Below are positions 1-64,000 of a DNA stretch of 64,000 bases, piece after piece (position 1 is the first letter of the stretch; each line of letters begins with the position of its first letter). Position numbers and translations under genes: made by a program. The stretch comes from an uncultured Eubacteriales bacterium (GTDB lineage Bacteria > Bacillota_I > Bacilli_A > RFN20 > CAG-288), in NCBI GenBank assembly GCA_900316035.1, contig ONBI01000001.1, positions 23,675 through 87,674 of the forward strand. Direction: 5' to 3'. The notes under the pieces are model-generated. The model ran no database searches. It saw nothing but the letters and a program-made list of their open reading frames with translations, and had not been told where the DNA came from.

Positions 1-303
1 CATTCCTTTGAGGTTTTCCTGATAGGTTCCGTAAGGAGTCGTATATCTGGTGGGATCCTGGATCTTTTCGTCATTATGACCGAACGAAATCAAAGCGATA
101 TCCCCTTCCTTTGCTCTCTCCAAGCCTTCTTTGAACAACCCTTCGTCAAGAAACGACTTTGTCGACCGACCGTTTTTCGCAAAGTCGAGAACCCCGACTC
201 CCTCTTTGAGATACGGTCCAAGTTCCTGTGGCCATCCTTCCTGAGGATAAGTGTCAGGACCATTGAGCTGCATCAGGGAATCTCCGAAGCAGAGAAGATT
301 CAT
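1..303 (-). CDS. SGNH/GDSL-family hydrolase (acetylesterase-like), N-terminal part only; gene runs off the left edge
   Basis: Minus-strand ATG at 303..301. My translation is MNLLCFGDSLMQLNGPDTYPQEGWPQ...ISFGHNDE, which carries the GDS(L) block and a GxND block. ATGA overlap with the stop of the kinase gene. Confidence 0.65.
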   Translation of the reverse strand, partial: MNLLCFGDSLMQLNGPDTYPQEGWPQELGPYLKEGVGVLDFAKNGRSTKSFLDEGLFKEGLERAKEGDIALISFGHNDEKIQDPTRYTTPYGTYQENLKGM

Positions 304-1307
304 CGTACTACCTCCCCATGCCCTTCACAGGCTAAGAAGGTCTTAAGATCCTCTTCGCTGAATTCGGCCTGATCGCCGAAGATCGTCTGCGCCAAAATCG
401 AGTTAGCTAAGCCATACGCTAACGCCAATTCCTTGCTCCCTCCGTCTTTGAAATATCCGTATAACGTACCGGCAGAGAAGGCATCTCCTGCTCCGATACG
501 GTCAAAGATATCGAATTCGATTTCTTTTCCAACCGTCTTTCCTTCCGGCGTATAGACAATCGGAAGTAAGGACTGACGATGCGGAGAAAGAATCTTTCTC
601 TTCTTGGTGAAGAGCGCTTCATAGCCTTTTGCTTTGCAGGCTTCGGCTAAGAAAGCATCGTCGTCTTTGGTATCCGAGTTATAACCTAACAGAGTCCGAA
701 TATCCCAAGGCGTTGCATAGACGATATCGGCAAGCTTAGCAACTTGAGGATAGACTTTCTTGGCTTCTTCGACCGAAATCAGCTTCGAACGGTAGTTGAA
801 GTCGAAGACGACCTTGAGTCCCATCTTCTTAGCCGCTTTGACCGCGGCAAGAACGGTAGCCGCACTATTTTGAGAAATCTCCAAGGTGATACCGGAGACA
901 TAGAAGATATCGGCTCTTTGGAAGGCTTTCTTGAAATCAAAGTCACTAGGTTCCATTAGGGATGCGGCCGAGTGCTTGCGGTGATAGACGACTTTCGAAG
1001 CTCTTGGGCCATCTCCAGGTTCTACAAAGTAGATACCTAAGGGAGAATGCGTAGGATCACTAGCGAAGAAAGAAGTATCGACTCCCATCTCCTGAAGTCT
1101 CTTTTTGGCAGCCAGGGAGATTTCATCGTCTCCTAAGCGGGTGAGATAACGGGTTTGGAAACCTAAGGAAGAGAGAGACATCAAGACATTGGCTTCCGCT
1201 CCTCCGTAATTCACGCGGAGAGACTTTGCGTCTTTTAATAAAATGCCATCGGGGGAAGTAAGTCGTAAGAGAAGTTCTCCCATGCTGACAACGGTTTTAG
1301 TGCTCAT
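300..1307 (-). CDS. kdgK: PfkB-family sugar kinase, 2-dehydro-3-deoxygluconokinase-like
   Basis: 335-aa ORF with ribokinase-like layout and C-terminal DRIGAGDAFSAG motif. Neighbours are hexuronate-pathway type genes. Confidence 0.7.
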   Translation of the reverse strand: MSTKTVVSMGELLLRLTSPDGILLKDAKSLRVNYGGAEANVLMSLSSLGFQTRYLTRLGDDEISLAAKKRLQEMGVDTSFFASDPTHSPLGIYFVEPGDGPRASKVVYHRKHSAASLMEPSDFDFKKAFQRADIFYVSGITLEISQNSAATVLAAVKAAKKMGLKVVFDFNYRSKLISVEEAKKVYPQVAKLADIVYATPWDIRTLLGYNSDTKDDDAFLAEACKAKGYEALFTKKRKILSPHRQSLLPIVYTPEGKTVGKEIEFDIFDRIGAGDAFSAGTLYGYFKDGGSKELALAYGLANSILAQTIFGDQAEFSEEDLKTFLACEGHGEVVR

Positions 1308-2121
1308 AGATGAGTTTTTCTCCTTTCTTCACAACAAGGTAATCGTCATCGACCTTCAGATAGACATCTTCCCTTGACGGATTGACGAATCCGCCATCCC
1401 GGTAATAGACCATGGTAGCGGCATTGCAATAGGTGTAGATTTCTCCGTTGGTAAGGAAAGCAACATCTTCTTTCTTTTCTTCTAAGATAGAAGCAATCTT
1501 TTCTAACGTAGAGAAGGGGCAACTAGGTTGAATAGCAAACTCATAGGAGTGGCCCCAGATATATAGACAGGCTAATTCTTTCCTTACGGCGAAGAAGGAA
1601 TCAAGAATCTCATAGATCCTAGGATCGTTATGATGGATCGTCGGATGCCAAAGCAGGAAATTGAACGGAAGAGAGAAATCATAGGTGGAACGGGTCGTTC
1701 TTCCGTATTTGATACCGAGTTCTTTTAAAGCTCTTAAGGTATCTTGGTTATAGGTTCCATAAGGATAAGCAGAACCGAGGATCTTTCTTCCTGTCAGTTT
1801 CGTAAGTCCTTCGATATCGAGCTGATACTGTTTCTTCTGTTCTTCGTAAGGAAGAGTTTCAAGATGAGGATGTGTATAGGTATGAGTCGCTATCTCCATC
1901 CCGTCATAGAGAGAGTATTCCTTCTCTAAGACGAGATGGGAACAGTCGATTCCCTCACGGATCTTCTCTTCTCCGGACTGACCGAGATTGAGATTGAAAG
2001 TACCTTTCAAGCCGTGACTTTTCAGGATCTTGACGGTGGTCCGATCCTGAAGGATCGAATCATCGTAAGAGAAAGTCGCAGCTTTCGTTTTGAATCCCGG
2101 ATAGAGAAGAGTGAAATCCAT
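1297..2121 (-). CDS. Polysaccharide deacetylase (NodB-homology) family protein
   Basis: 274-aa ORF with FSYDDS (TFDD-like) and HTYTHPHL His motifs of the NodB fold. Confidence 0.7.
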   Translation of the reverse strand: MDFTLLYPGFKTKAATFSYDDSILQDRTTVKILKSHGLKGTFNLNLGQSGEEKIREGIDCSHLVLEKEYSLYDGMEIATHTYTHPHLETLPYEEQKKQYQLDIEGLTKLTGRKILGSAYPYGTYNQDTLRALKELGIKYGRTTRSTYDFSLPFNFLLWHPTIHHNDPRIYEILDSFFAVRKELACLYIWGHSYEFAIQPSCPFSTLEKIASILEEKKEDVAFLTNGEIYTYCNAATMVYYRDGGFVNPSREDVYLKVDDDYLVVKKGEKLIYEH

Positions 2122-2139
2122 GCGTGTTTTTCCTCGAAG

Positions 2140-3096
2140 TTAACGGACCGAAGCGTATTCGACCGAAGCAAAGGCGTTATTCGTCGTAGTGAAGAAAGCA
2201 ACGGCATCGGCTTCACAGAAATCGGTAGAGGAGATTCCGGTATCGACCCAGTGATTGTCGACATCCTTGACGAGATCTTCGTTCTCCCAATCGATCGACA
2301 TCTGCCAATCGTTGTAATACCAAGATCCGCTCTGATTCTTAAGAAGACGATGACGGGAGCTTCCCTTCTTGCGGTTATCCTTGAAGGATTCCGCATAGTT
2401 GATAGCCTTTCCTTCGACAAAGGTCTTGAAGTTCTTCAGGGCCGTTGCAAAGTAAGGGTAAAGATTCGAAGAAGCCGAAAGGAGAGGCGAATTGTTGGGG
2501 AAAGCAGGGGTAAGAGAAGAAGCAGCATAGCTATCGCCGTTCTTCTTCACGATCTTGATATTGCCGGAAGTGACATCGCTATAGTAGGACTCGATACGGG
2601 CATTGAGCTTATAGGTATCGGTCGGAGTCGTGTTGAAGTAACGGGTGAGATCCGAAGTATCGGATTCATCGCTTGCTCCTGGGACAGAGTAAAGAGCGAC
2701 TTCCCCAGCCGAAGCATAAGAAGCCGTTTCGTCCTCACTTCTCGCGTGGCCCTGATAGTAGGTGTTACCGATCTGAATATAGGTAGGATAATAGACGGTT
2801 CCCTTGGTGCCATCGAAAAGCGGAGCGTTCTCTACCGAGAAGTAGTTTCCTTCGCCTAAAGCAGTCGCATCGCTCTCGCTGATACGGGCCCAGACGGAAG
2901 GAGAATAGGTCGCATCGATCTTCAGGTCCTGAATCTTGTCGTTATACGCGGTGACATCGGTCTTGAGATAGAGGTTACCGTAAGCGAAGGTGGTCGAGAC
3001 ATCCTGATAGTAGCAGGTGCCTGTCACTTCTTTCGCGCAGGATGTGAGCGGAAGAAGGAAAGGTAAAATACAGAGTGAGAGAATCTTTTTCTTCAT
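2140..3096 (-). CDS. Putative lipoprotein, function unknown
   Basis: 318-aa ORF. N-terminus MKKKILSLCILPFLLPLTSC is a signal peptide with a lipobox Cys. Confidence 0.65.
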   Translation of the reverse strand: MKKKILSLCILPFLLPLTSCAKEVTGTCYYQDVSTTFAYGNLYLKTDVTAYNDKIQDLKIDATYSPSVWARISESDATALGEGNYFSVENAPLFDGTKGTVYYPTYIQIGNTYYQGHARSEDETASYASAGEVALYSVPGASDESDTSDLTRYFNTTPTDTYKLNARIESYYSDVTSGNIKIVKKNGDSYAASSLTPAFPNNSPLLSASSNLYPYFATALKNFKTFVEGKAINYAESFKDNRKKGSSRHRLLKNQSGSWYYNDWQMSIDWENEDLVKDVDNHWVDTGISSTDFCEADAVAFFTTTNNAFASVEYASVR

Positions 3097-3151
3097 GGAA
3101 TATCATCCTTTCTAGGCCGAAGCCTAAGAGAGACTAGTAAGGGGTAGAAGG

Positions 3152-3961
3152 TTACTTAGGCTGTTTACCGATGTAGGCTAAGATACCGCCATCGACATAG
3201 AGGATATGGCCGTTGACAAAGTTAGAAGCATCCGAGGCAAGGAAGACAGCCGGACCCTGTAAATCTTCCGGAGTTCCCCATCTTCCGGCCGGAGTCTTGG
3301 CGCGGATGAAGGCATCGAACGGATGAAGCGAACCATCGGGCTGCTTGACACGTAAAGGAGCGGTCTGCGGAGTGGCGATATAGCCAGGGCCGATACCGTT
3401 GCACTGAATGTTATAAGCGCCGTATTCGGAGCAGATGTTGCGGGTGAGCATCTTCAAGCCACCTTTAGCGGCCGCATAGGCAGAGACGGTCTCTCTTCCG
3501 AGTTCCGACATCATGGAGCAGATATTGATGATCTTTCCATGTCCTTCCTTGATCATATAAGGAATGACGGTCTTGGAGACGATGAACGGAGCGTTGAGAT
3601 CGACATCGATGACCGCACGGAAGTCCGAAGCGGACATCTCGGTCATCGGGATACGTTTGATGATACCGGCATTGTTGACAAGAATATCGATATGACCGAA
3701 CTTCTCGATGATCTTCTTGACGAAGGCCTGAACCTGGTCTTCCTTGGTGACATCGCAGACACCGCCATAGGCAGTGATGCCTTTGGCCTTATAGGCTTCG
3801 ACACCCTTCTGATACTTTTCTTCGCTGAGATCGTTGAAGACGATCGTCGCACCCTGAGCCGCAAAGGCCGAAGCGATAGCAAAACCGATGCCGTAGCTTG
3901 CACCGGTGACCCAGGCAACCTTTCCGTCAAGACGGAAATTTAGATACGAATTTGTTTCCAT
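3152..3961 (-). CDS. SDR-family oxidoreductase, gluconate 5-dehydrogenase / KduD-like
   Basis: 269-aa ORF with TGASYGIG, NNAG and YAAAKGG (YxxxK). The ICSMMSELGRETVSAYAAAKGGLKMLTR block resembles IdnO/Gno-type enzymes. Confidence 0.8.
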   Translation of the reverse strand: METNSYLNFRLDGKVAWVTGASYGIGFAIASAFAAQGATIVFNDLSEEKYQKGVEAYKAKGITAYGGVCDVTKEDQVQAFVKKIIEKFGHIDILVNNAGIIKRIPMTEMSASDFRAVIDVDLNAPFIVSKTVIPYMIKEGHGKIINICSMMSELGRETVSAYAAAKGGLKMLTRNICSEYGAYNIQCNGIGPGYIATPQTAPLRVKQPDGSLHPFDAFIRAKTPAGRWGTPEDLQGPAVFLASDASNFVNGHILYVDGGILAYIGKQPK

Positions 3962-4103
3962 AATGTATTTCCTCTTTTCTGAGGACCATTATAGCAAACT
4001 TGTATACAAGAATGAAAGGGGTTTAAAAGTTATTGTGCCTAGCGCACAAAACAGACTTTGGAACCATTCAAAAAGCTCTGCCCCGAAGGACAGAGCCATG
4101 TGT

Positions 4104-5510
4104 TTACTTCCAGTCGATCGAATGGTAGAGAGCAAGATACTGCTTGGCGGATTTATCCCAGGAGTAATCTCCTGCCATACCGACTTTGATCAGAGGATCC
4201 ATTCTACCGGAATCGTAGGTATCCATCGCCCTATGGAAGGCTTTGAGACAGCCATCCTTATCCCAGTTATAGAAGGTGAAGCCGTTTGCGATATCGCCTT
4301 TGCTGATATCGAAGACCGTATCGTTAAGACCTCCGACATCGGAGACGATCGGAAGTGTACCATAACGCATCGCGATCATCTGGCTTGTGCCACAGGGTTC
4401 AAAATAGGAAGGCATAAGGAAGAAATCACTTGCCGCATAGAGAAGATGAGCAAGATTCTCATCGTAACGTTTGACGAGATAGACTTCCGGATGCTGTAAA
4501 GCATGATAGAGAACATCCCCTTCCATCTCGCCGGTACCGATGATGATCATCTTGGCATGGCGTTTTGCTAACTCCGGGAAGAGAGATTCGATTCTATCGA
4601 CACCTTTCTGGGAAGAAAGACGCGTGATCGCACTGAACAAGGCACCGCTGAAGTTTTCATCCATGCCTAAGGATTTAAAGATAGCTCTCTTATTGATAGC
4701 TTTCTTCTCCCGATAGTCGGCATAGGTGTAATTTTCAACCAGATGCGGATCACTCGCCGGATTCCAGATATCGACATCCAAGCCGTTTACAATACCCGAG
4801 AAATCATAGTGACGGCACCAATCGATGATGGCGCCGATACCACCGAAGCCGGTGTGATCGTTGAGAAGTTCTTTCGCGTGGGTCTTGGAAACCGTGTTGA
4901 TCTTATCGGCCGACATGATACCGGTCTTGAGATAGTTGAAGCTATCTCCTAAACGGACATAGCCGGAATCGTAGTAACCGGGCTGAAGGTTGAAGTAAGA
5001 CATCAAATCGTCTCTTGTCGCCCATCCTTGATAAGCGGGGTTATGGATGGTCAGAACCGTCTTGATCTTCTTCGGATTGTAGTTGAGAAGAACCGGAAGA
5101 ACGGCGGTCTGCCAATCGTTGCAGTGGACGACATCGTAATCGTTATGACGGGTCAGGAAGGTGTTGACCGCCATGATGAAGCAGGCGAAACGTTCTTTAT
5201 CGTCTCCATAGCCATACATCTGGTCACGGTCGAAGCGGTCCATCGCCGTAAAGTAGAAATGGACGCCATCCCGATAAAGGTGGAAGACGCCACAGCCTTG
5301 GGTTCTTCCTCCCATACGGAAATCGTACTGATCGAAGAAGCCGTTCAGGACTTCCGGATGCTTCGTTCTAATCTGCTTATAAAGAGGAAGGATGATAGAG
5401 ACATCTTCGCCTAATTTGGCTAAGGCTTTTCCATAGGAGTAAGCGAAATCCCCTAATCCACCGCTTTTCGCATACGGAAGAGACTCCGGCGTAACTATCA
5501 GGATCTTCAT
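4104..5510 (-). CDS. glgA: Glycogen synthase (ADP-glucose type)
   Basis: 468-aa ORF. N-terminal MKILIVTPESLPYAKSGGLGD motif. Lies directly downstream of glgC/glgD. Confidence 0.9.
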   Translation of the reverse strand: MKILIVTPESLPYAKSGGLGDFAYSYGKALAKLGEDVSIILPLYKQIRTKHPEVLNGFFDQYDFRMGGRTQGCGVFHLYRDGVHFYFTAMDRFDRDQMYGYGDDKERFACFIMAVNTFLTRHNDYDVVHCNDWQTAVLPVLLNYNPKKIKTVLTIHNPAYQGWATRDDLMSYFNLQPGYYDSGYVRLGDSFNYLKTGIMSADKINTVSKTHAKELLNDHTGFGGIGAIIDWCRHYDFSGIVNGLDVDIWNPASDPHLVENYTYADYREKKAINKRAIFKSLGMDENFSGALFSAITRLSSQKGVDRIESLFPELAKRHAKMIIIGTGEMEGDVLYHALQHPEVYLVKRYDENLAHLLYAASDFFLMPSYFEPCGTSQMIAMRYGTLPIVSDVGGLNDTVFDISKGDIANGFTFYNWDKDGCLKAFHRAMDTYDSGRMDPLIKVGMAGDYSWDKSAKQYLALYHSIDWK

Positions 5511-6629
5511 TTAGACAATATCTCCTCTGGCGACATAAAGCGGAGCTTCTTCACTTCCTTCTAACGAAGTGACATGAAGGACTTTCACATCACGGTCGCA
5601 GACCACATGGTCAAGATGAGCGCCCTGCGAGATCACGACATCGTTACCGATGACGGAGTTCTCGACGACGGCTCCGGCTTCAATGGTGACATTACGTCCG
5701 AGAATCGAATTCTTGACACTGCCTTTGATGAGACAGCCATTTGCTAAATAGGAGTTAGAAACTTCACTACCTACCGCATAACGGACCGGCGGAGTATCGT
5801 AGGTTCTGGTATGGATTGGCCAATCCGGAGCAAAGAGCGAATCGAAGACCTTGCGGTCTAAGAGTTCCAACGAATACTTGAGATAATGCGGAAGCGAATC
5901 AAAAGAGCGGACATAGCCTTTGAACTCGACCGCACGGATGAGGCCGGTCGGAGCAAGGTAGGTCAGACAATCGAAGAGGTTGAAGAAAGAGGAAGTACCC
6001 TGAGCATACTCAATCAAGGATTCGAGCATCGGATAATCGAGGATGATGGTGCCTAAAGAAATATCTCCGGCATCTTCCTGTCCGACGTTGACTTCCATCG
6101 CTTTGACTTTGCCTTTCATGTTGAGGCTGAGTTTTCTTGCACCGAGATAGGTGTTCGATAAGCCTTTTGCAACATGGGTATAGAGCATACTGACACGGCT
6201 ACCCGAGGCGATATGGTCTTCGACCAGTTTTTCAAAGTCGGCTTCGTAAACGAAGTTCGGCTGCACTAAGACGATATAATCCGGATGGACATCGCGTAAG
6301 AAGACTTTGTTTTCGACTAAATCTGCGACATCGGTGTTATAGGCAGGATTTGCAACATTCGGCTCATCGTAAAGAACCTGAAGATCTCCGAGCTTCGTAT
6401 TGGAGATCCAGCTTCTTCCGTTACCGACATGATGGGAGAGAGAACGGATGTGGTTCTGGCAGAGAATACCGATATTGATGATATCGGAATTGAGGAAGTT
6501 CGAAAGCGGGAAATCGATATAGGCATAACGGCCTAAGAAGGAAGTGGAGGCGACGGAGCGGTGCTTCGTAAGAGGACCGAGCTCCGGAATGTCGAAGCAA
6601 TCGACTAAGCCGGCGATTTTAATGGACAT
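5511..6629 (-). CDS. glgD: Glucose-1-phosphate adenylyltransferase regulatory subunit GlgD
   Basis: 372-aa GlgC paralogue (RYAYIDFPLSN) that lacks the GGxGxRL motif. Sits between glgC and glgA, as in Bacillota. Confidence 0.8.
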   Translation of the reverse strand: MSIKIAGLVDCFDIPELGPLTKHRSVASTSFLGRYAYIDFPLSNFLNSDIINIGILCQNHIRSLSHHVGNGRSWISNTKLGDLQVLYDEPNVANPAYNTDVADLVENKVFLRDVHPDYIVLVQPNFVYEADFEKLVEDHIASGSRVSMLYTHVAKGLSNTYLGARKLSLNMKGKVKAMEVNVGQEDAGDISLGTIILDYPMLESLIEYAQGTSSFFNLFDCLTYLAPTGLIRAVEFKGYVRSFDSLPHYLKYSLELLDRKVFDSLFAPDWPIHTRTYDTPPVRYAVGSEVSNSYLANGCLIKGSVKNSILGRNVTIEAGAVVENSVIGNDVVISQGAHLDHVVCDRDVKVLHVTSLEGSEEAPLYVARGDIV

Positions 6630-6649
6630 GATGCGTTTCTCCCTTTCCT

Positions 6650-7777
6650 TTAGTCATCCTCAGGAACGTCGTTGACAAGTGCGACTTCCTTAATATCTCC
6701 TTCGACATCTTTATCGACCACGGTCTTCGGACCGACGATCGCATTGGTGAGCTTGACACCTTTCTTCACAACCGCACCCGGAAGGATGACGGCGTTTTTG
6801 ACTTTGGCGTCGCGCTCAATCGTGACTTCGTTACAGATGACCGAATGGGTGACCGAACCATAAACGATAGCGCCCTGGTTGATGACGGAATCGGAGATCT
6901 TGGCGCTCGAAGCGATATACTGCGGACGGGAAGCGGTATCGGCCGAGAAGATCTTGAAGTCGTTGCTGAAAAGATCGAGCGTACATTTCTCATCGAGCAG
7001 GTCCATATTGGATTCCCATAAGGACTGAACCGTACCGACATCTTTCCAGTAACCTTGGAAAGGATAAGCGAAGAGTCTCTTTCCGCCTCCTAAGAGAGTC
7101 GGAAGGATGTTCTTACCGAAATCGTGAGCGGATTTCTCATCTTTGGCATCCGCAATCAAAGCTTCACGGAGTAAGGAGTACGTGAAGATATAGATACCCA
7201 TCGAAGCATAATCGGATTTCGGGGCCTTCGGTTTTTCCTGGAACTCGGTGATTTGGTTCTTCGGATCGGCGACAACGATACCGAAACGGGGTGCTTCTTC
7301 CATCGGAACACGGATGCAGGCAATGGTGCAGTCGGCATTGTTCTTCTTATGGAAAGCAAGCATCTCGGCATAATCCATCTTATAGATGTGATCGCCCGAG
7401 AGGATCACGACATATTTGCAATGGGTCTTATCGAGCCAGTCGATGTTCTGATAGATAGCATCGGCGGTTCCTAAGTACCAGCTAGCACCCTGCGGAGTCT
7501 CTCTCGGAGGGAGAATCGAAGCCAGGGAATTCGTACCGTTAAGGCCCCAGTTACGGCCGGAACCGATGTAATTGTTGAGATCGGTCGATTCGTACTGGGT
7601 CAGAATACCGACATGATGGATACCGGAATTGGCAACATTGGAAAGCGGGAAGTCGATGATGCGGTATTTGCCACCGAAGAAGACGGCTGGTTTAGCGGCT
7701 TTGGCTGTCAGGGATTTGAGTCGGGTTCCTCTCCCGCCGGCTAGGATCATCGCGACCATTTCTTCGCTCGTGGACAT
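6650..7777 (-). CDS. glgC: Glucose-1-phosphate adenylyltransferase
   Basis: 375-aa ORF with ILAGGRGTRL...KPAVFFGGKYRIIDFPLSN. Confidence 0.92.
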   Translation of the reverse strand: MSTSEEMVAMILAGGRGTRLKSLTAKAAKPAVFFGGKYRIIDFPLSNVANSGIHHVGILTQYESTDLNNYIGSGRNWGLNGTNSLASILPPRETPQGASWYLGTADAIYQNIDWLDKTHCKYVVILSGDHIYKMDYAEMLAFHKKNNADCTIACIRVPMEEAPRFGIVVADPKNQITEFQEKPKAPKSDYASMGIYIFTYSLLREALIADAKDEKSAHDFGKNILPTLLGGGKRLFAYPFQGYWKDVGTVQSLWESNMDLLDEKCTLDLFSNDFKIFSADTASRPQYIASSAKISDSVINQGAIVYGSVTHSVICNEVTIERDAKVKNAVILPGAVVKKGVKLTNAIVGPKTVVDKDVEGDIKEVALVNDVPEDD

Positions 7778-7931
7778 ATGGTTCCTCCTATTTGTAAGCG
7801 TTTACTTATAAGATTATTATAATCTACAACCACTTAAATGGGTTGTAGAAAATAAACACAGCCAACTCTTTCGGAGAAGATTTCATCCCGGAGAACAGAC
7901 AATATTCCTTTTTCGTCTTTTCCATTATAAG

Positions 7932-7977
7932 GCGGAAAAAGGAAAAAGAGCCGAAAGAATCCGCTTTTTCCGGCTCT
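7932..7977 (-). terminator. Intrinsic terminator after the EAL gene
   Basis: On the minus strand, agagccggaaa / tttcggctct forms a stem (one bulge) followed by ttttcctttttcc. Confidence 0.55.
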
Positions 7978-8013
7978 TGAGAGAATATTTAAAGGCGTTT
8001 TACGGAAACGATG

Positions 8014-10887
8014 CTATTCTTCTTTTTCTTTCCGTTCCGCAAGCGAAAAAGAAAGAGCACCGATACATCCTTCTTCATAAGGAACTGCTTCGACAAGGGA
8101 GAAAATAACCTCTTTCCCTTGATAGACAGAAGTTGTCTCCTTCGGGAAAGCTGTTGACGAAGAAGAAAAACCTTCTTCCGCAAGAAGCTTCTCCAGTTCC
8201 GAAAGAGAACCCTTCCCGAACAGCCCTTGGAAAGCATCGTTGGTAAAGAAGATCTTCAATCCTTCTTTATCGCTCTTGAAAAAGACAAGCGGAAGCGAAG
8301 CTAAGACATTGACGGAACCGATTTTATCCATCGCTTCTCTTTCTTCTTCGGTTTCAAGGTTAAAGGTATGATTCTCAATCTTTTCTGTTAACTGAGAAGA
8401 AGGAAGAGGTTTCGAGTAGTAGTATCCCTGAATCTTCTCTACACCGATACTCTTTAAGAATTCTACCTGTTCTTCTGTCTCTGCTCCTTCGGCTAACGTG
8501 TGGATATGGAGTTTTTTCACCATATCGACACAGGAAGAGAGAATGACTTCCGAAGATTCGGTGAAGTTCTTCAAGAAGACTAGATCGAACTTGATGAGGT
8601 CGAAAGAATAATCGTGAAGCGAATTCAAAGAGGAATATCCGCTTCCGAAATCATCCATCCAGACCAGATATCCTTTTTCATGGAAAGCGTCGATGGTTGT
8701 CTTTAAAAGAGACGGTTCCTTCACCATCGCGGATTCGGTGATTTCGATTTCGAAGAGATTCTTCGGAAGATGGTATTCCGTTACGATTCCTTCTAAGAAC
8801 TCCGGGAAGTCTTTCACTGCTAAATCGGTTCTCGAAAGATTGAGAGAAATAGGAAGAAGTTCTTTTCCGTCTTTTCTTCTTTCGTCCATATAGGAAGCGG
8901 TCTTCTCTAGGACAAAACAATCGATTTTCCAGCAGAGAGAATATTCCTCTAAAAGCGGGATGAATAAGGCAGGATTAAGGAACCCGTATCTCGGGTTATT
9001 CCATCGCACCAAAGCTTCTAAGGAAGTCACTTTCCCGGTGAGAGAACGGATAACAGGTTGATAGTAGACTTCAATCTCCCCATCCTCGATCGCCTGATCG
9101 AGATGATCCAATAGATAACGGGAACGAATCTCTTTCTCGGCGAGTTCTTCGGAATAAAGATAGACATGTACGTTCGGTAAAGAAGCAATCTGATCACAGG
9201 CCATCTTCGAAGCATCGCACATCGCTAAAGGAGAAAGCGTCTCCTCTTTCGCAAGACGATAGATACCGGCATGAAGAGGAAGAGAGTAGTTTCCGTTTTC
9301 TTCCCGTAAAGAAGTCTCTGCTTCCCCTAATCTCTTCTCCATCTCTTCCGGAGGTAGGTTATCTAATAAAACGAAGTGATCATCGCTTAAACGGGATAAA
9401 GAAGCCGTAGGGAAAATACAGCTTAACGTAAGAGCCACTCTCTTCAGATAGATATCGCCGTTTTCTTTTCCGAAGTAACGGTTGAAGAGTTTGAAACGGA
9501 GAACATTGATATAGAAGATAGACCAGTTCTCTGCTTTCTTGGTTTCTTTGATTTCTTCCTCTTTCTGCTGAATCAGAAGAAGCATCTTCTCTTTTCCTAA
9601 TAGACCCGTGAGAAGATCGTTGCGGTGAAGAAGTTCCTCCGTAACATCGTTGAGAAGAAGGATAGCATTCGAAAGAATCGCATGTCCTCCGTTTGTTCCC
9701 GGAATTGCTTCTAACCGCAACCATTTCTCTTTTCCGTTGAGAAGACCTTGGAATTCTACCGTCAGAGCATGCCCTTTATCCATCAAGGTACGTCTTAGAT
9801 TCTCGCTTTCAAAAAGCTTGAGGATTCTTTCCTGATCTTCGGGAAGAACAACTTCGTCAATAAACGCTAGAATTCCGGTAGAATAGCTATCTCTCTTCAA
9901 CCATCCGGCATTCTCCCAATAGGAAGGAATCTTGAAGACCGTCACTTTATCGCTGGAGAATTCCAGATAGAATTCCGCAAGGTTATCCCGGTTGGTGATA
10001 ACATTGAAAGCTTCGTAACGGAGTTTTGTCTCTTTGCTCTCTTCGTCGTTTTCGTCGTTATCTTCAAGAATACTGATGATCTCTTCAGGATTTCCTTTGT
10101 TATCGAAACGGTTGACGACCACCGTTTCCTGAATCTTTGTAAGATGGGTTGCTTCCCGGTAGACGAAAGTAACCGGCTGATTCTCATGGATTGCTTTCTT
10201 CACCGAATCGATATAGAGTTTCTGATCTTTATAATAAACAAACTTCTCCGCATACTCTTCCGGATAAGAGAGACGGTAATAATAGCTCATCTCAAACTCA
10301 TCTCTGGTTCTTACCGAAGGAATCAATAAAGAGAGTTTCGGATAGTAATAGAGGAACCTTGCTCTCTTTTCATCGAGAGTCTTCTTTCTCTTCATTTCCT
10401 GTCTTAAGATATCCGGGAACAAGGCAAAACGGAGTAGAGAAGCTAAGGCAGAAAGGGCTTCTTTTTCTTCGTTATTCCAAGTATGCTTTTCCTCTTTCGG
10501 TTGGAAAGAAATAAACCCGAGAATCCGATCTTCCACCACAAAACCATAGAGGAGATTATTCGGTTTCATCGCATAGTTATGGGTCTTCATATTCTCTTTG
10601 ACAACACCGAGTCGGTCTTCTCCGAAAGTAGCAAGAAGATTCTGATAGGCATCTCCTTCTTCAATCAGGACATTGAAATGCATCACCCTCTGATTAAAGC
10701 CAGTTGTCACATACGAATAGAGGAAATGATAAGCACTGGCCGAGCATTCACAGACATAGATATCCTCAAGCGAAAGAAAATTCTTCACTTCATCAAGAAG
10801 CGCAATCACTCTTTCTTCCTTTACTTCTTTTGCATTCCAGAATTCCGAACGGAAATCCGAAAATACTTTTTCTAGTTTTGGGTTCAT
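8014..10887 (-). CDS. Multidomain signalling protein: degenerate GGDEF + EAL (putative c-di-GMP phosphodiesterase)
   Basis: 957-aa ORF. EAL-domain blocks are LEALVRW, EIEITES, DDFGSGYSSL, AEGAETEEQ and QGYYYSKP. The GGDEF position reads RLSDDHF. N-terminal sensor-like region and a C-terminal extension of about 140 aa. Confidence 0.8.
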   Translation of the reverse strand: MNPKLEKVFSDFRSEFWNAKEVKEERVIALLDEVKNFLSLEDIYVCECSASAYHFLYSYVTTGFNQRVMHFNVLIEEGDAYQNLLATFGEDRLGVVKENMKTHNYAMKPNNLLYGFVVEDRILGFISFQPKEEKHTWNNEEKEALSALASLLRFALFPDILRQEMKRKKTLDEKRARFLYYYPKLSLLIPSVRTRDEFEMSYYYRLSYPEEYAEKFVYYKDQKLYIDSVKKAIHENQPVTFVYREATHLTKIQETVVVNRFDNKGNPEEIISILEDNDENDEESKETKLRYEAFNVITNRDNLAEFYLEFSSDKVTVFKIPSYWENAGWLKRDSYSTGILAFIDEVVLPEDQERILKLFESENLRRTLMDKGHALTVEFQGLLNGKEKWLRLEAIPGTNGGHAILSNAILLLNDVTEELLHRNDLLTGLLGKEKMLLLIQQKEEEIKETKKAENWSIFYINVLRFKLFNRYFGKENGDIYLKRVALTLSCIFPTASLSRLSDDHFVLLDNLPPEEMEKRLGEAETSLREENGNYSLPLHAGIYRLAKEETLSPLAMCDASKMACDQIASLPNVHVYLYSEELAEKEIRSRYLLDHLDQAIEDGEIEVYYQPVIRSLTGKVTSLEALVRWNNPRYGFLNPALFIPLLEEYSLCWKIDCFVLEKTASYMDERRKDGKELLPISLNLSRTDLAVKDFPEFLEGIVTEYHLPKNLFEIEITESAMVKEPSLLKTTIDAFHEKGYLVWMDDFGSGYSSLNSLHDYSFDLIKFDLVFLKNFTESSEVILSSCVDMVKKLHIHTLAEGAETEEQVEFLKSIGVEKIQGYYYSKPLPSSQLTEKIENHTFNLETEEEREAMDKIGSVNVLASLPLVFFKSDKEGLKIFFTNDAFQGLFGKGSLSELEKLLAEEGFSSSSTAFPKETTSVYQGKEVIFSLVEAVPYEEGCIGALSFSLAERKEKEE

Positions 10888-11338
10888 AGTAAGCCCTCAT
10901 TCCTATCGATAGCCGGATTCATTATAGCATTCCCCAGGAAAGGCTTTCGTAGGGGAAAGAGAAGGAAAGCGCTTTGGAATCCAAAGCTTCTTACCTTATT
11001 GAAAAAAGGAAATGGTTTCACTCTTTTAGTCAATCCTTAAAGAAACCCTAAAAGAATGTTTCCTGAATTTAAAAAGGAAGCGCTTTCAAGTTTCGATAAT
11101 AGCAGAAGAGACAAAGACTCTTCTCTGCAAGTTCAGCTCCTCAAAAGGAAGAAGGAGAAAGCAAATGGCCTTTTCTCTAAATAAGCTTTCTAAGCCTAAA
11201 AAAGCCTTGCTTTTCCCCAAAAAGAACCATGAACACTATCTCAAAAAGAAAAGAATGGTTCTGCTAAAAAGAAGGAAGTCGGCAATGGACCTAAGGAAGG
11301 GAAGCTATCTTTTACTAGTTGCAAAGCATCAATTTAAC

Positions 11339-11368
11339 TTGAAAAATTTTTATCGTTTTTTTTAATGT
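11339..11368 (+). promoter_or_regulatory. Candidate sigma-A promoter TTGAAA-18-TAATGT with a T8 tract in the spacer
   Basis: ttgaaa at 11339..11344, T8 at 11356..11363, taatgt at 11363..11368. About 60 nt upstream of the lipoprotein ATG. Confidence 0.3.
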
Positions 11369-11428
11369 TAATAAGCACCTTTGTCTTTTCCACAAACAGG
11401 CTCATCAAAGTGAAAGGAGGGTCCTCTT

Positions 11429-12721
11429 ATGAAAAAGCAGTACAAAGTTTTGCCGGTTCTTTTCACGCTCCCTCTTCTCTCTCTTCTTTTCGTCTCCTGT
11501 GATGTCACTCCTTCTTCCTCTTCTTCGGAAACACCGAAAGAGACAACTTCCTCTTCTTCGGAAGGCCCCACTTCCTCGAAGATTCTTTTCCTTGGTCGGG
11601 ATGAAGAAGAGGTCTCCGCTTTTAAGAAGCTAACGGAATTAGATCAGGATTCTTCTTTAGACTTTTATTCTTATACCCAGGAAGATTCCGATCTTCTTAA
11701 TAAGATCAAGAATTTCTCCGACTATAAGCAGATCATCCTCTCTTCGTTTGATTTTAAAGGCCATATGGATTTAGTCACTCCTTTATCCACTGCCGTGAAA
11801 TCCGGTGTCTCTTTATTTACCATCGGTACTGGATATAACAGCACTACCTTTGCAAAGACTCCGGAAGAGATCGCTTCTCTTCTCCCGGTCAACTTCGCTT
11901 TCGATGCTCCTTCTTCTTATTGCTTTGTTGTCGATACCTCTTCGGCCCTGAGTACTCATATAGGAGATCTTAAGAGCCGTCTGAAGAATTTCTTTGCTAC
12001 TCTTCCTGAGGACGACAAAGTCTGCCTTATCACCAAAGAAGATACAAGCGGTTGGATGTCTATCCGAGAGAAAACGGATTGGGAAACCAAAATCGATGGT
12101 TTAACGGCTTCTTCCACTTGGTCCTTAGCTCCTTTAGCAACGGAAGCAAAAGGAAAGCTGGCTACTGTAAACGGTCAGAGCTCTTTTGTTCTCCTTTCGG
12201 CTTCTCTTCCGAGTGATCAAGATACGGCTAAGGAAGTTATCACCGGGATGAATGCAGAGAATTACCCGAAGAATTATGTCAATCTGAATAACACCGAGGA
12301 AGATCATGTCGATTATCTCCTCTCTCTGATGCACGCGACAAACACTCCCTTAGCCAGTTATTTTTGGGAGCATTTCGATGCTTCCGATACCGTCTTCCCA
12401 ATTCTCCGGTTTATCGATACTACCGACATAGGAATTTCGACAACTCTTGAAAAAGCAGAGGATCCCTCTTTAAACGGAATCACTGCTCTTTCGAATTTTG
12501 GAATCTATTCGGCTACCGCCAAAGAAGGAACCGAAGTGATTCTCTCCCAAGATGACATCCCTTGCTATGTCAAAGGCAGTGCAGAGAATGGAAAAGTCTC
12601 TAGTTTCACCGGTTCTCTTCTCGCCCGGAAAGATGGTTTCCGCCAAATTCTTTTCGATCCAGATGATTTCAATAGCGATGGTGCGCGTTTCCTTCGCCAG
12701 GCCTTAGCCGATAACCGCTAA
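11429..12721 (+). CDS. Putative lipoprotein, Ser-rich linker, function unknown
   Basis: 430-aa ORF with RBS aaaggaggg. The N-terminal sequence LLSLLFVSCDV is a lipobox. A VVDTSSA stretch weakly resembles a vWA MIDAS motif. Confidence 0.65.
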   Translation: MKKQYKVLPVLFTLPLLSLLFVSCDVTPSSSSSETPKETTSSSSEGPTSSKILFLGRDEEEVSAFKKLTELDQDSSLDFYSYTQEDSDLLNKIKNFSDYKQIILSSFDFKGHMDLVTPLSTAVKSGVSLFTIGTGYNSTTFAKTPEEIASLLPVNFAFDAPSSYCFVVDTSSALSTHIGDLKSRLKNFFATLPEDDKVCLITKEDTSGWMSIREKTDWETKIDGLTASSTWSLAPLATEAKGKLATVNGQSSFVLLSASLPSDQDTAKEVITGMNAENYPKNYVNLNNTEEDHVDYLLSLMHATNTPLASYFWEHFDASDTVFPILRFIDTTDIGISTTLEKAEDPSLNGITALSNFGIYSATAKEGTEVILSQDDIPCYVKGSAENGKVSSFTGSLLARKDGFRQILFDPDDFNSDGARFLRQALADNR

Positions 12722-12739
12722 GCTATCTCACACAAAAGG

Positions 12740-12788
12740 GTTCCTTTGGATTCCTCAAAGCCAAACGAGGAAGAAGGAACTCTTTTTT
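12740..12788 (+). terminator. Intrinsic terminator of the lipoprotein gene
   Basis: Two-part stem gttcctt/aaggaac and ttcctc/gaggaa, followed by tctttttt. Confidence 0.55.
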
Positions 12789-13069
12789 GGTGCTGGAAAC
12801 AAGGGAAAATAGGTTGTTTGTTGACTGAATTTAAACTGAAAGCATTCGGAAATCAAGCATCTTCCAACCCACCTTTTTTTGGTGCGATCCTTGATTTTTA
12901 TCACTTCTGTGCTGAACGTTTTCAATCTAAGCAGATGAAAGACCGCTTTTACATTATGATACGATGTAAATATGTACGGAATGCCTGCGCTCACAATGAC
13001 TGCTTCATCAATGATCTCCACCTAAATACTGCAGCATATCCGCCTAAGTACACAGTAAATAAAAAATAA
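12746..13069 (+). pseudogene. Remnant of an Abi_2 (AbiD/AbiF-like) abortive-infection gene, truncated at both ends
   Basis: The ORF begins at a TTG codon inside the upstream terminator and ends at the IS boundary. The core FFGAILDFYHF...CKYVRNACAHNDCFINDL resembles the conserved RNxxAH block of Abi_2 proteins, which are normally about 300 aa. Confidence 0.45.
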
Positions 13070-13091
13070 GGCGTATTTTGCAAATAGGACC
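13070..13091. repeat. Left terminal inverted repeat of IS copy A
   Basis: ggcgtattttgcaaataggacc is the exact reverse complement of 14258..14279. Confidence 0.9.
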
Positions 13092-13238
13092 CAGCCATAA
13101 CGTCATCACCTCTTTGGGTTTATCATGGATTCGCTTTTGAAAGGAAAGCGCCTAAAGGCGATTCCCGAGAGGCGATAGACGTTTAGGAACTGTGGTGGTT
13201 CCGTCTATTCCTCTCCGGAATCGACGAACCACCACCAT

Positions 13239-14234
13239 ATGACCGAAAAAGAACAAAGTTCCTCAGGGAACGGCTTTTCTGATGAGAAGCGTATTTCAGA
13301 GGACATGGTCTCCGATTTCCTCGGCAGCTGGTATGTGACCAAACACTGGCGTCCCGGCAGAAAAGAGATCGAGTTCGTCAACTCGCTGAAGCCGAAATCC
13401 TGTCCCTGCTGCGGGAGCAAGGATATCGTCAAAAAGGGAAAACAGAAGAAGACGGGACTCCAGAGATGGAAATGCAAATCCTGCGGAAAGAGGTTCACCC
13501 CTCTGACAGGGACCGTCTTCGATTCGCGGAAGATCCCCATCGCCGATTGGATCGAATATCTCATCCATCTGTTTGAATACCATTCCGTATCCTCCGCAGC
13601 CTATGACAACAGAAACGCCGATTCCACGGGCTATTACTGGCTGAAGAAGGTGTTTTTCGTGCTGAAGGGATATCAGGACGACATCGTCCTCAAAAGCAAG
13701 GTATGGATAGACGAGACCTATGTTTCGATATGGAAAACCGCAAGGACAAAGAAGGGAACAAACGAACTCCGGGGACTTTCCAGGAACCAGTGCTGCATCT
13801 GCACCGGGACGGACGGCAAAAAGACCTTCCTCATCTTCTGCGGAATGGGAAAACCCAGTTCACCTAAGGCGTGGAGATCCTATTCCCCGCACATACCGAA
13901 GGAAGCCACCCTGATACACGACGGAGAGCGTAGCCACAACATCCTCATCGAAAAGCTCGCGCTGAAGTCGGAGGTGCATTCGACGGAAGAGACCAAAGGG
14001 ATGCCGGACGGGGTCAATCCGATGAACGAGATCAACACGGTCCACAGATATCTGAAAAGGTTCCTCAGCCGTCACGACGGTTTCGACACCGATGAACTTC
14101 AGGACTGGCTCAACCTCTTCTGTTTCCTGTGGAACGAAGGGCCGAACGACTACGACAGGGTCACGGCTTTCATCGACAGAGCCGTCAGAAAAAGAGCACT
14201 TCTGAGATATTCTGAATGGGCAGACTCCGAATAA
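13239..14234 (+). CDS. IS1595-family transposase (Zn-ribbon + DDE ISXO2-like)
   Basis: 331-aa ORF. N-terminal CPCCGSKDIVKKGKQKKTGLQRWKCKSCGKRFTPLTGTVF zinc ribbon, followed by the WIDETY... catalytic region. Confidence 0.88.
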   Translation: MTEKEQSSSGNGFSDEKRISEDMVSDFLGSWYVTKHWRPGRKEIEFVNSLKPKSCPCCGSKDIVKKGKQKKTGLQRWKCKSCGKRFTPLTGTVFDSRKIPIADWIEYLIHLFEYHSVSSAAYDNRNADSTGYYWLKKVFFVLKGYQDDIVLKSKVWIDETYVSIWKTARTKKGTNELRGLSRNQCCICTGTDGKKTFLIFCGMGKPSSPKAWRSYSPHIPKEATLIHDGERSHNILIEKLALKSEVHSTEETKGMPDGVNPMNEINTVHRYLKRFLSRHDGFDTDELQDWLNLFCFLWNEGPNDYDRVTAFIDRAVRKRALLRYSEWADSE

Positions 14235-14257
14235 GGCGAAAGCTGCCGACTTTTTCA

Positions 14258-14279
14258 GGTCCTATTTGCAAAATACGCC
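14258..14279. repeat. Right terminal inverted repeat of IS copy A
   Basis: ggtcctatttgcaaaatacgcc is the reverse complement of 13070..13091. Confidence 0.9.
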
Positions 14280-14571
14280 TTTTTAAATAAAATCATACAT
14301 TCAGATAATCTTGTTAAATTTACAAGAAAAAGCAAAAAGCTAAATTTAAATTTGAGAGTGTTTTCTTAATCATTACCGAATTTCATGCGGTTATCGGTTG
14401 TTTCCCTAACACCTTGACAAAAATACAAGAATCAAACTTATGCATTACTCCGCTAGATGTTTCTTAAAGTTTCAAACGAACGTTTAATAATCTATCAACC
14501 ATCAATAATACTTCCTCCTCCTACTACATACCCTTTGCTTCGCATATATTGCGAAAAAGATCAGCCTTTTT

Positions 14572-14579
14572 TTTCGATT
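14572..14579. repeat. Target-site duplication (left) of IS copy B
   Basis: TTTCGATT is repeated exactly at 15792..15799, immediately outside the inverted repeats. Confidence 0.75.
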
Positions 14580-15791
14580 AAAGTCTCGATTTGCACAGTG
14601 GGTCTGTCTCTATAGGGGATGATAAGGTATAATCGAGGCGTTCACGAAAGGGAACAAAGAGGCTTCCGCGAACCGATGAACGCTTTGTGGACTTGGCGGT
14701 CCGCTTCGTCGGTTCCCGGAAACCCGACCGCCAAGAAAAGTGAGTGAGGAAGAAACAGATAGCTCCGCAGAGGAGCCGGATTTGCCTGAGGAAGAAAAAC
14801 TCCTCAGGGAACTTTTGGACGAGACCGACGAGGAATGGTACAAGGCCAAGCACAGACGGATGTCGGATCCGGAAGTGAAGGCCATCAATGCGATACCCAT
14901 CTCCACCTGTCCCTGGTGTGAGAGCCAGTTCGTCAGGGAGGCAAAAGGCTATACGTCTGCCGGAATCAGGAGATATGTCTGCCTTGACTGCAAGAAGACG
15001 TTCGCGCCTCTGACCAAGACGCTGATGGAGGGCCACAAGATACCGGTGTCGGAATGGCTCGAATTCCTTCTACATCTTTTCGAGTTCCATTCCACAGCAA
15101 CAAGCGCAGGAGACAACAGAAACGCCACAACTACGGGAAGATATTGGCGGTCTTGCTCTTCATAGCCCTCAGCGGTTATCAGGACGGCATCATGCTTTCG
15201 GGAAGGGTATACATCGATGAGACCTGCTTTCCCGTCTATCCCTCCGACTTTGTCCACAACACCGACGGCAGCAGGCTCAGAGGACTTTCAAGGAACAGCA
15301 TCAGCGTCTCCTGCGACACCGACGGCGTTCACAAGATACTGATAGCCACCGGCAGAGGAAAGCCGGATGCCGAAAGGACATGGCTTGCCTACGGAAGCCA
15401 CATCCTCCCCGAGAGCACGATAGTCCATGACGGCGAAAACAGCCACTCGGTTCTTCTGAAGAGAATACCCGGACTGAGAGAGGAAATCCATACCACGGAG
15501 GAAACCCGCGGCCTTCCGGACAGGGAAAATCCGATGGATCCGATCAACGGCTTCCACCGTCTTGCCAAGCTGTTCATGAGGGCCCATGGGGGCCTATTCG
15601 AGGGAGCATATCCAGGACTGGCTGAACGTGTTCTCGATGATGTCGAACCCTCCCTTTGACAGGAAAGCAAAGATAAGGGAGCTTCTGAAGAGGGTGATGG
15701 AGATGAGAATCCGGCTGAAATACCGGGATTTTTACAAAAAGAAGCACCTATAGTGCCTATATTCCAAACCCACTGTGCAAATCGAGACTTT
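14580..15791 (+). mobile_element. IS1595-family insertion sequence, copy B (different sequence from copy A, transposase disrupted)
   Basis: 23-bp inverted repeats AAAGTCTCGATTTGCACAGTGGG at 14580..14602 and 15769..15791, flanked by an 8-bp direct repeat. Confidence 0.85.
14740..15753 (+). pseudogene. IS1595-family transposase with two frameshifts
   Basis: Homology to the copy A transposase continues across three frame segments: CPWCESQF...GRYW to about 15148, then AVLLFIALSGYQDG...RAHGG to about 15595, then EHIQDWLNVFSMM...KKKHL with stop at 15751..15753. Confidence 0.8.
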
Positions 15792-15799
15792 TTTCGATT
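15792..15799. repeat. Target-site duplication (right) of IS copy B
   Basis: TTTCGATT, identical to 14572..14579. Confidence 0.75.
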
Positions 15800-16012
15800 T
15801 CTAAGAGTCACCTACCCTTTTTGTTCCGTCTTGAAAACAAGCTTTTCCATTGTTTACTTAGCAAAAGCAATTGCAAATGTTAGCAATCATCGGAGAAGAG
15901 ACCATTGCTTGCACTATTCTCATTTTATTCGAACAATCGATTATTCGAATCCTCTGTTATTCGTGCAATCGATAAGGAGTATCCCCGTCTTTTTCCTCCC
16001 CGGTTTCTTCCT

Positions 16013-16046
16013 TGAAAAAGAGCTTAGCCACGTTTAGCTAAGCTCT
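16013..16046 (-). terminator. Intrinsic terminator immediately after the SMC-like ATPase gene
   Basis: The minus strand reads TAA gaaat g-agagcttagc-taaacgtg-gctaagctct-ttttcaag. This is a 10-bp stem and a T-run starting 7 nt after the stop. Confidence 0.65.
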
Positions 16047-16052
16047 CATTTC

Positions 16053-19000
16053 TTATTCCTTCTCTTCTTTCTGCTCTTCTTTTTCCTCAATCACTTCGGA
16101 AGGAGTCAAAGAGGTCTTCTCTTCTTCTTTTTTCTTTCTCTTATCCTCGTAGACATCGAGATAGGAGCGATTGGCTTTCGAGTCGTGGATCGTGACCAAG
16201 ATGAGATCGACATAAGAGACAAGGTCTCTTAACTTCTCACTCGGCGTCGAAATGATCGCCTGAAGTCCGAACTGACGGAGAAGATCCGTCGACTGTTTGA
16301 TACGTCCGGCATCCATCTTGGAGAATGCTTCGTCGAAGATGACAAAGCGGAGCGTATTGTTATCGGCAGGGTTATTGACTCTACAAAGCTGCGCAAACGA
16401 AGCGAAGATAGAAATATAGAACGGCGTCTGGTTCTCACCGCCGGACTGGGCGTTGAAGGATCTTCCTAAGGAGATCGTTTCACTGTGGTCTCCCATCGGA
16501 CGGGTGACCAGTAAATCGAAGACGATATAGGTCGTGTAAGTCGTGAAGAGTTCGACGTTCCGTAAGACCTGTTCTCTCTGTTCACCGGAAGCCGAAGTCG
16601 AAGAGGAGATAAGGCCGAAAAGATCATCCATCGTCGCTTTATACTTCTCCATGAAGAGGCTTTCGGCATCTCCGCTTCTTAAAAGCAGAGGATCCATGAT
16701 CATGTTGTAGTATTCGAGATAATCCTTGTTCGGAGAGACCTTGAACTGATAGGTATCTCTTCCGAAATGGGAATCCTCCAAAGCTTTGTTGAGCTCCTCG
16801 ATCTGGGCGTTGACGGCTTCGATCGCGGTGCGGAGCTTATAGATGAAGTCATCCTTGAACTCGCGGACGGATTCATCGTGGGCTTTGACGATCTTCTCTT
16901 CGTAGTCGGGGAGAAGAACCTTCGAGATATTCTCTAACTCATGATCGAACTCGTAGTTGGACTTTTCGTTCTGGACATCGTAGTTGAGATGATACTGGGC
17001 GCAGTAATCGCTGCGTAACTTCAGTAAGGCTGCCCGATCGTGATTGGTCTTGTTCTGCGCCTGAATCGCTTCACGATAGGCTTCACTACGGATCTGGGCT
17101 AAAGTCATACCCTGATCGTCGAGAAGCTTTGAGAAGAAAGGTTCATACTCCTCGTTGACGACCTTTTCATCGAAGCGGTCAAGATCCGCTTTATCGCTCT
17201 GTAAGGTTCCGGAATAGGAAGGAATCTCTTCCGCGTTGAGACGGTTGGTATCGGCAAGGATCTGACCTCTTTCGGTGAGTAGTTCGTTTCTTTTTTCGGT
17301 GAGAGTTGCGATATTGTTATGGATTTCCTTGATCTTCTCTTCGACAAGAGACATATCGCCTTTGGTGAGAGAGACCATCTCCTGTTCAGTAGCGGTGATC
17401 TGCTTTTCTAAGTCACCTAAAGCCTCTTTCCGCTTGAGATCGTTCTCATAGGTTTCAAGTTCCTGCTCCGACATCAGAGGTAAAGAAAGAAGAGTCTCTA
17501 ACTTATTGAGAGCTTCGCTGAGAAGCGAATATCTCCGGTTCATATTCTGATAATCGGCGCTGGAGACGGCTTTCGCATTGCTGGAAACCTGAGTGCCTAA
17601 GAAGAAGACACGGGCATTGGCTTTATTAAGATACCAAGTCGCATAACCTCTATATCCGGTGCAATCGGAAAGAAGACCGGAGCCAGAGGCTCTTGCTTCT
17701 TCGAAAGTAGAGCACTTCTTGATTCTTCCTAAGAGGTAATCGGTATAGGCTCTTGCACCTTTATCGTCGGTATCGATCAGATTGGCGATCGAATCGGGAT
17801 TTGCCTGGATGTGATTCGCCAATAGTCTTTCGGTATCCACAAGGGAGACATGATAGTAACGATTGGAATCCGCAAGCTCCTTTAAGATGCGGTTAGCTTC
17901 TTCGTAGTAACGCGGATTGACGAAGAAATTGAATTTCTGGTTATAAAGAACCGCTTCGAGAGCTAGGGTCCATTCCGGATCATTGACATCGACAAGATCG
18001 CAATAGATATGGACATAGGCATCCGAATGACGGGCTTTTAAGGAAGTCTCTAAGGCATTCTTGATGCTGAGATATAAAGGGCCGAGCTTATCAAAAGGTT
18101 TCTTACCCTGATTGACGGCACTTAAATCACTCTGCAGAGTCTGTAACTGCTCCGAGACCTGATAGAACTCGTGGTTGAGAAGAGTCTTCACGGAGGTAGC
18201 CTGACTTCTTAACGCTTCCATATCGGTACGGAAAGAAGCAAGGGCGGCAAAGTCTAACTCGTTCTCTTTTAAAGATGCCAGTAAGGAAGAAGCTTCGTTA
18301 GAGACATCCTGCGCAAGATCAACTAAGGCATCGAAGCTCTCCTTGACGGAGGAACCGAGTTTCGAAGTATCGAAATCCTGATAATAGCGGCTGAAGTCGC
18401 TTCCGGCCTTGGCATAGGCATTGGCGTAATTGGTAAGAAGCGTCAATACGTTATTGATCTGCAACTGGATCGAAGCGGTCTGTTTGAGAAGATTATCCTT
18501 CTTCAAGGAAAGCTTCTCCGTCAAGGAATAATTCCCGGACTGAAGTTTCTTGGCGTTATAGGAATTGAGGTCCGAGTTGAGATCTTCGAGCTGTGCATCG
18601 AGTCTTGCGATTTCGTCGGAGATCGCGGTGAGTCTTTCGTTATCTTTCGCAAGACGCTCTTTTGCGCTATCGAGCTTCTTCTTCGCTTCTTCGTAGGAGA
18701 CACGGGAGTTAACGTAATTGAGCATATCGATACGCTTATCGAAAGAACGTAACTCCTCATAGGTCTCTTTGATCTTGTTGAGGGATTCGACCTTGAGTTT
18801 GAGGTTCTTGGCCTGATCCTCAAGGATCTTATACTGCTCGATATTCTTCTGCATCGGGGTGATATCGACATTCAGGTCCGCATCGCAGATATACTCCGTG
18901 ATGAAGGAGGAGATATTCGAAATCGGAGCAAAAGAGACTGCCTTCTTAAACAGGGAGAAATACTTATCCGGAAGGTTACCGAAAGCTTCCTTGGTGAAAA

Positions 19001-19553
19001 GCTGATATTCGGCATCGGTATCGAAGAAACGGAAATGGTTGACCTTATAGTTTTCTCTGACCCAAGAAGAAAGCTCCTTATACATCATCGGACGGACTTT
19101 CTTGCGGTTGGTTTCGGTATCGGAATTGGAGAAACCGTTTTCCGGGAAAGCGGAATCGAGATAGAAGTAGTGTTTATCGATACGGTCGGAAGCATCGACA
19201 TCGAAGCAGACACCTAGAGTGAATGGTCTTTTTTCGACATCGTCAAACAGCTCCATCGCGATATACGAAGTGAAAACACCGGTTCTTAAGGTGATGGTGC
19301 TACCATCGTCCTTGACACCGGTCTGGCCGCGGAGATAGGAAAGAAGCGTACGTCCGCTTCTTCCCTTTTCGTTAGCAGCCTTGTTGAAGTTATCCGGACG
19401 GGTCGACCCTAGTATCAGAATCTGCATCGCATCGATGATGGTCGATTTTCCGGTGCCGTTAGGACCGGTTAAGAACGTGATGTTTTTGATATCGGTAGTG
19501 GTGTTGGTGAAATAATGCCAGTTGATGAGACGGAGTTTCTGGATGGTTTTCAT
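16053..19553 (-). CDS. MukB/MksB-like SMC ATPase (JetC-like)
   Basis: 1166-aa ORF. N-terminal head KLRLINWHYF...FLTGPNGTGKSTIIDAMQ (Walker A), a long coiled-coil middle, QSGGENQ signature and LRFVIFDEAFSKMD Walker B at the C-terminus. Confidence 0.8.
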   Translation of the reverse strand: MKTIQKLRLINWHYFTNTTTDIKNITFLTGPNGTGKSTIIDAMQILILGSTRPDNFNKAANEKGRSGRTLLSYLRGQTGVKDDGSTITLRTGVFTSYIAMELFDDVEKRPFTLGVCFDVDASDRIDKHYFYLDSAFPENGFSNSDTETNRKKVRPMMYKELSSWVRENYKVNHFRFFDTDAEYQLFTKEAFGNLPDKYFSLFKKAVSFAPISNISSFITEYICDADLNVDITPMQKNIEQYKILEDQAKNLKLKVESLNKIKETYEELRSFDKRIDMLNYVNSRVSYEEAKKKLDSAKERLAKDNERLTAISDEIARLDAQLEDLNSDLNSYNAKKLQSGNYSLTEKLSLKKDNLLKQTASIQLQINNVLTLLTNYANAYAKAGSDFSRYYQDFDTSKLGSSVKESFDALVDLAQDVSNEASSLLASLKENELDFAALASFRTDMEALRSQATSVKTLLNHEFYQVSEQLQTLQSDLSAVNQGKKPFDKLGPLYLSIKNALETSLKARHSDAYVHIYCDLVDVNDPEWTLALEAVLYNQKFNFFVNPRYYEEANRILKELADSNRYYHVSLVDTERLLANHIQANPDSIANLIDTDDKGARAYTDYLLGRIKKCSTFEEARASGSGLLSDCTGYRGYATWYLNKANARVFFLGTQVSSNAKAVSSADYQNMNRRYSLLSEALNKLETLLSLPLMSEQELETYENDLKRKEALGDLEKQITATEQEMVSLTKGDMSLVEEKIKEIHNNIATLTEKRNELLTERGQILADTNRLNAEEIPSYSGTLQSDKADLDRFDEKVVNEEYEPFFSKLLDDQGMTLAQIRSEAYREAIQAQNKTNHDRAALLKLRSDYCAQYHLNYDVQNEKSNYEFDHELENISKVLLPDYEEKIVKAHDESVREFKDDFIYKLRTAIEAVNAQIEELNKALEDSHFGRDTYQFKVSPNKDYLEYYNMIMDPLLLRSGDAESLFMEKYKATMDDLFGLISSSTSASGEQREQVLRNVELFTTYTTYIVFDLLVTRPMGDHSETISLGRSFNAQSGGENQTPFYISIFASFAQLCRVNNPADNNTLRFVIFDEAFSKMDAGRIKQSTDLLRQFGLQAIISTPSEKLRDLVSYVDLILVTIHDSKANRSYLDVYEDKRKKKEEEKTSLTPSEVIEEKEEQKEEKE

Positions 19554-20245
19554 TCCTTATGCCCTCCTAAAGAATCGACCGGAATATCGCCGGGCTGTGC
19601 CGTAGTAGAAGGCGTATCAAAAAGCGAAGAAGAGGAAGTCTCTTCCTGAGGCTTTGTCAGCAACGCATAGAGAGCGTTGAGCTTTTCTGCCGAGATCACA
19701 TAGCGGATGGTGGGGAGAATGAAGAAAGAGTAGGAAGGATCTCCGTAGCTGTTATTGGCCTTGGTGACGATATTGAAAGCATCCAAGGTGCGTAAGGAAG
19801 AAGCGATCGTAGAGGAAGAAAGACGTTTCGAGAGATTCGATAAGCCCATCTCCTGGACAAGCTGGTTCATCTGACCGGAAGTCATGAGGACTTCGGTTTC
19901 CTGCGGAGCCTTTTCGATCTGTCCTTCATAGTAGGAGCGAAGAGCATAGACGACTAAAGTGGTCGAAGGTTCGATACGGAAGTGGTTTCTTTCCGCTCCC
20001 GAAGTGACGAAGATAACACCGTCTTCATCGTTTTTCGAAAGCTGCATATCCATGTAGGAGAGATAATCCTCGAAAGTCGAGGTATAACGTTCGATAAAGA
20101 GATAATCCGGATTGGCGCGGAACATCTTCGACTTGCGGTCATAGACCTTTCGGACGATAAAACACTCGTAGAGAAGGTCGTTTAAGACTTCCTTGAACTG
20201 AGTTTTATCGGAACGGGACATCTTTTCATAATCTTCGGTGAACAT
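19550..20245 (-). CDS. MksE/JetB-like small acidic subunit (DUF4194-like)
   Basis: 231-aa ORF. ATGA overlap with the ATPase gene. Size, acidity and position match the middle gene of mksFEB/jetABC operons. Confidence 0.55.
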   Translation of the reverse strand: MFTEDYEKMSRSDKTQFKEVLNDLLYECFIVRKVYDRKSKMFRANPDYLFIERYTSTFEDYLSYMDMQLSKNDEDGVIFVTSGAERNHFRIEPSTTLVVYALRSYYEGQIEKAPQETEVLMTSGQMNQLVQEMGLSNLSKRLSSSTIASSLRTLDAFNIVTKANNSYGDPSYSFFILPTIRYVISAEKLNALYALLTKPQEETSSSSLFDTPSTTAQPGDIPVDSLGGHKE

Positions 20246-21742
20246 TTACCTCACCCCCTTCTTAGCAGGTATTCTTGTGAATTTATACTGCGGCATATAG
20301 AAGCCGGAATATTCGACTCGGTCACTTACCTTCTCGGCTTTGAACGGTATCAGTCCGGTAACGGCCTTCAAAGTTCCCAGAATCATCAAGACGAGATCAT
20401 CGTCGCTGTTGAGCGGAATGTCGGTGTTATACATCTCGTCTTTTCCTTGCATCCACTTTTCGATGAACTGGCTGATCGCTTCATCAGAGAAGCGGTCAAG
20501 CTCATTATCGAGAAGCGAAGAGAAGCTATCGGCGCTATCGTCCGGCCCGAAATCATCGTCCATCGGAAGCGGTTCGATATCGACATCGACACTGCCGCGT
20601 TTAAAGGGCATCGCCATCGAAGCCGAATCGAGATAACCTTGACGGAAGAGTGAGATCGAATCCGTCGCTTTTCCGACCAATGGCATCTCGTCATAGTTGA
20701 GAGCCGGGTTATTCTTGATCTCGGTAGCTAAACCTAAGATGATGCGGTCGATCTTGCCTTTGACGGTCTTATCGGTCGAGGAGAGGTAATTGACCTTCTT
20801 CTGAACCGCTTCGGTATAGTTTGCATTCGCGACATCGATCTCCGAGAAGGCGGAGGAGAGACGGGAGAAGATATCGATGACCGAGGAGATGAGCTTGATG
20901 ATCTCATTAGTGAGATCGGCAGCGCTCTTTCCGCGGTTGATGCTTTCCGCTTTCGCTTCCTTGACTAAGAGAGTGACAATGCGCTCGTTCTTGATCCAGC
21001 GGTTGAGGATCGAGATCGTCGGTTGCGCATAAAGGCCTAAGGAATCAAAGGTCTTCATCGGATGGTAATACTTATCCGCGACATCTTCGCGGTATTCATC
21101 GAAGTGCTGTTTCAAAGCGACATTCGGATCGAGAACATGGGTGAGGCGGTTACCGAAGACGCAGATCTGCTGTCTTAAAAGAGTGACCGACATCTCCAGA
21201 GAGTCGGCGTTCTGTTTGGCGTTGAGAAGAGAACGGTACATATAATCGTCCTCTTTTTCATCTTCCATCTTCAGTTCCGCATAGGTCTGATGGACTAAAG
21301 GGAGGTAAGATCCGACATCGCTTGTCAGATCGTTGATGAGAGATAGGAAACGGATTGCATAAGCAGGGATATAGATAAATTCGATACCGGTCTTCGGGTC
21401 TTTGGAGAGGATAAACCAGCCGCATTTTGAGAGTTTGCGGATGACATAGCTGATTTTATAGGTAAGGACCGAAGAAGCATCCTCGGTATTGACGAAGTTA
21501 TCGGTATGGACTTCTTCCTCTTCGTCCTTATCGTCGAGACGGTCGGATTCAATGGAGAAAAGTTCCATCATCTCCGCTCCCTGGGAACGGAGAAAAGCAG
21601 CATAATCGGAGCGTTTGATATCGGTCCGATAAAGCTCAAGCATGTGATAGAGAGAAACTAAGGCGAACGCGTAAACGGCCTTATATTTCCGTGAAAGAGG
21701 AGAGAACAGTTCCTCGGGGATTTTATCAAATAATCGGTTCAT
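20246..21742 (-). CDS. MksF/JetA-like kleisin-type subunit (candidate)
   Basis: The ORF is open from GTG at 21769. The ATG at 21742 (MNRLFDK...) has an aaagg RBS. It encodes 498 aa and its stop abuts the next start (TAAATG). The assignment rests mainly on size and order. Confidence 0.5.
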   Translation of the reverse strand: MNRLFDKIPEELFSPLSRKYKAVYAFALVSLYHMLELYRTDIKRSDYAAFLRSQGAEMMELFSIESDRLDDKDEEEEVHTDNFVNTEDASSVLTYKISYVIRKLSKCGWFILSKDPKTGIEFIYIPAYAIRFLSLINDLTSDVGSYLPLVHQTYAELKMEDEKEDDYMYRSLLNAKQNADSLEMSVTLLRQQICVFGNRLTHVLDPNVALKQHFDEYREDVADKYYHPMKTFDSLGLYAQPTISILNRWIKNERIVTLLVKEAKAESINRGKSAADLTNEIIKLISSVIDIFSRLSSAFSEIDVANANYTEAVQKKVNYLSSTDKTVKGKIDRIILGLATEIKNNPALNYDEMPLVGKATDSISLFRQGYLDSASMAMPFKRGSVDVDIEPLPMDDDFGPDDSADSFSSLLDNELDRFSDEAISQFIEKWMQGKDEMYNTDIPLNSDDDLVLMILGTLKAVTGLIPFKAEKVSDRVEYSGFYMPQYKFTRIPAKKGVR

Positions 21743-21966
21743 TCCAAGCACCTTTACCTCTTGTTGCACAGAGGGACAGAATAACTTTCTAAATTATAAG
21801 CGGAACAAAAAAGGGTTACAACTGAAAAAGTAGAAAAATCTCACGCTTTTTTGAGGTTGATGAAGAAACAACTTTTCCCACTTATTCGGTGGTTGGAACA
21901 TAAACTGACACTCTTTTTTACGAAAATCAGAGACAACCCTCGCGCGCACGTTTTATAATACCGCAT

Positions 21967-22905
21967 ATGGATTGTGCTGCTACCCATTATCAAGTCCTCA
22001 CCAGAGGCTTAGGAAAGAAAAAAGAACGAGCGTTTGAGATTGATGTCCTCCGTGGCATCCCCATTTTCATCGTGGTCCTCTATCATTTCTGTTGGAGCTT
22101 CTCTTTTATGCCTTCTTTTTTCTCAAATTCGGCTACGATCCTAAAGAACAATCTGACTCTCTATGACTTCCTATCCTTCATCACTTCGATTCTCACTAAC
22201 CGACTGATTCACACTTATTTTGTCCCCTTAGTCGGAGGGCTATTCATCTTCATCTGCGGAGTATCCAGCGTCTTCTCAAGAAACAATCTGAGAAGAGGTT
22301 TCCTTCTTTTCTTAGCGGCATCGATCGTTACCCTTGCTACCTTCCTAGCCGGAGAAGTCGTCCATGAGAACTATCTCATCACGTTCGGTGTTCTTCACCT
22401 GATGGCTTTCTGCGTTCTTTTCTATGCCTTCTTTGAAAAGTTGAGCGAAGAGTTGTTCCGGAAGAAGATATCTCCGGAAATCCTGGCTCTCTTCTCTTTT
22501 GCTATCTTCCTGTTCTCTTTGATTACCTTGAGCGGATACGATCCTTTTAGGAATACTTTCTTTGAACCATGGCCTATCAAAGTGATTCACGATACTTTCT
22601 TTGACCGCTATCAAAAAGAACCTCTCACTTTCCTTACCGAACCGATAGGATTCGTCGCAGGGGATATGGATTGGTGGCCGATTTTCCCTTATCTCGGGGT
22701 ATTTCTTTTAGGAGTTGCCAATGGAAAGTGGGTCTATGAACCGAGAGGAAACAGAACCATCTTCCCGAAAGCAAAACATCTGAGAAAGATTCTTTCTCCT
22801 CTCTGTTTCATCGGTTCCCATACCATCTATATCTATATTCTTCATCAACCCATTATTATTCTTGTCCTCTTCTTTGTTTTTCTCGGATTAGGTTTCCGTA
22901 TATAA
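21967..22905 (+). CDS. Multi-pass membrane acyltransferase-like protein (DUF1624/HGSNAT-like)
   Basis: 312-aa ORF. N-terminal FEIDVLRGIPIFIVVLYHF motif and about 9 hydrophobic segments. Confidence 0.6.
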   Translation: MDCAATHYQVLTRGLGKKKERAFEIDVLRGIPIFIVVLYHFCWSFSFMPSFFSNSATILKNNLTLYDFLSFITSILTNRLIHTYFVPLVGGLFIFICGVSSVFSRNNLRRGFLLFLAASIVTLATFLAGEVVHENYLITFGVLHLMAFCVLFYAFFEKLSEELFRKKISPEILALFSFAIFLFSLITLSGYDPFRNTFFEPWPIKVIHDTFFDRYQKEPLTFLTEPIGFVAGDMDWWPIFPYLGVFLLGVANGKWVYEPRGNRTIFPKAKHLRKILSPLCFIGSHTIYIYILHQPIIILVLFFVFLGLGFRI

Positions 22906-22934
22906 TCTCCCTTGTCGGAAGAAAGGCTAACACT

Positions 22935-24545
22935 ATGGAACATAGCACACTCTATCAGGATGTCGAGCGCAATAGAAATAGGAAACAGGTCGCTTTATAT
23001 TTCCGTCACGAGAAGATCCGTTACCCGGAATTGCTCCGCCGTATCGATACCATGGCAGTACTCCTCAACAAGAGAGTAGGTATCCATAAAAACGATGTCG
23101 TCACTCTTCTTTCCCCGAATGTCCCGGAGACCGTCGTCACTTTCTATGCTTTGAATAAAATCGGCGCTATCACCTGTATCCTTCACCCTCTTCTTCCTAT
23201 CGCTGCCTTAGAGCGCACACTGAAAGAGACTTCTTCCTCTTATCTTCTTTTACTTGATGCGAGATACCCGGAATACGAGTCTCTTTTAAAAGATAACCCT
23301 GCTGTCAAAACCTATTTCCTCTCGGCAATACCGGATTTAAACGGGATTGAAAGAAGCGTCTACCGCAGGAAGAACAAAGAACTCGAAACCAAGATTCTTC
23401 CTTCCCAGCGCTTAGATTCCACCGTCAAGAGGAAAGAGAGCGAAAGAAATTCTCTCCCCATCAATACCGATGACATGAAACCTTCCGTCTATCTTCTCTC
23501 CGGGGGAACCACCGGAAGAAGCAAAACCATCGTCTTAAACGACCACGCTCTCCGTTTCCCCGGAAATCACGCCGAAGAGATCTTAGGAAAAGAACTCGGA
23601 AACGATAACTCCATGATCGGACTTCTTCCTCTTTTCCACGGTTTCGGTTTAGCGATGGGTATCCATGCTCCTCTGATGAAAGGAACCTCCTGCTTCCTTA
23701 TGCTCCGTTACGATGGAAAGACCATCGTCAAAGGAATCAAGAAAAAGAGAATCACGCTTCTTATCACGGTTCCTTATATGGCAAAGAAGCTTCTTGCCAC
23801 CAAAGGTTTCCAAGGAAAGAAGCTTCAGAATCTTTATATGACCTTCGTCGGTGCCGATAAACCTTCGCCGAACCTCTTCAAAGAATTCAATACAAGGATG
23901 GAAAAAGCCGGTTCCATCAACCGTCTTTATGAAGGTTACGGATTGACCGAAACCGTCACCGTCACTTTCGTAAACACCTTTAAGAACCATAAACAGGGAA
24001 CGGTCGGAAGACCTTTGAGCGGTGTCAAAGTGAAGATCGTCGACCCAGAGGATTATTCCCGAGTTCTACCTGCCGGAGAAGATGGTATCATCCTCATCAG
24101 CGGAGACTGTAACTGCCTCGGTTATCTTAATGCAAGAGCCGAGGAACAGCCTTTCTACACCGATAGCGATGGCATACAGTGGGTGAAAAGCGGAGATATC
24201 GGACACTTGGATGAAGACGGCTATCTCGTCTTCAAAAACCGTGAGAAGGATTCTTTCAAGATCGCCGGCTACAATGTCTTCCCGAGCGATGTCGAAGCTT
24301 TAGCCGAAGAAGTCGAAGGCGTCAATGCTTCGGCGGCTTTATATATCGAAGGCAAACATCCTTATATCCATCTCTATATCGAAAGCCATGACGGAGAAGA
24401 TTATTCTCTGGAGCAGAAAGTTCTTTCCCATCTCAAAGAGAATCTTCTTCCTTATTCGATCCCGGAGAAGATCACCGTCCTTCCCCGTTTCCCCCGTACC
24501 GCCATCGGTAAGATCGACCGGAAGAGTCTTATTCATCTGCAATAA
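22935..24545 (+). CDS. AMP-forming acyl-CoA/acyl-carrier ligase (ANL superfamily)
   Basis: 536-aa ORF with YLLSGGTTGRSK, EGYGLTE and GDIGHLDEDGYLVFKNREKD motifs. Confidence 0.8.
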   Translation: MEHSTLYQDVERNRNRKQVALYFRHEKIRYPELLRRIDTMAVLLNKRVGIHKNDVVTLLSPNVPETVVTFYALNKIGAITCILHPLLPIAALERTLKETSSSYLLLLDARYPEYESLLKDNPAVKTYFLSAIPDLNGIERSVYRRKNKELETKILPSQRLDSTVKRKESERNSLPINTDDMKPSVYLLSGGTTGRSKTIVLNDHALRFPGNHAEEILGKELGNDNSMIGLLPLFHGFGLAMGIHAPLMKGTSCFLMLRYDGKTIVKGIKKKRITLLITVPYMAKKLLATKGFQGKKLQNLYMTFVGADKPSPNLFKEFNTRMEKAGSINRLYEGYGLTETVTVTFVNTFKNHKQGTVGRPLSGVKVKIVDPEDYSRVLPAGEDGIILISGDCNCLGYLNARAEEQPFYTDSDGIQWVKSGDIGHLDEDGYLVFKNREKDSFKIAGYNVFPSDVEALAEEVEGVNASAALYIEGKHPYIHLYIESHDGEDYSLEQKVLSHLKENLLPYSIPEKITVLPRFPRTAIGKIDRKSLIHLQ

Positions 24546-24588
24546 TTCGAATAAGAGCTGTCGGAAAGCTTTATCCGAAGCGGAGTAG

Positions 24589-24870
24589 CCAAAAAGGGAC
24601 AACAGGAAGGTGTTCTACACCAACAACGCCTACCGATCGACCGACAAGGCCCACTGCGAACGCAACCACGAGCTCTTCCGCTACATCATGCCTAAGGGTA
24701 ACAGCCTCGATTCCCTTAGCCAGGAGGATATAGACTCCTCCTTCTCCGACAGCAATTCCTACGCAAGAAAGGAACTTAACGGGAAAAGCCCCTGCGAACT
24801 GTTCGCAAGGGCCTTTTCCGAAGAAGTTCTGAAGCGTCTCGGTATTACTAAGAAAAATCCCGATGACTAG
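24589..24870 (+). pseudogene. C-terminal remnant of an IS30-family transposase
   Basis: Reading frame open from 24589 with no plausible start. VFYTNNAYRSTDKAHCERNHELFRYIMPKGNSLDSLSQEDI...LNGKSPCELF resembles the IS30 C-terminal block. Confidence 0.55.
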
Positions 24871-24899
24871 GATAACGAATAGAAAGTATGTTCCGTTTC

Positions 24900-25718
24900 T
24901 CAGCTTTTCTTCTCGGGTTTCGTATAGAGAAGAACTTTCCTGGTCTTCTTTTCGGAATACTTGTTGTGACTCATCACCAGAGCGAAGTCCTGTTTCTTCT
25001 CTTCGTCTACCATCTCCCGGACTCTTCTTTTTACTTCCTCAGCGATATCTTTGGTCGTCAGGGAAGCATAGTCCTCGGGAAGCAAAGGTTTTCCATAGGT
25101 TATCTGAATCGGATAACGGTGATAGTGATAATGAGGATCTAAGACTCTGGCGGGAAGATAAAGAGCAAAAGGAACAATCGGAAGAGAAGCGCGGGTTGCG
25201 ATCTGGAAAGCACCCGGTTTAAAGGTACCTAGAGCATAATCCGGTCCTTTGCTTCTTGTTCCTTCGGGGAAGATGATATAACTGAGTTCTGGATTCTCTT
25301 TGAGTTGATCGACGATCTTTTTAAAGACCGTCAGTTCACTTCTAAGATCTTCTCTATCTAAGAAGGCTCCTTCCATACATTCCTGCGCTCTTCCGATGAT
25401 GAAGAACTTCCTGATCTCTTTCTTCGCTAGGAAAGTGACAAGACGGTCGGAGACGGTAAGCATCGCAAGAGGATCGTAATTGGAGGTGTGGTTTCCATAG
25501 TAAACCACCTGTCCTTCTGGGACATTCTCCTGACCTTTGACAAGCAGGTCGGCGCGGAGTGCCCCTTTTGCCAGTTTCCTAAGAAGATTCTTAAAATAGG
25601 CTTCTCTTACTTCTAAAGGGTATTTCTTCTTATCTTTGAGGAAACGGCTGAGCTTATGGTTAGCCGCTAAAACCTGTATTCCCCCTTCTAACCCTAAACG
25701 GAGATACTTCATACTCAT
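24900..25718 (-). CDS. plsC: 1-acyl-sn-glycerol-3-phosphate acyltransferase
   Basis: 272-aa ORF with NHTSNYDP (HX4D) and FPEGTRS motifs. Confidence 0.8.
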   Translation of the reverse strand: MSMKYLRLGLEGGIQVLAANHKLSRFLKDKKKYPLEVREAYFKNLLRKLAKGALRADLLVKGQENVPEGQVVYYGNHTSNYDPLAMLTVSDRLVTFLAKKEIRKFFIIGRAQECMEGAFLDREDLRSELTVFKKIVDQLKENPELSYIIFPEGTRSKGPDYALGTFKPGAFQIATRASLPIVPFALYLPARVLDPHYHYHRYPIQITYGKPLLPEDYASLTTKDIAEEVKRRVREMVDEEKKQDFALVMSHNKYSEKKTRKVLLYTKPEKKS

Positions 25719-27886
25719 TCTTTACGGGGAGCCGTCTTATAGCTCTGATCCTCTTTCTTCTCGATGAAGATGTTACAGCTTAAGGCGTTGATGATACCGA
25801 GATGGATATAGAAAGGCGAATTGCGGAAGAAGCCGGTCTCATTGAAGACTAAGGAAGCATAGTCATCGAAATCGATCATGAAGGACATCTTCGAAGGATT
25901 GAAGACGACATAGATATTGGCTTTCTTCAGATCGTAGGTGATCTTCAGAGCACCGTCGGGAAGATCCTCGAAAGTGACATGGTGGATCAGATCTTCGTAT
26001 TCGTCTCCTGCCAGTTCGATGAACTTCTTCTTGAAGGCGATCGCATCCTGGAAATAATGGAAAAGATCCTGTTTCTTCGCTAAGAGAGAATAATCGAAAC
26101 CGTTGATCTTATCTCCCGCATTATAGGAGTTTCCGATTCCCTGTTTACTCGCGCCGATCTCTTCTCCGGCATGGAAATAAGGAATACCGCAGGACATCAG
26201 GGTAGCGATGATATTGAGCTTGATGATCTTTTCCCTCTCGGCTTCACTATCCTCCGGACAGGCTGCTTTGATCTTATCGTAAAGCGTGTGGTTATCGTGG
26301 CATTCGACATAGTTGATCGATTGCAGTGGAGACTTAAACAGAGGAGCAAAAGAAAGCGGAACCGAAGAACCGAGATAGACGTGCTTAAAGCCGTCCCGAT
26401 AGGCGCTATCGCCTAAAAGATAGCCGGGTACACCTAATTCATTATCGTTGGATTTTCCCTTGACGACATCGCGGAAGCGGTCGTTGAAGAAAGCAGCAAA
26501 AGGCATCTTATCGGCATTGTAATAGCTTGCTTTCTTATCGCCCGGAAGAGCCGTCCATAGATCCCATCCTTCTCCATAATAGAGGAGTTCCGGTTTCTTC
26601 TTGGAGCAGAGCTCATAGCCTTGTTTTACGGTATCGATATCTAAGATTCCCATCAAGTCGAAACGGAAACCATCCGCGCCATAGAAATCCATCAGGTGAA
26701 GAAGGGAATCGAGAATGAGTTTTCTAGCCATGTAGTGGGTGGATTCAAAATCGTTTCCGCAACCGGTGCCGTTGGAGTTAGAGCCATCGGCATTCTTACG
26801 GAAATAATACCCCGGGCAAAGGATATAGAGAGGGTTGAAATAATCCGAGAACATATGGTTATAGACAACATCGAAGGTGACTCTCATCCCATGCTGATGA
26901 AGCTTCGAAACCAAGGTTCTCAGTTCCTTGACACGGGAATAAGCGGAGTTCGGATCTAAGGCATAGCTTCCTTCCGGAGCCATATAGGAAAGAGGATCGT
27001 AGCCCCAGTTATAGGAAGAAGAAGGATTGTCTTCGTCGATCGTCTGGAAATCGAGAACCGGCTGAAGCTGGATATGGGTTACTCCTAAAGAAGAAAGATA
27101 GTCAAGTCCTACCGGCATTCCTTCTTTCGACTTCAGTCCTTCCTCCGAAAGTGCCGCATACGTCCCTTTATTCTTCAGCGAGGTAAGCGAAGTCATGTCG
27201 CGGACATCGCATTCATAGATAATCGCTTCATCGCGGTGCTTAAAAGGCGGTAAGGCTTCTTCATGGAGCGGAATCGCATGCACTTTCTCGGGATCGATAA
27301 CAAAGGAGTGACGGGCGTTAGCATCCAAAGAGAACGAGTAAGGATCAAAACAGGTATAACCGAGACCGAAAAGAGTCACGACATAGACGTATCTTGCTTC
27401 ATCGAAGTCACCTTCCAAGGTGATCTCGAAGATGCCATCCGAGAAATCGTGATTCATCACATAGGATTCGAGATTCTCGTTTCCTTTGCGTTTCAGTTTC
27501 AGGGTGACATTGGTCGCAAAAGGAGCAAAGACGCGGAAAGTCGTCTTCTCTTTGGTGTAGATAGCCCCCAGTTCACCATCGTAACGATACTGCTTTTCGA
27601 ATTCTTCGCTCTGGCTTAAGAAAGAGATATCGATCGGGATGAAGAAGTTCGATTCGGTCACGATGTGGTAAGAATGGCCGGGGATGAAATGGAAATCCTC
27701 ATAGAAGAAAGTGTAGATGAAAGAGGAGTTCGACTCCGAAACCGAGATAGGTTTCAAAGTCAGAACCGGTTTCTCATCGGCATAGAAACGGAAGACTTTC
27801 AAAGCCGATGGGGAAGCCTGTTTACTGGCGACGACTTCGATCGTCGAGGCGCTTTTGGCGCTGGCAAAAAAAGGAACTTTGATCAT
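25715..27886 (-). CDS. pulA: Type I pullulanase / glycogen debranching enzyme (GH13)
   Basis: 723-aa ORF with YNWGYDP, DVVYNHM, GFRFDLMG, YGEGWD and YVECHDN blocks. Confidence 0.88.
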   Translation of the reverse strand: MIKVPFFASAKSASTIEVVASKQASPSALKVFRFYADEKPVLTLKPISVSESNSSFIYTFFYEDFHFIPGHSYHIVTESNFFIPIDISFLSQSEEFEKQYRYDGELGAIYTKEKTTFRVFAPFATNVTLKLKRKGNENLESYVMNHDFSDGIFEITLEGDFDEARYVYVVTLFGLGYTCFDPYSFSLDANARHSFVIDPEKVHAIPLHEEALPPFKHRDEAIIYECDVRDMTSLTSLKNKGTYAALSEEGLKSKEGMPVGLDYLSSLGVTHIQLQPVLDFQTIDEDNPSSSYNWGYDPLSYMAPEGSYALDPNSAYSRVKELRTLVSKLHQHGMRVTFDVVYNHMFSDYFNPLYILCPGYYFRKNADGSNSNGTGCGNDFESTHYMARKLILDSLLHLMDFYGADGFRFDLMGILDIDTVKQGYELCSKKKPELLYYGEGWDLWTALPGDKKASYYNADKMPFAAFFNDRFRDVVKGKSNDNELGVPGYLLGDSAYRDGFKHVYLGSSVPLSFAPLFKSPLQSINYVECHDNHTLYDKIKAACPEDSEAEREKIIKLNIIATLMSCGIPYFHAGEEIGASKQGIGNSYNAGDKINGFDYSLLAKKQDLFHYFQDAIAFKKKFIELAGDEYEDLIHHVTFEDLPDGALKITYDLKKANIYVVFNPSKMSFMIDFDDYASLVFNETGFFRNSPFYIHLGIINALSCNIFIEKKEDQSYKTAPRKE

Positions 27887-29130
27887 TTTCCGGAATTCTC
27901 CTTTTTCAGGAAGAAGGCCGCTCTTTTATATTGAGCGAAAGTAGCGAAGAATTTCGAAGCGGTGCCGACGGAGAGATTGTGGATCTGACGGACCAGTTCC
28001 GTATAGGGGATGTGGTCTGCGGAAGCCTTGGCAAAACGGGAGACGGCAAAGGAAGGATTCGATAGTTCTTCTTCCGCCTTGAGGAAGTAAGCTTCCTGAA
28101 CGGTGTGGAAAAGAGAACCGGTGTACTGTTTATCGGGGTGAGCGAAGAATTCGGTCAAGTAAGTCAGGACCGGATCCGGGTCTTCGGTGCGGAAAGAAAG
28201 AAGAAGACAGGCATCTTCGGCTCCGACTTTCAAAGAGACATCTTCGAGAAGTGCTCTTCTCGAATGGATTTCATCTAAGAAAGCGGCGTTCTCGTTAAAA
28301 AGGAGCGGTGTCAATAGTTCATAGTCTGCAAATAAAGACTGACCGAAAGCTTCGTAGAGATTCTGTCTTGGAGCTAACTTGATACCATAGGTGAGAAGCG
28401 AAGAGGGTTCTTCGCTCTTTACTTCCTGGTATTCCTTGACGAGGTTCTTATAGTCTTCAAGATAAAGGAGAGGTTTTTCGTCCTCTTTGGAAGAAAGGGA
28501 CGGGAAATCCATCTTCTTCAGCTCTTCGATCATGTGTTCCGGGGTATCGTCTAAAGCTAACGTAATCAAAAGATTCGGACAGATATAGTTTGCATCCTGA
28601 TACTTCTTTAAAGCGGAAGCATGGATTCTTTTTCCTTCTTCGCTATTCGGTTTTACACCATAGCGGATCGGAGAGGCGGTATAAAGACCTTCTAAGACTT
28701 TCTTCTGAGCGATCTCCAAAGAAGAAGGAGTCTTCTTTTCTCTTTCCCAGATGGAAGTGACATCATCTTCTTTATAACAGGCTTTGGCGATTCTCTTCAT
28801 GAGTTTTGCGACGCCTTTATAAAGATCGTTGACCGTATCCAGTTGATAAATCGTATAGGAATAATCAAAAGAAAGAGAAGCAGAGATACCGTCTTTCTTC
28901 AGTTCGTTCTTGAAATCCGGAGAAAGGATTGCTTGGCTGAGATAATAAGCGGTACCGAAAGGAATCTTCGAAGAAGCGATTTCTCTTTCATGCTGTAAAC
29001 CGCCTCGGCAGATGGTGATAGAGGCGCTTTTGAGCTGACTCTTTCGCGGAATCAACAGAAGATGCAGACCGGAATCATAAATCTCTTCAAAATAAGGGCA
29101 ATGAAGATGCCCGATATCGTGTTTGATCAT
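27883..29130 (-). CDS. M16 (pitrilysin)-family protein, probably catalytically inactive
   Basis: 415-aa ORF. The position of the GxAHFLEH zinc motif reads FGTAYYLSQ. Synteny after ftsK is as for ymfF/ymfH in Bacillus. Confidence 0.45.
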   Translation of the reverse strand: MIKHDIGHLHCPYFEEIYDSGLHLLLIPRKSQLKSASITICRGGLQHEREIASSKIPFGTAYYLSQAILSPDFKNELKKDGISASLSFDYSYTIYQLDTVNDLYKGVAKLMKRIAKACYKEDDVTSIWEREKKTPSSLEIAQKKVLEGLYTASPIRYGVKPNSEEGKRIHASALKKYQDANYICPNLLITLALDDTPEHMIEELKKMDFPSLSSKEDEKPLLYLEDYKNLVKEYQEVKSEEPSSLLTYGIKLAPRQNLYEAFGQSLFADYELLTPLLFNENAAFLDEIHSRRALLEDVSLKVGAEDACLLLSFRTEDPDPVLTYLTEFFAHPDKQYTGSLFHTVQEAYFLKAEEELSNPSFAVSRFAKASADHIPYTELVRQIHNLSVGTASKFFATFAQYKRAAFFLKKENSGK

Positions 29131-29131
29131 A

Positions 29132-30253
29132 TCAGCGTGTCTCTCCTTTCCAGAGACGGAAAGAGGCTTCTTCTTTCAAAGAAGCGAAGATCTCCTCAAT
29201 CTTCGAATCCTCGAATTCCTCTTTCTTCAGCAGAGCACCGGCATCGTGAAGATCCAGATCGAAAGCCGTCGAAACCAGGTCTAAGAAGTTCGTCTTATCT
29301 TTGAGAAGCGAGATGAGAAGAAGCGAAGTATCCTTCTTTTCTTCTTTGGCTTTCTCTTCGAAAGAAACATAAGGTTCAAACGGATTGTTCTTACCAAGAT
29401 AAGAGATTTTTCCTTCTTCGCCTTCTAAAAGAAGAAGGAACTGAGAAGCGGAAACAAGCTTCAAAGAAAGATGCAGTTTACTTCCTAAAACACGGCTAAG
29501 AGCAAGGTTTGCTCTTTCAAGGAATTCCTCTTCAAACAGGGAGAAAAGAAGAAGAGAAGAAGTATCCTTGATCGGTTTCATCGAGAAAAGATAGGCCGAC
29601 GTATCGGAATCATAATCGCCATACTTCTCAAACGCTTCCGGCTTTTCGTCACTGATCTTCAAAGGAGACTCATAGAAATCAAGAAGCGGTTTTTCTTTCT
29701 CGGAGGAAGAAAGAAGGAAGATATCACCGCATTTCTTCGAAGCGACAAGAGGAAGAAGCGAAGTCACTTCTTCACTCTTCAGTTCCTTCAGACGCACTTC
29801 GTCTCCTAACGGAGTCTCACCTCTTACTTTGAGAAGCGAAAGCAGGTTCTTCTCGCTGTCTTTCTTTGCAAAGAGAAGCGAAGAAAGAACACGTTCTTTT
29901 GCTACGGCAAAATTTTTCTCGTTCAAAGTAAACGGCGTAACAAAGAAAGAAGAGAAAAGCTCTTCGGCTTCTTTATAAGGATCGGCAAAAAGATAGCTCT
30001 GTCCTTTCACTCTGACCTGTTCGAGTTTCCCTTCGAAAACATACCCCTGAGAACCATAACAGCAGCAGGAGAAAGTCGCTTTTCCGCCGGCTAACGAAAT
30101 GAAGTTCTTCTTTTTCGGAAGCGGAGGAAAATCGTTGAGATATTCGACTAAAACAAGTAAGGCATTGCTATCGACACTGTTAGGAAGAAGAACCCGACGG
30201 ACAAGAGTCCTTGTACCGAAATCTTCTCTCACCAAAGAAAACGAAGTATTCAT
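29132..30253 (-). CDS. Hypothetical protein, possible M16-like partner subunit
   Basis: The ATG at 30253 (MNTSFSL...) has RBS gggagga lying in the ftsK stop region. No HxxEH motif. The call rests on position only. Confidence 0.3.
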   Translation of the reverse strand: MNTSFSLVREDFGTRTLVRRVLLPNSVDSNALLVLVEYLNDFPPLPKKKNFISLAGGKATFSCCCYGSQGYVFEGKLEQVRVKGQSYLFADPYKEAEELFSSFFVTPFTLNEKNFAVAKERVLSSLLFAKKDSEKNLLSLLKVRGETPLGDEVRLKELKSEEVTSLLPLVASKKCGDIFLLSSSEKEKPLLDFYESPLKISDEKPEAFEKYGDYDSDTSAYLFSMKPIKDTSSLLLFSLFEEEFLERANLALSRVLGSKLHLSLKLVSASQFLLLLEGEEGKISYLGKNNPFEPYVSFEEKAKEEKKDTSLLLISLLKDKTNFLDLVSTAFDLDLHDAGALLKKEEFEDSKIEEIFASLKEEASFRLWKGETR

Positions 30254-30260
30254 GATTGTC

Positions 30261-33200
30261 TTATTCCTCCCAAGTAGAGACGACATACTTCCCTTCCGGA
30301 CCGAGATGGATCACCCCATCCTGGACTAACCGGGAGAAGAACTGATCGGCTTTCGCCGAAGAGATCTGGAACGAACGCATCAAAGCCGATTTGGAAGTGA
30401 TGCCGGTTGAAGTGACAAAGTCCTTGATATCGTCGTAAAGATCACCTTCTTCATTCTCTTCCTCATCCTCGCTTGGAGCAGCTGCTTCATCAAGATCGAG
30501 GAATTCCTGATTATAGACCGGATCTCCGGCTTTCTCTTTGATGTAGGCGAGGATGTTGTTGATATCTTCGTTCGAGACAAACGGAGACTGAGCACGGATC
30601 AAAGACTTCTTACCGGGGCACTTGAAGAGAAGGTCTCCTCTACCAAGCAAGGTTTCCGCACCGTTCTCATCGAGGATGACACGGGAATCGATCTGCGAAG
30701 AGACGCTCAGACCGATACGGGAAGGGACGTTCGCTTTGATGATCATCGGAACATTGTCCTTGCTCGGACGCTGAGTCGCGATGATGAGGTGGATACCGCA
30801 GGCTCTGGCTTTCTGCGCAAGACGGGTGACATTGCGTTCGACTTCGTTTCCACCGGTCTGCATGAGATCAGCGAATTCATCGATGATGCAGACGATATAA
30901 GGCATCTGCTCCATCTCGTTTTCTCTACCTCTGCGAAGCGCGTTGTAATCTTCGAGGTTAGCGGTCTTATAACGGGAGAGAATCGAGAAACGGCGATCCA
31001 TCTCGGCACAGAGTTTCTTCAGAGCGAGAATGGCGCTTTCCGGTTTCGAGATGACCGGGCAGAAAAGATGAGAGCATTCCTGATAACGGATGAACTCCAC
31101 CTGTTTCGGGTCGATCAGCATCAGCTTCAGCTGCGATGGATAATTACGCATGATCAAGGTCATGATCATGGAGTGGATCAAAACGGATTTTCCGGAACCT
31201 GTCGTACCGGCGACAAGAAGATGCGGCATCTTATTGAGCGGGAAGGAGACGATATTGCCGGAGATATCCTTACCGATCGGTAGAAGCAGAGGATCCTTCG
31301 TGTTCTGCTCAATCTGGGAGAAAACATCCTTGAAGGAGACAGCCATCGGAGCTTTGTTTCCGACTTCGATACCGGAAGTCGAACGCCCTTCGACAACGGT
31401 CTCAACACGGACAGACATATCGCCGTTGAGAGCTCTCTGGAATTCACTGGTAAGAGAAGCAATCTTATCGGCTTTCTCACCGTGTTCGGTTTCGATGTTG
31501 AAGCGGGTGACCGAGGCACCGATGGTGAAGGTAGTGGCTTTGGCATGGACATCGAATTCATCGAAGACGCGGTTGATGATGGTCGCTTTTTCCTGAGCGG
31601 ATTCGGTGTTGATTGCCATCTTGGCGGAGTCATCGACTTCGGCAAGCATACTGTCGTTCGGAAGAGGATAGGAATAAGTCCTCGGCGTATCCGAGACAAA
31701 GCGCATGAGAGAAGCAAGCTTTTCATCATGCTCTTTCTTCTTTTCCTGAAGCGCCGCCATCTTGGCTTGCTGTTTCTTAGCAAAGTAATCAGCGGCTTTG
31801 CGGTTTTCGATCTCTTCTTCGCTGAGTTCTTCTTCCTTCGGAGCTTCTGGAGCTGGTGCAGGCGCAACGATCGGAGTAGCAACTTCACTTGGAGCAGGAG
31901 CAGCACTCTGGACAGCGACTTCTTTCGAAGCCTGAGGAGCCATCACCGGATGAGAAGCGGAAGCGACTTGTTCGAGCGGATTAAACGAAGGAGCATTAGC
32001 TGGAGTGACCGAAGGTTCCGGTTGCGGAAGAGGCTGAGAAACAGGGGCAGTAGGTTGTTGAACCGGAGTAGGTGCTACATAAGTCTGAGGTTGTGGCTGT
32101 GGAGCCGGAGCTACATAAGGTTGTGCCTGCGGCTGAGGAATAGGTGTAGTAGCCGTAAAGGCAGAAGTTGTCTGCTGAGGAGTGGGAGAAGTAGAAACAA
32201 AAGCAGGGCCAGTAGGTTGTTGAACCGGGGTAGGAGCTACATAAGGTTGAGGGTTAGGTTGTGGGGCAGGGTTCGCCTGAGGCTGTTGAGAGACAGGTCT
32301 ATTTTCACTGGCTGTGAAAGCTTTCTGTTCCCTCTTCGGAGCAGGAGAAGTCTGGGTAAACGGAGAAGCCTGTACAAAAGGTTCCTCTTCCGGTTCTTCT
32401 TCCTGTGGCTGAGAAGCTTCTTGCTTCAGGATGTCATCACTTAAAGGAGAAGCATTCTCGGAAGCCGGAGTAAAGGAAGAGTTCTCGTCTTTTTCGGAAT
32501 CCGGTTGATAGTAAGAGCCATCCGAAGAGACAAAAGCAGCAGAAGAAGAAGAAGTGGCACTGGTGTTTGCCCAAGAAGAGTTATCAAACGGGGCATGAAG
32601 ACTAGGATTCGGTTCACTTTCTACTGCCATCGGATCCTGGTTGATCTTACGGTCGAGATGAGGATTGGTTCCTTTCTTGTTCGGCTGATAAGGGGATTTA
32701 TAGGCAACTCTTTTTCTTCTTGCTTCCTGAATCATGTTGACCATGGTTCTTATCGGCTTAAAGAGAATCAGAACAAGAGCGATTGCAACAAGCAAGGAGA
32801 AGAAGACGGCATCGCCGACTTCTCCCCAGAGAGAACCGAAGAGAGTGACTAAGAAGATACCAATAAAGCCTCCGCCTAGCCCACCGAGTGCATCGAAGGA
32901 ATCGATGTGGAACGGGTATCTGGCAAACGACTGGAAACGGTCGTTATAGACAACGGCTAAATCCGAAAAAGGAACACCACCTTCTCTCTGGGCAAAAAGA
33001 GAATAGGAACCGAAAGCAAGAAGCGAGAAAGTCAAAAGAATACAACCCGAAAAAAGAAGTCCTTTTCCTTTCAGGGACCAGAGTCTTCTAAAGAAGATGA
33101 GACGGAAGGCAATCACGACGACTAGAGCGAGGATGAAGGGATAGAAAAGACCGAAAAGATAAGCTAAACAATAAGCGAGAAATTCACCGGCGATGGTTTT

Positions 33201-33320
33201 TCCGGTGCCGGCGACAATCACAAAAGCCAGAAGAATGAGACCAAGAGAAATAAGAACAAAATCCCGGTCGGAAATCTTCTTCCGGCTCGATCGGTTATTA
33301 GGCTGTCCGTTGCTTTCCAT
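30261..33320 (-). CDS. ftsK: DNA translocase FtsK/SpoIIIE
   Basis: 1019-aa ORF with N-terminal TM segments and a long P/Q/A-rich linker. Walker A is LLVAGTTGSGKS and Walker B is IVCIIDEFADLM. A C-terminal gamma-like wHTH is present. Confidence 0.92.
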   Translation of the reverse strand: MESNGQPNNRSSRKKISDRDFVLISLGLILLAFVIVAGTGKTIAGEFLAYCLAYLFGLFYPFILALVVVIAFRLIFFRRLWSLKGKGLLFSGCILLTFSLLAFGSYSLFAQREGGVPFSDLAVVYNDRFQSFARYPFHIDSFDALGGLGGGFIGIFLVTLFGSLWGEVGDAVFFSLLVAIALVLILFKPIRTMVNMIQEARRKRVAYKSPYQPNKKGTNPHLDRKINQDPMAVESEPNPSLHAPFDNSSWANTSATSSSSAAFVSSDGSYYQPDSEKDENSSFTPASENASPLSDDILKQEASQPQEEEPEEEPFVQASPFTQTSPAPKREQKAFTASENRPVSQQPQANPAPQPNPQPYVAPTPVQQPTGPAFVSTSPTPQQTTSAFTATTPIPQPQAQPYVAPAPQPQPQTYVAPTPVQQPTAPVSQPLPQPEPSVTPANAPSFNPLEQVASASHPVMAPQASKEVAVQSAAPAPSEVATPIVAPAPAPEAPKEEELSEEEIENRKAADYFAKKQQAKMAALQEKKKEHDEKLASLMRFVSDTPRTYSYPLPNDSMLAEVDDSAKMAINTESAQEKATIINRVFDEFDVHAKATTFTIGASVTRFNIETEHGEKADKIASLTSEFQRALNGDMSVRVETVVEGRSTSGIEVGNKAPMAVSFKDVFSQIEQNTKDPLLLPIGKDISGNIVSFPLNKMPHLLVAGTTGSGKSVLIHSMIMTLIMRNYPSQLKLMLIDPKQVEFIRYQECSHLFCPVISKPESAILALKKLCAEMDRRFSILSRYKTANLEDYNALRRGRENEMEQMPYIVCIIDEFADLMQTGGNEVERNVTRLAQKARACGIHLIIATQRPSKDNVPMIIKANVPSRIGLSVSSQIDSRVILDENGAETLLGRGDLLFKCPGKKSLIRAQSPFVSNEDINNILAYIKEKAGDPVYNQEFLDLDEAAAPSEDEEENEEGDLYDDIKDFVTSTGITSKSALMRSFQISSAKADQFFSRLVQDGVIHLGPEGKYVVSTWEE

Positions 33321-33557
33321 AGTTCCAATTGCGAATTAACCTATAGCACTCCTATAATGTTAGTAGTATAACACAAAGAAAGCCTGTCCTTGACACCGAA
33401 AAAGGAAAGAAAAAAGAATCGGAGAAGGAGCTTTTGGAAGCAAAGAAAAGAAAGAAAATTTCTTTTGCTTCCGACTTTTCTTTTCCTTCTTCGCTTGCTA
33501 TATCGGAAAAAGGGCCTTCTGATAGGAGAAGACCCCTGAAATCAACCGAATCAGAAA

Positions 33558-35066
33558 CTACTTCTGATTGACAGAATCGACAAAGCGGAGAAGACCTTCT
33601 TTCCCCTCTTCGTCCTGCTTATAGACACCGGCGCACTCCAAGACTTTTTCAAAAGTGAGACCGACCGCTTCTTTTAAGAGAGTATCGGCATTTTCTTTCG
33701 CGAATTCCGGATGTCTAGCAAGAATTCCTTTTGCCCAGGTTTCATGTTTTTCCATATCCGGATTTCCAGCAAAAGGTTTCTTATCCAATAGGGCTTCTTT
33801 TACTTCCGCCAATTCTTTCTTCAATCGGCTAGGAAGTATCGCTAGCCCCATCACTTCGATAAGACCGATATTCTCTTTCTTGATGTTCCAGTATTCCTTA
33901 TGCGGATGATAGACACCGAGCGGATATTCTTCGGTCGTGATGTTGTTTCTTAAGGTCAGATCGAAAGCGAAATCCTCCCCGATCTTATGGCAGATCGGAG
34001 AAATCGTATTATGCGGAACCCCATCCGTATAAGCGTAGACAAAGGATTTCTCATCCGTATAATTACGCCAGCAATCCAAAATTTTATCGGCTAAAAGAAG
34101 AAGTCTCTGAGGGTCTTTGGCTTGGATACGGATCACACTCAAAGGCCAATAGAGATAACTGGCTTTAATATCTTCAAAATCTTTGAAGGACAAAGAGCAG
34201 ACTTCTTTTGCCTGGAACATCGGGAAAGCATAGCTTCCGCCCTGATAATGATCATGGGAGAGAATACTTCCTCCGACAATCGGTAGATCGGCATTGGAAC
34301 CGAGAAGATAATGCGGGAACTGAGAAACGAAGGAGAGCAGATGACGGAAACAGCGGTCGTTGATCGCCATCGGCACATGGTTCTTATTCAGAACGATGCA
34401 GTGCTCGTTGAAATAGGAGTAAGGAGAATACTGAAGATAGAAATCATCTCCGTCAAGAGATAGTGGAATCAGACGGATGGTTTCTCTCGCCGGATGGTTG
34501 ACTCTTCCCCTGTAGCCTTCGTTCTCCGCGCAGAGTTGGCACTTCGGATAGGAGGACTGTGGCATATTCTTTGCGGCGGCAATGGCTTTGGGGTCCTTTT
34601 CGGGTTTTGAAAGATTGATGGAGATATCCAAATCTCCATATTTGGTACTGGTCTTCCAACGGAGATCTTTCTTCACACGATAGGAACGGATATAGTCGCT
34701 GTCCTGCGAGAACCGGTAATACCAGTCGGTCGCTTTCTTCGGAGATTCTTTATAAAGAGAACGGAATTGAGCAATCACCGTGGAAGGACGGGGCGTGAAG
34801 CAGTTCATCACTTTCGTATCGAAAAGATCACGGTAGACAACACTGTTTTCTTGGAGGAGATGAGCGGAATAAGCATAGTCGAGAATCTCATTAAGAATGC
34901 TTTCTAAATCGGAAGCATCCACTTTTTCTTTCGGCTCTTCGTAGCTATCGAGATTCAAGGCATCCAAAAGAAGGTTCGTCGAATAAATCTTTTCTTCTTC
35001 ATTTATAAGATGTTTCTCGAGAGAATACTGAACCAGCTTCTTGATACTGAGATTGATATCCGACAT
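33558..35066 (-). CDS. galT: Galactose-1-phosphate uridylyltransferase (family 2)
   Basis: 502-aa ORF of the Gram-positive long GalT type (QYSPYSYFNEHCIVLNKNHVPM). Overlaps the end of galK. Confidence 0.88.
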   Translation of the reverse strand: MSDINLSIKKLVQYSLEKHLINEEEKIYSTNLLLDALNLDSYEEPKEKVDASDLESILNEILDYAYSAHLLQENSVVYRDLFDTKVMNCFTPRPSTVIAQFRSLYKESPKKATDWYYRFSQDSDYIRSYRVKKDLRWKTSTKYGDLDISINLSKPEKDPKAIAAAKNMPQSSYPKCQLCAENEGYRGRVNHPARETIRLIPLSLDGDDFYLQYSPYSYFNEHCIVLNKNHVPMAINDRCFRHLLSFVSQFPHYLLGSNADLPIVGGSILSHDHYQGGSYAFPMFQAKEVCSLSFKDFEDIKASYLYWPLSVIRIQAKDPQRLLLLADKILDCWRNYTDEKSFVYAYTDGVPHNTISPICHKIGEDFAFDLTLRNNITTEEYPLGVYHPHKEYWNIKKENIGLIEVMGLAILPSRLKKELAEVKEALLDKKPFAGNPDMEKHETWAKGILARHPEFAKENADTLLKEAVGLTFEKVLECAGVYKQDEEGKEGLLRFVDSVNQK

Positions 35067-35068
35067 GA

Positions 35069-36235
35069 TCAGAACAGTCTCCTTGCTCCTTCTCCGGCTT
35101 CAAGTTCAACAAAGGAGGCCTTGAGATGCGTCTTCGCGGTATAGATTTCACTGACGTTCTTTTCAAAGGCAGGGATATCTTCGCTCTTGATCAGGGTGAT
35201 GGTGTTTCCTCCCCATCCGCCACCGGTCTCTCGGCTTCCTAAGACACCTTTCTGCGCTAAAGAAGCTTCGACAAGAGTATCGATTTCAAAGCAAGTCGCA
35301 TCGTAATCGTAGCGGAGAGAATCCCCGGAACTGGTAAGAAGATGACCGAACGTGACTAAGTCATCCTGATTGAGAGCTTTGACGGCTAACTGCGTACGGT
35401 TTTCTTCATAGACGACGTGTTTCGCACGGAGCAGACAGGTCTTGTTATGAATTTTTCCTTTGTATTCATCAAACTGCTCCGGGGTAAGTTCGCAGAGATG
35501 TTTGATCGGAAGCACGGTCTGAAGATCTTTCAGAGCTTCTTCGCATTCGGCTCTTCTTTCGTTGTAATGGGAAGAGACTAGGGAATGCGGCTTATTGGAA
35601 TTGGTGACGATGATCTTGGCACCGTTAAGATGAAGAGGAACATAGGTGTACTTTAGAGTAGCGCAATCGAGAAGAATCGCTTTATCTTTCTTTCCCATCG
35701 CGGAAGCAAACTGATCCATGATGCCGCAGTTCATGCCGTTGAACTTGTTCTCGCTCTCCTGTCCGATCAAAGCGACTTCAATCGGGGTAAGACCTAAGGA
35801 GAAAAGATCATTGAGAGCTGTTCCGAAGACGACTTCCAGAGCAGCGGAAGAAGATAATCCGGAACCTGGGATATTGCCGAAGAAAAGGCAATCCAGCCCG
35901 TTAGGAAGAAGGATGTTTTTATTCTTTAAGGCTGCAATCACGCCGAGAAGATAGTTCGTCCAGCCGTTCACGGAACGATGGCTGAAGGTATCAAGATCAT
36001 CTTCTTTGACCCCAAAGGGATAGTTTTCGGAATAGAAACGGAGTTTTCTATCCTTTCTTTTCCGGACGATCAAGGTGATACCGTTAGGAATCGCACAGGG
36101 GAAAACATGTCCGCCATTATAGTCGATATGTTCCCCGATCAGGTTGACTCTGCCCGGGGCAAAATAGCCTCTTAACTCCTCGTTGTCTTCTCCGTAAAGA
36201 GAAAGGAATTTCTGCTTGCCGCTTTCCATGTCCAT
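35069..36235 (-). CDS. galK: Galactokinase
   Basis: GRVNLIGEHIDYNGG and GSGLSSSAA motifs. I prefer the start at 36235 (MDMESGK) because of the upstream gaggag RBS; the ORF is open to 36265. Confidence 0.92.
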   Translation of the reverse strand: MDMESGKQKFLSLYGEDNEELRGYFAPGRVNLIGEHIDYNGGHVFPCAIPNGITLIVRKRKDRKLRFYSENYPFGVKEDDLDTFSHRSVNGWTNYLLGVIAALKNKNILLPNGLDCLFFGNIPGSGLSSSAALEVVFGTALNDLFSLGLTPIEVALIGQESENKFNGMNCGIMDQFASAMGKKDKAILLDCATLKYTYVPLHLNGAKIIVTNSNKPHSLVSSHYNERRAECEEALKDLQTVLPIKHLCELTPEQFDEYKGKIHNKTCLLRAKHVVYEENRTQLAVKALNQDDLVTFGHLLTSSGDSLRYDYDATCFEIDTLVEASLAQKGVLGSRETGGGWGGNTITLIKSEDIPAFEKNVSEIYTAKTHLKASFVELEAGEGARRLF

Positions 36236-36509
36236 AGTGTTAATCTCCTCGCATTTTCTCCACAAGTATAACCATTTTTCCTATCTATCACCATCCCAAA
36301 GGACAAGATTTGCGCTTTTAAAAGCCGAATTTGTCATTATCCTTTGGAAAAAGATTCTTCCTCTGTCCTTCCGGAGATGACAATTCTTCTTTTTTGTTTC
36401 TTTCAGAAACACATTGCACACTCTCTTCCTGTTGCCTTTTTCCTAGGAACCATTAGAATAAAGAGGCTTAGAAAAGAGAACGTCAATATTTATATAGAGG
36501 ATTAACCAT

Positions 36510-37595
36510 ATGAAATGGTTTGATAATACCAAAAGCAAGACCGAAGACTATCTTTTCGACCATCCGAAAGTCCGTCAGGGCCTCGATTGGGCTTGGAAGA
36601 TGTTCATCACCGTCACTTCCTGCTTCATCTTCGCCTGGGGCTTCCGCGCTTTCATCAACCCCAATATCGGCGTCGTTCAGCACTGGCTGATGCAGAACGA
36701 TAAAAGCCTGACCGAAGAAGCCGCTTTGGAACTCGTCAATCAACAAGGTATCGTCCATCTCATCTCCGGAGGAGCCTCCGGTTTCTCTCAGGCCTTAGTC
36801 AAATTCATTGAGATCTTCGCCGACATCCGAGAACAGGAACAGTTATTGATCTCTATCTTCTACTTCGCTATCAACGTTCCGCTTTTCCTTCTCGCCTGGT
36901 TCAAGATTTCCAAGCAGTTCACGATCTTCACTCTCCTCAACGTCGGTTTCGTCTCCCTCTTCAACTACATCATCCCCGATTCCTGGATTTATAACGTCAT
37001 CAATATCTATGACGATATGGTAGCCCGTTGTATCTTTGGCGGTATCTGCACCGGTATCGCCTCGGGTTCGGCGATGATGATCGGTACTTCCGCCGGCGGA
37101 AGCGATGTCATCTCCTTCTATATCGCGGAAAAGAAATCCACCACGGTCGGTCACTTCGCCTTCTATATCAACGGAGCCATCATCGTCAGCTATGTTCTCT
37201 TCGCTATCATCGGTCATACGGTCAATCCGATTGTCAACCCGCAGGAATCGAATGAAACCATCCGTCTTGCTCTTTACACTTTGATTTATCTTTTTGTCTC
37301 GGTGAATGTCATCGACCTGCTCAACACCAAGAACAAGAAGGTGGAACTGCAGATTTTCACTTCGGATGAAAAGCTTCCTCAGGTCCTCATCCACGCCTTC
37401 CCGCATTCGGCTACCATCATCGAAGCGAAAGGCGCCTACACCGGAAACAAGCGTCTGATGATCTACATGGTTGTCTCCAAGAACGAGAAGAACACCGCCT
37501 GTAAGCTGGTCCATATCGCCGACCCTTCCGCCTTCATGACCGTCATCAACATCGATCAGGTCTATGGGCGCTTCTATATGAAGCCGATTGAGTAA
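36510..37595 (+). CDS. YitT-family membrane protein (with C-terminal DUF2179)
   Basis: 361-aa ORF with multiple TM segments, GGASGFSQ / GTSAGGSD repeats and an EAKGAYTG...DPSAFMTV C-terminal domain. Confidence 0.75.
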   Translation: MKWFDNTKSKTEDYLFDHPKVRQGLDWAWKMFITVTSCFIFAWGFRAFINPNIGVVQHWLMQNDKSLTEEAALELVNQQGIVHLISGGASGFSQALVKFIEIFADIREQEQLLISIFYFAINVPLFLLAWFKISKQFTIFTLLNVGFVSLFNYIIPDSWIYNVINIYDDMVARCIFGGICTGIASGSAMMIGTSAGGSDVISFYIAEKKSTTVGHFAFYINGAIIVSYVLFAIIGHTVNPIVNPQESNETIRLALYTLIYLFVSVNVIDLLNTKNKKVELQIFTSDEKLPQVLIHAFPHSATIIEAKGAYTGNKRLMIYMVVSKNEKNTACKLVHIADPSAFMTVINIDQVYGRFYMKPIE

Positions 37596-37673
37596 TTTCT
37601 TCGAGAAGTTTAAACTAGTCGTTGTAAAATTTGTCCCTTTCGAGACAATATACTTATTGAAAGGATCCTTTTT

Positions 37674-39347
37674 ATGGCTACGAACAAAGAATTAGCAGAC
37701 CTGATTTTCCCCGACGTCAAAGAGACGGTTGAGGATTTAGAGAAGAGATATCCGCCTCGGAATTTACCGGAAGGCGCGGAAGTCACCCGTTTTGCTCCTT
37801 CCCCGACCGGTTTCCTTCATACCGGTTCTCTTTTCACGGCTTTGATCGCTTACACCTTTGCGAAACAGACAAACGGTGTCTATTTCTTCCGTTTAGAAGA
37901 TACCGACCAGAAGCGTGAAATCGAAGGAACGGGTTTAGACCTTGTCAAACAGCTGAAGAACTTCGGTATTGTCGCCGATGAAGGATATTATGGCGATCAC
38001 GAAGAAGGAAACTACGGACCTTATGTCCAGTCGAACCGTGCCGACATCTATAAAGTCGTCATCAAGGACCTGATCCGCAGAGGAAGAGCTTACCCGGATT
38101 TCTGCTCGAAGGAAGAACTTGATCAGCTCCGTCTTGTTCAGGAAGCGAATAAAGTCGTTCCGGGATACTATGGCGAATACGCCAAATACCGTGGACTCAC
38201 GGTCAAGGAATATATCGACCTTGTCAAATCCGGTAAGCCTTATGTCATCCGTTTCCGCTCGTTAGGAAATCCGGCTAACCACATCAAAGCGCACGATGAG
38301 ATCCGAGGCGACATGGAACTCACGCAGAATTATCAGGATATCGTCATCTATAAATCCGACGGTCTTCCGACCTATCATTTTGCTCACTTAGTCGATGATC
38401 ATTTCATGAGAACGACTCTTGTCACCCGTGGCGAAGAGTGGATCTCCTCGCTTCCAATCCATCTCGAACTCTTTGAAGCGATGGGTTGGAAAGCCCCGAA
38501 ATATGCGCATCTGCCGGTCATCATGGTCAATGATAAAGAGACCGGTAACAAGCGTAAGCTTTCGAAACGTAAGGATCCCGAAGCCGCGGTTTCCTATTTC
38601 CTCGGTCAGGGTTATCCGAAAGAAGGCGTCATCCGTTATCTTCTGACGATCGCTAACTCCAACTTCGAAGCCTGGATGATGGAAAATCCGAAGGCTCCTT
38701 TGACCGATTTCAAGCTCTCCTTCAACAAGTTCTCCCTCGATGGTGCCTTGTTCGATATGCCGAAGCTCAATAATATCTCCAAGGAACTTTTAGCCAATAT
38801 GGATAAGAAGACCTTCAGCGACCAGTGCTTGGAGTGGGCTTCTTCCTATAACGAAGAGTTAGCAAAGCTCATCAACTCCGACCGCAGTAAGTTTGAAGCT
38901 ATCGTCAACATCGAACGCGACCAGGAAAAACCGCGCAAGGACTATGAAAAATTCTCCGATGTCCTTCCGCATATTGCTTTCTTCTATCCCGATCACTACG
39001 ATGCCTTGCTCAAGAAGGCTCCGCTTCCGTTCAATCCGTTCCTGAAGAAAGAACTGATCAAAGAAGTTCTCGATGATTTCATCGCTACCTTCGATGTCGA
39101 GCATCAGGATGAGACCACGTGGTTCAGCAAGATGAAGGAATTAGGTTTACGCCATAACTTCATCGATGACCGCAAGGTCTACAAGAAGAATCCGACTGCC
39201 TATAACGGCTGGTATGCCGATGTCATTTCGATTATCCGTATCACGGTCTCCGCTTCTACGCAGGCCCCGAAGCTTTACGATGTCCTGAAGATCTTAGGCA
39301 AGGACGAAGTTTCCCGCCGTGTGAAAGAAGTCGAAGCCGGTCTTTGA
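37674..39347 (+). CDS. gltX: Glutamate--tRNA ligase (long form)
   Basis: 557-aa ORF with RFAPSPTGFLHTGS (HIGH region), RLEDTDQKRE and KLSKRK (KMSKS). Confidence 0.85.
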   Translation: MATNKELADLIFPDVKETVEDLEKRYPPRNLPEGAEVTRFAPSPTGFLHTGSLFTALIAYTFAKQTNGVYFFRLEDTDQKREIEGTGLDLVKQLKNFGIVADEGYYGDHEEGNYGPYVQSNRADIYKVVIKDLIRRGRAYPDFCSKEELDQLRLVQEANKVVPGYYGEYAKYRGLTVKEYIDLVKSGKPYVIRFRSLGNPANHIKAHDEIRGDMELTQNYQDIVIYKSDGLPTYHFAHLVDDHFMRTTLVTRGEEWISSLPIHLELFEAMGWKAPKYAHLPVIMVNDKETGNKRKLSKRKDPEAAVSYFLGQGYPKEGVIRYLLTIANSNFEAWMMENPKAPLTDFKLSFNKFSLDGALFDMPKLNNISKELLANMDKKTFSDQCLEWASSYNEELAKLINSDRSKFEAIVNIERDQEKPRKDYEKFSDVLPHIAFFYPDHYDALLKKAPLPFNPFLKKELIKEVLDDFIATFDVEHQDETTWFSKMKELGLRHNFIDDRKVYKKNPTAYNGWYADVISIIRITVSASTQAPKLYDVLKILGKDEVSRRVKEVEAGL

Positions 39348-39373
39348 TTCTTTAGAAAGAAGATAGGTGAGAA

Positions 39374-41041
39374 ATGGGTGAAGTAGTACAGCCGGTCAAG
39401 AAGAACTGGGTAAAGACTCTCTTTGAGACGCTGTTTCTTATCGCCTTAACGGTTCTCGCCTTAGTCTATATTCTCAAGGATGACCCGGGAAGGACGTTTG
39501 CTCTACTGAAAGAAGCGAACTTCTTCCCGCTTCTTTTAGCCTTGGCGGTTATCTTCGCCGGGATTTTCCTAGAGGCTCTTTCGATCACCCTTCTTGCCCG
39601 TCTTTATCAACCGAAATTCCATTATCTCCACGGCCTCATCAATGTCTTGGTCGGAGAATCCGTAGGAATCTATGTCAAAGCCGGCGGAAGTGTCATTCAG
39701 GAGATTACCTTCACCAAGCAAGGAATCGATGTCGCCGACGGTGCTTCGATTCTGACGATGAACTTCCTCGTCTATCAGTTTTCGATCTGCCTCTATTCGG
39801 CACTGATTGTCCTCTTCGGAACAGGTTTTGTGCAGGATGTACCGCTTGATTTATTAGGAGGCATGAGGATTTTCTGGATCGGCATCCTCTCTTTAGCTTT
39901 ACAGCTTTCTTTCCTGCTGATCATCCTGGCTCTCGCTTATTGGAGAGGTCTTCACCGCTTTGTTCTCAATACCGGAATCAATTTCTTGGCGAAGATCCAC
40001 ATCCTCAAGAAACCCGAAGAGACGAGAAGAAGACTGACGATTCAGTTTGCTACTTACCGTATCGAAATGAAGCGTCTTGCCCATCATAAGGGGTTAGTCG
40101 CCAACTTGTTAGGAATCGATCTATTGAAGGCTTTTCTCAATGCCATCGTCCCTTTGATCGTTCTTACTTCCTTGGGTGCCGATATCGCTTCGATCGGCTA
40201 TGTCAAAGCCTTCTTCGGTGCCGGTTATGTCCAGGTCATCAGTAACTCGATCGGTGTCGGTGCTCCGGAGATCGCTTTCCAAGCGATTTTCACCAATTTC
40301 CTTTCTCCGAGGACGGATGCCGCAAACCTCGCCTCGGCGGCTAACCTTCTCTGGCGTGCCCTTTCTTTCTATCTATTATCGATTGTCGGTCTTATTTCCC
40401 TTCTTTCTTATCAGGGTGCTCCGAAGATCCGCAAGGTTCTTTCCCATACTGGAACGATCTACGATCTTGACTTAAGAGCTTTGACCGATGGCGATAACGC
40501 CGATAAGGAATACATGAAGGAGATCCATAAAGGCGGAAGAAAGAAGAACGGTTCGGTTCTTCAGGAAGAGGAGATGAAAGCTTCCTTCCTCTTATTGAAA
40601 GCCAATATGATGGAGCCGATTGAAGAGGAAAAGCCTCTTACCGATGACGCAGAAGTGCAGAGAATCATCGAAGAGCAGAATAAGCGCTTAGCCGAGATCG
40701 AAAAAGAGACCTACGAAGCCAAAAAGAAGAAGAGACCGGATTCCGAAATCCGCAAAGAAGCCGATAAAGACTTTGCTTACCAAAAAGAAAAGGAAGCAAA
40801 AAAAGCCGCTAGAAGAGCCAAAAGAGAAGCCAAAAGAGATGAGAAGACAAAGAAGAAGTTAGCGAAGAATAGACCAGTCGGTTCCCATGTTTCCTTCAGC
40901 TCCGATGAAGATGGTTCCAGTCTTGTTTCCTTCACTAACGATAGCTTCGCTTTATCTTCTTCCCTCTCTTCGTCCCCGAAAGAACAGGAGGAAAAGGACA
41001 ATGGCAACCAAGAAGAAAGAAAAGACCATCCTCGCTCTTAA
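39374..41041 (+). CDS. Multi-pass membrane protein (UPF0104/LPG-synthase-TM-like) with Lys/Glu-rich tail
   Basis: 555-aa ORF with about 8 TM segments, then a highly charged tail (KKKKRPDSEIRKEADKD...KKAARRAKREAKRDEKTKKK). Confidence 0.45.
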   Translation: MGEVVQPVKKNWVKTLFETLFLIALTVLALVYILKDDPGRTFALLKEANFFPLLLALAVIFAGIFLEALSITLLARLYQPKFHYLHGLINVLVGESVGIYVKAGGSVIQEITFTKQGIDVADGASILTMNFLVYQFSICLYSALIVLFGTGFVQDVPLDLLGGMRIFWIGILSLALQLSFLLIILALAYWRGLHRFVLNTGINFLAKIHILKKPEETRRRLTIQFATYRIEMKRLAHHKGLVANLLGIDLLKAFLNAIVPLIVLTSLGADIASIGYVKAFFGAGYVQVISNSIGVGAPEIAFQAIFTNFLSPRTDAANLASAANLLWRALSFYLLSIVGLISLLSYQGAPKIRKVLSHTGTIYDLDLRALTDGDNADKEYMKEIHKGGRKKNGSVLQEEEMKASFLLLKANMMEPIEEEKPLTDDAEVQRIIEEQNKRLAEIEKETYEAKKKKRPDSEIRKEADKDFAYQKEKEAKKAARRAKREAKRDEKTKKKLAKNRPVGSHVSFSSDEDGSSLVSFTNDSFALSSSLSSSPKEQEEKDNGNQEERKDHPRS

Positions 41042-41855
41042 CCCCCAGAAGAAAGGTGTCGAAATCGTCGTTTCCCAAAGAGAGAAATATCTCATCGACG
41101 AAGAAACCTATCTCGACCATTATTTTTACCCTGGGAAAGTTCTCTCAGACGAGGAAGTCTTGCTGTTAAAGAAAGCCAGCAAGAACAAGAAAGCTTCCGA
41201 TTATCTGGTTCTTCTTTTAAGTAGAGGAAGATACACCTATCATCAGCTTTTCCAGAAACTGGAAACAAAGTATCCGCTCGGAGAAAAAGAGATCAAATCG
41301 CTTCTTGCTCCCTATGTCGAAAACGGTCTGATCGACGATAAAAGCTATGCTTTGGATTATGCTTCTTCCAAAGCTGAACAGGGATACGGAAGAAACTATA
41401 TTCTCGATGCTTTAAAAGAAAGAGGTGTCAATTCTACTCTCGCCCATTCTCCGGAAGTGATGGAAGCCATGGATTCTTCTTTGGAGGTCCTTCCGGATCT
41501 GATCACCTCTCTGAAGAAAAGAAAAAGCAATCTTTCAAGACAGAAACAGGAAGAAGCGATTCAGCAGGCGCTTCTGAGGAGAGGTTATTCCTATAGCGAA
41601 ATCGAAGAAGCTTTACGTTCCTTAAAGGAAGAAGAAACTCCGGAAGAGATTGAGAAAGCGCACGAAGAGGAGAAGTTACTTCTCAGAAACGAAGCCCGGA
41701 AATGGTATAATTCCTTTACCCGCTCTCCTAGTTTCTCTACTCTCTCCCCCATGGAGAAAAAGAAAAAGCTGACGGAGAAACTTCTCCGCCGCGGCTTCCC
41801 GTTAGCGGAAGTGAAAGAAGAATTAGATAAGAAGGAGGAATACAGCGAATTATGA
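41001..41855 (+). CDS. recX: RecX-family regulator (candidate)
   Basis: ATG at 41001 with aggagga RBS (the ORF is open from 40887). Helical-repeat pattern SDYLVLLLSRGRYTYHQL...ENGLIDDKSYALDYASSK...GYGRNYILDALKERGV. Confidence 0.55.
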   Translation: MATKKKEKTILALNPQKKGVEIVVSQREKYLIDEETYLDHYFYPGKVLSDEEVLLLKKASKNKKASDYLVLLLSRGRYTYHQLFQKLETKYPLGEKEIKSLLAPYVENGLIDDKSYALDYASSKAEQGYGRNYILDALKERGVNSTLAHSPEVMEAMDSSLEVLPDLITSLKKRKSNLSRQKQEEAIQQALLRRGYSYSEIEEALRSLKEEETPEEIEKAHEEEKLLLRNEARKWYNSFTRSPSFSTLSPMEKKKKLTEKLLRRGFPLAEVKEELDKKEEYSEL

Positions 41856-42787
41856 TCCGCGATTTTGCAGGCAGCGAAGGTCCGGTCAACGGCATCTTCA
41901 TGATCAAACAGGCGACCGAAGCCGTTTCCAATTCCGGCTCCCACTATCTTTCAATGACGTTGCAGGATACTTCCGGTACGATCGATGCCAAGAAGTGGGC
42001 AATCGAAGACGATGATGTCGCTATCTGTACCCCTGGTTCCTTGATCCGCATCAACGGCATGGCTTCCGTCTATCGGGGACATCCGCAGTTGAAGATCAAC
42101 GATCTGGAACCGGTCGGGCTTGAGGAAGTCGATATTTCGAAATACGTTCCGATGGCTCCGACTCCCCTAGAGGAGATGAAGAAGACCCTGAAAGAATATA
42201 TCGGTCTCATTAAGGATAAAGAACTCCACGATCTCACCGATGCCATCATCCAGGAAAGATACGAAGCCTATACGACCTATCCGGCAGCGGTCACCGTCCA
42301 TCATGCCTTTGTCGGTGGATTGATGTACCATTCTCTTTCGATCTGCTCAATGGCCTTAAAGACCGTCGAACAGTATCCGGAGCTTTCCCGTGACTATCTG
42401 ATTGCCGGTTCGCTTCTTCACGATATCGGAAAGACCGTCGAGTTGAGCGGCGCTACCGCTACTTCCTATACCGAGGAAGGAAACCTGTTAGGTCACATCT
42501 CCTTAGGAGCGATGATCGTCTACTCCAAAGGAAAAGAGCTTCATGTCAACGAAGAGAAGCTGATGGTTCTTACCCATATGATTCTTGCCCACCACGGCGA
42601 ATATGAGTTCGGTTCCCCGAAGCAACCGATGACCGCCGAAGCCTTCGTTCTCCATGAACTGGACGAACTCGATGCAAAGCTTGCTACCCTTCATAACGCC
42701 TATGCAGCGACGGCCGAAGGAGCCTATACCGGGCGCATCGTCTGGATGGAAAACCAGAATTTCTATAAGCCTCATAAGTTGGATTGA
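41852..42787 (+). CDS. yhaM: 3'-5' exoribonuclease YhaM (OB fold + HD domain)
   Basis: 311-aa ORF with HHAFVGGLMYHSLS and LLHDIGK HD-domain motifs after an N-terminal OB-like region. Confidence 0.85.
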   Translation: MIRDFAGSEGPVNGIFMIKQATEAVSNSGSHYLSMTLQDTSGTIDAKKWAIEDDDVAICTPGSLIRINGMASVYRGHPQLKINDLEPVGLEEVDISKYVPMAPTPLEEMKKTLKEYIGLIKDKELHDLTDAIIQERYEAYTTYPAAVTVHHAFVGGLMYHSLSICSMALKTVEQYPELSRDYLIAGSLLHDIGKTVELSGATATSYTEEGNLLGHISLGAMIVYSKGKELHVNEEKLMVLTHMILAHHGEYEFGSPKQPMTAEAFVLHELDELDAKLATLHNAYAATAEGAYTGRIVWMENQNFYKPHKLD

Positions 42788-42913
42788 AGCGCTTACTTTC
42801 ACCACTCGTGCGCTTTTGGGCTGAAACGGTGCAAAAAGGGGTTAGTTTTATCTTCCTTCCCTTTTCTTTCGGTGTTATATTTATTATTGCTTTTTTAGAG
42901 GAGAAACTTTCCT

Positions 42914-43774
42914 ATGGCACAAAACATTCCAAATAAAGACCGCGACGCAAGTGAAATCTATCAGGGAATCGCGGATATGTCCTTCTTGCCGAAAAAGGCC
43001 AAAGACATCAACGAGGGAAGAGAATTCCCGGTGATGGGAAAAGGACAGAAACTCTTCCGTCTTGTCTATCTCTGCCTGATGGCAGCCGGTGTTGTTGCTC
43101 TTCTTGTCTGCCTCTTCTACTTTGCCGGTCCTTCCCACAACATCGTCCGTTACTCGGATGAAAACGGCCGTGGCGGATACGGAGCCTTCGGTCTTGTGGT
43201 CACTGCCTTACTCGCTGTAGCTTTCTTAGCACAGCAGGTCTACAGCTATTTCTACGATACGAAGCTCACCTTAGAAGCCGATCCGAAAAAGAACCATCTC
43301 TATAAGGGAATCTCCGCTTGCTTCTATTATCTGGAACTTGTCCTTCTCTTCGGTTCCTATGTGACGACCTTCTTACGTTATTCGGTTCTTTACCAGACGG
43401 GTATGGGAAATGCCCTGCAGTGGACCGGCCTTATCCTCTTCCTCATTGTTCTTGCCATTGCCATCGGCGGTGTCGTTCTTGGATTTTCGAAGAAAGACGG
43501 TGCTGCGAAAGTCTATAACGCTCTTGTCTTAGGTCTTGTCCTCTATCTCGCCTTCTGCTATAGCTCCGTTCTCAGCTATGCGAAGTCTCTCAGCAACGCC
43601 GGTATCGGTGTCCTGATCGGTGGTGCTCTGATGAGCGATGTCGCTCTTATCTATTACTGCTTAGAGAAGAAACCTGGTTACCGCTCTGCTTTCCAGGTCC
43701 TCTACACCTTCATCTATGTCTTCCAGTTCATCGCTATCTTCTATTACGGTATGCTCTTAGCGACACCTCTCTAA
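42914..43774 (+). CDS. Hypothetical multi-pass membrane protein
   Basis: 286-aa ORF with about 6 hydrophobic segments and a terminator directly downstream. Confidence 0.55.
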   Translation: MAQNIPNKDRDASEIYQGIADMSFLPKKAKDINEGREFPVMGKGQKLFRLVYLCLMAAGVVALLVCLFYFAGPSHNIVRYSDENGRGGYGAFGLVVTALLAVAFLAQQVYSYFYDTKLTLEADPKKNHLYKGISACFYYLELVLLFGSYVTTFLRYSVLYQTGMGNALQWTGLILFLIVLAIAIGGVVLGFSKKDGAAKVYNALVLGLVLYLAFCYSSVLSYAKSLSNAGIGVLIGGALMSDVALIYYCLEKKPGYRSAFQVLYTFIYVFQFIAIFYYGMLLATPL

Positions 43775-43790
43775 ATTATTATCGGATTAT

Positions 43791-43825
43791 TCCGCCTCTT
43801 CTTTGTAGGAGGCGGTTTTCTTTTC
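43791..43825 (+). terminator. Intrinsic terminator
   Basis: Stem ccgcctc / gaggcgg followed by ttttcttttcc. Confidence 0.6.
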
Positions 43826-44019
43826 CTTTCGAAAAAGGGTGTTAAAAGAAGAAACAATCCGAAGGCGAAAAAGAAAGTTTAACTTGGAAAAATAAAGAAG
43901 TCTTCTCCAACCGAAAAAAGTCATCATAATTTTCTTTTCTACCTTTCTTCTTTTTCTTCTTTATAGGATAGAAATTGAATAAATATAGAGCCTGACTTAT
44001 ATCTTTAAGAGACGATATT

Positions 44020-44028
44020 TGCTATAAT
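44020..44028 (+). promoter_or_regulatory. Extended -10 element TGcTATAAT
   Basis: An exact TGnTATAAT lies about 50 nt upstream of the ATG at 44078. Confidence 0.4.
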
Positions 44029-44077
44029 TTTCTCAATTCTGCCTTTGCTGCAGAAACGAAACAAGAGGTGCGCTATC

Positions 44078-45568
44078 ATGATGGAAGAAAACGAAGAGAA
44101 CAAGACTCCGGTTGCCGCCGAAGAGGATCATACGGAAGAGACGAAAAACGAAGAAGTGAAACCTGAAGCGGAAGCTCCGGAAGAAGTCAAGAACCCGGAA
44201 GCCAGCGCTGCTGCTTCCGCTATTGCCGCTGCCGATAAACCGGAAGAAGAAAAGAGTGAAACCAGTGAACCTAAGCCGGAGACCAAGGCCGACGATATTT
44301 CGGGTACGTATAACGGAACCGATAAACCTTCCGACCCGAAGAGCCCGACTTATTTCCACAAAATCAATTATTCCAACGACGGCACCATCTCGATCGATGA
44401 ACAGATGGAGAATCTCAGAGCCGGCTATGCAAAGAAGCTCGGAAAATCCCGTATCTTCGATGTCATCTCGATTGTTCTGATGCTCTCTGCTTTCGTTGCG
44501 GTCTTACTTCTGATGTTCCTCCGCAACGAGAACACGCCGAACTGGGTCACCTGGGTCGTTCTGGTTATCGCGTTAGTCGTCATCATCGGCGCGTTTGTCT
44601 TAAGCACGGTCTTCAACAAGAAGAACGCTGCGGTCGCAAAAGAATATTTAGGCGCCTATGAAGAGCTTCTCAACGGCTTTGTCTTAAGCGATATGAATGT
44701 CGAGGATGCCAAGATCTGTGTCGATGCCAAGATCGAAGATAAGCAGATCATCGAAGCGCACTATTTCAAGGTCATCAACAAGATCGAATCGAGAGCGATT
44801 GTCGAAGGTAGCCGTAATTCCTATGGTTTCACCTTAGGCGAAGTCGCCGTTGTCATTCCTCCGGTCAAGATCAGCGACTGCAATAAGAAACCGGAAGATT
44901 TGCTTGAACTCGATGGTACGGCCTATATTCCTTCTCCGGTCGAGAACACTTTGACCGGTACTCAGGAAGTTCCGGCCAAGGATATGACCTTAGTTGATCT
45001 GAAGCTCAACGAAGAGCTCAATGGCAAAGATGCCAAGAAGAAGAGCAAGGATGAGCAGAAGGCGCAGGCCAATGCCTCCGATGAAGTCTCTTCGGGTCTC
45101 TTCGGTAAGTACTATGCCTATGACCGCTCGGTCAAGAGCGAAGAATCCGTCATCATCACCTTCATGGGAAGCAAGGAATACACCGTCCTTCCGGATTACA
45201 CCACCGGTTTCAAGGCTCTCCATGTTCCGGGACTCCGTTCGAATATCGTCGTCTATGCGGCGGATCCTAAGGAATCGGCGAAGTTCTTCGATGAGCAGGG
45301 TGTTGCTTTACTCAATGCCATCACTCCGAATATGACCGTTCAGTCTCTCTTTATCTCCCTCAACTCCTATGGTTCCAAGTGCGGTATCATGCTGAGCGAT
45401 GATATCATGCAGCTTCCGATCAAGAAGCTCGGCAGCTTAGGTGCTTACGATGCCTATAAGGAAGCGACCGATAAGGCCTTCGCCTTCATCGATTATGCCG
45501 ATGATAAGTCGGCTTCTGCTTCGCTTCCGAAAGCCGATGACGATGCTGTGGTTATCGAAGGGAAGTAA
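44078..45568 (+). CDS. Hypothetical membrane-anchored protein with acidic N-terminal region
   Basis: The ATG at 44078 follows RBS aagaggtg (the ORF is open from 44045). E/K/P-rich N-terminus, two TM segments, and a C-terminal globular part of about 300 aa. Confidence 0.55.
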   Translation: MMEENEENKTPVAAEEDHTEETKNEEVKPEAEAPEEVKNPEASAAASAIAAADKPEEEKSETSEPKPETKADDISGTYNGTDKPSDPKSPTYFHKINYSNDGTISIDEQMENLRAGYAKKLGKSRIFDVISIVLMLSAFVAVLLLMFLRNENTPNWVTWVVLVIALVVIIGAFVLSTVFNKKNAAVAKEYLGAYEELLNGFVLSDMNVEDAKICVDAKIEDKQIIEAHYFKVINKIESRAIVEGSRNSYGFTLGEVAVVIPPVKISDCNKKPEDLLELDGTAYIPSPVENTLTGTQEVPAKDMTLVDLKLNEELNGKDAKKKSKDEQKAQANASDEVSSGLFGKYYAYDRSVKSEESVIITFMGSKEYTVLPDYTTGFKALHVPGLRSNIVVYAADPKESAKFFDEQGVALLNAITPNMTVQSLFISLNSYGSKCGIMLSDDIMQLPIKKLGSLGAYDAYKEATDKAFAFIDYADDKSASASLPKADDDAVVIEGK

Positions 45569-45579
45569 ATAAAACAACT

Positions 45580-46023
45580 ATGAAGACGATGCAATTCGAA
45601 ACCTCTTCTCCGGAAGAGACGAAGAAAATCGCTAGCGATCTTGCTTCTACTCTCAAAGGTGGCGAAGTGATCAAAGCCTATGGCGATTTAGGGGCGGGAA
45701 AGACCGCTTTCTGCCAAGGCTTAGGAAAAGCCTTAGGCGTAAAGGGTATCATCAATTCCCCGACGTTCAACCTCATCAAGGTCTATCAGGGAAGCAGGTT
45801 CACTCTTTACCATGTCGATTGCTACCGCTTAGAGAAAGCGGATGAAGAACGGAAGGACCTCGGCTTAGAGGAAGTGATGGGAGACTCCCATTACATCACC
45901 TATATCGAATGGCCGATGTACGGAAACGAAGAGCTGCTCAATTATCATCCGGTCATCACCGTGAAGTTTGAAGTTCTCGACGAAGAAAGAAGAAGGATCA
46001 GTATCGAAGATGAAAGATTCTAA
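45580..46023 (+). CDS. tsaE: tRNA t6A37 biosynthesis ATPase TsaE
   Basis: 147-aa ORF with GDLGAGKTAF P-loop, SPTFNLIKVY and YHVDCYRL. Confidence 0.85.
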   Translation: MKTMQFETSSPEETKKIASDLASTLKGGEVIKAYGDLGAGKTAFCQGLGKALGVKGIINSPTFNLIKVYQGSRFTLYHVDCYRLEKADEERKDLGLEEVMGDSHYITYIEWPMYGNEELLNYHPVITVKFEVLDEERRRISIEDERF

Positions 46024-46618
46024 AAAGGTTTCATTGTTCCTCAATACGGCGACGAAGGTTTTAGAAGCCGGTCTTCTCTACGGAGATCAGGCTTTGGAAG
46101 TAAAGCTCGGTAATCCGAAGACTGCGCTAGAAAGAACCAATCTCGGTATCGAGATGCTTCTCGATTCCTACGATCTCAAATTAGCCGATGTCGATGCTTT
46201 CTATTGCCTTTTGGGACCTGGTTCCAACACCGGTATCCGACTCGGTCTTACGATTCCGAGAACCATCTATGCCTTCAATCCGAAGATTCTCTGCTTCGGT
46301 ATTCCGACTCTCGAACTGATGACGGAAGAGGTTCCTTATGCCGCAATCAGCGACCGCAACGGAAATCTCTATTTCGGGGAGCGGAAAGAAGATAAGACCG
46401 TCGCTTTAAAGAGAGTCGATAAGAAAGATATCGATTCTCTTTCCGCTCTTCCTTCTATCGCCTTAGAAGCCGATGACACGATGGCGCTGGATAGTGTCAA
46501 GGTCAAAGATATCCACAAGGTGAGAATCCTCGATCTGATGATCGCCTATCGGAGCAAGTTCAAGGATTTCTCCGCCGACGAAGAGAACTATCTTCCGGAG
46601 TACCTGTTAAAGATATGA
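46010..46618 (+). CDS. tsaB: tRNA t6A37 biosynthesis protein TsaB
   Basis: ATG at 46010. GPGSNTGIRLGLTIPRTI motif. Lies between tsaE and rimI/tsaD. Confidence 0.7.
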   Translation: MKDSKKVSLFLNTATKVLEAGLLYGDQALEVKLGNPKTALERTNLGIEMLLDSYDLKLADVDAFYCLLGPGSNTGIRLGLTIPRTIYAFNPKILCFGIPTLELMTEEVPYAAISDRNGNLYFGERKEDKTVALKRVDKKDIDSLSALPSIALEADDTMALDSVKVKDIHKVRILDLMIAYRSKFKDFSADEENYLPEYLLKI

Positions 46619-47049
46619 TCGTCAAAGAAGCCGAAGAACAGGATATTCCTGCCTTATTGGAAATCGGAAAAAGGCTTCCCGGTTTCAAAGCCGAGACGGA
46701 ACTTCCTTTTTATCTCGATACGCTCGGTTTTGAACTCTATGTCTTAGAAGATGACGATAAGAAAGATATCGGTTTTCTCTGCCTCCGCTTAGAAGACGAT
46801 ACGGAAGCCGAGATCGACGATATCGCGATATCTCAGGAAGAAGAAGGAAAAGGAAAAGCCGACTTCTTGCTGAAAGAAGTTCTCAGGGAATGCGCCTTAA
46901 AAGGCGTGAAGAAGATTTATTTAGAAGTCCGAAGCCATAACAGCAGAGCAATCAAGCTTTATGAACGTAACGGGTTTGTCGCTTACCGCACCCGCAAACG
47001 CTATTATCCCGATGACGATGCGCTCTGTTATAGCAGAGAGGAGAAGTGA
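46615..47049 (+). CDS. rimI: GNAT acetyltransferase, RimI-like
   Basis: 144-aa ORF in the conserved tsaB-rimI-tsaD position. GNAT-like C-terminal half (IYLEVRSHNSRAIKLYERNGF). Confidence 0.7.
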   Translation: MIVKEAEEQDIPALLEIGKRLPGFKAETELPFYLDTLGFELYVLEDDDKKDIGFLCLRLEDDTEAEIDDIAISQEEEGKGKADFLLKEVLRECALKGVKKIYLEVRSHNSRAIKLYERNGFVAYRTRKRYYPDDDALCYSREEK

Positions 47050-47050
47050 T

Positions 47051-48073
47051 ATGAAAGACGAAGTCATTCTCGCTTTGGAATCGAGCTGCGATGAAACCGC
47101 GGTGGCGATTCTCAAAAACGGTACGGAGTTATTAGCCAATACCGTCAATACCCAGATCGAAGACCATAAGCGTTTCGGAGGTGTCTATCCCGAACTTGCC
47201 AGCCGTCTTCATCTGAAGAACATCACCAAGGTTCTCTCTTATGCTCTTTCCTTAAAGGGCTTTGATTATCATACGATCACCCATGTCGCCGTGACCGGTG
47301 GCCCTGGTTTACCGGGTGCCTTGCAGATCGGTGTCATGGCCGCTAAGACGATTGCCCAGTATCTCAACGTTCCTCTTATCTCCGTCCATCATCTTGCCGG
47401 ACACATCTATGCAAACGAATACGTCACCGAATTCAAATATCCTCTGATCGCCTTGATCGCTTCCGGAGGTAACTCCGAAATCGTCTATCTGCCTTCGCCG
47501 ATGAAATTCGAAATCCTCGGCGAGACCGAAGACGATGCGATCGGGGAAGCCTTCGATAAGGTCGCCCGTGAATTAGGTCTTCCTTATCCGGGTGGCGTCA
47601 ATCTCGATAAGATCTCCAGAGACGGCAACATCGAAACCTTCAAGCTTCCCCGTCCTAAAGTAGATGGCTATAACCTCTCTTACTCCGGCCTCAAATCCCA
47701 TCTGGTCCGTATGATTCAGAAGGAGCCGAGAGATAAAGACGGGAATCTCCCGTTAGACGTTGTGAAGCGTTATGCGCGTTCGACGGAAGTCGCTTTCGTC
47801 GATCAGCTTCTCGATAAGCTCGCCCTAGCCGCCAAAGACTATCACGTCTCCCAGGTTGTGGTCGGTGGTGGTGTCAGCGCGAACTCCTACTTAAGAAGCC
47901 ATGTCAAAGAAGTCTTTGCCGACACGGGAATCGAAGTCATGATTCCTCCGCTCTGGTGCACGACCGATAACGCCGCGATGATTGCCAAAGCCGCTCATCA
48001 TATGATCGAGCAGGGGAAACTTGCCCCGTTATCGATGACAAGTCTTCCAAACCGCGCCTTAGCGGAGGAATAA
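47051..48073 (+). CDS. tsaD: tRNA N6-adenosine threonylcarbamoyltransferase TsaD
   Basis: ATG at 47051 with ILALESSCDETAVAI, HHLAGHI and GGGVSANSYLR. Confidence 0.92.
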   Translation: MKDEVILALESSCDETAVAILKNGTELLANTVNTQIEDHKRFGGVYPELASRLHLKNITKVLSYALSLKGFDYHTITHVAVTGGPGLPGALQIGVMAAKTIAQYLNVPLISVHHLAGHIYANEYVTEFKYPLIALIASGGNSEIVYLPSPMKFEILGETEDDAIGEAFDKVARELGLPYPGGVNLDKISRDGNIETFKLPRPKVDGYNLSYSGLKSHLVRMIQKEPRDKDGNLPLDVVKRYARSTEVAFVDQLLDKLALAAKDYHVSQVVVGGGVSANSYLRSHVKEVFADTGIEVMIPPLWCTTDNAAMIAKAAHHMIEQGKLAPLSMTSLPNRALAEE

Positions 48074-48098
48074 TTCATCCTTTGAAAGGAGAAACATT

Positions 48099-49484
48099 AT
48101 GGATTTAACCGAAAAATATACCATCAAGGATCTGTTTGATAAGGTGGAAGATAAGACCATTTCGGAACTCGAAGGAAAGGAACTCACGTTCGGCGGTTAC
48201 ACCAAGAATAACCGTTTCAGCGGAACCATCGGTTTTCTCAACATCAACGACGGTTCCTGCTTCTTACCTCTCCAGATTGTCTATGGTCCTAGTGACGAAG
48301 CCTGCAAGGCGGCGAAATTAGGAGCGACCGTCGAAGTCAAAGGTACGCTTCATGTCACTCCGGAAGCAAAACAGCCTTTTGAACTTCATGCGACTTCGAG
48401 CACTCTTGTCGGCGATGTCGATGAGACCTATCCGTTACAGAAGAAGAAGACCAGCTATGAATATCTCCGCTCGATTCCGCAGTGGAGAATGAAGACCAAC
48501 ACCTTCAACGCGGTTTTCCGTGTCCGTTCGACGTTAGCCTATTACATCCATGAATATTTCCATAAGAAGGGTTTCTTATGGATCCATACGCCGATCCTCA
48601 CTTCGAACGACTGCGAAGGCGAAGGTCAGACTTTCGATGTCTATGCCGATGTCAAGAAGCCGACCGAGTTCTTCAATAAGGAGAACGTCCATCTCACCGT
48701 CTCCGGTCAGCTCCATGTCGAACCGTTTGCTCTCACCTATGGTAAGGTCTACACCTTCGGCCCGACTTTCCGCGCCGAGAAATCCAACACCACCCGTCAT
48801 GCGGCCGAGTTCTGGATGGTCGAGCCGGAGTTTGCCTGGGCACATTTAAGCGACCTTTGCGATCTGGAGGAGGATTTCCTCAAATATGTCGTCAAGAAGA
48901 CCAGAGAAGACTGCAAGCAGGATATGGACTTCTTCGCCAAGTGGATCGATAAGGATCTTCCCTCCCGTCTTGACGAGTTTGTCGAGAAACCGTTTAAGAG
49001 AGTCAAGTACGAAGAAGCGATCCAGATTCTTCAGGATGCGGTCAAGAACGGCCATAAGTTCGAAGTCTCCGATATCAAGTTCGGTCTTGATTTAGGAAGC
49101 GAACACGAACGTTATCTGACCGAACAGGTCTTCAAGGGACCTATCTTCCTCACCGATTATCCGAAGGATATCAAGGCCTTCTATATGAAGCAGAACGACG
49201 ATGGCAGAACCGTCGGCGCCGTCGATCTCCTTGTTCCGGAGATCGGTGAACTCTGCGGTGGCAGTGAAAGAGAGGCCGATTACAACAAGCTTCTCACCCG
49301 TATGCAGGAACTCAAGATGAACATCCCTGCCTATCAGTGGTATCTCGATTTACGTAAGAACGGTTCGATTCCGCATTCCGGTTTCGGTCTCGGTTTCGAG
49401 CGTCTGGTCATGCTTGTCACCGGTATGGATAACATCCGTGATACGCTTCCTTATCCGCGTTGCTATAAGGACATGGAATTCTAA
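48099..49484 (+). CDS. asnS: Asparagine--tRNA ligase
   Basis: 461-aa class II aaRS with FGPTFRAEKSNTTRHAAEFWMVEPE and GFGLGFERLV. Confidence 0.9.
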   Translation: MDLTEKYTIKDLFDKVEDKTISELEGKELTFGGYTKNNRFSGTIGFLNINDGSCFLPLQIVYGPSDEACKAAKLGATVEVKGTLHVTPEAKQPFELHATSSTLVGDVDETYPLQKKKTSYEYLRSIPQWRMKTNTFNAVFRVRSTLAYYIHEYFHKKGFLWIHTPILTSNDCEGEGQTFDVYADVKKPTEFFNKENVHLTVSGQLHVEPFALTYGKVYTFGPTFRAEKSNTTRHAAEFWMVEPEFAWAHLSDLCDLEEDFLKYVVKKTREDCKQDMDFFAKWIDKDLPSRLDEFVEKPFKRVKYEEAIQILQDAVKNGHKFEVSDIKFGLDLGSEHERYLTEQVFKGPIFLTDYPKDIKAFYMKQNDDGRTVGAVDLLVPEIGELCGGSEREADYNKLLTRMQELKMNIPAYQWYLDLRKNGSIPHSGFGLGFERLVMLVTGMDNIRDTLPYPRCYKDMEF

Positions 49485-49489
49485 AAGAG

Positions 49490-50965
49490 ATGTTTTTCCA
49501 CAAGAAAAAGAACGAGCCTCAGCCTAGCGAAAACAATAAGCCGGAAGAGAATACTCCGGTACAGGCACCTTCTTCTACTCTGAAAGAAGATGCTTTTGTC
49601 GAGTCGGGTTCGACTCCTTCTTTTGAAGCGGAAAAAGCAGAGGATAGCAAACCCTTTACTCCTGCTCCGGAAACAGCGGACGATAGCTCCTTAAAAGAGC
49701 AGGCAACACCTAGTACTCCAACACCGAATGCTCCACAGCAACCGATTCAGATTCTTGTACAGAATAACCCAGCCCCTAATCCGACTACGAATGCTAGTGA
49801 AGAACCGAAGAAAGGAAATTACTCTACCGGTAAGAAAGTCGGAAGAGTTCTCCTTTCGCTTGCGGTCCTCGGTTCCTTTGTTCTTGCCGGCTTCTCTATC
49901 TACGAAAGAATCGTCTTTGCGCAGACCGAGAAAACCGGAGACGATAGCTACATCACCTTAAACGGGATGAGCGTCACCGAATCCAAGAAAGTCTATGGGG
50001 AATTCGGTAAAGGCAAACAGAAGAAAGCACACGATATCTCCTTAGTCGGTACCAAACTCTTTGTCAGTGAAAGCAAGATCACCCCTTCGCTTTATGCTTC
50101 TTCGGATACGACTCCGATTGCAGGAGGAGGAAGCAATTTCTATCTCTATAACCTCACTTCCGATGTTCCTCTTTCCGCCAGTGCCAAATCCGATTTCACC
50201 CATCATAAGTTCTATATCGATCTCAACGACTTAGAAGAAGGGGATTACCTCCTCTATTCGGATCCGAATTCCTCTTCGGATAAGAAGAGCGATATCAATC
50301 CTTATTCGCTTTCGTTTGCTTCGCCTGTTTCTTTGGAAACCTATTCTTTACCGGATAGCAAGACCGGAATAAGAAAGAGAATCACCATCCGCAACAACGA
50401 AGCTTCGCCTTTCCTTCTGATCAATATCAAGCAGGCGGGAACCACGCTTTCTTCCGATTATGCCGATGCGGTTCTCTTTGCTTCCACCTATCCGGAAGCG
50501 GATGGAACCTTCACAAAGAAAGAAGTTTCTTCTACTCTTATCGAACACCTGAATACGTTACAGAAGTCCTTATCGGAATCGGGGAAATATCAGATCAAGG
50601 TCGTCTCTTCTTTAGAAGAAGCCATTCCCTATCATGCTCCTTACGCCTTTGCCGTTTCGGAAGATATCACAGGCAATCTCACTTCTCTCTTTACTCTCGA
50701 TGAAGTTACCTGGGCTAGCACCTATACTACGAATGTACTTTCTTCCTCCAGTACGTTAGCCGGTTATGATGCGAATCCGGAGATACGAGAAACCGTCGGA
50801 TATCTGGATCAGGCCGGAAGAAGCTATGCCGATGTCATCGGTAACGATACGACTTATCATGCTACTTACCAAGGAAAAGAAAGCTTCCTCTTTGCTTCGA
50901 CAAGCGACGATACGGATGCAAAACTTATGCTTTCTCTTCTCTCCCATAACGACAGCAATCTGTGA
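49490..50965 (+). CDS. Hypothetical membrane-anchored protein
   Basis: 491-aa ORF with a low-complexity P/E/S-rich N-terminus, a single TM segment (VLLSLAVLGSFVLAGFSIY) and a large extracytoplasmic part. Confidence 0.5.
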   Translation: MFFHKKKNEPQPSENNKPEENTPVQAPSSTLKEDAFVESGSTPSFEAEKAEDSKPFTPAPETADDSSLKEQATPSTPTPNAPQQPIQILVQNNPAPNPTTNASEEPKKGNYSTGKKVGRVLLSLAVLGSFVLAGFSIYERIVFAQTEKTGDDSYITLNGMSVTESKKVYGEFGKGKQKKAHDISLVGTKLFVSESKITPSLYASSDTTPIAGGGSNFYLYNLTSDVPLSASAKSDFTHHKFYIDLNDLEEGDYLLYSDPNSSSDKKSDINPYSLSFASPVSLETYSLPDSKTGIRKRITIRNNEASPFLLINIKQAGTTLSSDYADAVLFASTYPEADGTFTKKEVSSTLIEHLNTLQKSLSESGKYQIKVVSSLEEAIPYHAPYAFAVSEDITGNLTSLFTLDEVTWASTYTTNVLSSSSTLAGYDANPEIRETVGYLDQAGRSYADVIGNDTTYHATYQGKESFLFASTSDDTDAKLMLSLLSHNDSNL

Positions 50966-50994
50966 CTCCTTTCTCTTGAGAGGAGTCTTTTTTG
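50964..50994 (+). terminator. Intrinsic terminator
   Basis: Stem gactcct / aggagtc followed by tttttt, overlapping the stop codon. Confidence 0.6.
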
Positions 50995-51192
50995 TCTTAA
51001 AGAAACCTTAAAATTCAGCTTTCAGGGACAGAAAAAGGTAAAATTTTCTCTTTTCTTTTTGCCTTTATGAAAACGATTTTCATTGTTTCAATTTTATAAT
51101 ATTTTCTGTTTCTTTTAATTTTATTTTCTGTTCCCAACTTTTTCCGCTGTGAAAGATTTTTTCTTGTTTCATGAAAATATGAAAAATTCACA

Positions 51193-51221
51193 TTGCAACC
51201 GCTCCCAAAAATCATTATATT
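51193..51221 (+). promoter_or_regulatory. Candidate sigma-A promoter TTGCAA-17-TATATT of the glutamine synthetase gene
   Basis: ttgcaa at 51193..51198, a 17-nt spacer, tatatt at 51216..51221, and the ATG 30 nt downstream. Confidence 0.45.
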
Positions 51222-51251
51222 GATTCTCGTTGTGAAAAAAGGAGGCGCGTT

Positions 51252-53366
51252 ATGCCAGACAAGTTCGATGTCGCAGCGAACTACGGAATCGATGTCTTTG
51301 ATGACGAAGAGATGAGAACCCACCTTCCTAAGAAAGTCTACGAAGCCTTGATGGATACGATCCACAACGGCAAAGAGCTCGATGCTTCTTTAGCCGATGA
51401 TGTCGCCCATGGCATGAAGGACTGGGCGATTTCCAAGGGTGCCACCCACTACACCCATTGGTTCCAGCCGATGAGCGGTGTCACTGCCGAAAAGCACGAT
51501 GCCTTTATTTCAAAGCCCGATGAGCACGGAAAAGTCATTATGGCCTTCTCCGGCAAAGAGCTCATCAAGGGCGAACCGGATGCTTCTTCCTTCCCTTCCG
51601 GCGGTTTAAGAGCCACTTTCGAAGCCCGTGGTTATACCGCTTGGGACTGCACTTCTCCGGCTTTCGTCATCCATGATGAAGACGGCGGTGTCCTTTATAT
51701 CCCGACAGCTTTCTGCTCCTACACGGGCGAAGCTCTCGACGATAAGACTCCTCTTCTCCGTTCCATGGATTATCTCTCCGAACAGGCGGTCCGCGCTTTA
51801 CGTATCTTCGGCGATTCGACTACGAAACGTGTTTTACCTGCTGCCGGTCCGGAACAGGAATACTTCCTTATCGATACCGAACATTTTGCAGCCCGTAAGG
51901 ACCTCATCTATACCGGCCGTACCCTCTTCGGCGCTCCGGCTCCGAAAGGACAGGAACTCGAAGATCACTATTTCGGCCCTATCCGTGAGAAGATTGCTGC
52001 CTTCATGGCCGAAGTCGATGAAACCTTATGGAAATTAGGTGTCCCGGCTAAGACCCGTCATAACGAGGTCGCTCCTAGTCAGCACGAACTGGCGGTCGTC
52101 TATTCGACTTCCAATGTCGCTGCCGATCAGAACGCTCTTGTCATGCTTGTCTTAAAGAAGCTTGCCAAGAAGCATGGCTTCATCTGCTTACTTGCCGAAA
52201 AGCCTTTTGCCGGCATCAACGGAAGCGGTAAACACAATAACTGGTCCTTAGCTACCGATACCGGTGTTAACCTCTTCAACCCTGGCAAGAACCCGAGAGA
52301 GAACACGCAGTTCTTAGTCTTCTTAGCCGCGGTTGTCAAAGCGATTGATGAGTATGCGGGTCTTTTAAGAGAATCCGTAGCCACCTATACAAACGATTTC
52401 CGCTTAGGCGCTAATGAAGCCCCGCCGGCTATTCTCTCCGTCTTCATCGGTGATGAACTCGAAGATGTGGTTGAACGCATCATCAATACCGATGCTCCGG
52501 CCCGTGCTACCGGGAACCATCTTCTTGTCACCGGTGCCAAGACGCTTCCGACTTTACCGAAGGATTCGACCGACCGTAACCGTACCTCTCCGTTTGCTTT
52601 CACCGGCAACCGCTTCGAATTCCGTATGGTCGGCTCTCAGCAGAATATTGCCGAACCTAACACCGTCGTCAACACCATCGTCGGTCACGCCTTAAAGGAC
52701 TTCGCCGATACCGTCGAAAGAAGCGAAGATGCGACGAAGGCCATCAACGAATGGATCGCTACCACCCTTAAGGAACATCAGCGCATCATCTTCAATGGCG
52801 ATGGCTATTCCGATGCTTGGGTCAAGGAAGCCGCCAAGCGCGGTCTTCCGAACCTCAAGACCACCGTCGAAGCGACCGATGTCCTCTCGACCGACAAGGT
52901 CAAGGAACTCTTCTTAGAATCGAAGGTTCTTACCTCTACCGAACTTGCTTCCCGCGCCCAGATCAAGTACACCAACTACGCTAACCTCGTCACCATCGAT
53001 GCCAAGACCATGATCCATATGGTCGATAAGCAGTATCTTCCGGCCGGAAACAAGTATCTCGATAAGTTAGCCAAAGAGATTGAACATTGCCACGATGCTT
53101 CTATCCCGACTCCGAAATCCACCATCAAGAAAGCCGGTGACATCTCGACCTTACTCGATAAGATTTCCGATACCAAGGATGAATTAGTCAAGACGGCGGA
53201 GGGAGCAAAAGGAATCAGCGGAAGAGAACTCGCGGTCTATTGCCGTGATAAGATTCTTCCTTTGCTTTCTGCTCTCAGAGAACCCGTTGATGCTCTTGAG
53301 CTTCTCGTCGCGAAGGAAGATTGGCCGGTTCCTTCGTATGGCGATCTTCTTTTCCACGTCAACTAA
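51252..53366 (+). CDS. glnN: Glutamine synthetase type III
   Basis: 704-aa ORF. N-terminal YGIDVFDDEEM...GATHYTHWFQPMSGVTAEKHDAF is typical of about 700-aa GSIII enzymes. Confidence 0.88.
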   Translation: MPDKFDVAANYGIDVFDDEEMRTHLPKKVYEALMDTIHNGKELDASLADDVAHGMKDWAISKGATHYTHWFQPMSGVTAEKHDAFISKPDEHGKVIMAFSGKELIKGEPDASSFPSGGLRATFEARGYTAWDCTSPAFVIHDEDGGVLYIPTAFCSYTGEALDDKTPLLRSMDYLSEQAVRALRIFGDSTTKRVLPAAGPEQEYFLIDTEHFAARKDLIYTGRTLFGAPAPKGQELEDHYFGPIREKIAAFMAEVDETLWKLGVPAKTRHNEVAPSQHELAVVYSTSNVAADQNALVMLVLKKLAKKHGFICLLAEKPFAGINGSGKHNNWSLATDTGVNLFNPGKNPRENTQFLVFLAAVVKAIDEYAGLLRESVATYTNDFRLGANEAPPAILSVFIGDELEDVVERIINTDAPARATGNHLLVTGAKTLPTLPKDSTDRNRTSPFAFTGNRFEFRMVGSQQNIAEPNTVVNTIVGHALKDFADTVERSEDATKAINEWIATTLKEHQRIIFNGDGYSDAWVKEAAKRGLPNLKTTVEATDVLSTDKVKELFLESKVLTSTELASRAQIKYTNYANLVTIDAKTMIHMVDKQYLPAGNKYLDKLAKEIEHCHDASIPTPKSTIKKAGDISTLLDKISDTKDELVKTAEGAKGISGRELAVYCRDKILPLLSALREPVDALELLVAKEDWPVPSYGDLLFHVN

Positions 53367-53385
53367 GCCTTTCTTAAGTCACAGG

Positions 53386-53420
53386 CGGCTGTTGCTTTCT
53401 TGCAGCAGCCGTTTTCTCTT
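53386..53420 (+). terminator. Intrinsic terminator
   Basis: Stem cggctgttgc / gcagcagccg (one G-U pair) followed by ttttctctt. Confidence 0.65.
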
Positions 53421-53559
53421 GAAATAAGGGAAATAACTACTATTTCTTTTCATTTTCTTCTCTCATTTTTCTTTGAGCTGTTGCACTCTTCTTAAGAGTT
53501 GTTTAAGCTATTAAGCAAGAAAAACACATCCCTCTTCGTCTTAGGGAAAGGAGGCAAAT

Positions 53560-54651
53560 ATGACTCCACGGGAAGAAGAGATTCTGGCCTTGATCGGGGA
53601 AAACCCGATGATCTCCCAGGAGGAAATCGCTAAGAAGACGCATATGTCCCGCTCTTCGGTAGCGGTCCATATCACATCTTTAAAAAGGCAAGGCTACATT
53701 TTAGGTAGACGTTATGTCGTAAGGACCAAACCTTATGTCGCCGTTGTCGGCGGTATCAACATCGATATCGGCGGAACTCCTTTCTCCACCTTTGTTCCCG
53801 AAGATTCGAATCCGGGTACGGTCCATACCTCTTTCGGAGGCGTCGGAAGAAATATCGCTCAGGATCTTGCCCTCCTCTCTTTACCCGTCGAGATGCTGAC
53901 GGTCTTAGGAAACGACGACAATGCCAAGAAGATTGAAGAGCACTGCCATTCGGTCGGCATCGGTCTCAATTATGCAAAACGGGTTCCGGATCTTCCTACC
54001 TCTACTTATCTCTATGTTGAAAACGAAAAAGGAAAGATGGTAGCCGCGATTGCCGATATGTCGATCATGGAGCGCTTTGATGTCCAGTACGTCAAAGAGA
54101 AAGAAGAAGCCTTAGCCAAGGCTCAGGTCATCGTGCTGGATACCAATCCTCCGGAAGATGCTTTACTGGAGATTTTACGTACCACCAAAGCTCCGATCAT
54201 CGCCGATGCAGTTTCCACGACCAAGGCGAAGAAACTGGAAAAAGGTCTTTCCTATCTCACCGGTCTTAAGTGCAACGATCTCGAAGCTATGACTCTGACC
54301 GGAATCGAAATCCATGATGTCGCTACCGCCCATCAGGCAGCCGATAGATTGGTTCAGCTCGGAGTCAAGAACGCCTTCATCTCCTTAGGTAGCGAAGGAG
54401 CCTGCGCTGCCGATAAAAGCGGATCGTTCTATCTTCCACCGTTCCCCGGAAAGGTCGTCAACACCACCGGATGCGGGGATGCTTTTACCGCCGGTATCGT
54501 GTATGCTTTCTATCGGGGTATGTCCTTAAAGGAAGCGTTGCGGGCTGGTTTAGCCACGGCCACTTTCCCCTTAGAAACCGAATCCTCCGTCAACAGTTCT
54601 CTTTCGGAATCCGGTATGTGTAAAAGAGCCGGTCTTCCTTTACCGCAATAA
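53560..54651 (+). CDS. PfkB-family kinase fused to an N-terminal winged-helix HTH (pseudouridine/ribokinase-like)
   Basis: 363-aa ORF with RBS aaaggagg. The first ~55 aa (EILALIGENPMISQEEIAKKTHMSRSSVAVHITSLKRQGYI) are wHTH-like. VAVVGGINIDIGG and TTGCGDAFTAG kinase motifs follow. Confidence 0.75.
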   Translation: MTPREEEILALIGENPMISQEEIAKKTHMSRSSVAVHITSLKRQGYILGRRYVVRTKPYVAVVGGINIDIGGTPFSTFVPEDSNPGTVHTSFGGVGRNIAQDLALLSLPVEMLTVLGNDDNAKKIEEHCHSVGIGLNYAKRVPDLPTSTYLYVENEKGKMVAAIADMSIMERFDVQYVKEKEEALAKAQVIVLDTNPPEDALLEILRTTKAPIIADAVSTTKAKKLEKGLSYLTGLKCNDLEAMTLTGIEIHDVATAHQAADRLVQLGVKNAFISLGSEGACAADKSGSFYLPPFPGKVVNTTGCGDAFTAGIVYAFYRGMSLKEALRAGLATATFPLETESSVNSSLSESGMCKRAGLPLPQ

Positions 54652-54675
54652 ACCCTCATTCAGAAGATTTCTTTT

Positions 54676-55944
54676 ATGCCACAATCGGATCTCATTATTC
54701 TCTTAGTCGTGTTATCGCTTCTTTTAGCTAGCGCCATTGTGCTCCTAGTGCTTTTCCTGTGGAAACAGAAAGGCGGAAAAGGAAAAGAAACAGAAAAGAA
54801 GAAGATAGAGAAACCGGCTCCCAAGAACGAAGAAGAAAATACTGCTCCGGAAGAAGCGGAGCTTCCTCTTTCTCCGCTTCCTGAAGAAGAGGTCCCGAAG
54901 GATCAGATGATTGAAATCAAAGACAGCAGACTTCTCTCCTTGATTGAGACGATGATTCCGGGATTTGCCACTACCAGCGAAGCCCTGAAGGAAGCTTTCG
55001 ATAAACCCAAGAAAGTCGCCTATCAGACCGTTGTTCCTGCCAAAGGAAAACCGGTCAAGAAATATTCTTCCAAAGAAAACTTCAAGGATCCTTCTAAACC
55101 AATCTATTTCTTACCTTATAAAATGACAATTCCTCTTACTCCTACGGCCGGTGTCCATAGTGCGATGAGTTTAGCTTCCTGGGTCGTCGGAACTTATTAC
55201 CTCAACAAGATTCATTCCCAGCTCGATACGATTCTTGTTAATGCAAACAGGATCTCCGATTTCCAGGATAACGAATACCGCAGCAAAGTCTTCTCCTTAC
55301 TTACCCATATCCGCCAGATCTCCGACTTCCAGGAAGAGATTCTTGCTAACGATGATTTAAGAAAAGATAAGATTCAGCAGCTCGCTTCCTTAGAGGAAGA
55401 AGATACTTCTCTCTTAGGTCAGGCAAACCTGATGCTTGCCTCTTCAACAAAGAAAAACAAGCTCACCTATAAAGAATACGTAGCGGAAACAAAGACTCTG
55501 GATAACTACTATACGTATCAGGAAATACTATTAGATCTTCTTTATCAATGTGCGAATCTCACTTACACCCTATATCTCGGCGAAGTATCCAGAAAACAGT
55601 GCAACGCTCTTCTTCCTACCTATACCGAACAGAGCAAAGAAGCAAGAGACAGGGTTCAGCGTTGGCACAATGAGAATGCAAAACGCCTAAGCTATGATCT
55701 GAAGACCAAGAAAGTACGCAGAGAAGGCCTCAATCGTATGGTTCATCTCGTTCCCGGACTCTTCCACAAAGAAAAGAACTATACCGATATGGAAGAAGAA
55801 GTCGTAAACGAAATTGTTACGCAGAACAAACCTCTTCCGGTCGAAAAAGGAGAAGAAGAGCTCTTCTCCGAAGATGTCACTCTCATCTCCTACGAAGGAA
55901 AGGTCTACTATCTTCCGAAAGAAGAAAAGAAACAGGAAAACTGA
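54676..55944 (+). CDS. Hypothetical N-terminally anchored protein
   Basis: 422-aa ORF with an N-terminal TM segment (LIILLVVLSLLLASAIVLLVLFLW), a charged linker and a helical C-terminal part. No clear RBS. Confidence 0.45.
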   Translation: MPQSDLIILLVVLSLLLASAIVLLVLFLWKQKGGKGKETEKKKIEKPAPKNEEENTAPEEAELPLSPLPEEEVPKDQMIEIKDSRLLSLIETMIPGFATTSEALKEAFDKPKKVAYQTVVPAKGKPVKKYSSKENFKDPSKPIYFLPYKMTIPLTPTAGVHSAMSLASWVVGTYYLNKIHSQLDTILVNANRISDFQDNEYRSKVFSLLTHIRQISDFQEEILANDDLRKDKIQQLASLEEEDTSLLGQANLMLASSTKKNKLTYKEYVAETKTLDNYYTYQEILLDLLYQCANLTYTLYLGEVSRKQCNALLPTYTEQSKEARDRVQRWHNENAKRLSYDLKTKKVRREGLNRMVHLVPGLFHKEKNYTDMEEEVVNEIVTQNKPLPVEKGEEELFSEDVTLISYEGKVYYLPKEEKKQEN

Positions 55945-56007
55945 AAAGCAGGGTCAAGGATTCGGTTCTTATAGATAGAAACCGATTCCTCACACCCTGC
56001 TTTTTTC
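55944..56007. terminator. Bidirectional terminator between convergent genes
   Basis: Long hairpin gcagggt...aggattcggtt / aaccgattcct...accctgc, flanked by aaaa on the left and tttttt on the right. Confidence 0.65.
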
Positions 56008-56009
56008 TT

Positions 56010-59000
56010 TTAGAACAGAGTCATCTGATCGTCTTCCGGTAAACCTTCTAAGGCACCGAGTTTACGGAGAGTATCGACCATCTTATCACCGACTCTTCCT
56101 CTTTGTTTGAGGTCTTCGACCGAAGTGAACGGCGATTCTTTTCGGGCCGAGACAATCTGCTCTGCTAAGGAAGCACCGAGCGAGTTGACACAGGTAAGAG
56201 AAGGAATGACCTGATTCTTCTTTTCATCGATCGTGAAGTTGGTGGCTTCGGCGGTCATGACATTGAGAGGAGCAAAGGAGTAACCGCGATCATACATCTC
56301 AATCGTCTGTTCGTAAGCGTTGATGGTGGCTAGTTCGGTATTGGAAACCTGTAGACGATGGGCCTGTCTTTCTAAGATATCGTTTCTCTTCTTCAGGCAA
56401 GGCTCAATACCTTTCATCATCGTCTCAATATCGTAGGCATCGCAGCGCAGAGTGAAATAAGTGGCGTAATAAGCTAACGGCTTATGGACCTTGAACCAGG
56501 CGCAACGGATGCAGTTTGAGACATAAGCAACCGCGTGTCCCTTCGGGAACATGTAGGCGATCTTATGGCAGGATTCGATATACCATTCCGGAACGTTGTG
56601 TTCCCTCATGATCTGGTCATACTTGGCTTTCTTATCGTCATCGCCCGGTTTTCCGAAACGTCCCTTACGGGTGAATTCCATGATGGCGAAAGCGTCGGAG
56701 TTATCGACTCCGTACTTATCGTGAAGAACGGTCATGATATCATCACGGCAGGCGATGACATCCTTCAGTTTGAAGCCTTTCTGGGTGATGAGGTCCTCGG
56801 CGTTACCGGCGAAGACGTTCGTTCCATGGGATAGACCGGAGATGCGGACGAGGTCGGAGAAGGAACGGGGTTTCGTTTCCAATAAGACGCGACGGCCGTT
56901 TTCGGTACCGAATTCCGGTAAACCCAAAGCACCGGTCTCCTGCTGCAGAACATTCTTCTTCAGATGAAGAGCATCCGGAGACCAGAAAAGGGAATGGGCT
57001 TCCGGATCGGAGATCGGTATCTTCTCCTTCATATCCAGGAAGCTGAAGCCACAGAGGTCGCATTGCATACGGATTGCCTGAGGGTCGACGTGGCCGAGCA
57101 TATCGAACTTAAGAACATTATCGTGAATGGCGTGGAAGTCGTAATGGGTCGTCTTCCAAGAGGAATCGGCATCATCGGCAGGGTATTGAACCGGCGTGAA
57201 GTCTTCGGCTTCATAGCCTTTCGGGATGACGATGACACCACCCGGATGCTGGCCGGTCGAACGTTTGACATCGATACAGCCGGAAGCGATGCGGTCGATT
57301 TCGGCATCTCTGACTTTCGAAGTATCGATACCTAAAGACTCAAAATAGCCGAGCACGTAACCGCGTGCCTGCTTCTCCTGTGTCGTCTGAATCGTACCTG
57401 CTTTATAACAGGTATTGCCGGTCGCATTGAGAATCGTCTGCATATGCAGATGCGCGCGGCTTTGGAAATCCGACGGGAAGTTGAGATCGATATCCGGAAC
57501 CTTTTCGGCGTGGAAGCCTAGGAAGGTTGCAAACGGAATATTCTGTCCGTCTCCGATTAAATCATGTCCGCATTTTGGACATTTCTTCGCCGGCAGATCA
57601 AAACCGGAATCGTACTTGGTAAGGTCTGCCCATTCGAGATAATGGCAGTGCGGGCAACGGTAATGAGGAGGAAGAGCGTTGACTTCGGTGATACCGGTCA
57701 TCATAGCGACCAAAGAAGAACCGACGGAACCACGGGAACCGATCATGTAGCCTTCGGAGTTCGACCAACGGACGATTTCCGAAGAAAGCCAGTAAATGAC
57801 CGCGTAGCCGTTATCGATGATACCTTTTAACTCCGTATCGAGTCGGTCCTGAATGACCTGCGGAAGAGGATCTCCGTAGAGTTCATGAGCGGTCTTAAAG
57901 CAGAGGTCACGGAGTTTTTCATCTGCACCAGGGATGTACGGAGAATAGGTTCCATCCTTCAAAGGTTTGATACCTTCGGCGATGCTATCGGCGATCTTGT
58001 TGGTGTTGTCGATGACGATTTCTTCTTCTAACTTGGTATCGTTAAGATAAGCAAAGCATTGCATCATCTCATCGGTGGTTCTGAAGTGCTGGTCGGGATT
58101 CGGAAGCGGATGGGCATACCAGGCTTTCTTCTTTTCTTCGGAAGCGGAATCGTACGGAGCGAGATTGAGAGGATGACGGGCACCCTTCAATCCTTTCGAA
58201 GAGATGAAGACATCACGGAAGATCTTATCTTCCGGGTTGAGATAATGGCAGTCTCCTGTCGCAACAACGATCTTTCCTTGGTTTCTAGCGGTTTCAATCA
58301 GGTCTTTCTGAATGGCTTCCACTTCTTCTAAGGAGTGGAACATACCGGTATGGATCTGATAGATGTAGTTTTCCGGAGGCTGCACTTCGATGAAGTCGTA
58401 AGGCTTCATCACTTCCATCAAAGTTTCCTTCGACTTGGTCGTCGCTGTCTCCCAGACTTTGCCGTTGAAACAGGCCGAACCGAAGATCAGGTTCTGACGG
58501 TATTTTTCGAGTAAGGAAACGGGGACACGAGGGGTGCCATCTTTCGCAAGATACTCGGTGTTGGAAATAGAGATAATCTTATAAAGATTCTTAACACCGT
58601 CCTGATTCTGGATATAGGCAGTCACATGATAAGGATGTAGTCCGACCAGCATCTGTTTACTCACTGGAAGCAAAGCCAGTTGTTCATGCGTGAGGTCCGG
58701 ATTGGTCTCCGAAAGAGTCGAAAGCATGACGGAGAAGATCTTCGCAAGATGTCCGGCATCGTAGTTTGCACGGTGGGCGCCGGTCGAATCGAAGTCGACT
58801 TCGAGTTTACGGGCTAAGGATTCCTCGGTGTGGGAACGCATATCGGGGTAGAGGTAACGGGAAAGAGGAAGCGTATCGATGACCGGGTTCTTGATCGGCT
58901 CCATGCCGTTATTCTGCAGAGCTTCGTTTAAGAAGCCGTAATCGAAGGCAGCGTTATGGGCAACCAAAATCGAATCGCCGAAGAATTCGAGGATATCCTG

Positions 59001-60371
59001 TAAGGCTTTCTTGATCGGTTTACCGTTATCGACCTGTTCCTGACGGATGTGGGAAGTTTCCAAAGAGAAACGGGAAAGCTTCATATCCGGATTGATGAAG
59101 AAGTCGATATCATCGATGACTTCTCCGGAGGCGGTGACTTTGACTGCACCGAACTCGATAAGACGGTCATAACGGCAGCTGAGACCCGTGGTTTCGGTAT
59201 CGAAGACGACATAGGTTTCTTTCGATAAGTTCCGTTTGCACGAGTTATAGATATAAGTCAATTTATCGTCGACAACATAAAGTTCCGCGCCGTAGATGAT
59301 TTTGATACCGGCGGCTTTTGCGGCTTTCTGCGCTTCCGGGAAAGCCTGAACGACGCCGTGATCGCAGATAGCGAAAGCTTTGTGACCCCAACGTTTCGCA
59401 GTCATCGCATAGTCGGTGACGGAAGCTAAGCCATCGAAAGCCGACATCTTGGTGTGGGCGTGAAGCTCGACACGTTTTCTCGGATAGGTATCTTCTCTCT
59501 GCGGATCGGGAGGTAGTATCTCCATTTCATCGATAGAGATTTCGAGTTGATCGTGGTTGTACTGGTTGTGGAACGGTTTTCCTTTGACGCGGATTTTTGT
59601 TCCGACCGTATATTTCGCCATCTCTTCTAAGGTCATTCTCTTTCCTTCGAAAAGAGTCGAAGTGATCGAGTCAGAACCATCGGTATATTCGATCGGTTGG
59701 ATCGTCATACCTTTCTTGGTCTTACGGGCTTCTCCGAGCTTGAAGATCTTGCCTTCGACTAAGACCATGCGGTAGTTTTCGATATCCTTGAGCTTGCAGG
59801 GCTGATAGGTGGAATCAAGTTTGCGTTTCGCTTCGAATTTCCGTCCTACTTCTTCGCTCTTCTGGTGATAGGCTTCCTCTCGACGCTCCGCAAAATCATC
59901 GTCGTAATAGACTTTTTCCTGAATGAGAACATGATAGGAAGAAGAGATGGAATCGAGGAAATCGGTAAGACGGCGGGATTCCTCGTTGATATCCAGAGCG
60001 ACATCGGGGCTCTTGTAATAGAAAAGCAGCCTCTTCTCCTCCGGGAAGATGCGGCAATCGTCTAGCATCTGGGCAGAAGTAGAAGCTTTATATTCTTCTA
60101 AAAGTTTTTCGGCATCTGCTTCGGTTTCGTGGTCGTAAGCAAAAGAGATACGCATACCGAAACCGCCATGCGCCGTAAAAGCGGAGATGGTATCGAAGAA
60201 ATCGTTATAGACCGGAACCGAAAGATAGTGAGCAAGATGGATCTTGGCGGAGATTCGATTGTTCTCCTTATCGTTTGTCAGAGCAGCGAAAAAGCCACCC
60301 TCAAACGGTTTGATATCTTTGATTCCTACTTTGGTCAGAAAGCGAGATAGAAGATTGTCCATGAATTGCAC
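56010..60371 (-). CDS. polC: DNA polymerase III alpha subunit, PolC type
   Basis: 1453-aa ORF with the internal 3'-5' exonuclease motif VVFDTETTGL, a PHP domain and polymerase core. Gram-positive PolC length. Confidence 0.95.
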   Translation of the reverse strand: MQFMDNLLSRFLTKVGIKDIKPFEGGFFAALTNDKENNRISAKIHLAHYLSVPVYNDFFDTISAFTAHGGFGMRISFAYDHETEADAEKLLEEYKASTSAQMLDDCRIFPEEKRLLFYYKSPDVALDINEESRRLTDFLDSISSSYHVLIQEKVYYDDDFAERREEAYHQKSEEVGRKFEAKRKLDSTYQPCKLKDIENYRMVLVEGKIFKLGEARKTKKGMTIQPIEYTDGSDSITSTLFEGKRMTLEEMAKYTVGTKIRVKGKPFHNQYNHDQLEISIDEMEILPPDPQREDTYPRKRVELHAHTKMSAFDGLASVTDYAMTAKRWGHKAFAICDHGVVQAFPEAQKAAKAAGIKIIYGAELYVVDDKLTYIYNSCKRNLSKETYVVFDTETTGLSCRYDRLIEFGAVKVTASGEVIDDIDFFINPDMKLSRFSLETSHIRQEQVDNGKPIKKALQDILEFFGDSILVAHNAAFDYGFLNEALQNNGMEPIKNPVIDTLPLSRYLYPDMRSHTEESLARKLEVDFDSTGAHRANYDAGHLAKIFSVMLSTLSETNPDLTHEQLALLPVSKQMLVGLHPYHVTAYIQNQDGVKNLYKIISISNTEYLAKDGTPRVPVSLLEKYRQNLIFGSACFNGKVWETATTKSKETLMEVMKPYDFIEVQPPENYIYQIHTGMFHSLEEVEAIQKDLIETARNQGKIVVATGDCHYLNPEDKIFRDVFISSKGLKGARHPLNLAPYDSASEEKKKAWYAHPLPNPDQHFRTTDEMMQCFAYLNDTKLEEEIVIDNTNKIADSIAEGIKPLKDGTYSPYIPGADEKLRDLCFKTAHELYGDPLPQVIQDRLDTELKGIIDNGYAVIYWLSSEIVRWSNSEGYMIGSRGSVGSSLVAMMTGITEVNALPPHYRCPHCHYLEWADLTKYDSGFDLPAKKCPKCGHDLIGDGQNIPFATFLGFHAEKVPDIDLNFPSDFQSRAHLHMQTILNATGNTCYKAGTIQTTQEKQARGYVLGYFESLGIDTSKVRDAEIDRIASGCIDVKRSTGQHPGGVIVIPKGYEAEDFTPVQYPADDADSSWKTTHYDFHAIHDNVLKFDMLGHVDPQAIRMQCDLCGFSFLDMKEKIPISDPEAHSLFWSPDALHLKKNVLQQETGALGLPEFGTENGRRVLLETKPRSFSDLVRISGLSHGTNVFAGNAEDLITQKGFKLKDVIACRDDIMTVLHDKYGVDNSDAFAIMEFTRKGRFGKPGDDDKKAKYDQIMREHNVPEWYIESCHKIAYMFPKGHAVAYVSNCIRCAWFKVHKPLAYYATYFTLRCDAYDIETMMKGIEPCLKKRNDILERQAHRLQVSNTELATINAYEQTIEMYDRGYSFAPLNVMTAEATNFTIDEKKNQVIPSLTCVNSLGASLAEQIVSARKESPFTSVEDLKQRGRVGDKMVDTLRKLGALEGLPEDDQMTLF

Positions 60372-60453
60372 CCTCGAAGGTCTATTTTAGTGGGGAAAAG
60401 AAGTCAGTACAAGGAAAAGCAAGCAACTTCTTTTCTCACTCCGGCTTGTCGTT

Positions 60454-61992
60454 CTATTTCTTCTGAGGTAAAGCCTCTCTTCTCTTCTTCACTTCCGCAA
60501 CATAGAAAGCGTATTTCTTCTCATCCGTGAAGGAAACACAGAAGAGAGATAAAGCAGCAGCCACAATCATCAAAGCCAAAGGAAGGAAAGTGATAAGGGC
60601 GCGGTAGATGGTAAGATTCGAAGCGATATCACTAGCATGGATGGTGTTATTGATTTCGGCAATCAGATCATCGGAAGAACCCTGCGCTTCTAAAGAGGCA
60701 ACCTGCTGGTTGATCGACATAAGTCCCGAAGAAAGAAGCGTGAGATAGAAGACACCGGTCTGAACACCATTGGCGGTTTTGACACCGAAAGCTTTGATCG
60801 CCATCGTCGAAGCCGAGCGCTCCTTGCCAGTCTTATATTCGTAATATTCGGCTACGTTGAAGGAGTTCATGATATAGGACATATAGAGGAAACCATGGGT
60901 GAAAGCGATGAAGAAGATAAGGATGAATAAGAAGATTTCGTATCCTGCCTTGAAACCGAAGAAGAACAGGAGAACATATAAACCGATCTGAATTGTCGTA
61001 AAGAAGTTGATAAGTATCTTCTTACCGAATTTCGAGGCTACCGGCGTATAGAGGAATTCCGATATCGTGATACCGATTCCGTAGATGAGACAGAAGAAGA
61101 ACGAAACCGCTCCCCCAGGGAGCAAGGCATTTCCATACGGCTTAGCACCGAAAGATCCATAGCCGTATTCATAGTAGAAATAGGTAGAGGAATTCGAGAT
61201 CAGAATATCCTGCGCCAAGAAGGCACAGAAGAGACAGAAGACTTCGATAAAGACTTCTTTATCGGTGAAGAGAATCCGCATTCCTTCGTACCAGGGAGTC
61301 TTCTCTTTATGAAGTTCCCGCGGTTCTTTTCTTTCCTTCATCACAACGACATAGACCATCGAAGCAACGAAATAACCGACCACTAAGACAAGAGCTAAGA
61401 TTCTCAGATTCAGAGTGAGGTTTCCGTTAGCTAAAGCAGGAGAAAGAGCCGAGACCGTATAACCGCCTAAGGAAGTCATGACGTTAGTGATAGAGGAGAT
61501 ATGACTACGATGTTTTTCATCGTAACTGAGCTTATTGACGATAGACCAATAGCCGATATCGTTGATGGAATAAAGGCATTCTTCTAAGGTATAAAGAATC
61601 AGGAAGACGGTGACATACGTCCAGCCTTCAAAGAGAGGCGAGACAAAGAACATCAGAACGAAGGCAACCGTAGAGACAATCGCACCGATAAAGGTCATCG
61701 TACGATAGTTTCCTAAGCGGAAGTGGGCGTTCTCCAGCATATGGCTAGCCAGTGTCCAACAGAATCCCGCGAGGATCTTAGAGAAGATGAGAACTAAGGA
61801 GATGACGGTGAACATCGTCACATAATCCGTCGAACGGATGATCGGAGAGCAGAGCTGAACATAGAGCATCACATAGAAGGAGTTGAACTGGAAGAAGGCA
61901 TCGCGGAAAAGAGAAGTGAATTCAAAGGCTCTTGCCGTCGATTTCGGGCAGTCTTCACTATCGAATGTTTTGTTGACTAATTTCATTTCCAA
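60454..61992 (-). CDS. Multi-pass transporter, MFS/GPH-like
   Basis: 512-aa ORF with about 12 or more hydrophobic segments. No diagnostic motif was recognised by eye. Confidence 0.5.
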   Translation of the reverse strand: MEMKLVNKTFDSEDCPKSTARAFEFTSLFRDAFFQFNSFYVMLYVQLCSPIIRSTDYVTMFTVISLVLIFSKILAGFCWTLASHMLENAHFRLGNYRTMTFIGAIVSTVAFVLMFFVSPLFEGWTYVTVFLILYTLEECLYSINDIGYWSIVNKLSYDEKHRSHISSITNVMTSLGGYTVSALSPALANGNLTLNLRILALVLVVGYFVASMVYVVVMKERKEPRELHKEKTPWYEGMRILFTDKEVFIEVFCLFCAFLAQDILISNSSTYFYYEYGYGSFGAKPYGNALLPGGAVSFFFCLIYGIGITISEFLYTPVASKFGKKILINFFTTIQIGLYVLLFFFGFKAGYEIFLFILIFFIAFTHGFLYMSYIMNSFNVAEYYEYKTGKERSASTMAIKAFGVKTANGVQTGVFYLTLLSSGLMSINQQVASLEAQGSSDDLIAEINNTIHASDIASNLTIYRALITFLPLALMIVAAALSLFCVSFTDEKKYAFYVAEVKKRREALPQKK

Positions 61993-62157
61993 GTTCCCTC
62001 CAAAAGCGTGTGGGAGAATAAAGACAATCTATTATAAATAGAAAAGGAAAGTTTGTAAGAGGAGCCGAGATAAATTCCGAAGCAGAGTAGAAGGTTAGGG
62101 AGAAGAAAATACAAAGTTCTTCCTTGAAAAATCGGCTTTTTGACGTACAATCTCTTT

Positions 62158-62230
62158 GCTTAAGGGAGTAGATTGCCTCACTAGGCGGAAGCGTTCGTCA
62201 AGTCGACAGACGATTGTCCGGACCTTCCTG
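62158..62230 (+). ncRNA. Candidate yybP-ykoY-like (Mn2+/Ca2+) riboswitch aptamer
   Basis: The 5' AAGGGAGUAG and 3' GGACCUUCC resemble the conserved GGGGAGUAG ... GACCUUUCC ends and P1 pairing of the family. Internal hairpins are gcct/aggc and tcgtc/gacga. It is shorter than typical members. Confidence 0.4.
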
Positions 62231-62288
62231 AAAAATCAAGACTTAAGCATGGAATGACCATGCTTGTCTTGTATCAAGAGAATCACGA

Positions 62289-62324
62289 GAACAAGTATGG
62301 CATAAGTACTTGTTCTTTTCTTTT
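62289..62324 (+). terminator. Intrinsic terminator in the ATPase leader (putative expression platform)
   Basis: Stem gaacaagta / tacttgttc followed by ttttctttt, 16 nt before the ATG at 62341. A 14-bp hairpin at 62237..62271 lies upstream. Confidence 0.6.
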
Positions 62325-62340
62325 GCGCAAGGAGGCAATC

Positions 62341-64000
62341 ATGGAAGAAAAAAGGAACGAAGAACTATCCGTCAAGGAAGTCGAAGAAAAAGAAAGGACT
62401 TCGATCGAAAAAGGTCTATCCGAAGAAGAAGCCAAAGCTAGACAAGCAAAGTATGGAAAGAATGCGTTAGCCGAGAAAAAGAAGAAGAACGTCATTCAGA
62501 TCTTCTTCTCTCAGCTTAACGATCCTCTCATCTATGTTCTCTTCGCGGCCGTCGCTTTGACAATCGGTGTCTCTATCTACGATACCGTCAAAGCCTTGAA
62601 CGAAGGGTTAGCCTTCAACTTCTTAGAAACCGGGGATTGGCCCGATGTCATCATCATCTTCGCGGTCATCCTTCTCAATGCTCTCATCGGTACCATCCAG
62701 GAAAAGAAAGCGCAGACTTCTCTTGAAGCTCTGAAAAAGATGTCGAGTCCGGAGTCCACGGTCTTAAGAGACGGAAAGAGAAAGAGAATCAAATCCGAAG
62801 ACTTGGTTCCCGGCGATATCGTCTACCTGGAAGAAGGGGATACCGTCGGTGCTGATCTCCGTCTCGTGGAATCCGTCAACCTCAAAATAGATGAGTCTTC
62901 TCTAACTGGCGAATCGGTTCCTGTCGAAAAAGATGCTTCCCGTGTCTTTGACCATGAAGTCGGCATCGGAGACAAAGTGAACTGTGCCTACATGTCGACT
63001 ACCGTCACCTATGGAAGAGGTATCGGTATCGTCAGCAAGACCGGTATGTCGACCGAAATCGGTAAGATCGCCAACTCCTTAGATAGCGAACCCGATGATC
63101 CGACTCCGCTTCAGAAGTCATTAGCCAAACTTTCGAAGTCTCTAGGTCTTATCACTCTCTTCATCGTCATCGCGGTCTTCTTAGTCAACCTCATCTGGAT
63201 TTTTGTCGATGGCAAGAACACCCAGGTCGAAAGCTATATTGAAGCCTTGCTTTCTTCTATTTCTTTAGCCGTTGCGGCGGTTCCGGAAGGCTTAGCCGCT
63301 ATCGTCACGATTGTCTTATCGATTGGTGTTCAGAAGATGGTCAAAGCCAATACGATTGTCCGTAAATTACCTTCGGTCGAAACTCTCGGCGCGGTCTCGG
63401 TCATCTGTTCCGATAAGACCGGAACGCTCACCCAGAACAAGATGACGGTTGTCAAAGCCTATACGGATTTCAAAGAGATCGATGCTCCTGAGTTCTCTCC
63501 GAAAACAAAGAATCCGGATCTTCTCACGTTAGCGAAAGGCATGTCGCTCTGCTCTAACGCTACGGTCGATGAAGGTCTATACGGCGATCCTACCGAAATC
63601 GCCTTGGTCGCTTTTGCCAATGCTTTCGATATGCATAAGAAGGATCTGGAAGCTTCTTCTCCCCGTATCGAAGAACTTCCTTTCGATTCCGTCCGCAAGA
63701 TGATGTCGACCTTACATCAGGATGGAGAAAAGAAGGTTCTCTATACCAAAGGTGCCTTGGATTCGATCCTTGCTCATACCGATCGTATCTTAGTCGATGG
63801 ACAGGTAAGAGAAATCACAAAAGAAGATATCGAAAGAATCAATCAGCAGAATAGCCGTTTCTCCGAAGAAGCGCTCCGCGTCTTAGCTCTTGCCTATGGA
63901 GACGAAGGAAAGATCGAAGAAAATCATCTTATCTTCGTCGGCCTTGTCGCAATGATCGATCCGGCAAGACCGGAAGCAAAACAGGCGGTTGCAAAACTCA
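62341..64000 (+). CDS. P-type cation-transporting ATPase (type IIA, Ca2+/Mn2+-like), 5' part; runs off the right edge
   Basis: ATG at 62341 after RBS aaggagg. My translation is MEEKRNEELSVKEVEEKERTSIEKGLSEEEAKARQAKYGKNAL..., then DESSLTGESVPVEK and ICSDKTGTLTQNKM phosphorylation site. Absent from the ORF track because no stop occurs in the window. Confidence 0.9.
   Translation, partial: MEEKRNEELSVKEVEEKERTSIEKGLSEEEAKARQAKYGKNALAEKKKKNVIQIFFSQLNDPLIYVLFAAVALTIGVSIYDTVKALNEGLAFNFLETGDWPDVIIIFAVILLNALIGTIQEKKAQTSLEALKKMSSPESTVLRDGKRKRIKSEDLVPGDIVYLEEGDTVGADLRLVESVNLKIDESSLTGESVPVEKDASRVFDHEVGIGDKVNCAYMSTTVTYGRGIGIVSKTGMSTEIGKIANSLDSEPDDPTPLQKSLAKLSKSLGLITLFIVIAVFLVNLIWIFVDGKNTQVESYIEALLSSISLAVAAVPEGLAAIVTIVLSIGVQKMVKANTIVRKLPSVETLGAVSVICSDKTGTLTQNKMTVVKAYTDFKEIDAPEFSPKTKNPDLLTLAKGMSLCSNATVDEGLYGDPTEIALVAFANAFDMHKKDLEASSPRIEELPFDSVRKMMSTLHQDGEKKVLYTKGALDSILAHTDRILVDGQVREITKEDIERINQQNSRFSEEALRVLALAYGDEGKIEENHLIFVGLVAMIDPARPEAKQAVAKL

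Follow-up and report, generated by a model that had tools for sequence, protein, structure and literature searches.

The window, which is the whole 64-kb stretch of DNA that was analysed, harbours a genuine jetABC operon of the type I Wadjet family that lacks the nuclease gene jetD. Comparison with related genomes suggests, as the best explanation, a single ancient loss of jetD at the base of a large clade of uncultured Bacilli from the gut and rumen. Since the loss appears to be old and the operon shows housekeeping-like inheritance across the lineage, its role is most likely chromosome organisation and not plasmid destruction.

The jetABC operon and its products

The three type I Wadjet genes jetA, jetB and jetC form a translationally coupled operon on the minus strand (positions 16053-21742 of the window, from the list of open reading frames). 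The operon and its flanking signals were as follows:

21793-21821, minus strand: promoter-like site TTGTAA-17 nt-TATAAT, 5' of jetA (consensus scan, 10/12 matches, pattern only)
20246-21742, minus strand: jetA, kleisin subunit, 498 amino acids from the ATG at 21742
19550-20245, minus strand: jetB, KITE subunit, 231 amino acids, acidic (pI 4.96)
16053-19553, minus strand: jetC, SMC-like ABC ATPase, 1166 amino acids
16019-16046, no strand assigned: hairpin with a 10-bp stem directly past the jetC stop, read from the sequence, a possible bidirectional terminator

A preliminary description of this DNA had reported three co-oriented, coupled genes for proteins of about 498, 231 and 1166 amino acids, the second of them small and acidic, and these were found as described. 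The jetA/jetB junction is TAA-ATG (20248-20243) and the jetB/jetC junction is an ATGA overlap (19553-19550), each preceded by a ribosome-binding site. Another ribosome-binding site (GAGGTAAAGG) lies 5' of the jetA ATG, which is also the start assigned by gene calling on the source contig; with the GTG at 21769 as an alternative start, the open reading frame reaches its greatest length (507 amino acids). The number of promoter-like sites in the region was not above the shuffled expectation. The "strong terminator" described after the ATPase gene proved to be the 10-bp-stem hairpin, and as only TTTT follows it on the operon (minus) strand, a simple scan reports it on the plus strand only.

JetA, JetB and JetC are all full length, with intact open reading frames. 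JetA matched Pfam PF18982 (JetA, 1.2e-65) and PADLOC JetA1 (1.5e-85, nearly the whole model covered), JetB matched Pfam DUF4194 (PF13835, 2.8e-16) and PADLOC JetB1 (1.7e-64), and JetC matched Pfam AAA_29 (7e-18), SbcC_Walker_B (1.6e-18), SMC_hinge (weakly) and PADLOC JetC1 (6.3e-290). The earlier assignment of the two smaller proteins as kleisin-like and MksE/JetB-like was thus borne out. Among the Pfam families named for Wadjet at that stage, DUF4194, AAA_29 and SbcC_Walker_B matched, while DUF3375 was inapplicable, the kleisin here being PF18982. PADLOC labels the PF18982-type kleisin DUF5716. JetC comprises a Walker A motif (residues 30-38), a hinge region (approximately 519-622), a signature motif (1036-1042) and a Walker B motif (1071-1081). 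The GPNGTGKST, QSGGENQ and VIFDEAFSKMD motifs noted previously are present, and the ATPase motifs are conserved in all 57 aligned homologues. The solved structures nearest to JetC are the JetC proteins of E. coli GF4-3 (8as8, 9qxt) and P. aeruginosa PA14 (8dk1, 8dk2).

No jetD or substitute nuclease found at the jet locus

A JetD profile was built from seven real JetD proteins and searched with --max in all six frames. JetD was not found in the 64-kb window (best E-value 7.9), nor did the neighbouring open reading frames match it in Pfam or PADLOC, in agreement with the earlier report that no JetD/MksG-like gene lies on either side. In the six-frame search of 58 loci retrieved with JetC, matches were restricted to ten distant loci (1e-127 to 1e-179), and there was no match in 79 loci retrieved with glgD. 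In every clade genome (more than 60 related genomes), the DNA up to about 10 kb away from jetABC was free of jetD and of any remnant of it. The jetD-bearing loci are exclusively distant outgroups (at most 31% JetC identity), in which PADLOC confirmed JetD1; jetD adjoins the 3' end of jetC in every JetD-plus relative recovered. An intact jetD directly adjacent to the operon in close relatives, which the preliminary description had considered a sign of simple decay of a canonical Wadjet, was absent next to jetC in the more than 60 related genomes.

No domain or insertion able to replace JetD was found in JetC, which has just an 8-residue clade-specific insertion. In relatives, the variable gap between jetC and glgC contains GH3, GH30, a BspA-type LRR protein or a Schlafen/AlbA_2 protein; an alternative effector in this gap was rejected, as these genes show no relation to each other. 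The "IFDR" motif of JetB (PMC10586767) was unrecognisable in the N-termini of both JetD-plus and JetD-less JetB proteins, making it uninformative as a docking marker, and mapping of the JetD(aCAP)-JetC "larynx" interface, which bioRxiv 10.1101/2023.11.03.565488 describes at figure level, was set aside because the proteins are too divergent for residues to be matched reliably. A literature search for natural jetD-less or mksG-less operons turned up only in vitro experiments "without JetD".

Genomic neighbourhood

The operon lies between genes that are conserved in its relatives and, on the glgC side, a block that is specific to this genome:

25715-27886, minus strand: glgB-like gene, upstream anchor (Pfam, synteny)
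24900-25718, minus strand: plsC-like acyltransferase gene, upstream anchor (Pfam, synteny)
21967-24545, plus strand: divergent HGSNAT-like/AMP-binding gene pair, separating the plsC side from jetA in some genomes
7778-16018, no strand assigned: insertion block of about 8.3 kb between jetC and glgC, outside the jet system, genome-specific and absent from relatives
14836-15732: frameshifted IS1595-family remnant, in the insertion block
13065-14284: intact IS1595-family element with 27-bp inverted repeats
12746-13069: Abi_2-like C-terminal fragment, in the insertion block
11429-12721: gene for a 430-amino-acid protein of unknown function, in the insertion block
8014-10887, minus strand: EAL/GGDEF gene, in the insertion block
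6650-7777, minus strand: glgC, downstream anchor
5511-6629, minus strand: glgD, downstream anchor
4104-5510, minus strand: glgA, downstream anchor

The glgCDA genes were recognised by their NTP_transferase, hexapeptide and Glyco_transf_5 domains (Pfam). GC3 was 0.57-0.61 in the jet and glg genes, the jet operon equalling its glg neighbours, and it deviated in the insertion block (0.44-0.45 in the EAL/GGDEF and 430-amino-acid protein genes, 0.68 in the IS). Genes with housekeeping functions make up the conserved neighbourhood, with ftsK, glgB and the plsC-like gene upstream and glgC, glgD and glgA downstream. PADLOC detected no defence proteins among the neighbours tested, the sole match being that of the glycogen branching enzyme to a candidate model labelled GlgB. 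On its low-coordinate side, the source contig carries sugar and uronate metabolism genes; for the opposite side, no identical protein was on record.

Synteny, phylogeny and selection

The comparison of gene order in related genomes, proposed in the preliminary description, placed jetABC at one chromosomal site, with no jetD beside it throughout the clade. Uncultured Bacilli showed the order glgB-plsC-(variable)-jetABC-(variable)-glgCDA in more than 60 species-level genomes, none of them with jetD at this site, and the order still held at a JetC identity of 34-36%. The glgCDA genes follow jetC in about 50 related genomes; in close relatives, jetC lies approximately 100-300 bp from glgC or unrelated inserts are found there. 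When loci were retrieved via glgD, independently of the jet genes, jetC was next door in all 11 informative close relatives, and of the 80 loci in a wider glgD scan, about 50 had jetABC. The glgD loci without jet genes were rejected as "empty sites", their upstream gene set being wholly different. The arrangement is not absolutely fixed, since jetC is split into two open reading frames in one clade member (L039/L173) and jetABC is located away from the glg genes in a few members (L027, L029 and L034).

The jetD-less loci were monophyletic (bootstrap 100), and this clade, whose nearest outgroups have jetD, grouped with the JetD-plus loci L041, L042 and L049 (bootstrap 100). It takes in Candidatus Enterosoma, "Clostridium sp. 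CAG:288" and "Coprobacillus sp. CAG:826"; nothing relevant was found in the literature on RFN20/Enterosoma genome features. Distances of JetABC and GlgCDA were highly correlated (Mantel r = 0.96, p = 0.001). The dN/dS ratio was 0.007-0.06 in the eight closest jetD-less pairs and rose to 0.07-0.18 in the two pairs that had diverged most and were saturated, with similar values in the glg genes; it was about 0.1 in two JetD-plus pairs. In selection regime and core location, jetABC is held as strictly as the housekeeping genes beside it. The strength of purifying selection and the vertical inheritance read from these comparisons show that the operon matters, without thereby specifying its target.

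Possible function of the operon

JetD is dispensable for ATP hydrolysis and loop extrusion by JetABC but needed for cleavage (PMC10889018). Extrusion by JetABC alone, together with the dependence of cleavage on JetD, makes a nuclease-free loop extruder working on the chromosome the best explanation of the clade operon, and we consider it somewhat probable, from the sequence comparisons and by analogy with MksBEF, that jetABC was domesticated to this end after a single jetD loss. A type I Wadjet ancestor would have lost the Toprim nuclease gene jetD once. The remaining JetABC complex would load on DNA and extrude loops with no cutting, and, the main DNA being the chromosome, may have come to fold and segregate it much as MksBEF/MukBEF do, probably working alongside Smc-ScpAB. 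The fixed core-genome site, the co-divergence with housekeeping genes and the native composition lend indirect support to a chromosomal role. Canonical JetABCD has no demonstrated action on chromosomes (PMC10586767). In M. smegmatis, MksB, whose gene forms an operon together with mksEF, tracks replication forks, and MksBEF usually coexists with Smc-ScpAB (PMC11329512). In a phmmer search with approximate B. subtilis probes, the window and about 140 flanking loci, all representing one chromosomal region, yielded neither Smc nor ScpA nor ScpB. A takeover in which JetABC became the main or even the sole chromosomal condensin of this Bacilli lineage, in place of Smc-ScpAB, is quite unlikely; if it occurred, it would repeat independently in Bacillota what has been proposed for MukBEF in Enterobacteria, with a JetD-bearing sister group still extant for comparison.

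Other readings keep the operon in defence. It might still be an anti-plasmid Wadjet served in trans by an unlinked jetD or by another recruited nuclease. Type I Wadjet defence models gave the best scores for each of the three proteins, and a Uma2-family putative endonuclease directly after jetC in one distant jetD-less locus (L047) makes an effector swap conceivable. However, a scan of genome contigs with a JetD alignment gave at least 600 matches, the best 80 of which include no assembly with the clade's jetABC, jetD comes immediately after jetC in every JetD-plus relative recovered, and no nuclease recurs beside jetABC in more than 60 genomes. Co-divergence with housekeeping neighbours (r = 0.96) is moreover atypical of defence systems, which normally show patchy distribution and horizontal transfer, and nuclease supply in trans appears rather unlikely. 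Immunity might alternatively need no nuclease at all, if JetABC recognised small circular DNA by extruding it completely and then compacted, silenced or mis-segregated it uncut, much as Smc5/6 silences episomal viral DNA. A fixed immune function is compatible with strong conservation, JetABC needs no partner to extrude and compact plasmid DNA, on which it then stalls (PMC10889018), and Smc5/6 restricts episomes without a dedicated nuclease (PMC10586767). Nevertheless, our literature search turned up no natural nuclease-free Wadjet restriction and the core-genome behaviour is more simply explained by a housekeeping role; we regard such immunity as unlikely.

The preliminary description had placed the operon in a defence island and taken an Abi remnant and three IS relics as signs of accessory or defence status. 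The Abi_2-like C-terminal fragment exists, with a sub-threshold match (E = 0.017), and two IS1595-family elements were found, not three. These features are confined to the genome-specific insertion with deviant GC3, while the conserved context consists of ftsK, glg genes and plsC, held at one site across more than 60 genomes, PADLOC offers only the GlgB-labelled candidate, and the operon co-diverges with its housekeeping neighbours under equal purifying selection. Carriage as accessory cargo of a defence island is accordingly very improbable. The position of the two IS elements directly downstream of jetC would also suit a canonical Wadjet in decay, its jetD deleted by them. This is extremely improbable: IS-free relatives with a jetC-glgC gap of 100-300 bp are also without jetD, the jetD loss is older than the divergence to 34% JetC identity, and the three open reading frames are intact with conserved motifs. 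The jetD-less IS-free relatives and the low dN/dS (0.01-0.04 in the closest pairs) already refute it. Among the options offered earlier, a Wadjet derivative without nuclease, or MksBEF-like condensin, fits best, and a variant with a different effector is less favoured.

Reviews have speculated that the MksBEF and MukBEF condensins arose from Wadjet-like defence systems via nuclease loss. The condensins known so far are ancient, and a wide divergence separates them from all relatives that bear a nuclease. The clade described here constitutes a natural experiment, in which a recognisably type I Wadjet lost jetD once and became core-fixed in more than 60 species-level genomes. Its JetD-bearing sister loci make it possible to trace the sequence changes behind the switch from plasmid cutting to (presumed) chromosome folding, and its jetABC genes are compact candidate operons for heterologous tests. 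Defence finders that require four genes skip these loci, and hasty inspection of neighbours can mislabel them as defence remnants.

Comparison with known systems

The clade operon shares the JetA, JetB and JetC families (1e-64 to 1e-290), the gene order kleisin, KITE, ATPase and the translationally coupled organisation with type I Wadjet (JetABCD/MksBEFG/EptABCD; E. coli GF4-3, P. aeruginosa PA14, C. glutamicum). By contrast, type I Wadjet has JetD, a DUF2220/DUF3322 CAP and Toprim nuclease that was not found at the clade loci, and it is a mobile defence locus, whereas the clade jetABC occupies a fixed core-genome position and is vertically inherited.

Smc-ScpAB is the canonical Bacillota condensin, and JetC shares the SMC layout of its ATPase (head, coiled coil, hinge, coiled coil, head). 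JetC reached only 49.8 bits against the Smc equivalog TIGR02168 (cut-off 567.35), which places it outside Smc, and it is encoded with JetA and JetB in place of ScpA and ScpB. MukBEF of Enterobacteria is likewise a kleisin/KITE/SMC-like complex, but Pfam gave no MukF or MukE family matches here and JetC had a marginal 48-residue match (26.3 bits) to the MukB N-terminal model, so that the operon does not belong to MukBEF. A Wadjet-like ancestry has been proposed for MukBEF, which replaced Smc-ScpAB in its lineage (PMC10586767).

The functional model was adopted from P. aeruginosa MksBEF and M. smegmatis MksB-EF, which are three-gene operons without the G/D nuclease, as here. With its nuclease-free, stably maintained kleisin/KITE/SMC-like operon of three genes, the clade jetABC matches MksBEF-type systems in operon structure. 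It would represent an independent nuclease loss in a Bacillota lineage: the systems closest to it are type I systems of Clostridia that have JetD (approximately 30% JetC identity), and orthology to the Pseudomonas or Mycobacterium Mks operons is unlikely.

Identity and organisation of the jetABC operon

The operon consists of three minus-strand ORFs in the same orientation, each with a purine-rich ribosome-binding site ahead of its start.

Features of the jetABC operon (window positions)
20246-21742, minus strand: jetA, 498 aa with the ATG start (9 codons longer if the GTG at 21769 is used)
19550-20245, minus strand: jetB, 231 aa
16053-19553, minus strand: jetC, 1166 aa
21821-21793: promoter-like TTGTAA-17-TATAAT (pattern match)
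16019-16046: hairpin with a 10-bp stem, directly past the jetC stop codon

The sequence reads as the preliminary description had it at both junctions: the TAA of jetA is followed at once by the ATG of jetB, and jetB and jetC share an ATGA overlap. The "strong terminator" placed after jetC is present as a hairpin, but its strength was somewhat overstated, because only four T's trail it on the operon strand.

Pfam and PADLOC searches supported the proposed trio of kleisin (JetA), KITE (JetB) and SMC-like ATPase (JetC). JetA matched PF18982 JetA (1.2e-65) and PADLOC JetA1 (1.5e-85), JetB matched DUF4194 (2.8e-16) and JetB1 (1.7e-64), and JetC matched AAA_29 (7e-18), SbcC_Walker_B (1.6e-18), SMC_hinge (weakly) and JetC1 (6.3e-290). 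Every best PADLOC model belonged to type I, with near full-length alignments. At the sequence level, the only solved relatives of JetC were the JetC proteins of E. coli GF4-3 and P. aeruginosa PA14, and JetA and JetB had no PDB match. The window JetC and 57/57 aligned homologues have intact Walker A, signature and Walker B motifs. Canonical Smc was rejected as an identity for JetC (TIGR02168, 49.8 bits versus a 567-bit cut-off).

No JetD gene in the window or the nearer jetABC loci

Species-representative genomes supplied 58 loci with genes for JetC relatives. In ten distant loci of Clostridia and Desulfotomaculia (25-31% JetC identity), the ORF immediately 3' of jetC encodes a bona fide JetD1, the Toprim nuclease of type I Wadjet (PADLOC E-values of 1e-87 to 1e-137 in the JetD-plus loci submitted). 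A profile made from seven of these JetD proteins and run in six frames without filters recovered all ten distant loci at 1e-127 to 1e-179. In the six frames of the window it found no JetD (best E = 7.9), in agreement with the earlier report that a fourth, JetD-like ORF is lacking, and it also found none in the nearer loci among the 58 or in 79 further loci retrieved later.

In the JetC tree, the jetD-less, glg-linked loci of uncultured gut/rumen Bacilli form one clade (bootstrap 100), which groups with the JetD-plus loci L041, L042 and L049 (bootstrap 100). This topology indicates that the ancestor of the clade lost jetD once. JetC carries neither a clade-specific domain nor a large insertion able to stand in for JetD. 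In L042, an Oscillospiraceae MAG among the closest JetD-plus outgroups, JetD (9022-10421) is in two overlapping-frame fragments covering profile positions 4-349 and 308-416, the result of an ongoing frameshift or of faulty assembly.

Another jetABC group without jetD, unrelated to the clade (L046:3745-10143 and L048:10001-16731; JetC of ~1080 aa), includes one record titled Candidatus Izemoplasmatales and likewise lies in a housekeeping context. Downstream of its jetABC come a conserved ORF of ~155 aa, a gene for an rsmE-type RNA methyltransferase (PF04452 with PUA) and one for a MiaB/MtaB-like radical-SAM enzyme with UPF0004 and Radical_SAM domains. Since this unrelated group is also jetD-less, jetD may have been lost repeatedly in Bacillota. 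In Desulfotruncus alcoholivorax (L047:13388-14047), a gene for a Uma2-family putative restriction endonuclease (PF05685, 1.7e-38) directly follows a jetD-less jetABC; an effector swap or mere chance could explain this, and the related loci L044 and L054 are without the gene.

Conserved linkage of jetABC to the glg genes

Mapping of the window proteins onto the related loci gave the conserved order glgB, plsC-like gene, variable segment, jetA-jetB-jetC, variable segment, glgC-glgD-glgA. Of the first 58 loci, ~30 keep this order, and it persists where JetC identity has dropped to 34-36%. The jetC-glgC spacing is only 100-300 bp in many genomes, and the inserts found there differ by genome (GH3, GH30, a BspA-type LRR protein, a Schlafen/AlbA_2 protein). 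A search with GlgD as single sequence, independent of the jet genes, yielded 12 loci, with jetC adjoining in 11/11 informative ones. When the best 80 of 209 relatives from an unsaturated GlgD-alignment search were taken, jetABC was directly upstream of glgC in ~50, of which ~20 were species not met before, with JetC identity down to ~36% (including 'Clostridium sp. CAG:288', 'Coprobacillus sp. CAG:826' and a 1.33-Mb contig).

Most jet-negative loci lie at the far end of the GlgD range (38-43%; MAGs of Thomasclavelia, Coprobacillaceae and Erysipelotrichaceae, among others). The jet-negative loci were rejected as empty sites because their upstream gene set is wholly different. In the jet-negative loci L199-L220 (~1-8800), glgC is preceded by six conserved, co-oriented ORFs (~445, 348, 255, 300, 228 and 228 aa) that could be a transporter operon.

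Exceptions within the clade were L027, L029 and L034, where jetABC lies apart from the glg genes, and L162, with no jet gene within 8.9 kb of glgC. In assembly CACYDF01 (RUG11836), jetABC (L034) and glgCDA (L177) are on separate contigs, with no jet gene within 3.2 kb upstream of glgC, so at least some members of the clade have lost the linkage. Directly 3' of jetC in L027 ('Clostridium sp. CAG:568'; 13508-14722) is a gene for a 404-aa DEAD/ResIII-type helicase. The sole broken jetC seen in the clade is in L039 (10001-13409; contig shared with L173), where the gene is divided into ORFs of 507 and 623 aa and may be a pseudogene or the product of a sequencing error; the locus is typical in other respects. 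L007, L018, L020, L039 and L012 were deposited as Alistipes onderdonkii, Bacteroides uniformis, Prevotellaceae, Paludibacteraceae or Oscillospiraceae; their contigs are clearly of the clade's Bacilli lineage (same synteny, 65-74% JetC identity), and the bins are probably mislabelled or contaminated.

Genomic context in the window

On its downstream side, jetC adjoins an ~8.3-kb block, past which lie glgC, glgD and glgA. The block is a local insertion at a variable spot, because the jetC-glgC gap is short or differently filled elsewhere.

Features of the block and of the ftsK/spoIIIE stretch (window positions)
14836-15732: IS1595-family remnant with a frameshifted transposase, nearest to jetC
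13065-14284: intact IS1595-family element (transposase 13239-14234; 27-bp terminal inverted repeats 13065-91 and 14258-84)
Abutting the left repeat of the intact element: 107-aa ORF with an Abi_2 C-terminal match below threshold (E = 0.017)
11429-12721, plus strand: 430-aa protein
8014-10887, minus strand: EAL/GGDEF gene, 957 aa, last before glgC
27883-33320, same strand as glgB and upstream of it: ftsK/spoIIIE and two conserved ORFs (384 and 415 aa)

The frameshifted transposase is only 41-43% identical to that of the intact element. The position of the Abi_2-like ORF against the left repeat suggests that this element truncated an Abi-like gene. The 430-aa protein matched nothing in Pfam, NCBIfam or PADLOC, and none of the 58 loci searched encodes a homologue. 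GC3 was 0.57-0.60 in jetABC, matching the glg genes (0.55-0.61), and 0.68 in the IS of the block. The low GC3 of the 430-aa and EAL/GGDEF genes (0.44-0.45) suggests that both were recently acquired.

On the upstream side, next to jetA, lie a divergent pair of HGSNAT-like/AMP-binding genes, the plsC-like acyltransferase gene, glgB, the 384- and 415-aa ORFs, which have no confident family match (the latter weakly YfmH-like, E = 3.5e-5), and ftsK/spoIIIE. As the ftsK/spoIIIE stretch is syntenic in related loci, a DNA translocase gene and an SMC-like operon are kept less than ~10 kb apart. Elsewhere the window carries galT, galK, gltX, recX, tsaB/tsaD, an aminoacyl-tRNA synthetase gene, a type III glutamine synthetase gene and a 1453-aa ORF, polC by the label of the preliminary description only. 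PADLOC detected no defence protein among the neighbours tested; its only match was glgB, to a candidate model carrying GlgB as its PADLOC label. The defence-island context first proposed did not hold: the conserved neighbours are housekeeping genes, and the IS and Abi-like features sit in the local insertion.

Inheritance and selection

Pairwise JetABC and GlgCDA distances across 28 genomes were strongly correlated (Mantel r = 0.96, p = 0.001), and the JetC rate was ~0.9 times that of GlgA. In close pairs with unsaturated dS, dN/dS was ~0.01-0.04 for jetA, jetB and jetC, indistinguishable from glgC, glgD and glgA (0.01-0.06), and it was ~0.07-0.18 for both gene sets in the two most diverged pairs. 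Two JetD-plus pairs gave ~0.1; they represent one lineage only, and their contrast with the clade was given no weight. These values mark a vertically inherited set under housekeeping-grade constraint and speak against both decay and a mobile defence cassette.

Discussion

Type I JetABC is an SMC motor dimer linked via the kleisin, whose ATP hydrolysis and DNA loop extrusion do not depend on JetD; plasmid cleavage requires both JetD and ATP (PMC10889018). By analogy, we lean towards a nuclease-free loop extruder in the clade: JetABC would extrude loops without a nuclease, the host chromosome would be its selected substrate, and the complex would serve as an auxiliary condensin similar to MksBEF. 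Decay, to which the IS elements next to jetC might point, is scarcely credible beside the intact ATPase motifs and low dN/dS, and carriage as defence-island cargo, for which the IS elements and the Abi-like fragment might speak, is very improbable given the conserved housekeeping context and the PADLOC result for the neighbours.

Nuclease-independent action on plasmids, comparable to Smc5/6, is rather unlikely; the conservation of the operon would suit a fixed immune role, yet a housekeeping role accounts more simply for its core-genome behaviour. Supply of a nuclease in trans is unlikely; all three proteins match type I Wadjet defence models best, and the JetD profile found nothing in the window, the nearer loci or the 79 further loci. 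Of the loci matched by a JetD alignment in genome contigs (at least 600), the best 80 included none from a clade assembly. As for a chromosomal loop extruder, M. smegmatis MksB, whose gene shares an operon with mksEF, follows replication forks, and MksBEF and Smc-ScpAB usually coexist (PMC11329512). Approximate B. subtilis Smc/ScpAB queries gave no match in the window or in ~140 loci, all from one chromosomal region. Replacement of Smc-ScpAB by JetABC in this lineage appears quite improbable.

The window locus falls outside Wadjet as a four-gene system, since JetD was searched for and not found, and it is a member of neither MukBEF nor Smc-ScpAB. Its architecture groups it with the nuclease-less systems of MksBEF type, of which we regard the clade as a new, independently derived case, distinguished by its type I ancestry, its occurrence in Bacillota, its fixation in the core genome of the lineage and the existence of extant JetD-bearing sister loci.
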